Assembly (NCBI GenBank): GCA_021797085.1
Contig: JAKAAG010000004.1
Coordinates: 1-52,145, forward strand
Reading direction: 5' to 3'
DNA: 52,145 nucleotides
DNA from: Nanobdellota archaeon
GTDB lineage: Archaea > Nanobdellota > Nanobdellia > Parvarchaeales > Parvarchaeaceae
The notes under the pieces were generated by a model. It saw only the letters and a list, made by a program, of their open reading frames with translations, did no database searches and was not told where the DNA came from. Positions 1 to 52,145 of this stretch are shown in pieces (position 1 is the first letter of the stretch; each line of letters starts with the position of its first letter). The translations under genes were made by a program, and so were the position numbers.

Positions 1-71
1 ATGGAGTAGTAAAGGAATTTGACATAAAGAAAACAGTGGATAAACTTATAGCTCTTTACAATAAAATTTAA
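1..71 (+). CDS. 3' end of an upstream CDS cut by the window edge (product unknown)
   Basis: Frame 3 is open from the edge (GVVKEFDIKKTVDKLIALYNKI) to TAA at 69-71. Too short to assign a family. Confidence 0.3.
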   Translation, partial: GVVKEFDIKKTVDKLIALYNKI

Positions 72-105
72 ATGCTTAAATCTATTTAATACTAAAAATA
101 CTCCT

Positions 106-1548
106 ATGGTTATGAACAATTCAGTAAAGAAGTCGGTAATATTTACTATTGTGCTGCTGTCCGCAGTATTTTTAGTAGGAAACGCCCATGCTCTGAAGGT
201 AAGCCCTAATTCTATAACTGTTCAAAGCAACGCAGTTTCATACTTTAACTTTACATTTTACAATAACCAGAATACCACACAAAACATATCCCTAAATTTA
301 GGGAGAGCGTCTATAATATATTCTGGTTATTTTTACAGTATAGGCGCATTTCCAGATAATTTCGAACTTTTGCCTGGGCAGGCAAAGACTGTACTTTTTT
401 CCTTTGAATCAAAGGATGTTTTCTTCTCCTATCCGATAACAATGCAGATACCTTATAGTGATAATGGTTTATCAAATTACTTTAATCTAAGCGTTGCGAT
501 AATACCCATAACAAAAACCTCAATATACCTTTATTCAATAAACTCATCAAAGTCGTTCTATCCTTACAACAATATATATTTCCAAGTAAATGTGATGAAT
601 TCATTAGGGCAGACCGGTTTGATCTTGCCGTTTGTCTATAACCTGTCAAGTAACGGAAAGCTGATCTATTCTTCGTCAAAAAACGAAGTTATAGGAAACT
701 TGGGTTTGAATTCATTTAACTTCACAATTCCCATAAGCACATTGGGTTATCTTCTTCCGCCTGGGAAATACAACATATCCGTTTATACAAATTACAATAA
801 AAATTCATCTGCATTGTACTTTCCGATAAGTGTACTTACGTACTATAAGCCTGTGATCAGCAAAACATCCAGTTTTAACATTTTTGGTGGCAGCGCTTCA
901 ATAACCGTTAAGAACGAAGGAAATGTGCCTGTAAACAGAAGTGCAATTGCTTTGGGCATAAACAGCTTTAATTCACTGTTTTTGGTCTCTAAATCTTCAT
1001 CCAATGGCTCTGCCGTGATTTCAAATGGCTTGATCCAACCCTCTATAAGTTCTCTCATGCCTGGGCAGAGCATAACATTGCAGTATTCTGTATCTTATTA
1101 TCCAATATATCTTATAATTCTGATAATAGCATTGGCATTTGTCATATTCCTTTACTTTAACAGAAAGGTAGTATTCAAAAAGGAAGTTATAGAACACAAG
1201 GCAGTGGATGGTTTCATAGATATAAAAATAGCTTTAAGGCTTAAGAATATCTCTAGAAAGAAAATATACGGAATAGAATTAGAGGATGAAATACCTCCAA
1301 ATTCGTTGAAGGTAGCAAAAGCCGGTCAAAAAGAAGGAAAAATAACAAAGCACGGCAGCAGGATGCTCATTTCTTGGAAGGAAGAAGAACTTAATCCAAA
1401 CGACGAGATTATAGTTATGTATGAAGTAAAAAGCAAGATAGGCATAGTGGGGAACTTCGAATTGGAGAGGGCAAGCGTAAAGTTCGATTTCAATGGAAGA
1501 AGCTACAGAAAGAGTTCTAATTCATTGGTTCTGCACATAAAAACTTAA
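106..1548 (+). CDS. Signal-peptide-bearing membrane glycoprotein, function unknown
   Basis: Signal-like N-terminus (KKSVIFTIVLLSAVFLVGNAHA). Many NxS/T sequons. One TM helix (YYPIYLIILIIALAFVIFLYF), then a ~130-aa beta-rich tail that resembles a DUF11/CARDB-type sandwich by eye only. Confidence 0.6.
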   Translation: MVMNNSVKKSVIFTIVLLSAVFLVGNAHALKVSPNSITVQSNAVSYFNFTFYNNQNTTQNISLNLGRASIIYSGYFYSIGAFPDNFELLPGQAKTVLFSFESKDVFFSYPITMQIPYSDNGLSNYFNLSVAIIPITKTSIYLYSINSSKSFYPYNNIYFQVNVMNSLGQTGLILPFVYNLSSNGKLIYSSSKNEVIGNLGLNSFNFTIPISTLGYLLPPGKYNISVYTNYNKNSSALYFPISVLTYYKPVISKTSSFNIFGGSASITVKNEGNVPVNRSAIALGINSFNSLFLVSKSSSNGSAVISNGLIQPSISSLMPGQSITLQYSVSYYPIYLIILIIALAFVIFLYFNRKVVFKKEVIEHKAVDGFIDIKIALRLKNISRKKIYGIELEDEIPPNSLKVAKAGQKEGKITKHGSRMLISWKEEELNPNDEIIVMYEVKSKIGIVGNFELERASVKFDFNGRSYRKSSNSLVLHIKT

Positions 1549-1579
1549 TTTTAAAATGAATCTTAAAAGCGAATAAAAC

Positions 1580-1587
1580 TTTAAATA
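1580..1587 (+). promoter_or_regulatory. Archaeal TATA box (TTTAAATA) for tRNA-Asp
   Basis: Consensus-like octamer centred about 32 bp upstream of the tRNA 5' end at 1616. This implies a transcription start a few nt before the mature end. Confidence 0.45.
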
Positions 1588-1615
1588 GTTGTAGCGGATT
1601 TTTTAAAGAATACAA

Positions 1616-1688
1616 GCCCCGATAGTCTAGTGGTCTAGGATAGTGCCCTGTCACGGCATTGACGCGGGTCCGAATCCCGCTCGGGGCG
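1616..1688 (+). tRNA. tRNA-Asp (anticodon GTC)
   Basis: 73-nt cloverleaf. Acceptor GCCCCGA/TCGGGGC. D-stem GTCT/GGAT (with G-U pairs). Anticodon stem GTGCC/GGCAT with loop CTGTCAC. T-arm GCGGG-TCCGAAT-CCCGC. Discriminator G. No intron, and CCA is not encoded. Confidence 0.92.
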
Positions 1689-1718
1689 CTTGTAGAAGAA
1701 ATAGATCATTTGCATTAA

Positions 1719-1724
1719 TTTTTT
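1719..1724 (+). terminator. Oligo-T tract downstream of tRNA-Asp
   Basis: TTTTTT about 31 nt after the tRNA 3' end. Archaeal RNA polymerase terminates at T-runs. Confidence 0.35.
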
Positions 1725-1779
1725 GTAATTTTAGTATTCATTTAAAAATGCTTATATTCTACTAAAGTAATTACAATAA

Positions 1780-2631
1780 ATGAATACCTCAATCCATTCT
1801 AGAGATATTGGTCGGCTTTCCGAAATAGCGGTTTCGTTCAAGTATACCCTTAAGTCTTATCTAAGAACTAAGAGGTTTCTCGCTCTTGCCGTACTTGTAG
1901 CATTGATATCTATAGCCGTATTCGCCGTAGAAGCTCACGTTGGTGTGAGCGCTATAAATGCAGAGTACAGCAACGCTTCAAATTATCTCTATAGCTTCAT
2001 GCAGAACATTACTTATGTAGTTGTTATAGTGGCTGCTTTCTTCGGTGGTAATGCAATCTCTACTGATTTTGCTTCAAATTATAGCTATTACATACTTGTA
2101 CAGCCTGCCAGGAGAAGTTCCATTTTAGTGGGGAGGTACCTTGCAGCGTTATTAGCTTCTTTTTCAATAATATTGATATACTACGTTTTCGCAGTCATAA
2201 GCTCATTTTATTTCTTTTCTACCTTGCCAGCAGTCTTTGCCTCTTCTGTGGGTCTAGTAGCACTTTTCGTGCTTTCTATTCTTTCCTTTGCCTTTTTCCT
2301 AAGTTCCTTATTCAATAATCCTCAAACCAGTACCGTTGCAGTTGTAATTCTTTTGATAGTTGTTTTACCAATAGCTTCAAGTGTTCTTCAAAGCTTTTTG
2401 TCAGTAGAGCCATGGTTCCTTGTTAATTATGGCGGACAGGTAGTTTATACTGTTTTTTCAACGCATTTTGTTCATTTTTCACAGTTGAAGATACCTACAA
2501 AATCAGGACAGTTTACGATAACGCAGTATGAGCCTTATACACTAGAGGGGATAGAAATAATGCTCAGTTATGTTATAATATTCTTTATAGCTAGCGTATT
2601 CATGTACAAGTATAAAGAGGTGAAGGGATAA
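1780..2631 (+). CDS. ABC-2-type transporter permease
   Basis: Polytopic hydrophobic protein (at least 6 predicted helices). Its stop overlaps the ATG of the ATPase gene (TAATG). Confidence 0.65.
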   Translation: MNTSIHSRDIGRLSEIAVSFKYTLKSYLRTKRFLALAVLVALISIAVFAVEAHVGVSAINAEYSNASNYLYSFMQNITYVVVIVAAFFGGNAISTDFASNYSYYILVQPARRSSILVGRYLAALLASFSIILIYYVFAVISSFYFFSTLPAVFASSVGLVALFVLSILSFAFFLSSLFNNPQTSTVAVVILLIVVLPIASSVLQSFLSVEPWFLVNYGGQVVYTVFSTHFVHFSQLKIPTKSGQFTITQYEPYTLEGIEIMLSYVIIFFIASVFMYKYKEVKG

Positions 2632-3338
2632 TGGACATAGAAGTAAAGAACCTTACAAAGAGATATGGAGATAAACTAGCTTTGGATGACATCTCATTTT
2701 CACACAAAGGCAATGGCATTATTGGCTATTTGGGCCCAAATGGCGCTGGAAAGACAACAACATTTAAGATACTTGCGGGCCTGCTTAAACCGACTTCAGG
2801 TTCTGTTTTTGTAAATGGCTTTGATGTAAGTAAGGATTTAAAAAGTGTGCTTTTGAGCATAGGTGCTTTAATAGAATCTCCCGAGCCGGATAGAACACAG
2901 ACAATAAAAGAAGCATTAACTATGTCTGCTGAATTTAACGGTCTTTCTAAGGCAGACATTGAAAAGCAGATAAACAAATACGGAAAGCTTCTTGAACTCC
3001 CGCCGCTGGGTTCTAGAATAGGGAAGCTTTCAAAGGGCCAAAGGCAAAGGGTTTCATTAGTAGCAGCCTTAATTTCAGAGCCCACTATACTTTTGTTAGA
3101 CGAGCCCACAAGTGGCCTGGATCCTGCTGAGAGAATTAAGTTCAAGAAGCTTATTTTATCCATGAAAAAAGACAGATTGATACTGATAAGTTCACATGTA
3201 ATCCAGGAAATAAAGGAAGTATGCGATGAGATAATATTCATAAATAATGGAAAAATAATGAAACAAGACACAGTAAAAAACCTGCAGAAAAAATATAAGG
3301 ATCTGGAAAGAGCGTACATGAAAATAGTGGGAAGCTGA
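2631..3338 (+). CDS. ABC transporter ATP-binding protein
   Basis: Walker A GPNGAGKTT, ABC signature LSKGQRQR, Walker B LLLDEPTSGLD, H-loop SSH. Confidence 0.9.
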   Translation: MDIEVKNLTKRYGDKLALDDISFSHKGNGIIGYLGPNGAGKTTTFKILAGLLKPTSGSVFVNGFDVSKDLKSVLLSIGALIESPEPDRTQTIKEALTMSAEFNGLSKADIEKQINKYGKLLELPPLGSRIGKLSKGQRQRVSLVAALISEPTILLLDEPTSGLDPAERIKFKKLILSMKKDRLILISSHVIQEIKEVCDEIIFINNGKIMKQDTVKNLQKKYKDLERAYMKIVGS

Positions 3339-3370
3339 ATAACCTTTAGTATGTGCTCCTGTGCCCAAAG

Positions 3371-3378
3371 TTTTTAAG
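3371..3378 (+). promoter_or_regulatory. TATA-like box (TTTTTAAG) for a probably leaderless hisS
   Basis: Centred about 27 bp upstream of the ATG at 3402. No SD-like sequence lies in between. Confidence 0.35.
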
Positions 3379-3401
3379 CTTTGAATTTATAATATTCCAC
3401 T

Positions 3402-4634
3402 ATGGCTGAGAGGGTTAAAGGAGTAAGGGATTTTATGGGCAGGGAAGCATTCCTTAGACAGCAGGCTCTGGAAACCATTCGAAAGACATATGCACTTTTT
3501 GGATTTGAGCCAGTTGAAACGCCCTCATTTGAATACTTGTCATTGTTTACAGACAAATCCGGTCCAGAAATAGAATCTCAGTTGTATTCTTTTGAGGATA
3601 AAAAGGGAGAAAAGCTTGCCTTGCGGCCAGAACACACCATTTCAAAGCTTAGGGTAGTCTCTGGAAACAAATCACTTGTTTTTCCGCTTAGAGCATACAG
3701 CATAGGAAATGTATGGAGGTACGAAGACACAAAAAAAGGGAGGTGGAGGGAGTTCATCCAGGCAGACATAGATGTTTTCGGCTCTTCAAACATAATGTAT
3801 GATTCTGAGGTTATAGCATGCATAGACTTTGCATTGAAGAAGTTGGGCATAAACGGTTACAAGATAAATGTGAGTAACAGAAAAATCCTTACGTCTTTAA
3901 TGGAAAATCTTCAGGTAGAAGCAGAGAAAATCGTGCAGGTTTTAAGAGAAATTGACAAGCTGAATAAAGTTGGGATAGAGGAAGTTACAAAAAATGTAAG
4001 CAATTTGATTGGGGCAGAAAAGGCGGAAAAGGTAAGAGATTATTTGAATGGCAAAGATGTAACTGGTTTGGAAGGCATAAAAGAGGTAGATTATTTGATA
4101 GAAGACCTGAAGAAAAGCTATGGTGTAGAGGGAGTTTACTTTGAAAGATCTTTGGTAAGAGGCCAGGATTACTATGACGGCAGCATATTTGAATTTGAAT
4201 TCACAGAAGGTCAGTTAAAGGGGGTAGTGCTTGCAGGCGGCGGAAGATATGATAGAATCAGTAGGAATTTTGATGCAGACTTTGCAATAGTCGGCGGATC
4301 CATAGGTTTTGATGTAATAATGGAGGTTTTGATGGCAAATTACAAAAATGAATTTTACAAAAGCTTTTGCGTTCTCAGCGTAGATGACATAGAAAAAGCA
4401 AGAGAGATTGCAATGCTTTTAAGAAAAGAAGGGATAACGACAGATATCCTTTTGGATAGTATTTCGCTTTCAAAAGGATTAGATTACTGTAATTCTAAAA
4501 AAATCAAATATGCAGTGATAGTGGGAAAAAGAGACCTACAGGATAATCTTGTAACTGTTAGGGATCTTGAAAGCAAGAGAGAGATGAAATTCAATGTAGC
4601 TTCAATAGTAGATGAAGTAAAAAAGCTATTTTGA
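3402..4634 (+). CDS. hisS: Histidyl-tRNA synthetase
   Basis: Class II HisRS layout: KGVRDF near the N-terminus, LRPEHT, YRYE, GGGRYD, and a C-terminal anticodon-binding domain. 410 aa. Confidence 0.9.
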   Translation: MAERVKGVRDFMGREAFLRQQALETIRKTYALFGFEPVETPSFEYLSLFTDKSGPEIESQLYSFEDKKGEKLALRPEHTISKLRVVSGNKSLVFPLRAYSIGNVWRYEDTKKGRWREFIQADIDVFGSSNIMYDSEVIACIDFALKKLGINGYKINVSNRKILTSLMENLQVEAEKIVQVLREIDKLNKVGIEEVTKNVSNLIGAEKAEKVRDYLNGKDVTGLEGIKEVDYLIEDLKKSYGVEGVYFERSLVRGQDYYDGSIFEFEFTEGQLKGVVLAGGGRYDRISRNFDADFAIVGGSIGFDVIMEVLMANYKNEFYKSFCVLSVDDIEKAREIAMLLRKEGITTDILLDSISLSKGLDYCNSKKIKYAVIVGKRDLQDNLVTVRDLESKREMKFNVASIVDEVKKLF

Positions 4635-4680
4635 TGTAAAGTCATAAAGTTTAAATACCATAGAATTTAATATAATTAAA

Positions 4681-4840
4681 TGCAAAACAGTGCTTTCGCT
4701 GAAGAGTTTTTGGTTGTTTCAGCATACTTGTGGCACTGCAGCTTTTCTTCATATTCAATTAAGACAAACTGATTTGCCCAAATAATTTCTGACAAATTTC
4801 TCAGATTTTGTTTGGGCGGCGATTAAAATCTAATTTTTTA
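4681..4840 (+). ncRNA. Candidate structured small RNA or 5' leader upstream of the prkA operon
   Basis: TTTAAATA at 4650-4657 predicts a start near 4680. Nested hairpin: CAGTGC 4688-4693 pairs with GCACTG 4733-4738, enclosing GCTGAA 4698-4703 paired with TTCAGC 4718-4723. Second 10-bp hairpin: 4776-4785 with 4808-4817. T6 run at 4834-4839. No ORF in the interval. Confidence 0.2.
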
Positions 4841-4893
4841 TTTAATTTCCATATGGTTACTATTGAATAATTTAATAAGAATTGAAGGTGAAA

Positions 4894-5046
4894 ATGAATA
4901 TTATGGTGGCGGAAAACAGTGGGTTTATGCAGGTATTTAGCATAAAATTTGTAAATTTTATTAAAAATATAAGTGAAAGTTTAGAATTTTTTGAAGAAAA
5001 AGTATATAAAGGATATATATTCCTATATATACTGGGGGTTGAGTGA
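4894..5046 (+). CDS. Possible 50-codon upstream ORF ahead of prkA
   Basis: ATG preceded by GAAGGTGA (7 of 8 match to the anti-SD complement GGAGGTGA) at typical spacing. The TGA at 5044-5046 ends 1 nt before the prkA ATG at 5048. There is no recognisable domain and it may be non-coding. Confidence 0.2.
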   Translation: MNIMVAENSGFMQVFSIKFVNFIKNISESLEFFEEKVYKGYIFLYILGVE

Positions 5047-5047
5047 T

Positions 5048-7264
5048 ATGGGAGAAAAAACGTCGTTTAAACAAAAAATGAGTTTAGATGAATTTCTAGA
5101 GTTCGGTAAAGAGAGGCCGGAACTATTCTATAATGCAAATCAAAGGGCATTGGCCGCAATAGAATCCTATGGCAAAAAAGACGGTAAATGGCAATTTCTT
5201 GTAAAGCAGCCAAATGATCAAAGAAACATAAAAACAAGGTACGATTCAAGTGATTTTGCAGATGAATTTGTTTCTTTTCTTAAAAGGGCAGCAAGAAACA
5301 GCGACATGAAAAACAAGCTTACGGTAATAATCTCTCCTCCTGGCGCAGGTAAAAGTGAGTTCCTTAATACATTAGCTGAGACTTTAAGGGTTTACTCGGA
5401 AGGTATAGGGGCGCAGTATGTTTTGAAATTAGACCTAGATTCACTTGAAAATAACCCTGCGTTGGATGTATTAACGAAAGAGCAGAAACAAAAGTTTTTG
5501 CAAGATGTACATTCACAGCTGGGCTCTAGAGGAAAAAGAAAATTGACATTGGGTGAAAATATACAGGATGAAATCTACTTACTGCAGAAAAGGCCAGGAT
5601 CTTCTAAGAAGACAAAGATAGAAGAACTTATGGAAAGCCTAGATAACTCAGACAGAGAATACTGGACAGTGCCCTCCATAAATAAAAGAGGGGCGGTGAG
5701 TTCTACTCTTAGCAAGATAAAAGGAACGCTTGCCGATTCTTTAAGTCAGTTCGTTTTGAAAGACAATAAACCGGATCATGAAAAAATACAGAGCATCATA
5801 GAAAAACTTGTAAGCGTTGAACTTGCAAGTGATGATGATGTTATCCACATATCTGAGCCGGTTGTTGCAGCAGATGACCAGCACTTGGATTACAAAGGAA
5901 TATTCGGTGGAAGGATGTTCTATAGAATATTGAATGAACTAGGGGGAGATAACTCAAACGTTTTGGCATATGATTTTGGTATACTTGGAAGCCAGTCAGC
6001 TCCTTCTCCAAGAGGGAATATAATATACATAAGTGAAGTCCTTAAGGGTTCTTCATCTTTTGCAAATTCGCTTTTGGACTTTGTGCAGGACACAAGAACG
6101 AAGGTTTCTCCATCGTTTAAAGAGTCCTTTGACGCAATAATGATAGGAACTACGAACATGGACGACTACAAAAAGATAGCTGACAGCATAAAACCTTACC
6201 TTCTGCGTAGGTCAAATATAATTGTATTCAGGTCTATGACAAAGCTTTCTGATGCCGAAACAGCATTGGATGACATATACAAGCATGCTGCAAAGGAATT
6301 GAATATACACTACCCCCCACACTTCCTTAGAATGTTGTCAAGAATATGGGTGGAAGCAAGCATTTCCCACTATGACAACATATCATTGAAAGACAAAGCT
6401 GACATATACAATGGAGTTTTCCTGCCTGAAATAAAGGTGTCTCTTGAAGACATAATAAGGGAAGCAACGCAGAAGCCTATCTTGGAATTAGAGGAAGGGG
6501 TAAAACTTGGCATACCTTACGATGACATGGTAAAATCACCTTCAAAGCTCCTTTCCTATGCTAACTTCAGCAGGAAAATGGGTGTAGAAGCAGGTTACAT
6601 ACCTAAGGAAGAACTCAAGGAAAGGGTATGCCTTGGAACAATACTTGACAATTTAAATGGTACAAGGTATATAGAAGACTTTCTGAATACCATGGAGGAT
6701 CTTTCTCCTGAAACAAAGGCAAGAGTTCAGCCAAGGGAAAAAGGGGAAGGCAGCACAATAGTGCAAGACGCATACGACGAAATAAAAAGAATGATGAAAA
6801 ACGACGTATCAATGGTTGAGTACGGCTCCGAAAAAGTCCAGGATCTTGTGAATAAATACGTTATAAACGTGTACTACATAAAGAAGACTGGTAGCGAAAA
6901 CGATAAAAAAGTGAGGGTTCCAATGTTTGGAACTGTCCAGCCAATCGACTACGATTTCGTTACAGACCTTGAAAAGAGGGCAAACCTTAGAAGCGATGTA
7001 ATGCGCGACAGCATATACAGTATAATAAACGATGCTTCAATAGCTAACAACAAGAAAAATATAGATGAGCTTGTAAAGATGCTTACGCCTACGATAATTG
7101 AAAGGCACCCACAGCTTACGGCTGGCATAGTTGACAAACTAAGCGCATCCGTTGCAGGAACTGCTACTGAATTAGATCAGGATAGGATAATAAGCAAATT
7201 GATTGACATTGGTTACTGTAATCAATGTGCACGTGTTGCCTATAATCTCTTTATAACGAAGTAG
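5048..7264 (+). CDS. prkA: PrkA-family AAA+ / putative serine protein kinase (paralogue 1)
   Basis: Walker A SPPGAGKSE in a PrkA/YeaG-like N-terminal context, with a long helical C-terminal region. It heads a prkA-yeaH-spoVR type gene string. ATG 5048 is preferred over the TTG at 4991 used by the ORF track. Confidence 0.8.
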   Translation: MGEKTSFKQKMSLDEFLEFGKERPELFYNANQRALAAIESYGKKDGKWQFLVKQPNDQRNIKTRYDSSDFADEFVSFLKRAARNSDMKNKLTVIISPPGAGKSEFLNTLAETLRVYSEGIGAQYVLKLDLDSLENNPALDVLTKEQKQKFLQDVHSQLGSRGKRKLTLGENIQDEIYLLQKRPGSSKKTKIEELMESLDNSDREYWTVPSINKRGAVSSTLSKIKGTLADSLSQFVLKDNKPDHEKIQSIIEKLVSVELASDDDVIHISEPVVAADDQHLDYKGIFGGRMFYRILNELGGDNSNVLAYDFGILGSQSAPSPRGNIIYISEVLKGSSSFANSLLDFVQDTRTKVSPSFKESFDAIMIGTTNMDDYKKIADSIKPYLLRRSNIIVFRSMTKLSDAETALDDIYKHAAKELNIHYPPHFLRMLSRIWVEASISHYDNISLKDKADIYNGVFLPEIKVSLEDIIREATQKPILELEEGVKLGIPYDDMVKSPSKLLSYANFSRKMGVEAGYIPKEELKERVCLGTILDNLNGTRYIEDFLNTMEDLSPETKARVQPREKGEGSTIVQDAYDEIKRMMKNDVSMVEYGSEKVQDLVNKYVINVYYIKKTGSENDKKVRVPMFGTVQPIDYDFVTDLEKRANLRSDVMRDSIYSIINDASIANNKKNIDELVKMLTPTIIERHPQLTAGIVDKLSASVAGTATELDQDRIISKLIDIGYCNQCARVAYNLFITK

Positions 7265-7273
7265 GTCTGATTT

Positions 7274-9097
7274 ATGGGTAGCATCGGCCTTGAACGCCTT
7301 GTGGGAAGTGGAGAAGAAAGCACTGTAGACCGTGTCAGGAAAAGCATAATCATTGAGAATGCATTTGACAGTATCTATGGAATAAAGGACGTGAAGGAAA
7401 ACTTTATGAACGCCCTGGAGCAGGCTTCTTTCATTTCAAGGCAGGGGTATACCCCAATATTATTGTTGATAGGCCCAAGCGGTAGCGGTAAAACTGAAAT
7501 AATAAACAGCGTTGTAAGGGCATACAAAAAGTATTCAATGTCGAATGAAATGTTCACCTTGAATATAAACGGTGCAAAATGTCGTTACAATGAGAATCCC
7601 TATAACCTTTACAGGTCTATCCTACCCATAGACCTGGAAGAGAATGGTTCAAACAATGTAAATAACCACAAAAGACCTGAGGTATGCTACCAGTGTGAGC
7701 ACAACTTGGAAAGCATAATAGAAAATGGAAAAATAAGCGCCGAAAAAATAAAATTGGATAGAATATACCCACAGTCTTCAATAGTTGAATTTGGCGATAG
7801 TTTTCTTCTTCCATCTTTCTTGGGAGTGATAATGAATTCAAACAGGTCTATTCTAACAATAAGCGCAGATAAAAGCAGACTGGAAAATATAAACCCAAAG
7901 GTCTTTCAACTTCTGAATAATATCTATGACAATAATTTCTCTGATCCGATGGGAAACAGGATACCGCTTGACAGTTTGATAATAATGCACAGCAATGAGA
8001 CTTTTATGGAGCTGGATGAAGAACAAAAAAGAGAGTCAAGGCCACTACTTGAAAGAATAATACGTGTTAACGTAAGGCGCAATCTTTCATATTCTCAGGA
8101 AATAAAGCTTGCTGAGGAATCCAAAATACCTGTTAAGAACCTAGTACCGCATTTTCTGGAGTATCTTGCTAAATTGAATGTTTTGTCGAGAATTGACAGC
8201 GAGGTAATTAGTAGCGCAGATGATGATAAGCTGGACAATATACTAGAACTGCTTGATTATTATGATTCCTCCAATTTAAAAGAGTTTGAAAAGAAGATGA
8301 CGCAGTCAATGTCAAATTTTCTGAGCAAACTTCTTCCAGATTACAATGCCTATCTCTCTAGGAAAGACTTTGAAGAAAGCAAGTACCTAAAGGATGCAGC
8401 ACACAGCATAATCTACGATTCTAATGACTATAAAAGTGGATGGACTTCGGGAATATCCTCTAGATCAATAAGCAGCATACTTGATTTTAATTACGCTTCA
8501 AATAAGTCAAGAGACTCTCTTTTGTTTTCTGATATAGCAAGTTACCTAGATAAAAACGAGGAAAAAATGGATAGGGAGGTATACTCCAGAATAAAAAGCT
8601 ATATTGATTCAGTTATAACAAACGACGTGCGTTTTGAAATAAACTATGCATTGCTTTCCTTTTATTTTGGAGAACATTTCAATGATTATGCAAGCACTAT
8701 ATCAGAGTATATAGACTCAATGATTTCAGTGAAACAGTCACAGGAATTCAAGGATGCAAATGGCTACCTAACAGAAGCAGGGAGGTATCTAGACGTAGAT
8801 GGGCTGAAAAACCAGATAAGTGCGTTTAAACTCAAAAAAGTACCTTTAGGGATAGTAAATTATACTACAAAATTCGAGGATCTCCTGCATTTTCTGGTTT
8901 CAACGGGCAAAGACTTTATAAAAACAGAAAATAAATTCAAGAACTTTATCGGAGAAGATGGAAAGGACATCAACAGAAACTCTGAATTGTATCCTTACAT
9001 AAAGAATTTCCTTATTGCAAAGCGCGGTTATTTCGATGAAGCAATTGAAGAAGCATTAAAGATATACAAGGAGGGGACGTTGTTTTATGACAAGTGA
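7274..9097 (+). CDS. PrkA-family AAA+ protein (paralogue 2)
   Basis: LLLIGPSGSGKTE Walker A preceded by FDSIYGIKDVKE, as in the PrkA N-terminal domain. Cys motifs KCRYNENPYNLY and EVCYQCEH match the PrkA AAA-domain pattern. Overlaps the next gene by 11 bp. Confidence 0.7.
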   Translation: MGSIGLERLVGSGEESTVDRVRKSIIIENAFDSIYGIKDVKENFMNALEQASFISRQGYTPILLLIGPSGSGKTEIINSVVRAYKKYSMSNEMFTLNINGAKCRYNENPYNLYRSILPIDLEENGSNNVNNHKRPEVCYQCEHNLESIIENGKISAEKIKLDRIYPQSSIVEFGDSFLLPSFLGVIMNSNRSILTISADKSRLENINPKVFQLLNNIYDNNFSDPMGNRIPLDSLIIMHSNETFMELDEEQKRESRPLLERIIRVNVRRNLSYSQEIKLAEESKIPVKNLVPHFLEYLAKLNVLSRIDSEVISSADDDKLDNILELLDYYDSSNLKEFEKKMTQSMSNFLSKLLPDYNAYLSRKDFEESKYLKDAAHSIIYDSNDYKSGWTSGISSRSISSILDFNYASNKSRDSLLFSDIASYLDKNEEKMDREVYSRIKSYIDSVITNDVRFEINYALLSFYFGEHFNDYASTISEYIDSMISVKQSQEFKDANGYLTEAGRYLDVDGLKNQISAFKLKKVPLGIVNYTTKFEDLLHFLVSTGKDFIKTENKFKNFIGEDGKDINRNSELYPYIKNFLIAKRGYFDEAIEEALKIYKEGTLFYDK

Positions 9098-10166
9098 ACT
9101 AGGAGATGCAGAAGATAAATACAGACGGAAGATTGACGAGGAAGATGACCTTATTCTTACTTCTACAGACATAATGGATATAAACGACGGTAAAACCGTT
9201 ATAAAGAGCATACCTGTTAAGATAAACCCCATGATATCATACAATGGAATGGGTGGGAATGGTGAAGGAGAAGGAGATGGCGATGGCGGAGATGACGATG
9301 GTGACAGCAATGAAGGAAAGGGTGGCAATGGCGACAATTCAAAGGTAAAAGTAGGCGTAGACAAGAGAAGACTTAAGCAGATGATGGAAAATTGGGGGCT
9401 TTCATTTTCCAAACCAGGAAAGAAGGATAAAAAGCTTTATAGGTTGCTGACTGCTGAGAACGGCGTGGACGAAAATCAGGAAAAAACTATAGAGGCTATG
9501 CTTGATAGGCAGATGGCGACCGGTTATTTTGAAAAGAACGGCTTCAAAGTAGACGTAAGAGATGAAGACATGCGCTATAACTTTATTGAAGAAAAACTGA
9601 TTCCAAACTTATCAGCTACGTTTATCATAATGAGGGACGTGAGCGGATCTATGGATACTTACGGAGAGTTTTCTGCTACAATTGCAGGTTTAATTGAGTT
9701 TTGGCTTAGACAAAAATACGAGGACACTGTAAAAATAAGGTATTTGGCACATACAGACGAAGCATTTGAATTTGATCCACGTAAAAAAGAAGATTTTTAC
9801 AAGCTTGTAGCTAATGGTGGAACTTCATTTGAGCCTGCTTACAAATTGGTTATGGATATGATGGACGGCAGTGCTTATACTTCAATGTCCCCTTACAAAG
9901 AAAGAATAGACTATGAATCAGAGGATGTTTTCCTTCTCCATATAACTGATGGAGAGAACGCAGATGACAATGGCAAACTTTATAACACCCTTAAGAAGCT
10001 GTTTCCAAGGCTGACAAAGGCATTTTACCTGCAAGTTGGTGGTAATTCAGATGGCTTTTATAAGATGATAAAGGCTGTTGACAGAGAAAAAGTGAATGAA
10101 GTAAAATCGGGCAATGACGTTTCTTATGGAAACGTGAAAAAAGTGCTTGATGCACTTTTAAACTGA
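9087..10166 (+). CDS. YeaH/YhbH-like DUF444 (UPF0229) protein with vWA-type MIDAS motif
   Basis: DVSGSM (DxSxS) motif. Gly/Asp/Glu-rich tract GGNGEGEGDGDGGDDDGD. Sits between the prkA and spoVR homologues. Confidence 0.8.
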   Translation: MTSELGDAEDKYRRKIDEEDDLILTSTDIMDINDGKTVIKSIPVKINPMISYNGMGGNGEGEGDGDGGDDDGDSNEGKGGNGDNSKVKVGVDKRRLKQMMENWGLSFSKPGKKDKKLYRLLTAENGVDENQEKTIEAMLDRQMATGYFEKNGFKVDVRDEDMRYNFIEEKLIPNLSATFIIMRDVSGSMDTYGEFSATIAGLIEFWLRQKYEDTVKIRYLAHTDEAFEFDPRKKEDFYKLVANGGTSFEPAYKLVMDMMDGSAYTSMSPYKERIDYESEDVFLLHITDGENADDNGKLYNTLKKLFPRLTKAFYLQVGGNSDGFYKMIKAVDREKVNEVKSGNDVSYGNVKKVLDALLN

Positions 10167-10167
10167 T

Positions 10168-11748
10168 ATGGTAAAGAAATCCCTTGAGAAATTGCTAGTA
10201 GACGGAAAAGAAATAAAGATAATAGCTACGCATGGCTCAATAATAGACGAAAAATATACAATGGAAGCAAGAAAGATAGCGTCATTCATGATAAATAAAC
10301 TAGGCCTTTCATTTGGCAATGTAGAATTTAAGATACTTGACAATGAAGAGTTTGCAGAGAAAGTTGCACTCTACGGAACTCCTTTGCCTAGCTGGGAGGC
10401 TGGTCAGGAGAAGATAATACAAGAGAATAACATGAAGTACAGACAGGGAGTTTTATACGAGATGGTCGGGCACAAGTTCTATGATCCTATTGGAAAAGAG
10501 GAATATACTGCGGTTTACATAAACCAAAATGACACTTATGATGAGGTATTAAGTGTAATGGCCCACGTGTATGGACATCTGCACATAGAGTACAACAACC
10601 GGCTTGCAAAGAGCATAAATTCCAATGCTAATAAGCATGCTTATTACAGGGACAGATACAGAGAAATGGAAAGCAGGCTCGATGTAAAGACCGTTGAAAA
10701 AATGTATGATTACTCGCAGACATTAAGCGGTCTTATTGACATGTTTCCTGATTTTCACAAGAGCAAGAAAAATGATTATTACAGCAAGGAAGAAACATAT
10801 CCTGAAGAAGATATATACGATGTTTACAAGTTTACGCTTGAAAATGTAAGATTTAATCCTTGGGAAAAGGAACTGCTTGAAATCGTATATGACATAAACC
10901 AGCTTATGAAAGGCGCGAGGATAAAGATAATGCATGAGGGCTTTGCAACTTTTGTTGAGGACAAATATGCAGAAGAAGTTGCCAAATATGACATAGGGAC
11001 AGCCTTTAAGATGAGGAAAGGCATACTCCAAGTAGCCGATGTTCTATCTCCTGCACAGCTACCTTATTACCTTGGTTTTAGGTTGTTTAAGGACATAGAA
11101 AAAAGGTGGGATGAAGGGAGACATGGTCTGCTTTATGATCTACTTTCTGAAGAGGAGAAGAGATCTTATATGAAAAAGGAAAATAAGGGTTTGTCAGAGA
11201 TATTGGAAATAGTAAAATCCTACACAGACTGGGAATTTATATTTTCATATGCAGATCTCAATTTCTTCAAATCTTTAGTTAAGGAAATAGAAGAAAAGAC
11301 TAATATGATGATAGATAATCTTTACGGCGGAAAATATCCAGAATACATAATAGACATGATAAAGGCAGCAAACAGTGCAAAACTTGACCCCAACATACTG
11401 CGTTTCCAGCTTCTTTTGGAAACGGAAAACTACGGTCCGATGGTATACGTTCCAAAAGGAAGTTTTAAGGGAGATAAGCTTACATTAAGACAGGATCTTA
11501 GCTTTCTTAAAAGATACATTGGAAAATTACCCGAGGAAGAGATAGAAAGCTTTGAAGAACAGGCATCGCAGATGTTCAGCCTTGATAATAAATATACGGC
11601 GGCTTCTTTACGCAGGCTCTCAAAAATGTGGAAAATACCTGTAGAGCTTCATACTATGGATATAGAAGGTAATCCTCTGATAATAGAAAGTGATGGTTCT
11701 AAGATATCTAAATCTAGTGAAGGAGAAGGCCCTAAGTTCGAGGAATAA
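10168..11748 (+). CDS. SpoVR/YcgB-family protein
   Basis: HVYGHLH and MHEGFATF motifs typical of SpoVR. The start lies 1 nt after the DUF444 stop. Confidence 0.85.
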   Translation: MVKKSLEKLLVDGKEIKIIATHGSIIDEKYTMEARKIASFMINKLGLSFGNVEFKILDNEEFAEKVALYGTPLPSWEAGQEKIIQENNMKYRQGVLYEMVGHKFYDPIGKEEYTAVYINQNDTYDEVLSVMAHVYGHLHIEYNNRLAKSINSNANKHAYYRDRYREMESRLDVKTVEKMYDYSQTLSGLIDMFPDFHKSKKNDYYSKEETYPEEDIYDVYKFTLENVRFNPWEKELLEIVYDINQLMKGARIKIMHEGFATFVEDKYAEEVAKYDIGTAFKMRKGILQVADVLSPAQLPYYLGFRLFKDIEKRWDEGRHGLLYDLLSEEEKRSYMKKENKGLSEILEIVKSYTDWEFIFSYADLNFFKSLVKEIEEKTNMMIDNLYGGKYPEYIIDMIKAANSAKLDPNILRFQLLLETENYGPMVYVPKGSFKGDKLTLRQDLSFLKRYIGKLPEEEIESFEEQASQMFSLDNKYTAASLRRLSKMWKIPVELHTMDIEGNPLIIESDGSKISKSSEGEGPKFEE

Positions 11749-11898
11749 TCTACAAGCCTTTTCAAATAGCATGCAAAAGATTATGGTAGAATCCAAGTAT
11801 TGTGAAATATATTAATAAGTAAAGTATCCATTAGTAGTATGCTATATTTTCAATGCTTATGCGCTGCATGCATTTGAATTGAATACAGAAAATAAGAA

Positions 11899-12663
11899 AT
11901 GTATAAAGTACTTAAAATGGACAACAAAGAATTCATCGAAAAAGCAAGGAAAAAAATAAAGGAGGGGTTGTCAGTTGACGATCTTATAAGAAGGCTTATA
12001 GCTTTCTCCGATTCACTTGAAAAAGGCGAGAACATTATATTTGAGCAGTTAAATGACCTTTACTTTCTTTATTACCCAGAAGCTGCCGATAAACTTAAGG
12101 AAAGGGACAGATTTATAAATACTCTGAGTGAATCCTGCGACAGAAAGAGCATATCTCAGAAGATGAATATCCCTACGGAAAGTATGGGTTTTGATTTGGA
12201 TGATGAAGAAATTCAACTTTTGTCGCTTTCAATAAACGAGTTAAGTAATATCTCAAATCTTAGGAAGGTAGTTAACGACCGGCTAAATGCTGTAATCCTG
12301 AAAAATTATCCAAATCTAAATGCAGTTTTAGGGTCAGAGATAGCTGCAAGGATTATCTATTTGGCAGGCAGTTCATATTCACTTATGCTCATGCCCTCCT
12401 CTAAGATACAGGTTTTGGGAGCTGAAAAGGCAATGTTTGCAGCAAGAAAAAAGAAAGCTACTCCAAAATATGGCGTTATATACAACCACGAACTTATGCT
12501 TTCACTACCTGATAAATTAAAGGGGAGGATGGCGAAAGTAATTGCGGCTTACACTTCTCTTGCCATAAAAACCGACGTGATTTCAAAAGAAGACAAGAGT
12601 GGCAAGATTATGGAAAAGATGCTTAAGGACATAAACAAAGTAAGGAAAGGAAATGGAACTTAA
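11899..12663 (+). CDS. nop5: Nop5 (Nop56/58) box C/D RNP core protein, short form
   Basis: NOSIC/NOP-domain motifs (LYFLYYPEAA, GAEKAMF, KYGVIY). Overlaps the fibrillarin gene by 11 bp. Only 254 aa. Confidence 0.85.
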   Translation: MYKVLKMDNKEFIEKARKKIKEGLSVDDLIRRLIAFSDSLEKGENIIFEQLNDLYFLYYPEAADKLKERDRFINTLSESCDRKSISQKMNIPTESMGFDLDDEEIQLLSLSINELSNISNLRKVVNDRLNAVILKNYPNLNAVLGSEIAARIIYLAGSSYSLMLMPSSKIQVLGAEKAMFAARKKKATPKYGVIYNHELMLSLPDKLKGRMAKVIAAYTSLAIKTDVISKEDKSGKIMEKMLKDINKVRKGNGT

Positions 12664-13324
12664 AAAGGTAATTGACAGAGTTTATTGGCTTTTTGATAGA
12701 AGACGTACACTTGTAACTTTAAGTGCTTATGGCGGGGATTCAGTTTATGGTGAAAAAATCTTCAATTTGAACGGTAAGGTGTATAGAGAATGGGTTCCGT
12801 ATAGAAGCAAGTTTGCGGCTGCATTTTATAAGGGCTTAAACGGAATTGATGTAAAGGATAGTTATAAAGTACTTTATCTTGGAGCGTCTTCAGGAACAAC
12901 GGTTTCACATGTTTCTGATATAATAGGTGTTAACGGCCAAGTATACGCAGTGGAAATAGCGGAGGAAATGGCAGTGAATCTTATATTGCTTGCAGAAGAT
13001 AGAAAAAATATATTCCCGATTGTTGATGATGCAAGGAAACCCGAAAATTATTTAGGCAGCGTACCAAAATGCGATTTGCTTTATCAGGATGTTGCGCAGA
13101 GAGATCAGACGGATATTTTCATTAAAAATGCGGATCTTTTCTTAAAAAGCGGAAAAATAGGGGTTTTTGCGGTAAAAACAAGGAGTATAGATGTTTCCGT
13201 TGACCCTCGAGAGGTAGTGAGGAATGAAGTAAAGAAATTAAGGACAAAGTTCGATATTATAAGAGAGATAAACCTTTATCCCTACCAAAAGGATCATTCT
13301 CTACTGATATTGCGTAAAAAGTGA
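12653..13324 (+). CDS. flpA: Fibrillarin-like rRNA/tRNA 2'-O-methyltransferase
   Basis: YREWVPYRSKFAAA and the SAM-binding LYLGASSGTTVSHVSDI motif. 223 aa. Confidence 0.92.
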   Translation: MELKKVIDRVYWLFDRRRTLVTLSAYGGDSVYGEKIFNLNGKVYREWVPYRSKFAAAFYKGLNGIDVKDSYKVLYLGASSGTTVSHVSDIIGVNGQVYAVEIAEEMAVNLILLAEDRKNIFPIVDDARKPENYLGSVPKCDLLYQDVAQRDQTDIFIKNADLFLKSGKIGVFAVKTRSIDVSVDPREVVRNEVKKLRTKFDIIREINLYPYQKDHSLLILRKK

Positions 13325-13395
13325 GTATGCTTTAAATTGTATACTGTTAAAACACTCGGTGAAAGATATAAATGGATAAAGCTTAAAATAATAAT

Positions 13396-14172
13396 ATGGA
13401 TAGTAAAGACAGCCTTATAGACAAAATAGAAGAAGTAAAGAAGAAAATAGCAGAATTTGAAAATAACCTTAACATAAGTTCCGTAGACATAGACAGAATA
13501 ACAGTCGATAAAAACAGTGAATTGATAAACCAGATAGAAAATTATAAGAAGAGGATAAATAGCATAGAAAACGATGTTGTGAAGAGCCAAGCGGCATACC
13601 CTGTAGAGCAGGAGCCTCTTCTATCCAGTAAGACGGTACAAACCGTTAATCCTACTCCGCCTGAAACAAAGAAAAATGATTCATATGGTGATATAAAGAA
13701 AACTATAAGCAAGGTTGAAATGGAAAAACAGGAAGTTGAGAACATAAACGACTTACTTGAGAAGCTTAAGAAAAATGCAGCGGAACAGAAAAAAACCGAT
13801 GTCATGCCAGAAACTAAAAATATTAAAAATAAAATAGAAGAAAAACCTAAAATTGCAGATTCTATCAGTACTAAAAAAATGTCTGATTACATAAGCAACC
13901 CTCCTATCAAAAGCAGCAATGTAAGCGAATTGAATAATTACAGCAAACCAAATAAAGTAGATTCAAACACTGTAAATATAACGGAAAATGATCTTCATTC
14001 AATTTCAGAGCTTATATCTAAGCTGGATGAGCTGTTGAAATCAAATAAAGACTTGGCAGATAAACTTAATGAACTGCTTAAGGAGCAGAAAGCTGATGAC
14101 AGTAAAATAAGCAAAAATGATGAACTTATAAAGAAGTTGGCAATACTTGGATCAAATATTAATCTAAGCTAA
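13396..14172 (+). CDS. Lys/Glu/Asn-rich coiled-coil protein, function unknown
   Basis: Heptad-like charged segments at both ends with a low-complexity centre. No catalytic motifs. Confidence 0.5.
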   Translation: MDSKDSLIDKIEEVKKKIAEFENNLNISSVDIDRITVDKNSELINQIENYKKRINSIENDVVKSQAAYPVEQEPLLSSKTVQTVNPTPPETKKNDSYGDIKKTISKVEMEKQEVENINDLLEKLKKNAAEQKKTDVMPETKNIKNKIEEKPKIADSISTKKMSDYISNPPIKSSNVSELNNYSKPNKVDSNTVNITENDLHSISELISKLDELLKSNKDLADKLNELLKEQKADDSKISKNDELIKKLAILGSNINLS

Positions 14173-14173
14173 A

Positions 14174-14181
14174 TTTAAATA
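14174..14181 (+). promoter_or_regulatory. TATA box (TTTAAATA) upstream of apgM
   Basis: Consensus octamer about 37 bp upstream of the ATG at 14215, implying a short (~10 nt) leader. Confidence 0.35.
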
Positions 14182-14214
14182 TTTCATTCTCTTTATTCAT
14201 CTAAGGCGATAGGA

Positions 14215-15465
14215 ATGAGTAAAATTGTTTTCATAATAGTTGATGGGATGGCCGATTTGCCTATCAAAGAACTAAAAAATAAGACACCTTTAGATTATGC
14301 TATAAAGAATAATCTTTACAAGTTTTTAAGGCATTCCCAATTTGCCTATCCTACTGTACTTGGGAAGTTTGCGCCCCAAAGTGATTCCGGCGTTATGGCC
14401 GATTTGGGATATGACCCTCTTAAATATTCCACGGGAAGGGGCTGGTTCGAGTGTCTCGGACTCAATATGCAGCCGAAGGACGGAGAATTGAGCATAAGGG
14501 TTAATTTCGGCTCTGCTGTAAACGGCAAGCTAAATGCAGTCAGAACCTACATGTCAAAGCAGGAACTACAAGAATTATCAGATGAGATAAACAGAAAAGT
14601 AAAGGTAGGCGCAGATTTTGAATTCAAGGCAGGAGAGGATTACAGAGCGGGGCTTGTTTTCCGTTCCGGTAAAAAGGCCTTCTCTTCTTTTGTCTCAAAC
14701 AATGAACCAGGTTACACCGCCAAATTCTTTGGAAATGGGGTAAAGCTAAGCTTTGCAACCGGCATAGCTGACAAAAAGATACGAAAGATAAAAGCCGTAA
14801 GAAAAGAAGCAGAGTATACTGCTTCACTGCTCAATGACTTCGTATCAAAGGCATCTACTGTAATAAAAAACTCAAAGGTTTACAAGGAAAGGAAGAAAAA
14901 GGGCTTGGATTTGCCCAATTACCTTTTTTTAAGGGATGCTGCAAGCAGGGACCCAAGGCTATATGATATAAACGAAAAATATGGAAAGAAATGGGCCGCA
15001 GTTGTAGGCATGCCCCTTGAAAAAGGAATAGCTACTGCGGCGGGTATGACTCTCGTTGAAACAACTGAAGAAAAGGATATAAGGAAGGATTTTTACGATA
15101 AAGCCGAGAAAACTGTGAAGGCACTTTCAAAGTTTGATGCAGTTTATCTTCATATAAAGCAGACAGACGCAGTTTCACACCTCGGTAAATTCAGGGATAA
15201 ATACGCCATAATAGAGAGCATTGACAAAATAATAATATCAAGACTGGCAGGCGCTTTGGACCTTGAAAAAGACACATTGGTTTTGACCTGCGATCACGCA
15301 ACTTCAAGTGTGCTTAAAAGACACATAAACTCAAACATACCTGTTCTCATATCAAACAAGAAGTTTGGATTCAGCAGCAATTTCAGCGAAGCTAGTTGCT
15401 CAAAGAATCATGTTAAGGAAATCAAAAAAGCTGTGGATATTATGCCGTTTGTCATGTCAATTTGA
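14215..15465 (+). CDS. apgM: Cofactor-independent phosphoglycerate mutase, archaeal type
   Basis: N-terminal IVDGMAD metal site and C-terminal LTCDHATS. The length and layout match ApgM. Confidence 0.82.
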   Translation: MSKIVFIIVDGMADLPIKELKNKTPLDYAIKNNLYKFLRHSQFAYPTVLGKFAPQSDSGVMADLGYDPLKYSTGRGWFECLGLNMQPKDGELSIRVNFGSAVNGKLNAVRTYMSKQELQELSDEINRKVKVGADFEFKAGEDYRAGLVFRSGKKAFSSFVSNNEPGYTAKFFGNGVKLSFATGIADKKIRKIKAVRKEAEYTASLLNDFVSKASTVIKNSKVYKERKKKGLDLPNYLFLRDAASRDPRLYDINEKYGKKWAAVVGMPLEKGIATAAGMTLVETTEEKDIRKDFYDKAEKTVKALSKFDAVYLHIKQTDAVSHLGKFRDKYAIIESIDKIIISRLAGALDLEKDTLVLTCDHATSSVLKRHINSNIPVLISNKKFGFSSNFSEASCSKNHVKEIKKAVDIMPFVMSI

Positions 15466-15485
15466 CCTTTCTTCAATAAATTATT

Positions 15486-15493
15486 CTTAAATA
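15486..15493 (+). promoter_or_regulatory. TATA-like box (CTTAAATA) for a probably leaderless polX
   Basis: Centred about 26 bp upstream of the ATG at 15515. Confidence 0.35.
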
Positions 15494-15514
15494 CGCCGAA
15501 TTTTTAGATAGATT

Positions 15515-17221
15515 ATGGGGTCAAACAAGGATTTGGCTGAAAAATTGAATGATATAGCAGATATTCTTGATATCGAAGGTGTGAACTGGGAGCCTAGAGC
15601 TTATAGGACAGCAGCTTTAACCATCTCTGGTTTATCCGAAGACATAAGCAAGGTGTACAAAGAAGGGAGGCTCCTGGAATTAGAAGGTGTTGGTAAATCT
15701 ATAGCAAATTCGATAAAGGAATACGTAGAAACTGGTAAAATAAGCAAGTACGAAGAGTTAAAAAAGAAATATCCGATAGACTTTGACAGCTTTAGGAAAA
15801 TAAGGGGGATGGGCCCAAAAAGAGCTTATACTCTTTATAAGAAACTTGGGATAAAAACAGTAGCTGACCTTAAAAAAGCATTAGATGAGGGAAAGATACA
15901 AAAACTGGAGGGATTCGGCAAGAAAAGCGAGGAAGAGCTTAAAAAGAGCGTTGAATCATTCATGAATGTTAAAAACGACAGGCTTCTTCTCGGATATGTA
16001 ATAGAATACGCAAATTCATTGGTTGATAAATTGAGGAAAAGCGGCCTTTTTGAAAGAGTGGAAATAGCTGGTTCGATGCGCAGAATGAGGGAAACAATAG
16101 GGGATATAGATATACTTGCCATCTCTGAAAAACCAGAGGTTGGCATGGATTTCTTTTCAAATATGGATGAAGTGAAAGGCATTGTAGTTAAGGGCCCTAC
16201 AAAAACCACCGTGGAATTAGGCATAGGTACTACATGTGACATAAGGGTTCTCCCTAAGGAATCATTCGGTGCTGCAATGCAGTATTTTACAGGCAACAAG
16301 GACCACAATGTCAAATTAAGGAAGATAGCGATATCAAAGGGTTGGAAGCTCAATGAATACGGTCTGTTTAAAGGAAAAGATTCAATAGCTGGTAAAAGCG
16401 AAGAAGAGATATACGATAAACTTGGAATGGATTTTATACAGCCAGAATTAAGGGAAAACACTGGAGAAATAGAGGCAGCGCAAGAACACAGGCTTCCAAA
16501 AATTGTGAACTACACAGAAGTTATCGGAGATTTGCATGCCCATACCAAGGACAGCGATGGAATGAATTCACTTGAAGAGATGGCTTCCGCCGCTGAAAAA
16601 AGGGGGTTGAAGTACATCGCTTTTACAAACCATAGTAAAAGCCTGCCGGTTGCACATGGCCTAGATGAGAAACGTTTTACCGAATTAAACAAAAAAATAG
16701 ATTTATTCAATGAAAAAAGCGGTATAAAGATATTGAAAGGAGTAGAACTTGAAATATTAAAAGACGGTTCATTGGATTTGAGAAATGATTCTTTAAAGGA
16801 ATTAGATTTTGTTATAGGGGCAATGCATCAGAATCTTAACATGAGCAGCAAGGAATTAACTAATAGGCTGGTAAAGGCAATAAACAGTGGAAGGATAAAC
16901 ACTGTTGCGCATCCAACTGATAGGATAATTGGGCAGAGGGAAGGATTAAAGCTTGACTTTGACAAGGTAATGGAAGCTTGTAAAAAGAATGATGTTTTAC
17001 TAGAGATAGACGGTTATCCAGAAAGATCAGATTTACCTTTTGACTTGGTAAAAAAAGCAAAAGATTATTCAATAAAGTTCTCTCTAGGAAGCGATTCTCA
17101 TAGAACGGAGCACCTGCGCTTTTTAGGCCTTGCAACCGCTATAGCTAGGAGAGGCTGGCTTGAGAAAAAGGATGTTATAAATACATTGGAATACAAAGAG
17201 GTATTGAAGCTTAGGAGATAA
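15515..17221 (+). CDS. polX: Family X DNA polymerase with C-terminal PHP domain
   Basis: HhH motifs (GVGKSIANSI, IRGMGPKRA). Pol-beta nucleotidyltransferase motif GSMRRMRETIGDIDILA. PHP motifs DLHAHTKDSDG and GSDSH. Confidence 0.9.
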   Translation: MGSNKDLAEKLNDIADILDIEGVNWEPRAYRTAALTISGLSEDISKVYKEGRLLELEGVGKSIANSIKEYVETGKISKYEELKKKYPIDFDSFRKIRGMGPKRAYTLYKKLGIKTVADLKKALDEGKIQKLEGFGKKSEEELKKSVESFMNVKNDRLLLGYVIEYANSLVDKLRKSGLFERVEIAGSMRRMRETIGDIDILAISEKPEVGMDFFSNMDEVKGIVVKGPTKTTVELGIGTTCDIRVLPKESFGAAMQYFTGNKDHNVKLRKIAISKGWKLNEYGLFKGKDSIAGKSEEEIYDKLGMDFIQPELRENTGEIEAAQEHRLPKIVNYTEVIGDLHAHTKDSDGMNSLEEMASAAEKRGLKYIAFTNHSKSLPVAHGLDEKRFTELNKKIDLFNEKSGIKILKGVELEILKDGSLDLRNDSLKELDFVIGAMHQNLNMSSKELTNRLVKAINSGRINTVAHPTDRIIGQREGLKLDFDKVMEACKKNDVLLEIDGYPERSDLPFDLVKKAKDYSIKFSLGSDSHRTEHLRFLGLATAIARRGWLEKKDVINTLEYKEVLKLRR

Positions 17222-17252
17222 TTAATAAATCCTAAGAAATCCTGTATTAAAT

Positions 17253-17948
17253 ATGGTTGAAAGGATCAAAAGCGGTGTAAGTGGATTCGATGCAATAGTG
17301 AATGGCGGATTCGTGAAAAACAGCATAGTAGCAATATATGGTTCGCCTGGTGCCGGGAAAAGTATATTTTGCACGGAATTTCTTAGAGAGGGGTTGAAAA
17401 ACAATGAAAAGGTTTTTTACATAAGCATGGAGCAGGACATAGATTCCTTTCTAGAACAATGTGATTCGTTTGGATTCAAGGAATTCAAGGAAAACCTAAA
17501 TGCCAATTTTGTCTTTTCAAGGATGAGCGGCCATGATTTCAAGAATTTTCTCTCAATAGAGCTACCTAAGATACTCGAGACAAGAAAGGAAAAGCATGCG
17601 AGGATAGTAATAGATCCTCTTACTCCTTTTCTTTGGGAAGTAAAAGATCCGACTTTGCAGAGAAATATTCTTACGGACACGTTTAAAATGCTAAGGGAGT
17701 TTGGTACAGCTCTAGTTACAATAGAGAGATACGGTGACATAAACAGGATGGAATTATCAGAGGACATAGCAATACCCATATACCTTTCAGACATGGTAAT
17801 CCTTCTTTCAATGATATACAACCAGAATTTCTACCAGAAGGCAATTTCCATAGTTAAGATGAGATTTTCTTCGCATAGCACAGGAATGCATCCTTTTGAC
17901 ATAGGAAACAACGGTATAAACATCTTTCAGGACCAGCCAGTCTTTTAA
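17253..17948 (+). CDS. RecA-superfamily ATPase, KaiC/RAD55-like
   Basis: GVSGFD...GGF...IYGSPGAGKS Walker A in a KaiC-domain context. Single domain, 231 aa. Confidence 0.75.
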   Translation: MVERIKSGVSGFDAIVNGGFVKNSIVAIYGSPGAGKSIFCTEFLREGLKNNEKVFYISMEQDIDSFLEQCDSFGFKEFKENLNANFVFSRMSGHDFKNFLSIELPKILETRKEKHARIVIDPLTPFLWEVKDPTLQRNILTDTFKMLREFGTALVTIERYGDINRMELSEDIAIPIYLSDMVILLSMIYNQNFYQKAISIVKMRFSSHSTGMHPFDIGNNGINIFQDQPVF

Positions 17949-18703
17949 TCAATTTCTACAAAAACAGGAGCATGGTCAGAACCTTGCTGCTTTTCAAGTA
18001 TACCTGCTGCTTTTACCCTGTTTTGAAGTTCCTTGGATACAAAGAAATAGTCTATTCTCCAACCTATATTGTTTTCCCTTGCGCTTTTGTAAAGGTAAGT
18101 CCACCAAGAATAATTTCCATTTTTCTTGTTGAATAGCCTGAAAGTATCTATGTACCCTTCATCTATAAGTTCATCTACAAATTTCCTTTCTTGCACAGTG
18201 AAACCTGCGCTTCCTTCATTCTGTTTCGGCCTCGCTATATCTAGTTCAGTGTGCGCAACGTTGAAATCTCCCCCTATAACTATCGGTTTTTTCTTTCTCA
18301 GGTTTTCCATGAATATAAGTATGTTTTTGTTGAATTCTAGCTTATAAGAAAGCCTGCTTAAATCCCTCCTTGAATTTGGGAAATAACTGTTTATCACAAA
18401 GTAGTCCTTTAATTCAAGAGTTAATACCCTGCCTTCGCCGTCATACTTTTCATCTTCAATCCCATAAATAACATCAATCGGCTTTTCCTTTGATAGTGTT
18501 ATGACTCCACTGTATCCTTTTTTTACCTTTGAAGGCATTATGTATGAAAAATAGCTGTCCGTTTTTATTAATCCATTTATATCTTCAATTTTTGTTTCCT
18601 GCAATAATATAACATCATACTCTTTGGAGTTTATTATCTTCTGGATCTCATTTTTTCTTGCCACGCTTCTCAGTCCATTTACATTCCAGGAAAACATTTT
18701 CAT
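17945..18703 (-). CDS. xthA: Exodeoxyribonuclease III / AP endonuclease
   Basis: EEP-fold motifs SWNVNGLRS, LQETK, GDFNVAH and SDHAPV. Confidence 0.9.
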   Translation of the reverse strand: MKMFSWNVNGLRSVARKNEIQKIINSKEYDVILLQETKIEDINGLIKTDSYFSYIMPSKVKKGYSGVITLSKEKPIDVIYGIEDEKYDGEGRVLTLELKDYFVINSYFPNSRRDLSRLSYKLEFNKNILIFMENLRKKKPIVIGGDFNVAHTELDIARPKQNEGSAGFTVQERKFVDELIDEGYIDTFRLFNKKNGNYSWWTYLYKSARENNIGWRIDYFFVSKELQNRVKAAGILEKQQGSDHAPVFVEID

Positions 18704-18766
18704 AGTCTTTTATATTATACACTATATTTATATTGGTATTTGTATAGCTATAATATAAAGAATATT

Positions 18767-21700
18767 ATGAAATCTACTACACCAGCTCATAAAAAGGGGT
18801 ATAAAGTGCACTTCACAACATTTTTAGTTGTGATGACTATACTGTTTATAATATTGTTCTTTTTGAGCACACTTAATGGGTTTTTAGGATTCAACATTGC
18901 AAAATTGTTTGGGTTAAAGCCAATAACAATAACCGCTCCTAAAAACATAAGTGTTACCCCTCCCCCTACAAACACTACAAATAGTACTAAAACTATCCCA
19001 GTACCGAAATACACAATTTTTTATGAGTCTGGACTACCGTTAGATACCCTTTGGTCTGTTTCATTGCCTTCTGGCACATCTTATTCAAATGTAAATTATT
19101 TAAATTACTCCTCTTTTCTCAAAAGTTTTTCATTTAGCGTTAACCAAGTCTTCTTAAATGGCTGTATTTTCTCTCCATCCCCCGGATCTGGAAATGTTAT
19201 TGCTGGAAATTCCGTTTATATTTCTTTTTCATCGTTATGTAATACTACTTTTGTTAGATACGGCTTACCTAACAAAGTAAATTGGACGGTTATTTATGGC
19301 AATGTTTCTAAAGATGTGGACACAAATTCAACCTCTTTTATTTCTTCTAACGGCAATTTCCCTTTTTCAATCTCAGATTCACACTACGACGGTTGCCCTT
19401 ATTATCCTTATCCCCAGTCTGGATACGTTAATGCCGGTTCATCAAAATACATAATTTTTTTTACAACCTGCAGTTCTAAATCGAATGCAGTTACATTTTT
19501 AGAGAGTGGTTTGCCACAAGGGTATAACTGGACCGTAAAGTATAATAATATCACAAATAGCTCAAATTCTACTCGGATAGTTTTTACTCCTAAAAATTCA
19601 GCCTCTTTGATTCCAGTATTCAATGTCTCTGTAATTAATAAGAATAACTGTATATTTACTCCAAATCCAAAAAATGGAAACGCTACAGTTGGTCAAACTG
19701 TTTTAATAACCTTCAATTCATTGTGCAATACTTCAGTAAGCGAAAATGGTCTGCCCGTAGGTACGAAATGGAATGTGACATTTGACAATAAAACCGTTTA
19801 CTCCGTTTCTTATTCCTTAAGAGTAAGTACCAACTACACATTGAGCAATCTAAGCTTAAAGCCCATAGTATTGGGAAATTGTACGTTTAATCCAATTGCA
19901 AATTCTAGTAATCCGATAGTTGCCGGTTCTTCTGTTTTTATAGAGTTCTCTGCAAGCTGTATAACCTCATTTTTGGAGAAGAATCTTCCTCTAGGGTTGA
20001 ACTGGACTGTAAAATATGACAATAAAACATTGCAGTCAACCTCAAGTGAAATAAAATTCAATACTACTAATGTGTTCTCTGGTTTTTCTATCCCAAATGC
20101 AACTGAGGGCGGGTGTGTATACTCCCCTACGCCATCACATGGAAATTTAACAGCCGGATCCTCTATTACTATATCTTTCTCTCAGACATGTCATACTGTT
20201 TTTGTTTCCAAAGGGTTACCGACAGGGGTATCTTGGTCAGTTGATTACGACAATCAGACAAGGGACGGTGCATTTAATTCTTCAATAGAATTCCCTTACT
20301 ATAAAGGAAAAACTTTCTCTTATAACGTGTCAACAATAAAAGTTGGAAACTGCGTATTTACTCCTTATCCTAAAAATGGAACTATACTTGCGGGAGAACT
20401 CCAACTTATAGCATTTTCAGGAGAATGTACCACAACTTTCAGTGAAACAGGACTTCCAAATAATACGGAGTGGAATGCCACTTTTGATAACAAAACAAAA
20501 TTATCAACGTCAGCCGGAATCTATTTCTATACAGTAAATGGTTCTTATCCTTTTTCAATCCCTTCTCAACCGATAAGTAGGGGCTGTTATTATGTGCCTT
20601 CCCCATCTTCTGGCAGTATAACGGCCGGTTCGAATGAAACCATAGAATTTACGGATGATTGTACAACAGATTTTATAGATCCAGGTTTGCCGCAAGGAGC
20701 GAATTGGACTGTTACGTTTGCAGGGTTAACAAAGCATTCTATAAATCAAAATGTGTCATTTCTTCTTCCCAAAGGTAAGTACTATTACCAAGTGCCGCAG
20801 ACCAGTTACAATGGCTGTAACTATGCACCCAATCAAAGTTCAGGATCTACAAGTGTTGGAGAGGATGTACATATAACGTTCAATCTTACAACCTGTGACA
20901 CTATCTTTTCAGAGGTCGGTTTACCAAAGGGAACTTCGTGGCAGGTAATATTTAACGGCACTTCCTCGGATTCTCAGACAAATTCAATCTCTTTTAGTAG
21001 CTTTCCAGGAAACTACTCATTTTCGGTTGGAAAGATAACATTAGGAACATGCGTATTTTCACCAAATGAATCTAGCGGATTTATAAATGCAGGCTCTTCT
21101 CCTGTCATAGGCTTCAGCAGTTTATGCTATACGGATTTTTATGAAAAGGATTTACCAGTAAACAGCCTGTGGAGAGTTAATTACAACGGTAAGCCTAACT
21201 CTTCAATAGGCGATTTAATCGCTATAAAGACTAGTTATGGTACTTTTCCTTATTCAATAAGTAATGTTAGCGCAGGCGGCTCATGTTACTTTATACCTCA
21301 ACCAGTTGCCGGAAATGATACAGCGGGTACAGAGGTCACAGTAAATTATATTGAGAAATGTCTGTCAAACTTTCACGAAACTGGTTTATACAGCAATGTA
21401 CACTGGTCTGTAACTTATGATGGGCACACTGTTTCAACTTACGGGAATAACCTATCCATACTAAACTTACCTGGAAATTATTCATATGATGTACCAACTG
21501 CCTTTGGAAGGGGCTGTACTTTTACATCCCTTAATTCTAGTGGTAATCTTGTATCTGGCAAAAACGCTAGCGTTTATTTCTCCCCAAGTTCATGTATTTC
21601 TAATGTTACTGAAACTGGCCTGCCGAAAAATGTAAATTGGGGTGTTTCTATAGATAACGTTACTAATTACTCTACAGAAAAATCAATTTTAGTTACAACA

Positions 21701-24700
21701 AGTCCAGGAAACTATTCAGTGCATATCCCTTCTGTAAAGATAAATGGTTGTGTTTTCTCCACAAGTTATAATAATCTAATGATGGCAGGTTCTACTATTA
21801 TAGTTCATTTTAGTGCCGCATGTCAAACCATTTTTACTGAAACAGGTTTACCTAATGGTACAGAATGGAAAGTTAACGATTCTTTTCCTTCTTATTTTGA
21901 TTATAATTTACCAATACCTGGTGAGGTATACTCTTATACAGTATACTCTTCAACAACAAATAGAATAATAGTTAATTCTTCAAATTCATCAGCTAATCCG
22001 TATAAAGTAGAAAGCATTCCTATAAATAAGTTTTGTGCATACGACCCACAACCGTCATCAGGATCAATAACTCCGGGCGATAATCTCTCCATACTGTTTG
22101 AGAATGATTGTATAACTAGCTTCAAGGAAACTGGTCTTCCAAGCGGGGCTACTTGGTATGTGTCATTCAATGATATAAATGCCTCTTCTAATTCCAGTCA
22201 AATTTCATTTTTAACAAATGCGGGAGCATATAACTTTAAAGTATTCACAGCAGAAAACCAGGGTTGTTTCTACACTTCAAATGTGACACAAGGTACACTC
22301 AATACCTCATCTGTTTTGAACATAAAATTTACAGGTAAGTTCTGCCTTACTATTTTTAACGAGACTGGCTTACCAAGTAATACAAAATGGAATGTAACTT
22401 TTAACAGTATATTAAAAGCATCCAATACATCAAAAATAACATTTAATGATTCTTTCTCCAATAATTCCTATAATTATTATATACAGCCAAAAAGCATTTC
22501 AGCTCAGGGCTGTTATATAAATTTGACTTCACCAAGCGGAACTGTTAAAGTGGGCTCATATGTGAATGTTACATATCTAAACCGTTGCAAAACCACTTTT
22601 AATGAGACAGGTCTGCCAAATAGTACAAAGTGGAGCGTGATTTTTGATGGACTATCAGGAAGTTCTTCAAATAGTTCAGTGGTCATATATGCACTACCTG
22701 GAAATCATTCCTATACACCCTCAATTATAAACATAGGGGAGGGGTGTTTTTATTATCCAAAACCAAATTCTTCATATTTAATATCTGGAGAATCTGCTAG
22801 TATCTCATACACAAAAGAATGTTTATCCACGTTTTCCCAAAATGGGTTGCCTTCTGGCGCTTTATGGTCAGTTAAGTATGATAATTTTGTCAATTCTTCT
22901 AGGTTATCAGATATAAATTTTGTGACCGCTCCCGGCAATTTCTCATTTTCTTTGAATACAGTTGATTATGCATATTGCTCCTTTTTGCCTTCTCCTGTTT
23001 CGGGTTATCTTATAGCCGGTGGAAATGTTAGCATATCGTTTATTGAAAATACCTGTAATACTACCTTTATAGAAACAGGTTTACCATTTAATACGCAGTG
23101 GAAACTTACTTTTGATGGGATAACAGAGACCCCCTCTAATAATAATGTTACAATAACTACTCCGGCAGGAATTTTTACAGCTAAGTTTTATCCAATAAAT
23201 TTGTCTAACTGCATATTTTCACCGCAACCATTGTCTAGTAGCACTGCAGCAGGTGGCTATTTCACTGTTCATTTTACTGCGTCTTGTACTACTACTTTTA
23301 ATGAGACGGGCCTGCCGAATAATACTTACTGGTTTGTTACATATAACGGTACTACAGTTTCATCAAATAGCACCATTATAAAAGTACCTTCAATAAATGG
23401 CACTTATGCGTATAGCTTGCCGTTTATAGGCAATTCTAGTTGTTCATACCGTCCGAATCCTTCTTCTGGAAATGCAATAGCTGGTTCAAAAATAGGCGTA
23501 GATTACAGTGGGGGGTGCACAACAGTATTCTATGAAAATGGTCTGCCACCTGGCAGTGAATGGAATTTAACATATGATAATAAAAGTATAAACTCTACAA
23601 GCACAAGCATCCAGTTTGTAACTCCCCCGGGTACTTTTAGGTACACCGTAGAAAACTTAACTTTAAACAACTGCTTATATGTTGCAAAGAATGGTTCTTC
23701 AGAGCTTGCTGCAGGGTCTACATTTTATCTGGTATTTAATCAGACAAGATGCTACACTACATTTACTGAAAGTAATCTTCCTTCAAATACAAAATGGACG
23801 TTAAATTATGATAATGTGAATTATAGTTCAAATAAAACTTCCTTAGAGCTATCAACTATACCAGGTACTTTCAATTTTACTGGATACAGCATAACCGAAG
23901 ATGGGTGTATATTTACCCCGAATCCAAGTAGTGGTCATATTGCGGCAGGCTCTTCTTTACTTCTTTCTTTTTCTTCTTCCTGTGTAACTTCGTTTAATGA
24001 AACCGGTCTTTCTAAGGGGATAACCTGGAGTGTTGATTTTGACGGTATAACCAATTACTCTTCTAATGCTTCTTTATACATAGACTCGATTTATGGTAAT
24101 TTCTCATTTTCAGTGCCAAGGATACAAGTATCAGCGAATTGTTATCTTACGCCTGATCCAAGTAACGGTTACATAATTGCAGGCTCAAGCACCGTTATTA
24201 ACTTTTCTAATTATTGTTACTCTGAGTTTATAGAAACGGGATTACCATCAGGTATTAGTTGGTCCGTAAAGTACAGTAATTTGACTAATTCATCTTCTCT
24301 TTCAGACATAAGTTTCAATGTCATTAGTGGCAATTATTCCTTTTCTATGCCAGCGGTTGATTATCATAATTGCTATTTCGTTTCCAATGAATCAAGTGGA
24401 TATGCAAAGGCAGGAGGCTATACCTATGTTAAGTTTACGGAGAATTATTGCATTTCAAACTTCACAGAATCAGGCTTACCAAGTAATACAAAATGGAATG
24501 TAACTTTTGCAAATAAGTCTAATGCATCCACTAAACAGTACATTCATTTGAATACCACTAAAGGTCTGTACAATTTTACAGTGCCCCCAGTAAATATTGA
24601 AGGTTGTAAATACGTTTCAACTCCCGCAAGCGGAAGCGTTGCTGCGGGTTCGGAGATTAATGTAAGCTTTTCAATTTCATTTTGCATAACTACTTTCGAT

Positions 24701-27700
24701 GAAATCGGCTTACCATTAAGAGATAACTGGTCAGTTACCTATGATAGTATGAGAAATTCTTCTGTTTCTAGCAATATAACCTTCAATATCTCTACTTTAT
24801 CATCCTTTCCGTTTTCTGTAAAGGCAGAAAATCAATCTCAATGTGATTTTATTCCAGTTCCGTCCTCAGGCAGCGTTGCTTCTGGCTCTACAGAAGTGAT
24901 AAATTTCGATAGTATCTGCCATACTTACTTTAAAGAGATCGGGCTACCTTTGGGTTATACTTGGATAGTGAATTTAAACGGGAAAAATGGTTCTTCTAAG
25001 TCAAATACTATAGAATTTACAACTTCTTATGATGATAATTACACCTTCAATATTTATCCGTCAGTAGATTATAACTCGGGTTTCCTGTCAAATATATCCA
25101 AAGGTTATATTGCTACTGGGTCAAATATTACAGTTGCATTTTCAAATGACACAGCTGCTTATAAGAAACCTGTAATAATACCCGTATCATTCTATAACAA
25201 TCAGACAGAATCCACAGCTCAACCCTATCAACAGATGCTTGTTTTCAATTCTTCAAAATATTCTAAATATGAAAACTCTAAGTTAACGAATATAATGTTT
25301 GCATATCCGAATGGAACAGCTATTCCTTCTTGGTTAGAATCTGGCAATTCAAATACATCAAACGATACTGTATACTGGCTAAAAATTAAAAGCATCCCAG
25401 CGGAAAGTGGTATAACTATCAACATGATATTCAATCAAACCTTGCTTCCTTATTCTAATAATTTTTACACTGGTATAGCAGGAGAGGCTCCACAGCTTTC
25501 TCCCATATATGGTGAGTACAACAACATAGCCAACGTTATGAATTCAGGGTTATTGTACCAGTTTTACCAGTTAAATGGCGGAGGCATCCAGTCACAGACA
25601 AGCGTTTACCAAGCACAGTTAACACCAAATTCAGTTTTCTCCTACGGTAGCTTGACAGCGACAGCAGGGCCAACATTGTATTTATCTGCATTAACAGGCA
25701 GTTCTCAGGATGTTGATGGAACAACAGAGTCAAATGTAATAATTAACTACCAGTATAGCTATTCAGGGGGAAGTGCATTTCCAAATCCGCCAATAACAAA
25801 TCCGCAGTATGTAATAATGAAGGCAATAGGCTTTGCAGTAGTTAACTCTCCAACAACAATATACGGATTAAGCGATGATGGCATGGGAATCGGTTATTCT
25901 AATTCCGGCGGGGCATTAATTCCTTGGTTGGGAGGGTCATCTACTTCAGACAATCCAAACAATATAATTAATTCTTGGGTATCGGAATCTGCTACTCAAC
26001 ATAGCGGCACTATAACTACAGACGGCAGCTACAGGCTAGAGATAGACTATACAAACCAAGGAGGGCCTGGAGAGGATGCGGTCTGGTCAAACAATTCAAT
26101 AGATTATTATTCTCCTTCACAACCTCCAAATGGCGTCATGCCATACAGTATTTCAAATGCAACATTTATAACTACTTATTTCAAAGAAACAGGGTTGCCT
26201 TTAAATTATAATTGGAATGTAAACTATAACGGTATACCAAAGTCTTCCTCAATGTCCGAGATAAACTTTACTACTGAAAGAGGAAATTACTCTTATTCCG
26301 TATCCGTTCTTCGTAATTCTTCTTCAAGTTTAGATTGTACTACAGCTTATACTCCGCTGCCTAGCTCTGGCTATTTAATAGCAGGACAGAATATTACTAT
26401 TTCATACTCTAACAGTACTTATTGTATAACTACTCTCGATCAAAACGGTTTGCCTGCAAATTCAATATTTTATGTAAATTACGATGGAATAAACAAAAGT
26501 ATCTCTTTATTTGGGAATGGACTTTTGTTATCCATCCAGAATACTCAGTCTGTTCCTACTCCTGCGCCATTCCAGCAGATGGTAAACTTTTCGTATTCAA
26601 GCTACAAGAAGTACATAAATCTAAGCAATGGTCACCAGTTCCAGAACGTGGAGTTTATAAACACTACGAGTGGAAAGGTAATAGACAGCTGGCTTGAAAG
26701 TTACACTTCTAGTTATGCCCTTTTTTGGATAAAGTTGCCAAATGGAATAGCTGCAGACACTACTGTAAAGAATGTAGCTATGCTATTTTTGAATAATGGC
26801 ACTAATTTATTTAACACTAATACTACGGGTGAAGCTCCACAGCTTTCTCCAACGTACGCAGAATACGATAACGGTGCAAACGTATTCATCAAATATTGGA
26901 ATTTTAATGGAGGTTCAGCGCCAGCAGGATTTGCTACATCTGTAGATGATGGTGGCAGTGTTTCTTATAATAATGGGTTATACTTAACTCTTCCTAACAA
27001 TAACAATGGTGCAACTGCAGCAAGTGTTTATGTTCAAACAGATCTAAGTAATCCTTTCTTCGCCTTTACTGGTACTGGAACGGGAGCTTATGCATATAGA
27101 ACTAATATAGGAATATCTGAAAGCAGTAGTAATTCAATAGAAGGTACTTGTGCGATAATGTATTATCCTTCGTATTCGTATATACCTGGTGGAGAATGCA
27201 TATCTAATGGTTTATACTCAATAACCAGTTCGGGTTATTCACAAATTAATAGTTTGTCTTATTCTTCTAGCCCGTTAATAGGTGTCGGTTTCAATTCAAA
27301 TACAGTACTTATGGTTAATAATGGATTTAATTTATATACTGATAGTTCAATCCCATTTAGTTCTACTAATTATGTGTGGCTAGGAACCTCAGCATATTAT
27401 TCAAAAACGGCAGGTTCGAATGTTCTTAATTATTTAGCATTATCAGCTTATCCTCCAAATGGCGTCATGCCAACTATAACATCTGTTTTTCAGACATCTG
27501 GGATTAATACTTCCAATGGCAGATTCTTAGCTAAACCCTCATCTAATATTGATTGTTCAAATAGTGCTATTAATCTTACAGCAGGCAGTACATATACTTT
27601 CGAAAATTGGAATTGTACTACTGAATTCAATACAACAGATATTAATCAAAATGTTACGTTTTCTTTAGATTATGATGGTTTAAACAAGTCCGGCATTACT

Positions 27701-30700
27701 GGAAAGCCTCTAAATATAAATTTCCTATCTTCTGGTAATGGTAATTATCTTTATAACGCAAAGATAAGTAATCAATGTAGTGCGAGTGGTTATGCATATG
27801 TGGGAGAGAACTCAAACATAAGTAATTGGAATTGCTCTTACCTATTTTATGAGAAAAATTTACCTACTGGCACGAAGTGGTATGTCAGTTTTAACGGGTT
27901 TAATGAGAGTTCTGCTAATAATAAGATCGTATTCTTTGATTCTCCAGGCAATTATTCTTATAAAATAAATGAAATATCTATAAAAGCAAATAACGGTTTG
28001 TCCTGTGTAAATACCTTCTACCCATCTCCTTCTTCTGGGTATATCTCTACTTTTAAAAATAATATAACTATAATATTTTCAAACAATACACAATGTACTA
28101 CTTCCTTTTTACAATTTGGATTACCCAACAATAATTGGAAAGTATCTTATAACAATAATGGATATAACTACACTTCAACTTATACCCTAATAAATATAAG
28201 CATTAGCAACGCTCAATCTATCTCAACTCCTGCGCCATTCCAGCAGATGGTAAACTTTTCGTATTCAAGCTACAAGAAGTACATAAATCTAAGCAATGGT
28301 CACCAGTTCCAGAACGTGGAGTTTATAAACACTACGAGTGGAAAGGTAATAGACAGCTGGCTTGAAAGTTACACTTCCAGTTATGCCGTCTTCTGGATTA
28401 AATTACCAAATGGAATACCCGCTTCTTCAACATTGACTGACATTGCAATAGGTTTCGCTTCAAATGACACCAATCTATTTAACAATAAGACAACAGGAGA
28501 GGCTCCGCAGCTTTCTCCAACTTATGCAGAGTATGACAATGGTGCAAATGTGTTTGATTACTATGAGAATTTTGCGGGTTCTGGATTGCCGGCAGGCTGG
28601 CAGGAGCTTACTTCTTCAGGGGATACCTATACTTGGAATAATGGGATTACTTTTACAAATAATGGCCATAATGATTACGTTTCTATAGGAACAACATCTG
28701 CGGTTGCTTCTGCAGGCATTTTAGAATTGGATGTAGCAAGTGGTTCTAATGCAAGGCCGACAATAGAATTAGCAGCTACAGACACGCAGATAGAAGGAGG
28801 TCAGCCCATATATGAATATGAGGAGGGTTACGGTCAATCTTACGGTATGTATTCAGGTGATATGCAACTGGAAACATTAACTACTTCATCTATATCCACA
28901 GCCAATTCCAAGACAGCTTATAATGCGCCCCTAATAGAGGGGATTAGCTGGACTGGAACTGGTTCAGAACTTCTGGAGATAATACCAAACTACCTTTATA
29001 ATAACATGGAAACAGTACAAGAAACAAGTACTTCTGTATCCTTGTCAACTCCTTTATACATTATGTTGGGCCAGGCTGCGTCTGGTTCTAGTTCAGATAC
29101 TGGGGGCTTCACGGCAAATTGGCTTCGTGTCCGTGCATATCCTCCAAATGGGGTTATGCCAACTGTAAAAATAAATAAGTCAGCAGTAACTGACTTGAAA
29201 TTTAATTTTTTAACTGTCCCAGGAAACTTTACTGCAAATGCAAGTACTTCTTTAGATTGTAAGCCTGAAAAGGATACAGTAAAAGCAGGAACGACTTACT
29301 TCTTTTCAAGCTGGAATTGCACTACTACTTTTAATGAAAGTGTATTGCCAAAAGACAATACTTGGTGGGTTGATTATAATGGGATAAATAAGAGCAATAA
29401 AACTGGAAATGCTATAAGAGTAAACTTTAACTCTTCCAATTTTGGAATTTATACTTATTCTGTAGGTTCAAATATAAGCTGTTCTTCTAAAGGCGTTGGA
29501 GATCTAGGAACATATAATAATATTTCAAATTGGTTATGCAATAAACAATTTACAGAGCAAGGACTTCCGAGCGGAACTAACTGGAGTGTTGACTACAATA
29601 ATAAGTTAAGCTATTCAACTTCCAATGTGATATCTTTTTCGAATAGTTTTGGGAATTACAGTTATGATATTAATAATATAACATTATCGAACGCAATCTA
29701 TGTGCCAAATTCTTCCTCAGGGTATGCAGCCCCATTTGGTAACTTCATTATAAATTTCTCAAAGCACAGTTTGGTTACTCCTCAGACTATATATAAATAT
29801 GCTGTGTTAAATATCACTAACAGTCAAAATTATTTAATTTCCGCGCCATTCCAGCAGATGGTAAACCTTTCGTATTCAAGCTACAAGCAGTACATAAATC
29901 TAAGCAATGGTCACCAGTTCCAGAACGTGGAGTTTTTCAATACAACAACTGGGTCAGTGATAGATAGTTGGCTTGAAAGTTACACTTCCAGTTATGCCAT
30001 TTTTTGGATTAAATTGCCAAATGGAATACCTGCAAACACTACTTTAAATGACATAGCAATAGGTTTTGCATCTAACGATACTAATCTATTCAATAATAAG
30101 ACCACCGGTGAAGCTCCCCAGTTATCTTCAACATATGCAGAATATGATAACGGAGCTAATGTATTTGATATATACTTTAATGGTGCTGTACCTACAAGTG
30201 ATTTTACTTTATCTGGTTCTGAAGGTTCATTATCTTCAACAACTGTTACTGGACCAAATGGGAATACTATAGATGTTTTAGAATATGCTCAAGCAAGTTC
30301 CTCCTTGTCATATTTAGCCTATAATGTTAAATCATTAAATTCTGGAAGTTATATTACTGAAGCGTCATTTCAATCTGATGGTGGAACCAGTAATACAGGT
30401 GTGACTGGTTTAGGAAATTATGAAAGTGAAAGTTCAAGTAGTAGTGCAATATACGTAGGAACACAATTTGGTGGAGATTACTTTGACCAAGATTATTTGA
30501 GTTCAGGTTCTTTAAAATTGGACCAAAACAGCCAGGGGACAACAAATGCAGATTGGAGATATGCAAGTTTGACTTATGTCTCTAGTTCTTCTTATTCTGC
30601 TTATATTGCGCCTCAGTTATATTCCGCTTCTGGAGGGTACAATGAAGTACTCTCTGAAGACCCTATTAGTTCTGCAACGACTATTTATTGGGATAATTAT

Positions 30701-32389
30701 GCATCAGCAGGTGATGGTTCACATGTTTATTATAATTGGGTTCGTATCCGTGCCTATCCTCCAAATGGAGTAATGCCATCTGTTAAATTAAATGCTCTGG
30801 TTACGAAACCAATAAATCTGTTTATAGATGGCATTTCAAACAGTAATGTTACGACTGTTTATGGTAGGTATAGCAATCTTACAGTTGAATCTAGTAATAA
30901 CTATGTTAAGATTTGGAAGGAGACAAACAATTCTGTAATGTCTTTAACTCATTTCTCTATGAATGTTTCAACATATTCTAATATTTTTGCTGCCGGGAAA
31001 GTAAAAATAATCGGAGGGTCCAATTCTACAAACATAAAAAATGTTTCTTATTATAATATAATAAATAAAGCAAATCCGATACTTAATTTAGTGTCAAATC
31101 CCGACAAAAATTATTCATATAATGGAACCAGCCTTATAATAAATGCGTCAATATCTACTATTGGGAACCAATTAAATGCCGAGTTGTATATAAATGGGAT
31201 TTTTAACCAGACCATAAATAAAAGTACTGTGTTAAATTTAAGTAGTTATGCAGATAATTACACAATAGTTCTAAATACTAGTGGAAATCAAAATTATACT
31301 GCAGGTTCTATTACAATAACAAGAGATATTTATCCACAGTTGCCTTCTTCTCTAAGTCATTACATGCCGATAAATATAACAAATACTAAGGCTATATCTA
31401 CCGCAGCGCCATTCCAGCAGATGGTAAACCTTTCGTATTCAAGCTACAAGCAGTACATAAATCTAAGCAGCGGTCACCAGTTCCAGAACGTGGAGTTCAT
31501 AAACAGAACTAATGATAAAGTGATAGAATCCTGGCTTGAGAACTATACCTCTGGTTATGCCATCTTTTGGATTAAATTACCGAATGGAATACCTGCTTCT
31601 TCAACATTGACTGACATTGCAATAGGCTTCGCTTCAAATGACACTAATCTATTTAACAATAAGACAACAGGAGAAGCACCGCAGCTTTCTCCAAATTATG
31701 CAGAGTATGACAATGGTGCAAATGTTTTCAATTTTTATGACAATTTCGCCGGGACAAGCTTGAATATTAACAAATGGAATTCAGGTGCGAGCGGTGGTAC
31801 AATCACAGTAAATAATGGCTTAACTGAAACGATTCCATACAATGCTTCTACGGGTAGTTTTACATACATTTCTACAGCATCTTATACTATAACCGGACCT
31901 GCAGTCGTTGAAAGTTATGCGAATTTGAACTCCTTCGATACGACAGATTTCAGAATCGTTCCAATTGCATTAACTCAATACAATAATACTGCTTGGCATG
32001 CTGACAATGAAGAAAATGAAAATGCAGGGGGGTGGGTAGGAGATGCATTTCAGCGTAATGGTATAGACGCTGAGACAACAAATAGCAGTTCATATAATGG
32101 ATTTGTAGACAGTAATTATATCTCTCCAAATAGTAATTACAATATTTTTGGTGTGATATATCCCGCCAATAACACCTTAGGAGTTTCTTATAACTCGTTA
32201 TACTCTTATGCTACAACTACCTCTCTTGTGCCTTCAACACCTTTGTATATAACTGTATCAAACTGGCTTTATCCTCCGCAAACCGCAGTTTCTACTACAT
32301 ACCCCATCAATGTTTATTGGGTTCTTTCTCGTGCTTATTCTCCAAATGGCGTAATGCCCTCAGTTAGTTTTGGTGGTTTATTGCAATAA
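18767..32389 (+). CDS. Giant (~4,540 aa) modular, sequon-rich surface protein (adhesin/lectin-like)
   Basis: Single 13.6-kb open frame in AT-rich DNA. N-terminal hydrophobic anchor FTTFLVVMTILFIILFFLSTL. Repeat architecture is detailed in the repeat features below. ATG 18767 is preferred over the TTG at 18740. Confidence 0.85.
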   Translation: MKSTTPAHKKGYKVHFTTFLVVMTILFIILFFLSTLNGFLGFNIAKLFGLKPITITAPKNISVTPPPTNTTNSTKTIPVPKYTIFYESGLPLDTLWSVSLPSGTSYSNVNYLNYSSFLKSFSFSVNQVFLNGCIFSPSPGSGNVIAGNSVYISFSSLCNTTFVRYGLPNKVNWTVIYGNVSKDVDTNSTSFISSNGNFPFSISDSHYDGCPYYPYPQSGYVNAGSSKYIIFFTTCSSKSNAVTFLESGLPQGYNWTVKYNNITNSSNSTRIVFTPKNSASLIPVFNVSVINKNNCIFTPNPKNGNATVGQTVLITFNSLCNTSVSENGLPVGTKWNVTFDNKTVYSVSYSLRVSTNYTLSNLSLKPIVLGNCTFNPIANSSNPIVAGSSVFIEFSASCITSFLEKNLPLGLNWTVKYDNKTLQSTSSEIKFNTTNVFSGFSIPNATEGGCVYSPTPSHGNLTAGSSITISFSQTCHTVFVSKGLPTGVSWSVDYDNQTRDGAFNSSIEFPYYKGKTFSYNVSTIKVGNCVFTPYPKNGTILAGELQLIAFSGECTTTFSETGLPNNTEWNATFDNKTKLSTSAGIYFYTVNGSYPFSIPSQPISRGCYYVPSPSSGSITAGSNETIEFTDDCTTDFIDPGLPQGANWTVTFAGLTKHSINQNVSFLLPKGKYYYQVPQTSYNGCNYAPNQSSGSTSVGEDVHITFNLTTCDTIFSEVGLPKGTSWQVIFNGTSSDSQTNSISFSSFPGNYSFSVGKITLGTCVFSPNESSGFINAGSSPVIGFSSLCYTDFYEKDLPVNSLWRVNYNGKPNSSIGDLIAIKTSYGTFPYSISNVSAGGSCYFIPQPVAGNDTAGTEVTVNYIEKCLSNFHETGLYSNVHWSVTYDGHTVSTYGNNLSILNLPGNYSYDVPTAFGRGCTFTSLNSSGNLVSGKNASVYFSPSSCISNVTETGLPKNVNWGVSIDNVTNYSTEKSILVTTSPGNYSVHIPSVKINGCVFSTSYNNLMMAGSTIIVHFSAACQTIFTETGLPNGTEWKVNDSFPSYFDYNLPIPGEVYSYTVYSSTTNRIIVNSSNSSANPYKVESIPINKFCAYDPQPSSGSITPGDNLSILFENDCITSFKETGLPSGATWYVSFNDINASSNSSQISFLTNAGAYNFKVFTAENQGCFYTSNVTQGTLNTSSVLNIKFTGKFCLTIFNETGLPSNTKWNVTFNSILKASNTSKITFNDSFSNNSYNYYIQPKSISAQGCYINLTSPSGTVKVGSYVNVTYLNRCKTTFNETGLPNSTKWSVIFDGLSGSSSNSSVVIYALPGNHSYTPSIINIGEGCFYYPKPNSSYLISGESASISYTKECLSTFSQNGLPSGALWSVKYDNFVNSSRLSDINFVTAPGNFSFSLNTVDYAYCSFLPSPVSGYLIAGGNVSISFIENTCNTTFIETGLPFNTQWKLTFDGITETPSNNNVTITTPAGIFTAKFYPINLSNCIFSPQPLSSSTAAGGYFTVHFTASCTTTFNETGLPNNTYWFVTYNGTTVSSNSTIIKVPSINGTYAYSLPFIGNSSCSYRPNPSSGNAIAGSKIGVDYSGGCTTVFYENGLPPGSEWNLTYDNKSINSTSTSIQFVTPPGTFRYTVENLTLNNCLYVAKNGSSELAAGSTFYLVFNQTRCYTTFTESNLPSNTKWTLNYDNVNYSSNKTSLELSTIPGTFNFTGYSITEDGCIFTPNPSSGHIAAGSSLLLSFSSSCVTSFNETGLSKGITWSVDFDGITNYSSNASLYIDSIYGNFSFSVPRIQVSANCYLTPDPSNGYIIAGSSTVINFSNYCYSEFIETGLPSGISWSVKYSNLTNSSSLSDISFNVISGNYSFSMPAVDYHNCYFVSNESSGYAKAGGYTYVKFTENYCISNFTESGLPSNTKWNVTFANKSNASTKQYIHLNTTKGLYNFTVPPVNIEGCKYVSTPASGSVAAGSEINVSFSISFCITTFDEIGLPLRDNWSVTYDSMRNSSVSSNITFNISTLSSFPFSVKAENQSQCDFIPVPSSGSVASGSTEVINFDSICHTYFKEIGLPLGYTWIVNLNGKNGSSKSNTIEFTTSYDDNYTFNIYPSVDYNSGFLSNISKGYIATGSNITVAFSNDTAAYKKPVIIPVSFYNNQTESTAQPYQQMLVFNSSKYSKYENSKLTNIMFAYPNGTAIPSWLESGNSNTSNDTVYWLKIKSIPAESGITINMIFNQTLLPYSNNFYTGIAGEAPQLSPIYGEYNNIANVMNSGLLYQFYQLNGGGIQSQTSVYQAQLTPNSVFSYGSLTATAGPTLYLSALTGSSQDVDGTTESNVIINYQYSYSGGSAFPNPPITNPQYVIMKAIGFAVVNSPTTIYGLSDDGMGIGYSNSGGALIPWLGGSSTSDNPNNIINSWVSESATQHSGTITTDGSYRLEIDYTNQGGPGEDAVWSNNSIDYYSPSQPPNGVMPYSISNATFITTYFKETGLPLNYNWNVNYNGIPKSSSMSEINFTTERGNYSYSVSVLRNSSSSLDCTTAYTPLPSSGYLIAGQNITISYSNSTYCITTLDQNGLPANSIFYVNYDGINKSISLFGNGLLLSIQNTQSVPTPAPFQQMVNFSYSSYKKYINLSNGHQFQNVEFINTTSGKVIDSWLESYTSSYALFWIKLPNGIAADTTVKNVAMLFLNNGTNLFNTNTTGEAPQLSPTYAEYDNGANVFIKYWNFNGGSAPAGFATSVDDGGSVSYNNGLYLTLPNNNNGATAASVYVQTDLSNPFFAFTGTGTGAYAYRTNIGISESSSNSIEGTCAIMYYPSYSYIPGGECISNGLYSITSSGYSQINSLSYSSSPLIGVGFNSNTVLMVNNGFNLYTDSSIPFSSTNYVWLGTSAYYSKTAGSNVLNYLALSAYPPNGVMPTITSVFQTSGINTSNGRFLAKPSSNIDCSNSAINLTAGSTYTFENWNCTTEFNTTDINQNVTFSLDYDGLNKSGITGKPLNINFLSSGNGNYLYNAKISNQCSASGYAYVGENSNISNWNCSYLFYEKNLPTGTKWYVSFNGFNESSANNKIVFFDSPGNYSYKINEISIKANNGLSCVNTFYPSPSSGYISTFKNNITIIFSNNTQCTTSFLQFGLPNNNWKVSYNNNGYNYTSTYTLINISISNAQSISTPAPFQQMVNFSYSSYKKYINLSNGHQFQNVEFINTTSGKVIDSWLESYTSSYAVFWIKLPNGIPASSTLTDIAIGFASNDTNLFNNKTTGEAPQLSPTYAEYDNGANVFDYYENFAGSGLPAGWQELTSSGDTYTWNNGITFTNNGHNDYVSIGTTSAVASAGILELDVASGSNARPTIELAATDTQIEGGQPIYEYEEGYGQSYGMYSGDMQLETLTTSSISTANSKTAYNAPLIEGISWTGTGSELLEIIPNYLYNNMETVQETSTSVSLSTPLYIMLGQAASGSSSDTGGFTANWLRVRAYPPNGVMPTVKINKSAVTDLKFNFLTVPGNFTANASTSLDCKPEKDTVKAGTTYFFSSWNCTTTFNESVLPKDNTWWVDYNGINKSNKTGNAIRVNFNSSNFGIYTYSVGSNISCSSKGVGDLGTYNNISNWLCNKQFTEQGLPSGTNWSVDYNNKLSYSTSNVISFSNSFGNYSYDINNITLSNAIYVPNSSSGYAAPFGNFIINFSKHSLVTPQTIYKYAVLNITNSQNYLISAPFQQMVNLSYSSYKQYINLSNGHQFQNVEFFNTTTGSVIDSWLESYTSSYAIFWIKLPNGIPANTTLNDIAIGFASNDTNLFNNKTTGEAPQLSSTYAEYDNGANVFDIYFNGAVPTSDFTLSGSEGSLSSTTVTGPNGNTIDVLEYAQASSSLSYLAYNVKSLNSGSYITEASFQSDGGTSNTGVTGLGNYESESSSSSAIYVGTQFGGDYFDQDYLSSGSLKLDQNSQGTTNADWRYASLTYVSSSSYSAYIAPQLYSASGGYNEVLSEDPISSATTIYWDNYASAGDGSHVYYNWVRIRAYPPNGVMPSVKLNALVTKPINLFIDGISNSNVTTVYGRYSNLTVESSNNYVKIWKETNNSVMSLTHFSMNVSTYSNIFAAGKVKIIGGSNSTNIKNVSYYNIINKANPILNLVSNPDKNYSYNGTSLIINASISTIGNQLNAELYINGIFNQTINKSTVLNLSSYADNYTIVLNTSGNQNYTAGSITITRDIYPQLPSSLSHYMPINITNTKAISTAAPFQQMVNLSYSSYKQYINLSSGHQFQNVEFINRTNDKVIESWLENYTSGYAIFWIKLPNGIPASSTLTDIAIGFASNDTNLFNNKTTGEAPQLSPNYAEYDNGANVFNFYDNFAGTSLNINKWNSGASGGTITVNNGLTETIPYNASTGSFTYISTASYTITGPAVVESYANLNSFDTTDFRIVPIALTQYNNTAWHADNEENENAGGWVGDAFQRNGIDAETTNSSSYNGFVDSNYISPNSNYNIFGVIYPANNTLGVSYNSLYSYATTTSLVPSTPLYITVSNWLYPPQTAVSTTYPINVYWVLSRAYSPNGVMPSVSFGGLLQ
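19010..25150 (+). repeat. 26 tandem in-frame ~80-aa two-Cys modules (GLPxxTxW ... CxFxPxPxSG ... C)
   Basis: I counted 26 consecutive occurrences of the [FY]xExGLPxxxxWxV motif. Each is followed by GxYxF, a Cys, PxPxSG, GS and a second Cys. They are diverged at the DNA level. Confidence 0.85.
25217..26143 (+). repeat. Large module M1 (diverged DUF2341-like plus beta-rich domain), ends QPPNGVMP
   Basis: AQPYQQMLVFNSSKYSKY...SWLESGN...YWLKIKSIPA...GEAPQLSPIYGEYNN. This parallels M2-M5 but is diverged. Confidence 0.7.
26561..27472 (+). repeat. Large module M2 (DUF2341-like plus ConA/LamG-like), ends YPPNGVMP
   Basis: PAPFQQMVNFSYSSYKKYINLSNGHQFQNVEF...SWLESYTSSYA.FWIKLPNG...GEAPQLSPTYAEYDNGANVF. 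Positions 26558-26709 are 100% identical to 28226-28377. Confidence 0.8.
28229..29161 (+). repeat. Large module M3 (DUF2341-like plus ConA/LamG-like), ends YPPNGVMP
   Basis: Same head as M2 (152 bp identical). The tail segment IPASSTLTDIAIGFASNDTNLFNNKTTGEAPQLSP is closest to M5. Confidence 0.8.
29840..30778 (+). repeat. Large module M4 (DUF2341-like plus ConA/LamG-like), ends YPPNGVMP
   Basis: SAPFQQMVNLSYSSYKQYINLSNGHQFQNVEF. It shares a 64-bp identical tract (29843-29906) with M5 (31406-31469). Confidence 0.8.
31403..32359 (+). repeat. Large module M5 (DUF2341-like plus ConA/LamG-like), ends YSPNGVMP
   Basis: AAPFQQMVNLSYSSYKQYINLSSGHQFQNVEF...FNFYDNFAGTSLNINKWNSG. The last part is the FxxFxG...W entry typical of LamG-like domains. 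Confidence 0.8.
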
Positions 32390-32437
32390 ATCTTGTAAAA
32401 ATAAATGTTTTTAATAAATGGAAGCGTTCAAGTAATC

Positions 32438-32956
32438 ATGGCTGTATTGTCGCATGATGAAATAATAAAGCTTCTGGATTCCAAGGAATTGAAGATAAGT
32501 CCTTTAGACAGGAAGCAGATAGGCCCAGGTTCAGTTGATCTTAGGCTAGGTTATGTTTTTCGGGTTTTCAAAAAGATAAATAAAATGGTTGTAGTAGATG
32601 ACTCTACAGACTACAAGGAACTGACAGAAGAAATAAAGATAAAAAAAGGTGAAAGTTTTCTTATTCAGCCCGGGGAACTTGTGCATGCTATAACAATAGA
32701 AAAGATATCTCTCCCACAGAACATTTCCGCTAGAATAGATGGAAGGTCAAGATTTGCAAGGCTAGGCTTATTAACACACATAAGCAGCGGTTTTATGCAA
32801 CCAGGTACTTCCGGCAAAATAGTATTAGAGATGGCCAATTTATCCCCGATAGCACTGGCAATAAAGCCAAACACTAAAATCTGCCAGATAGTATTCGAAG
32901 AGTTAAAAGGAAAGGCAAAATACTCCGGAAAATTTACAAATCAAAACAGACCTTAA
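32438..32956 (+). CDS. dcd: dCTP deaminase family (possibly bifunctional dCTP deaminase/dUTPase)
   Basis: MAVLSHDEIIKLL start as in Dcd, with GPGSVDLRLG and ARIDGRSRFARLGL. ATG 32438 is preferred over 32405. Confidence 0.88.
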   Translation: MAVLSHDEIIKLLDSKELKISPLDRKQIGPGSVDLRLGYVFRVFKKINKMVVVDDSTDYKELTEEIKIKKGESFLIQPGELVHAITIEKISLPQNISARIDGRSRFARLGLLTHISSGFMQPGTSGKIVLEMANLSPIALAIKPNTKICQIVFEELKGKAKYSGKFTNQNRP

Positions 32957-32996
32957 TAAGTTCTAATAAATGATACTCAGCCTGTTTTTCTAATTC

Positions 32997-33092
32997 TCAA
33001 ACCCTTGAGGCAAGGGAATTGTTTCTAAGTATTATGGCTATAAGTATCAATAAGTACAAAACCGCTGCACCTACCAAAACTATGCTTGACAT
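32997..33092 (-). CDS. Possible 31-aa single-TM micro-protein
   Basis: The minus-strand ATG is preceded by GGGGATGA (SD-like). The peptide is MSSIVLVGAAVLYLLILIAIILRNNSLASRV. It lies in the 264-bp convergent gap between dcd and nth. Confidence 0.2.
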   Translation of the reverse strand: MSSIVLVGAAVLYLLILIAIILRNNSLASRV

Positions 33093-33220
33093 ATTTTCAT
33101 CCCCTTATTCTATAATAGAAGACAACTTACATAAATACTTTTTGCTTTTTTTCTCTCTTTTGTATGATGAAATTATATATTTTGGATTATTCACTGTATT
33201 ATTAAGTGAAAAATGATTAT

Positions 33221-33871
33221 TTATTGCACTCCATTTTTAGGACACAGATCTTTTATAGGACATATTTCGCATTTTGGCTTTGTAGACTGGCAGATCTGAT
33301 GGCCATGTTCCTTTAGTACATAAGCAAAGTTCTTCCAGTATTTTTTGTTAACAATGTCTTTAAGGTCATTTTCTATCTCATCAGGCTTATTGCTTTTGCT
33401 TAACCCCATCCTATAAGAAAGCTTTATTACCCAGGTGTCTACAGGAATGCCTTCCACTATGTTGAACGCATTTATCAAAATGGTATTTGCTGTTTTTCTT
33501 CCAACACCGGGTAAGGAAAGTAGCTCATCCATTTTATTTGGTACTTCTCCATTGTACTTTTCACTTATTATCCTGCAGCAGCTTATTATGTGCTTTACTT
33601 TGTTTTCTGCAAAACTAACTCTCTTTACATAATTTAACAGTTCTTTTGGATCCGCTTCTGCGAACTCCTTTACTGTCTTGTATTTTTTGAAAAGCTCGGG
33701 GGTTAATTCATTTACAACTGTATCCTTTGTCTGGGCAGACAGTATCGCAGCAACTAAAAGCTGTAACGGCCCGTTAAAATTAAGGTAGTATTTTACGTTT
33801 CTGTAACTGCTTTCAAGTATTTCTATTGCTTTTTCGGCTTTTTGTTTATCAAGTAAAATGAACTCCGCCAT
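33221..33871 (-). CDS. nth: Endonuclease III (DNA glycosylase/AP lyase)
   Basis: HhH-GPD motif LPGVGRKTAN. C-terminal 4Fe-4S ladder C-x6-C-x2-C-x5-C (CQSTKPKCEICPIKDLC). Confidence 0.92.
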   Translation of the reverse strand: MAEFILLDKQKAEKAIEILESSYRNVKYYLNFNGPLQLLVAAILSAQTKDTVVNELTPELFKKYKTVKEFAEADPKELLNYVKRVSFAENKVKHIISCCRIISEKYNGEVPNKMDELLSLPGVGRKTANTILINAFNIVEGIPVDTWVIKLSYRMGLSKSNKPDEIENDLKDIVNKKYWKNFAYVLKEHGHQICQSTKPKCEICPIKDLCPKNGVQ

Positions 33872-33900
33872 ATAAGATTTATATGCATGCTTTTCTTTAT

Positions 33901-34350
33901 ATGTTTGTGGAAGTTAAAGAAGGGGAGATGTTTCCCGATTTCAGGCTTAAAGCAGATGATGGAAAAGAAGTTTCTTTGTCTGATTTAAAGGGCAAAAAAA
34001 GTGTTGTATATTTTTATCCTAAAGACGATACTCCGGGATGCACAAAAGAGGCATGCAGTTTCAGGGACAATATCAATTCTTTTAAGTCTCTAGGAATTCC
34101 AGTGTTTGGAATAAGCGTTGACAGCATTGAATCACATAAAAAATTCAAAAGTAAATACTCCATCCCGTTTACATTATTAAGCGATTCCGATAAAAAAATT
34201 GTTACAAAGCTCGGGATAAAATCCCTGACAGGAACTGCTTCAAGGGTTACATTTATCTTGGATGAAAGCGGCAAAATCCTGAAGATATATCCGAAGGTTT
34301 CCCCGGATAAGCACGCAGAGGAGATTTTGGCGTTTCTTAAAAAGGGATAA
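33901..34350 (+). CDS. bcp: Peroxiredoxin, Bcp type
   Basis: VKEGEMFPDF...YFYPKDDTPGCTKEAC, with peroxidatic and resolving Cys 5 residues apart. ATG 33901 is preferred because a TTTATATG box overlaps the 33883 ATG used by the ORF track. Confidence 0.85.
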   Translation: MFVEVKEGEMFPDFRLKADDGKEVSLSDLKGKKSVVYFYPKDDTPGCTKEACSFRDNINSFKSLGIPVFGISVDSIESHKKFKSKYSIPFTLLSDSDKKIVTKLGIKSLTGTASRVTFILDESGKILKIYPKVSPDKHAEEILAFLKKG

Positions 34351-34394
34351 ACCCTTAGTAAAACTATAAATAAACTCGATTACTACATTATATT

Positions 34395-34760
34395 ATGCTA
34401 AACATAGCTTACACAGTGATATTCGCTGTGCTTTTTGTAGGCGGAGTAGTCAGTTCAGTTTTTTCAGGCATAACCTTCTTCGCCATTTTCAAGCACAGAA
34501 AAGACAAAGCACCATTGACTTCTTTCTTCCTAAACAAAGATTCAGCTACAAAGGAGTTAAACATGTTTATTTACCCCGCATCGATGCTTTTTTTAACAGG
34601 GTTGTTCACATTTATCCAAAAGCTACTTAACAGCTATCCTTCTTTGTATACCGTTGATCAAATTTTCTTCTATCTTGCCTATCTTTTTGGGATAGCCGCA
34701 TTGTTTGTTGTTGTATACATATCATTTCGCTGGTTCAAGCTTTTTAGGAGGTTTGTATGA
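34395..34760 (+). CDS. Small 3-TM membrane protein, cassette copy 1, member A
   Basis: Hydrophobic helices. Loop motif FKHRKDKAPL and tail RWFKLFRRFV are shared with the ORFs at 35617 and 45594. Confidence 0.6.
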   Translation: MLNIAYTVIFAVLFVGGVVSSVFSGITFFAIFKHRKDKAPLTSFFLNKDSATKELNMFIYPASMLFLTGLFTFIQKLLNSYPSLYTVDQIFFYLAYLFGIAALFVVVYISFRWFKLFRRFV

Positions 34761-35062
34761 ATATTGACTTTGTATACGGAATTATTTCATTGATTTTAGG
34801 GGCGTTAATGCTGTTGTTTATAATAATGCTAAGAAAGAAGCTTCATAAAAATCCAACCTTGTTTTTATCTTCATTTTATATTAAAAAGTACAAGCAATTT
34901 GCATTTGTATTCTTCTTCTTGACTACTTTGGTTTTGGCAATAAATTATGGGATAACTACATTTGTTTCATTGAGTAACCCCACAACTCTAATATGGGAAT
35001 ACGGTAACATTGTATTGTTTACTGCTCTTACTTTGTTTTTCCTGTTTATGTCTTTATCTTAA
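34757..35062 (+). CDS. Small 3-TM membrane protein, cassette copy 1, member B
   Basis: ATGA start/stop overlap with member A. Topology and size match the ORFs at 35961 and 45956. Confidence 0.55.
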   Translation: MNIDFVYGIISLILGALMLLFIIMLRKKLHKNPTLFLSSFYIKKYKQFAFVFFFLTTLVLAINYGITTFVSLSNPTTLIWEYGNIVLFTALTLFFLFMSLS

Positions 35063-35505
35063 AAGTCGTTGAATACCTTAGCTTCATTTTCGCTTGAAGG
35101 GTTGCTTCTGTCTGCGCTGAAAACTTTGTAGCTTTTAGGCTTCATCATAGAAACAATATAATCGAATGCAAGTGCAGGGTTACTTTCGTTTCCACAGGAA
35201 TATATGTCAACGGTGGCATATCGGCTTTCCGGCCACGTGTGGAGTGATATGTGGCTTTCAACTATCAACGCTATTATTGATACGCCCCCTATATCCGGAG
35301 AATTTATTGTATTAAACTGTCTTTCCATTATGTCGATTATATGGAGGTTACCTGCATTTGCTGCAGCTATTACCGATTCTTTAAGATATTCAAGGTTTTT
35401 CAGAATGGAATCATCTACATCGTATAGGTTACCGAAAACATGCTTTCCTATTACTGGAACTAGGTTGCTTTCGAACAAACCCACTTTTTTGCTGTTTTTT
35501 CTCAT
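35059..35505 (-). CDS. speH: Pyruvoyl-dependent S-adenosylmethionine decarboxylase proenzyme (class 1; a related arginine decarboxylase cannot be excluded)
   Basis: IVESHISLHTWPESRYA self-cleavage (Glu-Ser) motif. 148 aa. Confidence 0.82.
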   Translation of the reverse strand: MRKNSKKVGLFESNLVPVIGKHVFGNLYDVDDSILKNLEYLKESVIAAANAGNLHIIDIMERQFNTINSPDIGGVSIIALIVESHISLHTWPESRYATVDIYSCGNESNPALAFDYIVSMMKPKSYKVFSADRSNPSSENEAKVFNDF

Positions 35506-35616
35506 TGATTATTATTGAACAATTCTATTTAAATAATTATCTATTTAAAGTAGCTAAATTTTATTCAAAATAAACAAAACAAAAATACTTTTATATTCAG
35601 GTTAGATTTATAGATT

Positions 35617-35964
35617 ATGGCATTATACGAAGATTTTCATTTTTACTGGGTGGTATTCGAAATAGTGAACGGTTTAATCATATCAATTCTAAGTGCAATA
35701 AATATTTATGTACTTTACAAACACAGGCAAGATAAAACTCCTCTAGTTAGGTGGGCATTAAATGAAAAGGATTCAAAGAATAACTTCTCGGTTCTTTTAT
35801 CTGCCTCTATTTTATTTATTGTTGTTTTTGTGGTTTATTCTTTTGGTTCAGTTACTAACAGTGAATCCATCAAAATGGCTGCAGAACTTTTAGGAACTTT
35901 TACATACCTGTTAGTCAGCTACGTTATAATCAGCTGGTCTAAGGTTTTTGTGGGGTATCTATGA
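35617..35964 (+). CDS. Small 3-TM membrane protein, cassette copy 2, member A
   Basis: YKHRQDKTPL loop motif and SWSKVF tail. Paralogous to the ORFs at 34395 and 45594. Confidence 0.6.
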   Translation: MALYEDFHFYWVVFEIVNGLIISILSAINIYVLYKHRQDKTPLVRWALNEKDSKNNFSVLLSASILFIVVFVVYSFGSVTNSESIKMAAELLGTFTYLLVSYVIISWSKVFVGYL

Positions 35965-36278
35965 ACAGCGGATTCTATGAAGCAATTGCTATTGCAGTTA
36001 TTGGTGTACTGATAGCTTTGTCTGTGATAAGATTTACGGCGGCATTTTATAAAAATCCTTTGAAAGCAGTTCAGTTGATACGGCTTGATAAAAATTCTAT
36101 TACAGTCTTTATAATATTCCTCACAATGAATTTTATCTTTTTGGCAGGTTACCTGCTGCAGTTGTTTAATTCTTTAAATAATTCCGATTTATTAGGGATA
36201 TTAGTTTATGCTTTGGGCACTTCATTTTTCTTTTTTGCTCTTACAAGTATCATATCCAAGAAATACAAATTAGATTAA
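35961..36278 (+). CDS. Small 3-TM membrane protein, cassette copy 2, member B
   Basis: ATGA overlap with member A. Three hydrophobic helices. Confidence 0.55.
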   Translation: MNSGFYEAIAIAVIGVLIALSVIRFTAAFYKNPLKAVQLIRLDKNSITVFIIFLTMNFIFLAGYLLQLFNSLNNSDLLGILVYALGTSFFFFALTSIISKKYKLD

Positions 36279-36299
36279 TTTTGGTTTAAAAAGAAAGGT

Positions 36300-36307
36300 T
36301 TTTATAA
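36300..36307 (+). promoter_or_regulatory. TATA-like box (TTTTATAA) for the orphan five-gene cluster
   Basis: Centred about 27 bp upstream of the ATG at 36330, a leaderless geometry. Confidence 0.35.
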
Positions 36308-36329
36308 GATTAGTATTCTTTTAAAGGGC

Positions 36330-36848
36330 ATGTTTAGGAAAAATACCAATAAAGCATTTAAAGGGCTTGATAAATTAAGAAAGAATCTCGATTTAATTTT
36401 AGAGGATTTGAAAGATGAAGATCCGGAAAATATTTTGAAATTTCCATATAATGATCTATCGGATTACTTCAAGAACATAAAAATCGAGCTCTTAAGAAAA
36501 AGGAAGGAAAGTTCTATATTTCCGGGGAAATCAAGTGATTATGTAATAAAGAGCGGGAATACTTCTGACTATGACAGCAGCTTTATGCACGATAGCGTTC
36601 CTTTGTTTTATATGTCAGGAATCTATAGAACAAGAAGTGGTGGCGATGAAGAAAGAGAGTACTTCGGCATAAAATCGAATGGAAAGATCGTGCCTACTGC
36701 GTATATAAAACATTTGTATTCGGATAATTACAAGGTATACCTGAATTATGACATTATCAAGGATCTAGATAATGAATCCTTTAAAAAAATTATAGCAGCG
36801 ACTAGCATTAGGTTATCTGATTACAGAAGTGTTTCTTATTTCAGTTAA
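36330..36848 (+). CDS. Hypothetical soluble protein (orphan cluster, gene a)
   Basis: 172-aa open frame with its own TATA box. No TM segment, signal or recognisable motif. Confidence 0.5.
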   Translation: MFRKNTNKAFKGLDKLRKNLDLILEDLKDEDPENILKFPYNDLSDYFKNIKIELLRKRKESSIFPGKSSDYVIKSGNTSDYDSSFMHDSVPLFYMSGIYRTRSGGDEEREYFGIKSNGKIVPTAYIKHLYSDNYKVYLNYDIIKDLDNESFKKIIAATSIRLSDYRSVSYFS

Positions 36849-36922
36849 ATACCAACTATAGTTAATTATTTATAATATAACATGTATCTAGTTTACAATT
36901 AAAAAGTAATTAAAATAGCCAT

Positions 36923-37831
36923 ATGACCAAGAAATCCTCAGATATTGAAAAACTACTGAAATCATTGCCGTACAAGAGCGATGCAGACGGCAACCCTACA
37001 TTAAAAAAGGAATTCGTAAGGAACTCAAATTACTTCAGCGATTTTGGCTTAGCAGTGAATGAAAGATACATTGCAGATACCTTCCCAAAAGTAAAAAGCA
37101 GGGAATACTTGCAGTTTAATAATCTATATAACACTGGCTTTTTTGATGATTATTTTGCAAGGCAGTACAAATTGTTAAATGACCTTTATACTGTAAAACC
37201 AGACAACTTTCCAAAACCAGTTGCATTGATTGTAGATGATTCGGCCAAAAGAGTAGGTTACATAACTATGCCTTTTGATGGTAATGAAAAAAGAAACTAC
37301 ATTCCGAAAGCGGTTTCTTTGCAAGATTACCTAGATAATTATAGAAGCTGGGACGAAAAATTGATAGCTGAGAAAATAAGTAGAGTAACTTCTCTTCAGG
37401 ATCTGATTCCAAGGGATGAACTTAATAATTTCATACTTAAGAAGGGGATTAAACGGCTTTCATACGGTGAAAGATACCTTAAGGAATACGCGGCAAGAAT
37501 AGACGTTTACAAGAACAGAATGGAAGAGCTGAAGGACATAAAGAAGCAGATAAATGATACTGTAAAATACATAAATCAGAATGGCTTATCACACAATAAT
37601 CTCTACCTTGAAAACATAATCATTTATTGGGATGAGAATAAGAAAGCGAAGGTGGGGTTCTTAAATCCAATCAATAAACAAGACGTGAAATCATATTTCT
37701 TTGCATCCGATGAGCATAGGGTCAAATCGATAAATCGCAGCATAAAATGGGCAGAATTTAAACAGAACATGCTAATTAATAAGTATACTGAAAAATACAA
37801 ATCGCTTTATCCTGGATTCAGGATAAGATAA
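36923..37831 (+). CDS. Hypothetical protein with protein-kinase-like C-lobe motifs but no catalytic Asp (orphan cluster, gene b)
   Basis: YINQNGLSHNNLYLENIIIY...KAKVGFLNP aligns by eye to YLHxxGxxHRDLKPENILL...KxxDFG. VGYITMPFDG resembles a hinge. Confidence 0.5.
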   Translation: MTKKSSDIEKLLKSLPYKSDADGNPTLKKEFVRNSNYFSDFGLAVNERYIADTFPKVKSREYLQFNNLYNTGFFDDYFARQYKLLNDLYTVKPDNFPKPVALIVDDSAKRVGYITMPFDGNEKRNYIPKAVSLQDYLDNYRSWDEKLIAEKISRVTSLQDLIPRDELNNFILKKGIKRLSYGERYLKEYAARIDVYKNRMEELKDIKKQINDTVKYINQNGLSHNNLYLENIIIYWDENKKAKVGFLNPINKQDVKSYFFASDEHRVKSINRSIKWAEFKQNMLINKYTEKYKSLYPGFRIR

Positions 37832-37837
37832 ATATAT

Positions 37838-38563
37838 ATGAAGGTTTTATTTCCTAAACGAGAATCTAAGTGCATTGAAATCTATAAAGATATAAATGAG
37901 GATTCTAATCTGTATAAATTGCTATTAGGTGTGGGGCCGATGATGTCCGAAGCATTACTCAACTTTTATGCAAAAAAAGGAGATAAAAGCGTATACAAAA
38001 ATGTAATAAACAAGAAAAATCTTTCCTATTTTTCCAGCTATGTAAACTATTTCAATTCTCTTGAAAAGAAATTGACAGTTACTGTAAGTAGTAGCTACAA
38101 AGAACTTCAGGCAATGAAGGACTACGAGCTGGAAGCCGTCTATTCAGTATTAGACTCTGATAAAGATGAATGCACAAGCAACGTGTGGGGAGAGAAGTAT
38201 GATAATATAATTAAAACCAGGAATAGAATATTGAAAGATGAAGTAGATCTTTCAAGTAGATTGCCAAAGCTTGATTATATCCATTCTGTAAATGTAAATT
38301 ATGCGCATCTTTTTTCGTATGACTTCAAAAAAGACCTGGACCCTAGGAAAGCAAAGGCATTGCTGTACAAGAAAACTTTAAAAATTGGACAGGATCCAAA
38401 GGTGTACACTGATTTTAATCTTTTCTCTTTAAAGGACAAAGCAAGCATCGCAATAGCGTTTTACGGCAGGGCCATAGAGTTTACGGATTTCATGGACATG
38501 TTCAATTCGATTGATTATTCCGTTAATAAAGGAAAGGGTAGGAACGTAAAACCTATCTTATAA
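37838..38563 (+). CDS. Hypothetical soluble protein (orphan cluster, gene c)
   Basis: 241-aa frame starting 6 bp after gene b. No recognisable motif. Confidence 0.5.
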   Translation: MKVLFPKRESKCIEIYKDINEDSNLYKLLLGVGPMMSEALLNFYAKKGDKSVYKNVINKKNLSYFSSYVNYFNSLEKKLTVTVSSSYKELQAMKDYELEAVYSVLDSDKDECTSNVWGEKYDNIIKTRNRILKDEVDLSSRLPKLDYIHSVNVNYAHLFSYDFKKDLDPRKAKALLYKKTLKIGQDPKVYTDFNLFSLKDKASIAIAFYGRAIEFTDFMDMFNSIDYSVNKGKGRNVKPIL

Positions 38564-38603
38564 AGAAAAAGTATTAATAACATCATTTGTCTAATAGAAC
38601 GCT

Positions 38604-38999
38604 ATGCAAAACAAAAAGACAGATATAGAGCAGGGAATTAACGGCAAATATAAGCATGCTTTAGAGGAGCTTTGTAATGTCTCCACTGAGGAAGTATCAA
38701 AGAGGGTATTCGGCAGGCAATACTCTAAGATTTTAGGTGAGCTTTCGTATATTATTGAAAACGGTTATAAAGGTGTATTGGATTATTCTTATATTTTAAA
38801 CACTGAAGAAATGAAGGACGTTACCAAAGATTATATGCGTTCTATTTTCGAGAAGGGCCTTAAAAAAGTTGAATACAGTAATTTTAATATAGATTTCAAC
38901 GATAAAAGACAAGTTAAAACTGGAATATACGGTTATACCATAGCTCATGTGTACAAAATTCTTTTTAAGCAGAACAATGGTAAAAAATCAAGAAAATGA
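38604..38999 (+). CDS. Hypothetical soluble protein (orphan cluster, gene d)
   Basis: 131-aa frame ending in a Lys-rich tail across an A6 run. Confidence 0.45.
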   Translation: MQNKKTDIEQGINGKYKHALEELCNVSTEEVSKRVFGRQYSKILGELSYIIENGYKGVLDYSYILNTEEMKDVTKDYMRSIFEKGLKKVEYSNFNIDFNDKRQVKTGIYGYTIAHVYKILFKQNNGKKSRK

Positions 39000-39273
39000 A
39001 CGGTTGGAAGAGCTGCTCTTTGATTGCAGTTTAACGTTTTTTGGAAAACCAAATTTGGATGTTTTTTCAAGAGCTAACGATCTCAAAAGTAATTTAGGGG
39101 CAGATTCATTAGTTTACTCTTCAAGCTATAAGGTTTTGAATCCCGAAACTGTTGCGATTGACCTTCATTTTTACACTATCTCAAACAAATATGAATTAAA
39201 AAACAAGCTTAACAATCTTGCAGACCAGTACTCCTTTGGCTTATCTTATAGAATACATGAACTTAAAGAGTAA
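38977..39273 (+). CDS. Hypothetical soluble protein (orphan cluster, gene e)
   Basis: 98-aa frame from ATG 38977 (the ORF track starts at 38947). It overlaps gene d by 23 bp in the +1 frame. Confidence 0.4.
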   Translation: MVKNQENERLEELLFDCSLTFFGKPNLDVFSRANDLKSNLGADSLVYSSSYKVLNPETVAIDLHFYTISNKYELKNKLNNLADQYSFGLSYRIHELKE

Positions 39274-39284
39274 AACACTAAGAA

Positions 39285-39905
39285 TTACTGCTTTTTGTAA
39301 ACATCCTGGAATTTTATAAACCTTTCATTCAGTTTTTTCCAGTCCAAATTATTGAAGAATGGCTCTAAGTATTTTGCTTTATCCGGCCCATAATCAACGT
39401 AAAATGCGTGTTCATAAACGTCTAAAGCTATTATGGGTATTGAACCCCATACTGCTCCGTCGTTATGTACATCTGCTAAAAATGTTCTAAGTTTATTGTC
39501 AGTAGGGTCTATTGCAAGTATGGCCCACCCTCTAGCTGCCTTTGCAGTTGCCATCATATCAAGTTTAAAATTTTCAAAGCTACCGAAATCTTCATTTATC
39601 TTTTTTATAAGTGGCATATCCTCTGAATACTTGCCGTCTCCTCCGAACATTTCAAAATAAAGTTCATGAAGCAGCTGTCCGCTTGCATTGAATGTTTCTT
39701 CTTTTTTCAATGATCTAAATTCACTATAATTTGCATTTGCAGCTGCTTTATCAACTGTTTTAAGCTTGCTGTGTACTTCATTTCTCTTTTTTACATAGCC
39801 AGCATAATGTACATCATGGTGAAAGCTTATCTGCTTCTCAGAAAATCCTTCCAAAGATTTATAATTTAGTTTTTGTACTTCATACTGATCATCGTAGTTT
39901 GCCAT
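39285..39905 (-). CDS. sod: Fe/Mn superoxide dismutase
   Basis: FHHDVHYAGYV, LHELYFE and the DVYEHAFY metal-ligand motifs. 206 aa. Confidence 0.93.
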   Translation of the reverse strand: MANYDDQYEVQKLNYKSLEGFSEKQISFHHDVHYAGYVKKRNEVHSKLKTVDKAAANANYSEFRSLKKEETFNASGQLLHELYFEMFGGDGKYSEDMPLIKKINEDFGSFENFKLDMMATAKAARGWAILAIDPTDNKLRTFLADVHNDGAVWGSIPIIALDVYEHAFYVDYGPDKAKYLEPFFNNLDWKKLNERFIKFQDVYKKQ

Positions 39906-39972
39906 AAAATCACCCAGTAATTATAACACAGTTATAGTATATAAAATTTTTTTATGTTCTCATAGAAAAGTA

Positions 39973-39980
39973 TTTAAATA
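39973..39980 (+). promoter_or_regulatory. TATA box (TTTAAATA) of the padR-ABC operon
   Basis: Consensus octamer. The predicted transcription start near 40003 falls inside the palindrome listed next. Confidence 0.4.
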
Positions 39981-39999
39981 CAAGATATATCTTTAATAG

Positions 40000-40016
40000 A
40001 TATCGTAAAACGATAT
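40000..40016 (+). promoter_or_regulatory. Perfect 7-3-7 palindrome ATATCGT-AAA-ACGATAT, candidate PadR operator
   Basis: Lies between the TATA box and the SD (GAGGTGA, 40017-40023) of padR, overlapping the predicted transcription start. Confidence 0.4.
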
Positions 40017-40031
40017 TGAGAGGTGAAAAAT

Positions 40032-40550
40032 ATGAAAGATAAAGAAGATGACTTTAATGAAATAAACTTCGGATTTAATATAGATCCGAATATAATACAC
40101 AAGTTTGCACACTCTATGCACGGAATAACTCGTGGCTTTGGAATAAAATACTGGATACTTATGCTAGTTTCGAAAGAGAAGATGACAGGCGCACAGATGA
40201 TAGACAAGATATATGAGATGAGCTTTGGTTTCTGGAGGCCTTCTCCTGGCAGCATATACTCTATATTAAAGTACCTGTCAGAAAGCGGGTTTGTAAAGAT
40301 AGAGCAAAAGGACAACAAAAAATATTATTCGATTACTGATAAAGGAAAGGAGTATTTAGACAGTTCGTGGTTTCCATGGAGGTCTGCTTCTTCCTTCATG
40401 AATAAAGATGAAGGGACAAGCATAGACGAAACTATAGAAACCTTAGATAACCTATCCGAATTCTTAGCAGAAAAAGGTAAGCTTCTGAGCAAGGAAAACA
40501 AGAAAACACTGAAAATAATAGATGATAGGTTGCACGGTCTACTGAAGTGA
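40032..40550 (+). CDS. PadR-family transcriptional regulator
   Basis: Winged-helix signature GAQMIDKIYE...WRPSPGSIYSILKYLSESGFV...YYSITDKGKEYL. The ATG at 40032 sits 8 nt after GAGGTGA. The GTG at 40023 used by the ORF track is part of that SD. Confidence 0.85.
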   Translation: MKDKEDDFNEINFGFNIDPNIIHKFAHSMHGITRGFGIKYWILMLVSKEKMTGAQMIDKIYEMSFGFWRPSPGSIYSILKYLSESGFVKIEQKDNKKYYSITDKGKEYLDSSWFPWRSASSFMNKDEGTSIDETIETLDNLSEFLAEKGKLLSKENKKTLKIIDDRLHGLLK

Positions 40551-40551
40551 T

Positions 40552-41520
40552 ATGGGTGAAATAACAGTAGATGTGAGAGATCTAAGCAAACAATACGGCA
40601 ATTTTAAGGCTGTAGATAACATCTCATTTACTGTTAAAAAGGGAGAGATATTTGGCTTGCTTGGTCCAAATGGCGCAGGAAAGACAACTACTATAAAGCT
40701 GCTTACTACTTTAAGTCCACCAACGAGCGGTCAAGCGTTCGTAGCAGGGTATGACATAATCAAGCAGCAAAAAGAAGTGAAAAGAAACATAGGGTGGGTT
40801 TCTGCAGAAATAATACTAGATGATGATTTGAATGCATGGGAGAACCTTGGTCTTCAGGCTGCTCTGCAGGGTATAACTAATTGGGAAGAAAGTGCGGATA
40901 CGCTTTTGAAATACTTTGAACTAGCAGAGTTTAAATACAAAAATGTAGGTAAGTTTTCCACAGGGATGAGAAAGAAACTAGAGATAGCGATGGCTTTGTT
41001 GAATTCTCCAGAAGTAATATTCATGGATGAGCCAACTATAGGCTTAGATGTGGGGACTAGGAAAATGCTTTGGGACCTTATACTTTTGATAAAAAATGAG
41101 TATAAAGTAACTGTGTTTCTTACAACGCATTATATGGATGAAGCAGACCAGTTGTGTGACAGGATTGCAATAATCTCGCATGGTAAAATAATAGCATTAG
41201 GATCACCTTCTGAATTAAAACAGAAAGCTGGTGGGTATGCAGTAAGCCTAGAAGTCAACGATGGCTTTGATATCTCTTCCTTAAAGCAGTTTCATATACT
41301 GGAAAACGATAAAAACAAAATCTTGATAGAAATAAGCTCGAAGGACAACATGCTTGATGTTCTCAAATCAATAAACCTAGAAAAACTTAAATCAATAAAT
41401 CTCATAACTCCAAGTCTAGATAGCGTATTCTTAAAGTTAACTGGCTCAACTATAAAGGAAACAGAAGAAGCAGTGGATTACCGTAAGTTTTATTCAATGG
41501 TTAGGAGGAACACGCAATGA
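40552..41520 (+). CDS. ABC transporter ATP-binding protein (DrrA-like, with C-terminal extension)
   Basis: Walker A GPNGAGKTT, signature FSTGMRKK, Walker B IFMDEPTIGLD, H-loop TTH. Confidence 0.9.
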   Translation: MGEITVDVRDLSKQYGNFKAVDNISFTVKKGEIFGLLGPNGAGKTTTIKLLTTLSPPTSGQAFVAGYDIIKQQKEVKRNIGWVSAEIILDDDLNAWENLGLQAALQGITNWEESADTLLKYFELAEFKYKNVGKFSTGMRKKLEIAMALLNSPEVIFMDEPTIGLDVGTRKMLWDLILLIKNEYKVTVFLTTHYMDEADQLCDRIAIISHGKIIALGSPSELKQKAGGYAVSLEVNDGFDISSLKQFHILENDKNKILIEISSKDNMLDVLKSINLEKLKSINLITPSLDSVFLKLTGSTIKETEEAVDYRKFYSMVRRNTQ

Positions 41521-42284
41521 TAAAGGAAACTTGGGCTCTATTCATAAGAGAAGTTAAGAAAACGTTTAGAAATAAAGCAGTTGTAGCTATGATGGTAGTG
41601 CAACCTATAATGTGGCTGGTCTTTTTCGGCAGCAGTTTTTCGCACGTTCCATCCAGCTTTTTATCAAGTTTTTTCAACACCACAAATTACATAGCTTTTC
41701 TGCTCCCTGGTGAACTTGCAGCTTCCATGATATTTGTAGGCATGTTTAGTTCAATGAGCATGATACAGGATAAAAGATTTGGGTTTTTGAAGAGGATACT
41801 AGTTACAAAAGCACCAAAAGAGTCGATTTTCTTTGGGAAGGTTTTTGGAGCTTCTACACGGGGATTATTATCGATTCCAATAATGATGCTTGTAAGCCTT
41901 GCTTTTGGCGTAGTGTTTCACTGGAATATTCTGAGCTTGGTAGTCTGGATATTGGGGTTGCTTCTTTTAGGGGTAGGCATGGCTTCGATATACTCGATAA
42001 TAACAATGCGTTCTAATGACTGGCAGACCCCGGGGGTTGTGTCTAACCTTATAAACTTGCCTTTAATGTTTTCAAGTACTGCACTTTTTCCTTCTACAAT
42101 CTTTCCAGGGTGGATGAGAGATATAAGCTCTGTAAATCCGCTATCGTTTGCAGCAGGATTGGGCAGGTCATTTGTTCTTAATACTCCTCCGAACTTCCTG
42201 TTTCTTCTATATCTGGTTATCTTCTGCTTTTTATTTTTGGGGATAGGAGCATTTTTATCTAGGGAATGGCTTAAAGCTGAATAA
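41517..42284 (+). CDS. ABC-2-type permease
   Basis: Six hydrophobic helices. ATGA overlap with the ATPase gene. Confidence 0.75.
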   Translation: MIKETWALFIREVKKTFRNKAVVAMMVVQPIMWLVFFGSSFSHVPSSFLSSFFNTTNYIAFLLPGELAASMIFVGMFSSMSMIQDKRFGFLKRILVTKAPKESIFFGKVFGASTRGLLSIPIMMLVSLAFGVVFHWNILSLVVWILGLLLLGVGMASIYSIITMRSNDWQTPGVVSNLINLPLMFSSTALFPSTIFPGWMRDISSVNPLSFAAGLGRSFVLNTPPNFLFLLYLVIFCFLFLGIGAFLSREWLKAE

Positions 42285-42286
42285 TC

Positions 42287-43066
42287 ATGGAATACTCTAT
42301 AATCGCAGATAAATTGACAAAGAAATTTGGGGATTTTACTGCCGATAACGCCATAAGCTTAAAGGTAAAAAAAGGCGAGATATTCGGCATTCTAGGCCCA
42401 AATGGCGCAGGAAAAACTACTTTGATAAGCATGCTCACTACTTTGATAAAGCCGACAAGCGGGCACGCATACGTACTGGGGCATGACGTAATAAAAGACG
42501 CATTGGAAGTTAGAAAGTCCATAGGGGTTATAACAGAAAAGGTAACTATGTATCCGCCGCTCACAGCAGAAGAAAATCTAATGTTCTTTGGAAGGCTTTA
42601 TGGAATAAGTAGAAAGGAGCTTGAAGAGAAGATAAATGAAGGCTTAGAGGAGTTTCAGCTGTCAAAATTCAGAAAAAGGCCAGTAGGCACCTTTTCTTTG
42701 GGTATGAAAAGGAGATTAGATTTAGTTAGAGTGCTGTTAAACGAACCAAAGGTCTTCTTTTTAGATGAACCAACGGTTGGATTAGATCCAATAACTGTTT
42801 CATTTATAAAGAAAAAAATAAGGGACATAAACAAGAGAGGAAGCACTATAATACTTACAACACACATAATGCAGGATGCAGACGAGCTTTCCCATAGGGT
42901 TGCGTTGATAGATCATGGCAATTTAATGGCCTGCGATACCCCTAAGAATCTTAAGAAAAAGTTGGGTAAAAATGCAACCTTAGAAAATGTTTTCATACAC
43001 TATGCTGGTGAAGAATTAAGGGATGAGACTGAAAAGATGAGTATAGCGCCAAGGAGAGGTATGTGA
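42287..43066 (+). CDS. ABC transporter ATP-binding protein (second pair)
   Basis: Walker A GPNGAGKTT, signature FSLGMKRR, Walker B FFLDEPTVGLD, H-loop TTH. Confidence 0.9.
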   Translation: MEYSIIADKLTKKFGDFTADNAISLKVKKGEIFGILGPNGAGKTTLISMLTTLIKPTSGHAYVLGHDVIKDALEVRKSIGVITEKVTMYPPLTAEENLMFFGRLYGISRKELEEKINEGLEEFQLSKFRKRPVGTFSLGMKRRLDLVRVLLNEPKVFFLDEPTVGLDPITVSFIKKKIRDINKRGSTIILTTHIMQDADELSHRVALIDHGNLMACDTPKNLKKKLGKNATLENVFIHYAGEELRDETEKMSIAPRRGM

Positions 43067-44265
43067 TGGTATTAAAGGCCTTAAATGATGCGTTCATTGT
43101 CGCCGAAAGAGATTTAATCGAGCTTTACAGGACGCCATTCAGGCTGGTAATGATGTTTGTCTTTCCGGTACTTATAATAATGCTGTTTGGTTTCATGTTT
43201 CCTTCTACATCCAGCTTTAACGGTGTTCATATAGGTGTAGTAAACAATGACAGCGGATTTACTTTGAATGGACAGACAATTTACTTGAGCAATTCATTTA
43301 TATCCCTTGTAAAATACAATTCCAGCATTTCCTTTAGTAATTATTCTTCATTGACCTCGGCTGAATCTGCCTTGAGGAGTGGCACTATTGATTCCATTCT
43401 GTACTTTCCAAAAAATTTCACAAGCGTAAGCCTTTCTGATCAGCCGACACAATTAAAGCTGGTAACGAACCCGACTTCTCCTACACTAGAGGAATACATA
43501 GACGCTAAAGTGTCAGCGGCTTCAACCATTCTTTCTGCAGAAATCGTCAACGGTACAGTTTCTAAGTTGAATTCGGAGCTTGTTGGCCTGCCGAAAATAA
43601 ATCCGCAGTTTATCATTTCTCCTGTAGTTGTAAGCTCACTTCCAATACTTTCCGGGAATTACTTTGATTTTATCGGCCCCGGCTTAATAATGCTGCTAAG
43701 CATGATGGCAGGGTTAACTGCTTTGGGATCAGCATTAAGCAGGGAAAAGGAAGATGGAACTATAACGGCTGTAATGCTTTCTCCGATAAGGACGGGTTCG
43801 TTTCTTACCGGAAAGATGCTTTCACAGTTGGTAAGAAGCTTAATACAGTCTGCTGTGGTTGTTATTCTTGTAATTCTTCTGTTCCATATGAGCTTTAATG
43901 GAAACATTTTACTTACTGCGGCTATACTTATCTTGGGTATATTTGGTTTTCTCGGTTTAGGGCTGTTGGTAACAGCATTGACAAAAGACCAGGAAACTTC
44001 TCAGCTCTTGCTAAATCTGGTTTTCTTCCCAATGCTGTTTTTGAGCGGAGTCCTCTATCCCTTACAGGAATTACCTGCAGTTGTAGCAGACATAGCAAAG
44101 TTCCTGCCATTGACTTATGGAGTTCAGGCTTTTAGGCAGGTAGTTGTTTTCAATGCTTCATTTGCTTCAGTATGGTCTTCAATGCTTATACTGTTTTTAT
44201 TCGGCGCAGTCTCACTTGCAATTGCAGTTCCAGTCTTTCTTATAAAGAAGAGCAGCGGTAATTAG
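43066..44265 (+). CDS. ABC-2-type permease with a large extracytoplasmic loop
   Basis: An N-terminal TM helix, a ~170-aa hydrophilic loop, then five helices. The start overlaps the upstream stop (TGATG), with GTG 43063 as an alternative. SD-like GGAGAGGT lies upstream. Confidence 0.75.
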   Translation: MVLKALNDAFIVAERDLIELYRTPFRLVMMFVFPVLIIMLFGFMFPSTSSFNGVHIGVVNNDSGFTLNGQTIYLSNSFISLVKYNSSISFSNYSSLTSAESALRSGTIDSILYFPKNFTSVSLSDQPTQLKLVTNPTSPTLEEYIDAKVSAASTILSAEIVNGTVSKLNSELVGLPKINPQFIISPVVVSSLPILSGNYFDFIGPGLIMLLSMMAGLTALGSALSREKEDGTITAVMLSPIRTGSFLTGKMLSQLVRSLIQSAVVVILVILLFHMSFNGNILLTAAILILGIFGFLGLGLLVTALTKDQETSQLLLNLVFFPMLFLSGVLYPLQELPAVVADIAKFLPLTYGVQAFRQVVVFNASFASVWSSMLILFLFGAVSLAIAVPVFLIKKSSGN

Positions 44266-44303
44266 AATAGTTATAAAAGTATGAAATGGTGTATTAAATT
44301 AAA

Positions 44304-45104
44304 ATGGACAATGACTTAAAAGAGCTTATAAAAAGCAAGGAGCTTTTCCTTTTGGACGGAGACGGCACTTTATACCTTTGGGATAAACCATTTTCATCTT
44401 CTTCTGCATTTTTGAGTAAATTGATAAAGCTGAAAAAGAAGTTCATAATCCTAAGCAACAATGATTCGGAGAGCAAGAAGAAAAGGTTAATGTTTCTGAA
44501 TAAGATGTTTAAAATTAAACTAAAAGAGGAGCAGCTTCTTCTTCCGAACGATTTAGTGGAAGATTTTTTAATTAAAAAGAATATCAAAAGATTTGATGGT
44601 GTAATCTCAAATGATCTTTTAAGGGAACTTTTGTCAAAGGGATTTGTATTGGATAAAGAAAAACCAGAAATAGTGATAGTTGGATTTGATGTAAATTTAA
44701 CCTATGAAAAATTAATAAGGAATATAGATCACATAAACAAGGGAGTTAAGTTTCTGCTTACGCATAACGACCCTTTGTGCCCTTATAAAGGTGGAAAGGA
44801 AATACCCGATGCGGGCTTGATAATAAACCTTATAACACAAGCTGTGAAACGGGAACCAAATTACATATTCGGAAAGCCTTTCAAGTCTACTGTAGATTAC
44901 ATTATCAAAAAATATAAGGTAAAAAAAGATAAAATGCTGATAATCGGTGACAGACTGCATACAGACATAAAAATGGCCAATGAAAGCAGGATAGATTCCA
45001 TCTGGATAATTAATGACCAAAATTCAAAAAACGAAGGGCAGTACAGACCAACCGAAAAAGTTTATTCAATTGATGCCCTTTACAATCAAATCAAGGATCT
45101 ATAA
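44304..45104 (+). CDS. HAD-superfamily hydrolase, subfamily IIA (NagD-like phosphatase)
   Basis: Motif I LLDGDGTLY, motif II ILSNN, motif IV GDRLHTDI. Confidence 0.75.
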   Translation: MDNDLKELIKSKELFLLDGDGTLYLWDKPFSSSSAFLSKLIKLKKKFIILSNNDSESKKKRLMFLNKMFKIKLKEEQLLLPNDLVEDFLIKKNIKRFDGVISNDLLRELLSKGFVLDKEKPEIVIVGFDVNLTYEKLIRNIDHINKGVKFLLTHNDPLCPYKGGKEIPDAGLIINLITQAVKREPNYIFGKPFKSTVDYIIKKYKVKKDKMLIIGDRLHTDIKMANESRIDSIWIINDQNSKNEGQYRPTEKVYSIDALYNQIKDL

Positions 45105-45192
45105 TTTATTTTATATTGAATTGCGCTGTAACCGTTATCTTTTCTTATTTACCTGTAAAACAGTTTATTAACAGCTAAATATTAATATTATC

Positions 45193-45594
45193 ATGGCAAA
45201 AGACGAAAGTCAAGGATATCTGCCGGGGAAATGCAATATCGGGCCTAAGGAGATAAAGAAAAGGTATCTGACAGGCTTTATCGGTTTCGTTATTGCTGCA
45301 ATACTTGCCGTCTTTCTTTCAATCTCTGAAGTAAATTACTTATTTTTTATCTTATTGATATTTCCGCTATTTTTGGGTTTTATCGGCTTTTATCAAGGAT
45401 ACAAAAGGTTCTGCGTTGCAAATGCCATTGCAGGCATTTATGTATTTTCCGATACTAAAAAGGGTTCAATAAAGGATAAGAAATCACACAGAATCGACTT
45501 AAAGAAAGCACTTATCTTAATAACATACTCATTTATATCTGCTGCGTTGCTTACAATGGTTATGACCTTAATTGCGTATTATTTGGTGGTTTGA
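45193..45594 (+). CDS. Small membrane protein (possibly YgaP/DUF2892-like)
   Basis: CNIGPKEIKKRY followed by hydrophobic helices and a second Cys (KRFCVANAIAG). The stop overlaps the next ATG (TGATG). Confidence 0.5.
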   Translation: MAKDESQGYLPGKCNIGPKEIKKRYLTGFIGFVIAAILAVFLSISEVNYLFFILLIFPLFLGFIGFYQGYKRFCVANAIAGIYVFSDTKKGSIKDKKSHRIDLKKALILITYSFISAALLTMVMTLIAYYLVV

Positions 45595-45959
45595 TGTTAT
45601 ATCTTAAAACAACGGAAGAAATAATTTTTGGGTTGCTTAGCATACTTGGATTTTTTGCAGTTTACTACAGTCTAATAATATCAAGGGCGTTGATAAAACA
45701 TAAAAAGGACAGAGCGCCTCTACTAAGCTATCTTCTAAATCCTGAGAGGATAAGAACTCCTTATTTCGTATTTGCCGGTTTATTTGCATTCCTTACAGGT
45801 TTAATGGCTTTTTTGGATTTTGTTGATGGCGGGTTTAATCCAACAACAACTTTGCAGTATTCTACATTCTTTTTTGGGTTTATTTTTGCAATAATTACTG
45901 CGGTATTTATTATATTGGATATGCATTTTTGGTACACAAGGTTTAAAAGATTCATATGA
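45594..45959 (+). CDS. Small 3-TM membrane protein, cassette copy 3, member A
   Basis: IKHKKDRAPL loop motif and FWYTRFKRFI tail, as in the ORFs at 34395 and 35617. ATG 45594 is preferred over TTG 45591. Confidence 0.6.
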   Translation: MLYLKTTEEIIFGLLSILGFFAVYYSLIISRALIKHKKDRAPLLSYLLNPERIRTPYFVFAGLFAFLTGLMAFLDFVDGGFNPTTTLQYSTFFFGFIFAIITAVFIILDMHFWYTRFKRFI

Positions 45960-46351
45960 TAGAGAATGGAATTCTTGGCATAGTCGGAATTTTAACGGGC
46001 ACAGTGATACTGATATCGACTTTAGGTTTTATTTATTTTATGCGTTCTGCATATAGGTATGGTTCTAGAGACGAAGCAAACAAATTTTTTGGTAGCTATA
46101 TGTTTAATAACCCCAAAAGATACATAATAGCATTTTTGTTTCTAGTGTTAGCTGGTATGTCATTGTCAATAGGGTTTATATTTGCATTCATAGCTAGCTT
46201 TTTTATAAGTCCATTAGTTATATGGGAGCTTCTTAGTTCCGTTTCTCTTATTGCACTTGCGGGTTTTTTCGTAACATTTACAAGCATAGACCATCCAAAA
46301 TCTTTTCTCAGCTATATAGCGTTTCTTAAAGCAAAAAAGAAAAACAAGTAG
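45956..46351 (+). CDS. Small 3-TM membrane protein, cassette copy 3, member B
   Basis: ATGA overlap with member A. Three helices plus a Lys-rich tail. Confidence 0.55.
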   Translation: MIENGILGIVGILTGTVILISTLGFIYFMRSAYRYGSRDEANKFFGSYMFNNPKRYIIAFLFLVLAGMSLSIGFIFAFIASFFISPLVIWELLSSVSLIALAGFFVTFTSIDHPKSFLSYIAFLKAKKKNK

Positions 46352-46408
46352 TTTTTGTTTTCAATTATGGTTAGATAGCGTTAAATTCTTTAAAGTACTA
46401 GAATTGAA

Positions 46409-47140
46409 ATGGAACTGCCATTAGTTTATGGACACAGGGGAGCAGCAATAGAAGCTCCTGAAAACACACTGCCTTCGTTTAAACTTGCAAAAAAACTAGG
46501 GGTTTATGGGGTAGAGATGGATCTGCACACAAGCAAAGACGGAGAATTAATCGTAATGCATGACGAAACTTTAGATAGAACAACCAACGGCAAGGGCTTG
46601 ATTCATTCGCACACTCTTGAAGAGATTAAAAAGCTTGATGCAGGCTTCAAGTTCGGTAAGAAATGGAAGGGAACGAAGGTATCTACGCTAAGGGAAGTTT
46701 TTGAAGGATTAGGAAGAATAAATTATTATCTGGAAATAAAACAAAGTTCAAAGGTTTATCCTGGCATAGAGGAAAAGATGTTGGATTTAATAGACGAGTT
46801 CAACCTGAAGAACAACGTTCAAATAATCTCTTTTGACTTCGATTCTTTGGATATCATAAGAAAGTTGGACAAAACAATTAAAACAGGGTTGCTGTACACT
46901 GGCAAATCCTCTTGGTTTATAGACATAGCCAAAAGCCTTAAAATAAATTCTTTGCAGCCATCGTTTAATTTAATTTATCCGGATGACATAGAAATTGCTA
47001 GGAAAAATGGCTTTAAAGTTGCTGCTTGGACAGTAGATACTGTTGAGGACATAAACAGGGCAATAGATTTAAAAGTAGATAGCATAACTTCAAACAATCC
47101 AAGACTTGTACTGCGTACACTTAAAAAGTATGCAAAATGA
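46409..47140 (+). CDS. Glycerophosphodiester phosphodiesterase (GDPD family, cytoplasmic type)
   Basis: GHRGAAIEAPENTLPSF, E-x-D (VEMDLH), VMHDETLDRTTNGKG. No signal peptide. Confidence 0.88.
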   Translation: MELPLVYGHRGAAIEAPENTLPSFKLAKKLGVYGVEMDLHTSKDGELIVMHDETLDRTTNGKGLIHSHTLEEIKKLDAGFKFGKKWKGTKVSTLREVFEGLGRINYYLEIKQSSKVYPGIEEKMLDLIDEFNLKNNVQIISFDFDSLDIIRKLDKTIKTGLLYTGKSSWFIDIAKSLKINSLQPSFNLIYPDDIEIARKNGFKVAAWTVDTVEDINRAIDLKVDSITSNNPRLVLRTLKKYAK

Positions 47141-48629
47141 TAGATATATCGCAGCAGTAGACCAAGGGACAACTGGCACAAAGTGTTTAATATTTGACAT
47201 AAAAGGAAAGGTTATCAGCAAAGCATATAAAAGACACAGACAAATCCTACCTAAGGAAGGCTGGGTAGAGCACGATCCTTTGGAGATACTAAGCAGCGTT
47301 AAATTTGTTTTAAACTCCGCCATTCATTCTGCAAATCTAGGAGCTAGAGATATAACTGCAGTAGGGGTAAGCAATCAAAGGGAAACTACAGTACTGTGGG
47401 ATAAGAAAACGGGAATGCCTTTAAGCAATGCAATTGTATGGCAGGATTTGCGTACTCAAGACATAATAAAAAAGATTAAGGATAATTACAGTGAAAAGGA
47501 GATAGAGCAAAAAACCGGTCTAAAACTGAGTACATATTTCTCTGCTTCCAAGATAAAGTGGTTAATTGATAACTCGGATAAAATAAAGAGATTATTAGCA
47601 GAAAAGCGCGTATTGGCAGGCAATATCGATAGCTGGCTCATATGGAAATTAACTAATGAAAAAAAGCATTTAACAGACTATACAAATGCATCAAGAACAT
47701 TGTTAATGAATTTAAGAACAAAGGAATGGGATCCAGATATGCTGGAAATTTTCAAGATACCTAAAGATATACTGCCAGAAATAAAGCCTTCCATAAATAA
47801 TGAAGCATTTGGAACAATTAACTACGGTAATTTTAAGGGCGTTAGGATAACCGGAGTACTGGGAGACCAGCAGGCAGCTCTACTGGGTGAGAGAGGAACC
47901 CATGATTCGGATGTGAAGGTTACATATGGAACTGGCAGCTTCATACTTCAAAATACAGGTAGAAAGATAAAGAGACAAAAGGGCCTTTTAACAACATGTG
48001 CTTATGGTACTAGCAAAAATGACTGCAATTATGCGTTGGAAGGCTCAGTACCCCTTTCCGGAGAAATATTTGATTGGCTGGAAGAGCTTGGTATAATGAA
48101 ATCATTCTCAGAGATTAAAGATGCAATAACTGCTGATCTGGATACAAATCTTTTTTTAGTGCCTGCATTTAGCGGATTGTTTTCTCCTTATTGGGATCAA
48201 TCAGCAAGAGGCATAATCATAGGGCTAACAAGAAAATCCAATAAGCTTGCTTTAATAAAAGCCGCAGCATACTCAATATGCATGCAGGTTGTTGACATAA
48301 TAAAAAGAATGGAAAACTTCAATGATAAAATAAATGTCGATGGGGGAGTTGCAAGCAATGATTATATAATGCAGTTACAGGCAAATCTGCTAGGAAAAAA
48401 GATTTATAGATCGGATTTGGTGGAAGAAAGCGCATTTGGTGCGGCATTGTCGGCAGGCATATCCTCCGGTGTATGGAATTTCAACAGCATACAAAATTTA
48501 AATAAATCCGGCAGGTATTTTTATCCAAAAGTGGATAGTAAAACTTATAACACAATATATAGTAAATGGATTGATGCAGTGAAAAGATCAAGGGGCTGGA
48601 GCAAAAGCTTTAAATATAACAAAAATTAA
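47130..48629 (+). CDS. glpK: Glycerol kinase
   Basis: RYIAAVDQGTTGTK N-terminal FGGY motif, NQRETT, GDQQAAL. ATG 47130 is preferred over TTG 47106. Confidence 0.92.
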   Translation: MQNDRYIAAVDQGTTGTKCLIFDIKGKVISKAYKRHRQILPKEGWVEHDPLEILSSVKFVLNSAIHSANLGARDITAVGVSNQRETTVLWDKKTGMPLSNAIVWQDLRTQDIIKKIKDNYSEKEIEQKTGLKLSTYFSASKIKWLIDNSDKIKRLLAEKRVLAGNIDSWLIWKLTNEKKHLTDYTNASRTLLMNLRTKEWDPDMLEIFKIPKDILPEIKPSINNEAFGTINYGNFKGVRITGVLGDQQAALLGERGTHDSDVKVTYGTGSFILQNTGRKIKRQKGLLTTCAYGTSKNDCNYALEGSVPLSGEIFDWLEELGIMKSFSEIKDAITADLDTNLFLVPAFSGLFSPYWDQSARGIIIGLTRKSNKLALIKAAAYSICMQVVDIIKRMENFNDKINVDGGVASNDYIMQLQANLLGKKIYRSDLVEESAFGAALSAGISSGVWNFNSIQNLNKSGRYFYPKVDSKTYNTIYSKWIDAVKRSRGWSKSFKYNKN

Positions 48630-48637
48630 CTTTCAGT

Positions 48638-50059
48638 ATGCAAAGTAACGCTGAAAACGTTCATGTACCGAGACGTTCTGTAATAACTACTCTTTCAGCA
48701 ATGGGTTATTTTCTTGATGGTTATGATCTTAGCGTAATATCGGTTTTCACATTGGTCTTAGTAACTTATAAAATATTCCAGTATTCTGCACTTACAGAGT
48801 CATTGGTTTCAGGCGCAGCTCTGCTTGGGGCGTTTGTAGGGGCAGTTCTCTTTGGTCATTATGCAGACAGAATAGGTAGGAGGTATCTTTATATCTTAGA
48901 CCTTATCTTCTTTGCAGTCTTTGCAATATTATCGGCGTTATCGACAAATATAACGGAAATGATAATCTTCAGGTTCTTCGTTGGCTGGGGAGTAGGGGCA
49001 GACTATGCATTAAGCCCGGTTTACACTACAGAGATGTACCCTAACAAGAAAAGAGGGGCGGGCTATGGCTGGGTATGGACATTTTGGAGCATAGGGGCAG
49101 CCGTTTCATTCATTTTAGGGTATGTATTCTTCTTACATGATCCATTAACAAGCTGGAGATGGGTTTTAGGGTTGGGTTCAATACCTGCTATCATAACTGT
49201 AATACTTAGGACAAGAATGCCCGAATCGGCAAGATGGAAGTTAATAGATGAAGGAAAGGCAAATGATAAGAACGTAAAGACTGTAGCTCAAAAGATTGGA
49301 ATGACACCGCAGGATATTAAAGCCATATTATCTGAAAGGCAGAAAGAGGCAAACATTGCAGCCGGTTCATTCGCAGCGCTATTTAAGGGTGAATATGGTA
49401 AAAGGACTGCAGTTGTCTGGACTCAGTGGATAATATACGATTTAGCCGGCTATGGAATAGGTTTGTATTCACCATTAATACTTAAAGGACTTGGAGTAGC
49501 AGGTTCAACATCTCTTTTATATTCATTTATTTTTTACATGCCGATAGGTTTCTTGGGAGCGTTCGGTGCAGTAATGCTTAATGACAGAATAGGGAGAAGG
49601 CCATTGCAGGCGTTGGGCTTTGCAGGAATGGCGGTAGCCATGCTTTTATTCTTTATAGCTGCGACAGCAGCAGCTTCGATTGCAATAACTATAGGCATAA
49701 TAGCGTTCATATTCGATTATGGGCTTGGTAATTTAGGGCCCGGAAACACAATGGGTTTATATGCAATAGAGCTTTTGCCTACAAAATTAAGGTCTTCATC
49801 AATGGGAAGTGCTACTGGAATAACTAGAATTGCATCATTTGCTTCAGCTTTCCTGTTTCCTTATTTGACGCTTACAATAGGTAAATCAGGGTTCTTCTTC
49901 ATATTATTGGCATTGATGCTGTTTGTATTCTTCTTCACAGTATTCTTCACACCAGAGACAAAGGGCTTGACGTTGGAAGAGATAGCAATAGCCTCCTATA
50001 AGCACGTGCATGGTGTTCCAAAATTAGTGATGCCTAGTAAGAGCAAGGCTAAAAAGTGA
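48638..50059 (+). CDS. MFS transporter, sugar-porter-like
   Basis: 12 hydrophobic helices. Motifs GRRYLY, PESARW and PETKG. Confidence 0.85.
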   Translation: MQSNAENVHVPRRSVITTLSAMGYFLDGYDLSVISVFTLVLVTYKIFQYSALTESLVSGAALLGAFVGAVLFGHYADRIGRRYLYILDLIFFAVFAILSALSTNITEMIIFRFFVGWGVGADYALSPVYTTEMYPNKKRGAGYGWVWTFWSIGAAVSFILGYVFFLHDPLTSWRWVLGLGSIPAIITVILRTRMPESARWKLIDEGKANDKNVKTVAQKIGMTPQDIKAILSERQKEANIAAGSFAALFKGEYGKRTAVVWTQWIIYDLAGYGIGLYSPLILKGLGVAGSTSLLYSFIFYMPIGFLGAFGAVMLNDRIGRRPLQALGFAGMAVAMLLFFIAATAAASIAITIGIIAFIFDYGLGNLGPGNTMGLYAIELLPTKLRSSSMGSATGITRIASFASAFLFPYLTLTIGKSGFFFILLALMLFVFFFTVFFTPETKGLTLEEIAIASYKHVHGVPKLVMPSKSKAKK

Positions 50060-50086
50060 TTTTTTGTTTAATTTTAAGTTAAAAAA
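50060..50086. terminator. Bidirectional oligo-T/oligo-A terminator region between convergent genes
   Basis: T6 at 50060-50065 immediately follows the MFS stop. A6 at 50081-50086 reads as T6 on the minus strand, about 33 nt after the stop of the ORF at 50119-50775. Confidence 0.35.
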
Positions 50087-50118
50087 GTAACATTTAATTT
50101 TAAAGCTTAATAGACTTT

Positions 50119-50775
50119 TTATATTATGAGGTTTAGTCTTATCCATTCAAGTATTTTTTTCTTGTAAATTTTTTCTCTTTCCTTGTTTACTTCATTAGCT
50201 ATGTTCCTCTCTGCTTCTTTTGTAAGGTTTATCAATTTTTCGTTACTGGAGCTCTTGTTCATTACTTCTATTATCGCACCAGCTATATCAGTGTATTCAT
50301 CCATCTTGTCCTTCCAGTAATCCGGTAATTTATACGTAAGAATGGAATGCAACATGTAGGAAAGCGTAGGTATACGCATTTTGCCTACTTCCACGGATTT
50401 TTTCCATTTTGTGAATATTGAGCTTGGTGGGGGGAGCAGAAGCAGAAATTCAAAGTAATTTTGCAAGGTATCAACCAGCTCACTGTCAAGCACTTCATAC
50501 TGAAATCCATTATTCGTCATTACAAGCATCCTCGGCTTCTTTTCCTCTAGATCTTTTATGTTTTTTATTATATGCGTAAATGTATCTTTTAACTTGTCAT
50601 AATGGTTACTTTCGGGATAAAACAGCCGCTTCCTATCCAGATAAAGGATCTTTATCCCCTGTGCAATATTTGCCCTTAAAAGAATATCATCATCCACTTT
50701 TGGTTTCTCTTTTCCTTTGAATAGCATCATTATAATATAAAAACCGGATTTATTAATACTTCTATCCAAAGGCAT
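50119..50775 (-). CDS. Hypothetical protein downstream of the helicase gene
   Basis: 218-aa frame starting 24 bp after the helicase stop on the same strand. No recognisable motif. Confidence 0.5.
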   Translation of the reverse strand: MPLDRSINKSGFYIIMMLFKGKEKPKVDDDILLRANIAQGIKILYLDRKRLFYPESNHYDKLKDTFTHIIKNIKDLEEKKPRMLVMTNNGFQYEVLDSELVDTLQNYFEFLLLLPPPSSIFTKWKKSVEVGKMRIPTLSYMLHSILTYKLPDYWKDKMDEYTDIAGAIIEVMNKSSSNEKLINLTKEAERNIANEVNKEREKIYKKKILEWIRLNLII

Positions 50776-50799
50776 TATTTGTTAGAGGGTGTAAACTGC

Positions 50800-52107
50800 T
50801 TAATCTTCCTTGAAATAATTGCGTTTGAATCTATTCTTTTTGAATCCAGAATAATGTCTGTCATTGTTATTGCCACCGAATTCCCTTCTGTATGGTTTAT
50901 TTCTGCTGAAACCTCTATTTGGATTAAAATTACTTCTTCGCAATGCGCTTTCAACTTCATGTCTAGAATCTCCTTTGTAAAGTTCGTTTATCTTCTCTCT
51001 ATAGGCAGAAAGATTAAATTCTATCAAAGAAAGTTTTATCTTAGCGTAGTTTTCTATCTCATAAACTAAGTATTTTTCGGAGGGGGTGAATATCGTGAAA
51101 GCCCTTCCACTCTTTCCCATTCTTGCGCTTCTGCCTACTCTGTGGACATATGCTTTTGGATCCGCCTCGGCATCAAAATTTATTATATCAGAAACATTAT
51201 CTATGTCTAACCCCCTTGAAGCTACATTTGTCGCTATAAGCATGTTTGTATTCTCTTTGAACATGCTGAGGGAGTGTTCCCTTCTGTTTTGGCTTAGACC
51301 GCCATGCATTAAAACGGCTTTTATGTCCATATTTTGCATCATAGAATAGATTCTTTCCGCATTTCTCTGTGTCTTGCAGAATATTATCGCCTTTTCGGGT
51401 TTTTTCTCATCCAGATATGCAAGCAAAGTTGCAAATTTGTCGCTGCCATTTGCAATGGAATAGAAATGCTGTATTGTGCTCACTGTTACCTCTCCTGCAC
51501 CTATATTAACATTTACTGGATTGTTAGTATAGTTTAAGGTTATGTGTTTTATCTCTTCAGGAATCGTGGCAGAAAAGAACATTGTCTGTCTTTTCTTAGG
51601 CAATTTTGATAGTATGTATTTAATGTCATCTATGAAGCCCATGTCCAGCATGATATCCACTTCATCTAAAACAAGGAATCTTATTGAATTGGTAAGCAGT
51701 TCCCCCCTTTTCATTAGGTCTATTATTCTACCGGGAGTTCCTATAATTATGTTTGCCCCGTTTCTTATCTCTCTTATTTGGTAATTTATCGAAGCGCCGC
51801 CGTAAATTGTAACTGCCTTTAGCTGGAGGTGCTTTCCAAGGTCCCTTACAACCTCCGTTACTTGAAGTGCAAGTTCTCTAGTAGGTGTTATTATCATCGC
51901 GGCCTCTTTTTCGCTCTTTTCCAGGCTATTCAATATTGGTATCACAAAAGCAGCGGTTTTTCCGCTCCCAGTTTTTGATTTTACAACTACGTCCTTGCCT
52001 TCCAATTCCAGTGGAATAGCCTGTTTTTGCACTTCAGTGGGTTCTTCAAACTTCATTTCATGCAATGCAGTTAATATCTCTTTTTTTAAATTCATCGAAT
52101 CAAACAT
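50800..52107 (-). CDS. DEAD-box ATP-dependent RNA helicase
   Basis: Q-motif (FEEPTEVQ), motif I SKTGSGKTAAF, Ia PTRELA, II VLDEVD, III SAT, V/VI ARGLDI and HRVGRSARMG, and a basic C-terminal tail. Confidence 0.9.
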   Translation of the reverse strand: MFDSMNLKKEILTALHEMKFEEPTEVQKQAIPLELEGKDVVVKSKTGSGKTAAFVIPILNSLEKSEKEAAMIITPTRELALQVTEVVRDLGKHLQLKAVTIYGGASINYQIREIRNGANIIIGTPGRIIDLMKRGELLTNSIRFLVLDEVDIMLDMGFIDDIKYILSKLPKKRQTMFFSATIPEEIKHITLNYTNNPVNVNIGAGEVTVSTIQHFYSIANGSDKFATLLAYLDEKKPEKAIIFCKTQRNAERIYSMMQNMDIKAVLMHGGLSQNRREHSLSMFKENTNMLIATNVASRGLDIDNVSDIINFDAEADPKAYVHRVGRSARMGKSGRAFTIFTPSEKYLVYEIENYAKIKLSLIEFNLSAYREKINELYKGDSRHEVESALRRSNFNPNRGFSRNKPYRREFGGNNNDRHYSGFKKNRFKRNYFKED

Positions 52108-52145
52108 ATCTATTTACAGTTTTATATTGATCTTTTGGTATAAAT

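Follow-up and report, generated by a model that had tools for sequence, protein, structure and literature searches.

A 13.6-kb gene in the 52,145-nt stretch of DNA that we analysed (the window) probably codes for a fibrillar adhesin on the surface of a Candidatus Parvarchaeum-like archaeon (DPANN, ARMAN). Its predicted product has the architecture of the fibrillar adhesin class, namely an anchor, a tandem-repeat stalk and distal candidate adhesive domains. A preliminary description of this DNA had proposed a surface protein of giant size, rich in sequons and anchored at its N-terminus, that serves as an adhesin or a coat, a reading that fits all of the features we examined, including the anchor, the sequons, the DUF2341 matches and the predicted lectin fold. 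As set out below, we favour an adhesin over a passive coat. The framing of the organism as a wall-less acidophile was mistaken, as the neighbouring PolX gene product is 91–96% identical to those of Candidatus Parvarchaeum and Parvarchaeota MAGs, which points to a Candidatus Parvarchaeum-like DPANN (ARMAN) archaeon as the source organism.

The open reading frame spans positions 18767–32389 on the + strand and comprises 4,540 codons plus a stop codon, confirming the single uninterrupted frame reported earlier. Besides the ATG at 18767, from which the orthologue P0121 is also called, an alternative TTG start lies at 18740. Since approximately 7% of random codons would be stops at 36% GC, yet none occurs in 4,540, a chance open reading frame is excluded. 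The AT-rich intergenic region upstream of the gene (18704–18766, + strand), the presumed promoter, is common to a divergently transcribed neighbour of the ExoIII family (17945–18703, − strand). The genes neighbouring the giant gene all have housekeeping functions, and no pilus, secretion or glycosylation genes were found in the 52-kb window. For the stalk-encoding region dN/dS is 0.06–0.10 (~0.08), versus 0.03–0.05 for PolX, and the giant gene is real and under purifying selection. Syntenic or full-length orthologues are present in at least eight other assemblies, with syntenic copies in L001, L003, L004, L006 and L011 and full-length giants (P0121–P0124) of 2,894–4,712 aa. The gene is absent between the ExoIII-family gene and dcd in L002, L005, L007 and L010, while P0123 and P0124 are located at other loci. 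It is thus an accessory gene, present or absent at one chromosomal site in close relatives and found at other loci in distant ones.

As the gene is repetitive, we considered whether it could be a chimeric or collapsed metagenomic assembly of smaller DUF2341 and module genes, or a pseudogene. A second DUF2341 locus is broken at contig ends in two assemblies, and identity to the sister contig L011 breaks sharply at position 26029, from 99.92% over 13.3 kb upstream to ~90% and then a mosaic downstream, a pattern that could have arisen if the assembly of one or other contig switched between strains. Such an artefact or decay is nonetheless highly improbable. The longest internal DNA repeats are only 81–85% identical over 300 nt, and L001, an independent assembly from another sample, is colinear at 94–95% protein identity through aa 2848 and spans the 26029 break with constant identity, so that all but the distal 1,690 aa of this allele have the support of a second assembly. 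Intact 2.9–4.7-kaa orthologues that keep the same 26-module register occur in five further assemblies, and both the dN/dS of ~0.08 and the 4,540 stop-free codons at 36% GC speak against a decayed or fused gene.

The protein begins with a basic tail (MKSTTPAHKKGYK) leading into a hydrophobic segment at ~aa 11–45 (18767–18901, + strand), which a hydropathy scan identified as the only one in the protein and which is preceded by the basic residues HKKGYK. We read this region as a signal-anchor that places the N-terminus inside and the remainder of the protein outside the cell, an arrangement that sequence alone cannot separate from a cleaved signal peptide. The N-terminus is 72–98% identical in close syntenic orthologues, and the basic tail with its HFT[TA]F-hydrophobic pattern recurs in P0122–P0124. 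A Thr/Pro-rich linker with sequons follows (aa 46–84; 18902–19018, + strand), so that the hydrophobic anchor and linker of the preliminary description are both borne out. The same applies to the missing C-terminal anchor: in the whole-protein hydropathy scan there was no C-terminal hydrophobic segment or sorting signal, and the C-terminus (...SPNGVMPSVSFGGLLQ) is the conserved end of a head unit rather than an archaeosortase/PGF-CTERM-type anchor.

The linker leads into a stalk of 26 contiguous modules of ~77 aa (aa 85–2131; 19019–25159, + strand), matching the 26 back-to-back modules that had been noted, with the consensus FxExGLPxGTxWxV...GxYxF...C...PSSG...AGS..I.F...C. The modules are 22–45% identical to one another, and the one starting at aa 1023 carries an insertion of ~20 aa. 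A Cys pair had been assigned to every module, and it is indeed near-invariant in the giant, although its members (module positions 49 and 74) lie 25 rather than ~30 residues apart. Likewise, a further seven or so modules do occur outside the stalk, but only 3 of these are full (aa 2472, 3027 and 3595) and ~4 are truncated or degenerate. The protein as a whole contains 207 NxS/T sequons versus 118 ± 9 in shuffles, and the stalk 118 versus 52 ± 6 (2.25-fold, z ~11), or ~4.5 per module, in agreement with the sequon-rich modules first described. All 26 modules stay in register in eight orthologues, of which the most divergent is 50% identical, and the alignments need hardly any gaps or none at all.

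Structure prediction, which the preliminary description had recommended for a single module, was carried out on one tandem pair. The AF2 model is all-beta (pLDDT 97.8), with a strand at residues 67–81 that crosses the module boundary, and suggests that the stalk consists of small β-sandwiches, one per module, that are linked by a strand running on from each to the next. Foldseek detected weak similarity to Ig/CnaB-like domains from the pilins and surface proteases of Gram-positive bacteria. InlB is a poor match in fold, and the InlB B-repeat/Flg_new_2 family (PF18998) reaches a sub-threshold 14.9 bits (cut-off 23.6) in a spacer segment of the giant; in some family members one PF18998 match lies inside the module arrays, as in P0206 (45 bits).

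Neither Pfam nor NCBIfam has a model for the stalk module. A profile built from the giant's modules matches 5,868 protein cluster representatives (clusters at 50% identity), and the named matches are mostly from Thermoplasmata and Parvarchaeota, with thermopsin proteases among them. In P0294 and P0315 a Thermopsin domain (PF05317; 259 and 237 bits, respectively) is followed, C-terminal to the protease, by 7 and 5 module copies. The hunch that the module resembles repeats attached to thermopsin was therefore right, as the same module is found on thermopsin-domain proteins. Surface proteins of Parvarchaeota and Thermoplasmata also combine the module with YVTN propeller or ice-binding domains. 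Thermopsin (peptidase A5) and YVTN/NHL-propeller surface proteins share with the giant the ~77-aa FxExGLPxGTxWxV module, in 5–15 copies, but have a protease or propeller as the functional domain, whereas the giant has no protease domain and a Pfam scan of the whole protein gave no match to PF05317. Across the family the Cys pair is present in only 18–24% of module instances. These comparisons define a widespread extracellular domain family of ~5,900 clusters at 50% identity for which no model exists.

Beyond the stalk lie five DUF2341 units, as many as had been described, which start at aa 2153, 2601, 3157, 3694 and 4215 and end in the motif PPNGVMP (SPNGVMP in unit 5); at ~325–345 aa they are slightly longer than the 305–320 aa first given. 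Head unit 1 (25160–26179; this and all following features are on the + strand) comprises a DUF2341 half and a jelly-roll half and forms a conserved core in common with the distant giants P0123 and P0124. It is followed by the full module 27 and a truncated module that runs into unit 2 (26180–26506). Unit 2 itself (26507–27481) is absent from the sister strain (L011/P0121) and present in L001. A spacer of degenerate Cys-containing half-modules, the full module 28 (aa 3027–3112) and a truncated module (27482–28171) separates it from unit 3 (28172–29170), and a degenerate module with the full module 29 (aa 3595–3669; 29171–29791) separates unit 3 from unit 4 (29792–30787). Unit 4 is followed by a two-part segment of ~190 aa (30788–31351), previously called Ig-like and placed at 30779–31400. 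It had no Pfam match and, by hhalign, no relation to the stalk module, and it is conserved in P0121 (81%) and in P0123 and P0124 (~45%). The protein terminates with unit 5 (31352–32386), whose last residues are ...RAYSPNGVMPSVSFGGLLQ.

The expected DUF2341 profile match (Pfam PF10102) was obtained for the whole protein at 76.9 bits against a cut-off of 23.4; the units on their own scored 23.2, 21.3, 25.5, 20.0 and 38.0 bits, two above and three just below this cut-off. The ConA-like or Laminin_G matches that had also been expected were not found in any of the five units at E ≤ 1, and the fold was seen only in predicted structure. Modelling covered a single unit, number 5. Its AF2 structure is of high confidence (pLDDT 91.2, pTM 0.91), and Foldseek matched it to Emp46/47 lectins, legume lectins and GH16 enzymes with target-normalised TM scores of 0.5–0.64 and E-values of 1e-5 to 1e-6. 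The head is thus predicted to contain a ConA-like jelly roll, and we call it lectin-like on the strength of that predicted fold. The N-terminal halves, corresponding to the DUF2341 base, are 71–83% identical among units 2–5, while the distal ~180 aa of the jelly roll are only 26–35% identical between units, which suggests five different putative ligand-binding surfaces.

The fold matches also raise the question of whether the heads form a cell-bound array of GH16-like glycoside hydrolases or transglycosylases that break down glycans of a host or a biofilm, as the best PDB matches include GH16 structures (6t2o, 1mac, laminarinases) at E-values of 1e-5 to 1e-6. We consider this very unlikely. 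None of the five jelly-roll halves contains the GH16 catalytic motif ExDxxE, the enzymes match no better than L-type and legume lectins do and show just 9–15% sequence identity to the head, and no Pfam glycoside hydrolase family matched the protein or its units. Since the catalytic motif occurs in none of the units, the heads are better regarded as putative binding domains than as enzymes.

The heads are related to those on archaeal pilin-like proteins and virus structural proteins. Parvarchaeota and Micrarchaeota proteins of ~500 aa with the same head start KSQSALEYMMTYGWAIL..., and their N-terminal profile matches the PDB filament subunit 8fk7 (annotated 'Flagellin'; E = 3.4e-4), although even these relatives had no match to a pilin model in Pfam or NCBIfam. 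Unit 5 is 69% identical to the pilin-like P0001. P0202, P0047 and some other relatives insert 1–5 copies of the stalk module, and the gene for P0202 (a head plus 5 stalk modules) directly follows a Peptidase_A24 prepilin-peptidase gene. Overall, the DUF2341 pilin-like proteins of Parvarchaeota and Micrarchaeota share the head, ending RAYPPNGVMPSVxFG, but are 350–1,400 aa long, bear one head or two and start with a prepilin-like signal (Q+1...E+5) and pilin-like domain, in contrast to the plain N-terminal TM anchor, 26 + 3 modules and five heads of the giant. DUF2341 proteins encoded at type IV pilus loci of archaea have been proposed to act as pilus-tip adhesins (Makarova et al. 2016, PMC4858521).

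These relatives make it conceivable that the giant is itself a tip adhesin that a prepilin peptidase processes and a type IV pilus carries. Close homologues of the head, and of the head plus modules, carry prepilin-like N-termini, one such gene adjoins the Peptidase_A24 gene, and in the giant the residues 'KKG|Y' immediately precede the hydrophobic segment. Inspection of its N-terminus (MKSTTPAHKKGYKVHFTTFLVV...) nevertheless revealed no Q(+1)...E(+5) prepilin motif, a pilin globular domain is lacking, the orthologue P0124 has KKHY with no Gly, and the 52-kb window is devoid of pilus genes. Moreover, a plain TM anchor followed by modules also occurs in other Parvarchaeota proteins (P0128 / the P0275 cluster). 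Mounting on a pilus is therefore a distinctly unlikely arrangement, and we favour a fibrillar adhesin anchored directly in the membrane.

Among viral records with a match to the head, 56 of 56 belong to Sulfolobales viruses. SIRV4 ORF37 aligns with 94% of unit 5 (327 aa) at 52% identity (E = 1e-88), and Foldseek aligned the SBRV1 protein to the head with a TMq of 0.73 (E = 5.5e-26). SIRV1 ORF562 adjoins the minor structural protein ORF1070, and the homologues in SIRV3, SPV2 and Los Azufres virus are annotated as 'structural protein'. The viral proteins (SIRV1 ORF562, SIRV2, SIRV4 ORF37, SBRV1, SMV and lipothrixviruses) have a homologous two-domain head, but they are ~560–580 aa long with one head and no stalk modules, and a receptor-binding role is not documented for them in the literature examined.

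Comparison between strains and loci suggests that the ~180 distal residues of each head are exchanged as a cassette. The region around the unit 3 jelly-roll cassette (28580–29115, + strand) is, over 698 nt (28469–29166), 98.6% identical at the DNA level to a stretch at another locus in the Parvarchaeota MAG L014, where the locus bearing the unit 3-like cassette is otherwise unrelated to the giant locus. The L014 and L015 alleles are in turn 99.6% identical except for a 536-nt cassette, in place of which L015 carries a different one. The cassettes of unit 4 (30195–30734, + strand) and unit 5 (31778–32317, + strand) lie in the part that is mosaic against L011 and share no DNA similarity with that contig, although their flanks are 82–84% identical; the unit 4 cassette is 37% identical to the C-terminal half of the SIRV2 DUF2341 protein. 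Some of these swaps could be metagenome-assembly chimeras formed across 50–110-nt shared flanks, the L014 case being the most exposed. Replacement of the variable binding segment by homologous recombination in conserved flanks, with the scaffold kept, is known from Neisseria pilE/pilS and from phage tail-fibre tips. The giant resembles both in having an exchangeable segment between conserved flanks on a retained scaffold, but differs in that no dedicated silent-cassette locus or recombinase was seen and in that the exchange is deduced from comparison of metagenome assemblies.

A further explanation for the gene is a structural surface coat, in which a dense glycoprotein brush, similar to an S-layer or glycocalyx, protects the cell against acid, metals or viruses and the jelly rolls self-associate. 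The extreme sequon density, the rigid-looking stalk and the N-terminal anchor would all suit such a coat, and many other surface proteins of Parvarchaeota and Thermoplasmata, with unrelated heads, are built from the same module. However, several close relatives lack the gene at the corresponding site, which makes an essential envelope component unlikely; cassette replacement diversifies the heads while the stalk is fixed, as is typical of recognition rather than lattice proteins; and the heads have homologues among pilin-like proteins and structural proteins of viruses. We therefore regard a coat as unlikely and an adhesin as the better reading.

In the fibrillar adhesin that we propose, the basic tail and single hydrophobic segment would insert as a signal-anchor, leaving ~4,500 residues outside the cell. 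The 26 linkerless β-sandwich modules, each with a conserved Cys pair and ~4.5 sequons, would form a stiff glycan-coated stalk, with an estimated length of ~90–100 nm if each module contributes 3.5–4 nm as in small Ig-like domains. The five two-domain heads would be shown at the far end of this stalk, with a few modules between them as spacers. The heads would probably bind glycans or glycosylated filaments of other cells, among which the Thermoplasmatales partners of ARMAN archaea are the most plausible; lectin-fold domains can bind proteins too. Between strains, units and loci the cassette would be replaced by recombination in its conserved flanks (5' ...GEAPQLSxxYAEYDxGANVF; 3' RxRAYPPNGVMP), which would diversify binding specificity and leave the anchor, the 26-module stalk and unit 1 unaltered. 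ARMAN cells have been reported to touch wall-less Thermoplasmatales via pili-like structures, and LamG-like jelly-roll proteins, which are expanded in DPANN, have been proposed to mediate host contact (PMC5498576).

Giant proteins are already known from DPANN symbionts. The SPEARE proteins of Nanohaloarchaeota are giant (3–8.5 kaa) and mostly extracellular (Hamm et al. 2019, PMC6642349), and relatives have been reported to be absent in Parvarchaeota (PMC6642349). Both they and the giant are DPANN symbiont giants that have laminin-G/jelly-roll and adhesion domains, a variable extracellular part and a proposed role in host contact. SPEARE proteins differ in their serine-protease domain, their toxin-like domains, a cytoplasmic domain resembling type III restriction endonucleases and a TM segment that usually lies near the C-terminus, none of which was found in the giant. 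Particular to the giant are the 26-module stalk and the DUF2341 heads; its only Pfam match was DUF2341, NCBIfam gave none, and its sole hydrophobic segment is N-terminal.

The overall design is that of bacterial fibrillar adhesins or 'periscope' proteins such as SasG, Rib and SiiE, in which an anchor bears a long rigid stalk of small β-domains with distal adhesive domains, and it was in domains of Gram-positive pilins and surface proteins that Foldseek found its weak matches to the module. The domains themselves are not homologous, and attachment is by an N-terminal TM segment rather than by LPXTG or a T1SS retention module. In periscope proteins repeat number varies between strains, whereas the giant has 26 modules fixed in all eight orthologues aligned, and five heads instead of one.

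To our knowledge, no attachment molecule has been proposed so far for the ARMAN/Parvarchaeum lineage, and the giant gene offers a concrete candidate for how ultrasmall DPANN archaea recognise and hold their hosts. What is new here is the occurrence of the same heads on ~500-aa pilin-like and rudivirus proteins, the apparently exchangeable distal cassette and the presence or absence of the gene at one site in close relatives. The five separable heads and the predictable stalk length make the giant protein testable, and its natural presence/absence and cassette variants can be related to host taxa across metagenomes. The DUF2341 plus jelly-roll unit is also linked to structural proteins of Sulfolobales viruses, rudiviruses among them, which suggests that archaeal viruses, pili and symbionts have a recognition module in common. 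More speculatively, and only as a tentative proposal, the giant may be a host-capture organelle of Parvarchaeum, a 'molecular fishing line' of fixed ~100-nm length made of one polypeptide, with receptor-binding cassettes for its five heads taken from a pool traded horizontally among DPANN adhesins, pilus-tip proteins and viruses, and with hosts set by recombination at the cassette flanks together with gain and loss of the gene. If so, symbionts and viruses of acidophilic archaea would use and trade the same recognition hardware, and the cassettes a strain carries would decide which Thermoplasmatales glycan types it can attach to.

We conclude that the gene at 18767-32389 (+) probably encodes an N-terminally anchored, heavily N-glycosylated fibrillar adhesin. 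The preliminary description had seen one uninterrupted 13.6-kb frame, and frame reading of the window bore this out, with 4,540 codons open from the ATG at 18767 to the stop at 32387-32389 and an in-frame TTG at 18740. Since about 7% of random codons are stops at the window's GC content of 36%, a chance origin of a 4,540-codon frame is excluded. A hydropathy scan placed the sole strongly hydrophobic stretch of the giant protein at about aa 11-45, preceded by a basic tail and followed by a Thr/Pro-rich linker, in agreement with the N-terminal anchor and linker described earlier. The same scan found no hydrophobic segment at the C-terminus, consistent with the earlier statement that a C-terminal anchor is missing. 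The protein is as sequon-rich as had been proposed, with 207 sequons versus 118±9 in shuffles of the same composition; 118 of these (52±6 in shuffles), or approximately 4.5 per module, lie in the stalk of contiguous repeat modules. No significant family was returned for the N-terminus by Pfam or NCBIfam, and an exact look-up showed the sequence of the product to be absent from the protein records.

Motif scanning, a MAFFT alignment and a module HMM agreed on 26 contiguous modules of ~77 aa at aa 85-2131, which is the number counted previously. Three of the "about seven more" copies that had been placed further along are complete (aa 2472, 3027 and 3595), while the remaining four or so are truncated or degenerate. 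Modules within the giant are only 22-45% identical to one another; residues L6 and W12 never vary, and variation is rare at F1, at P7 and in the Cys pair (positions 49 and 74). An AlphaFold2 model built from an alignment of 25 overlapping module pairs (pLDDT 97.8, pTM 0.84) was all-β in every module, with one long strand, residues 67-81, that spans the junction between consecutive modules. Such continuity over the junction would imply a stiff connection without a linker. Assuming a length of 3.5-4 nm per module, which is usual for small Ig-like domains, we estimate that the stalk would be ~90-100 nm long. Foldseek comparison of the module pair with the PDB gave weak matches only (TM ≤0.42). 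The domains matched are generic Ig/CnaB-like ones, found in Gram-positive pilins, in surface proteases of the SpyCEP type and in proteins like them; we do not assign the module to a specific fold family.

Single modules matched no significant family in Pfam or NCBIfam, the module profile found only noise among PDB sequences, and a word-indexed search with the module alignment returned zero matches. Family size was therefore taken from an exhaustive HMMER profile search, in which 5,868 cluster representatives (clusters at 50% identity) matched the profile; for 1,071 of these the E-value was below 1e-30. Where named, the module-bearing proteins come mostly from Thermoplasmata and Parvarchaeota, and their module arrays accompany YVTN/NHL propellers, a phosphoesterase, ice-binding domains, DUF2341 and thermopsin. 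The Cys pair is present in just 18-24% of module-family instances and is lineage-specific. Kinship with repeats of thermopsin-type proteins, raised in the preliminary description, was verified in two proteins, P0294 and P0315, in which a bona fide Thermopsin domain is followed by seven and five modules, respectively.

Related loci were gathered by searching GTDB genomes with the neighbouring PolX, which yielded ten. The PolX of the window is 91-96% identical to those of MAGs named Candidatus Parvarchaeum, Parvarchaeota or "Nanoarchaeota archaeon", which identifies the window as that of an ARMAN-type DPANN archaeon; an origin in a wall-less member of the Thermoplasmatales, which the earlier framing implied, was thus not upheld. 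In four loci (L001, L003, L004 and L006) the corresponding position is occupied by a frame with 25-29 module motifs, still open after ~2,700-2,870 codons, where the fetched flank ends. The exhaustive HMMER search also recovered four intact giants, P0121-P0124 (3,956, 2,894, 4,123 and 4,712 aa), with the same module register. L001, from a different sample, is colinear with the giant at a steady 94-95% identity from the N-terminus to the end of the fetched DNA, and its support covers the protein through the second DUF2341 unit, or all but the distal 1,690 aa of this allele. The DUF2341 halves of units 2-5 form the longest DNA repeats inside the gene, and over 300 nt these share only 81-85% identity. 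Stalk dN/dS was 0.06-0.10 in four Nei-Gojobori comparisons, versus 0.03-0.05 for PolX, and the gene is therefore functional and under purifying selection. An assembly artefact or a pseudogene is contradicted by both the orthologues and the dN/dS values, and we regard it as extremely improbable.

The 26 modules align position by position across orthologues whose identity ranges from 95% to 50%, and gaps are absent or nearly so. Since modules within the protein are at most 45% identical, this shared register indicates an array that is old, not homogenised and conserved in length. In L003 and L006, stalk identity is 70-72% at the amino acid level with dS above 2, versus 91-93% and a dS of about 1.1 for the adjacent PolX. 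This far greater divergence of the stalk suggests allele exchange with more distant lineages.

All neighbours of the giant gene are housekeeping genes: fibrillarin/Nop, phosphoglycerate mutase, PolX, a KaiC-like ATPase and an ExoIII-family nuclease upstream, and dCTP deaminase (dcd), EndoIII, peroxiredoxin, SOD, ABC transporters and others downstream. No pilus, secretion or glycosylation genes were found within the 52-kb window. In four related loci (L002, L005, L007 and L010; PolX 76-93% identical), dcd directly follows ExoIII and the giant is absent at the exact site, with no mobile-element scars evident at the junction. The more distant giants P0123 and P0124 lie at unrelated loci. Absence at the same site in relatives, together with these other locations, indicates that the gene is accessory and has moved.

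Several further features of these loci were recorded. The sequence GTTTTTAATAAATG, upstream of dcd, is conserved with or without the giant gene and is probably the dcd promoter. The longest dCTP-deaminase ORF spans 32405-32956 (+), and relatives (MAVLSHDEI...) and a 172-aa call in L011, the sister contig carrying P0121, suggest a start near 32438. A four-gene cluster at 4991-11748 (+), encoding two PrkA-like AAA/kinase proteins (757 and 607 aa), a DUF444 (YeaH-like) protein and a SpoVR-like protein, occurs in this small DPANN genome and is conserved in related loci; the PrkA-YeaH-YcgB type of stress module is best known from bacteria. ORFs of 480, 283, 172, 302 and 241 aa at 106-1548, 1780-2631 and 36330-38563 (+) had no Pfam match. 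L011 carries an IS200/IS605-type OrfB/TnpB (Cas12f-like TNB) gene at 21774-22979 where the window is uninterrupted (36285/36288). In a more distant locus, L009 (PolX 75% identical), a gene for a prepilin-like protein (…RSGQSALEYMMT…) at 6170-7660 lies ~2.3 kb upstream of PolX; none is present at that position in the window. A family-2 glycosyltransferase gene (L019 19308-20573) directly follows the gene for P0124 (4,712 aa) and could bear on the glycosylation of that protein, and a related MAG carries an intein (Intein_splicing and LAGLIDADG_3) in a pyruvate:ferredoxin oxidoreductase beta-type subunit (L013 16125-18149).

Beyond the stalk, five units begin at aa 2153, 2601, 3157, 3694 and 4215 with a PFQQM-type start, contain GEAPQLS and end in PPNGVMP (SPNGVMP in unit 5). 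Pfam detected DUF2341 in each, as anticipated. The ConA/LamG-like portion proposed alongside it drew no Laminin_G or ConA match from Pfam in any of the five units and was instead recovered as a fold: an AlphaFold2 model of unit 5 with 84 homologues (pLDDT 91.2, pTM 0.91) matched ConA-like jelly rolls in the PDB, namely the L-type lectins Emp46/47 and VIP36, legume lectins and GH16 enzymes (E 1e-5 to 1e-6; target-normalised TM 0.5-0.64). The match to the last of these raises the reading of the protein as a GH16-like enzyme array, which we rejected as highly improbable given that the catalytic ExDxxE motif is missing from all five units. The absence of this motif suggests that the heads of the giant are binding domains rather than enzymes. 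Comparison of units 2-5 with one another gave 71-83% identity for the DUF2341 halves and only 26-35% for the jelly-roll halves, which describes five different heads on a common base. The stretch described previously as Ig-like (30788-31351) is a distinct conserved segment that matched no significant family in Pfam or NCBIfam, and hhalign detected no relation between it and the stalk module.

Comparison with L011, whose synteny is the same, indicated how the heads differ between strains. Window positions 12767-26028 are 99.92% identical to L011 (10 mismatches in 13.3 kb); at 26029 the mismatch density jumps to about 10%, and the comparison is mosaic beyond. L011 lacks unit 2, and its identity to the window is 82% from unit 3 up to and including the base of unit 4. 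The distal jelly-roll portions, or cassettes (~180 aa), of unit 4 (30195-30734) and unit 5 (31778-32317) have no DNA similarity to L011, whereas the segment between them is 84% identical and the downstream flank 92%. In L004 and L006/P0122, the unit 1 base is 77-80% identical to the window and the cassette is replaced. The cassettes are bounded by two conserved segments, ...GEAPQLSxxYAEYDxGANVF and RxRAYPPNGVMP, which are also the repeated DNA families D2 and D4 inside the giant gene.

Other Parvarchaeota MAGs contain a second multi-DUF2341 gene, located beside ELP3/TopoVI genes and with its own TM N-terminus (MNNKAQMITIFFSLFLILAI...). Both contigs carrying it (at 9721-11460 of L014 and 10001-11693 of L015) end inside the gene, which suggests a repeat-induced assembly break. 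L014 and L015 share 99.6% identity over 10.4 kb; a stretch of 536 nt in which they are unrelated follows, and after it the identity is 98.6%. Taken together with its shared flanks, the L014 version of this stretch matches the cassette region of the giant's unit 3 (window 28469-29166) at 98.6% DNA identity, and the proteins are 100% identical over 196 aa. As the shared flanks are 50-110 nt long, individual swaps could be de Bruijn-graph chimeras, most of all the one in L014, and the break at 26029 could reflect strain-switching during assembly. The pattern recurs in several independent assemblies and studies, which makes it unlikely to be an artefact in general. Diversification of the heads, along with the presence/absence polymorphism of the gene, also weakens the possibility that the protein is a passive protective coat, which we consider unlikely compared with a fibrillar adhesin.

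Unit 5 has more than 1,000 homologues at E≤1e-3, typically of 350-600 aa, from Parvarchaeota (including ARMAN-4 and ARMAN-5), Micrarchaeota and some Sulfolobales. Their N-termini (KSQSALEYMMTYGWAILIIVIV...) are prepilin-like, with Q at +1 and E at +5, and a PDB search with their profile matched its N-terminal portion to the filament subunit 8fk7, "Flagellin" (E 3.4e-4). One relative, P0202, combines a prepilin-like N-terminus with five stalk modules and DUF2341 heads, and its gene immediately follows one for Peptidase_A24 (prepilin peptidase). Since Pfam and NCBIfam do not recognise these N-termini, their identification rests on the motif, the 8fk7 match and the adjacent peptidase gene. DUF2341 proteins have been proposed as archaeal type IV pilus tip adhesins (Makarova et al. 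2016, PMC4858521), and LamG-like jelly-roll proteins are expanded in DPANN and linked to T4P loci, with a proposed role in host contact (Golyshina et al. 2017, PMC5498576). A pilus-mounted tip adhesin is nonetheless a quite improbable reading of the giant itself, which has no prepilin signature. Its N-terminus is a plain basic tail and TM, of the kind found in other Parvarchaeota module proteins with propeller heads, and a prepilin reading was rejected on motif grounds.

Relatives of the heads also occur in viruses. Foldseek against BFVD matched a DUF2341 protein of Sulfolobales Beppu rod-shaped virus 1 (E 5.5e-26, TMq 0.73), with further matches in SEV1, SPV2 ("putative viral structural protein"), a lipothrixvirus and the acid-mine-drainage virus AMDV3. 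Using unit 5 in tblastn we found 56 viral records, all from Sulfolobales viruses, including SIRV4 ORF37, which aligns with 94% of unit 5 at 52% identity (E 1e-88). The cassette of head 4 shares 37% identity with a SIRV2 homologue, whose SIRV3 counterpart is annotated as "structural protein". The match of head 3 is limited to the conserved flank, and cassettes 1 and 2 had no viral relatives; nor did the stalk module match any virus by tblastn. In SIRV1 the DUF2341 gene ORF562 lies directly after ORF1070, a putative minor structural protein. Rudiviral terminal fibres are anti-receptors that bind host pili (PMC4456609); a literature search on the virion role of rudiviral P564/ORF562, including any place in these fibres, gave no usable result.

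Giant adhesin-like proteins and LamG expansions have already been described in DPANN and CPR, including SPEARE (PMC6642349), Mia14 (PMC5498576) and Patescibacteria giants with DUF2341 (PMC11809585), so the kind is known. Unlike SPEARE, the giant has no protease, nuclease or C-terminal TM, and identity with SPEARE was rejected; the SPEARE paper itself reports no relatives in Parvarchaeota (PMC6642349). The searchable papers on Parvarchaeales do not mention the giant gene. What appears to be new is the architecture, in which five DUF2341 plus jelly-roll heads are combined with a stalk fixed at 26 copies of an unmodelled Thermoplasmata/Parvarchaeota domain. The evidence for the heads as an exchangeable cassette pool, and the close kinship of this pool with proteins of rudiviruses and other Sulfolobales viruses, also appear to be new. 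We propose that a conserved core of anchor, stalk and unit 1 would project a variable distal array of lectin-like heads, and that cassette exchange together with unit gain and loss may diversify binding specificity. Because the heads have a lectin fold and are homologous to pilin-like and viral proteins, and because ARMAN archaea are known to contact Thermoplasmatales (PMC5498576), we suggest, tentatively, that the targets might be glycans or glycosylated filaments on Thermoplasmatales partner cells.
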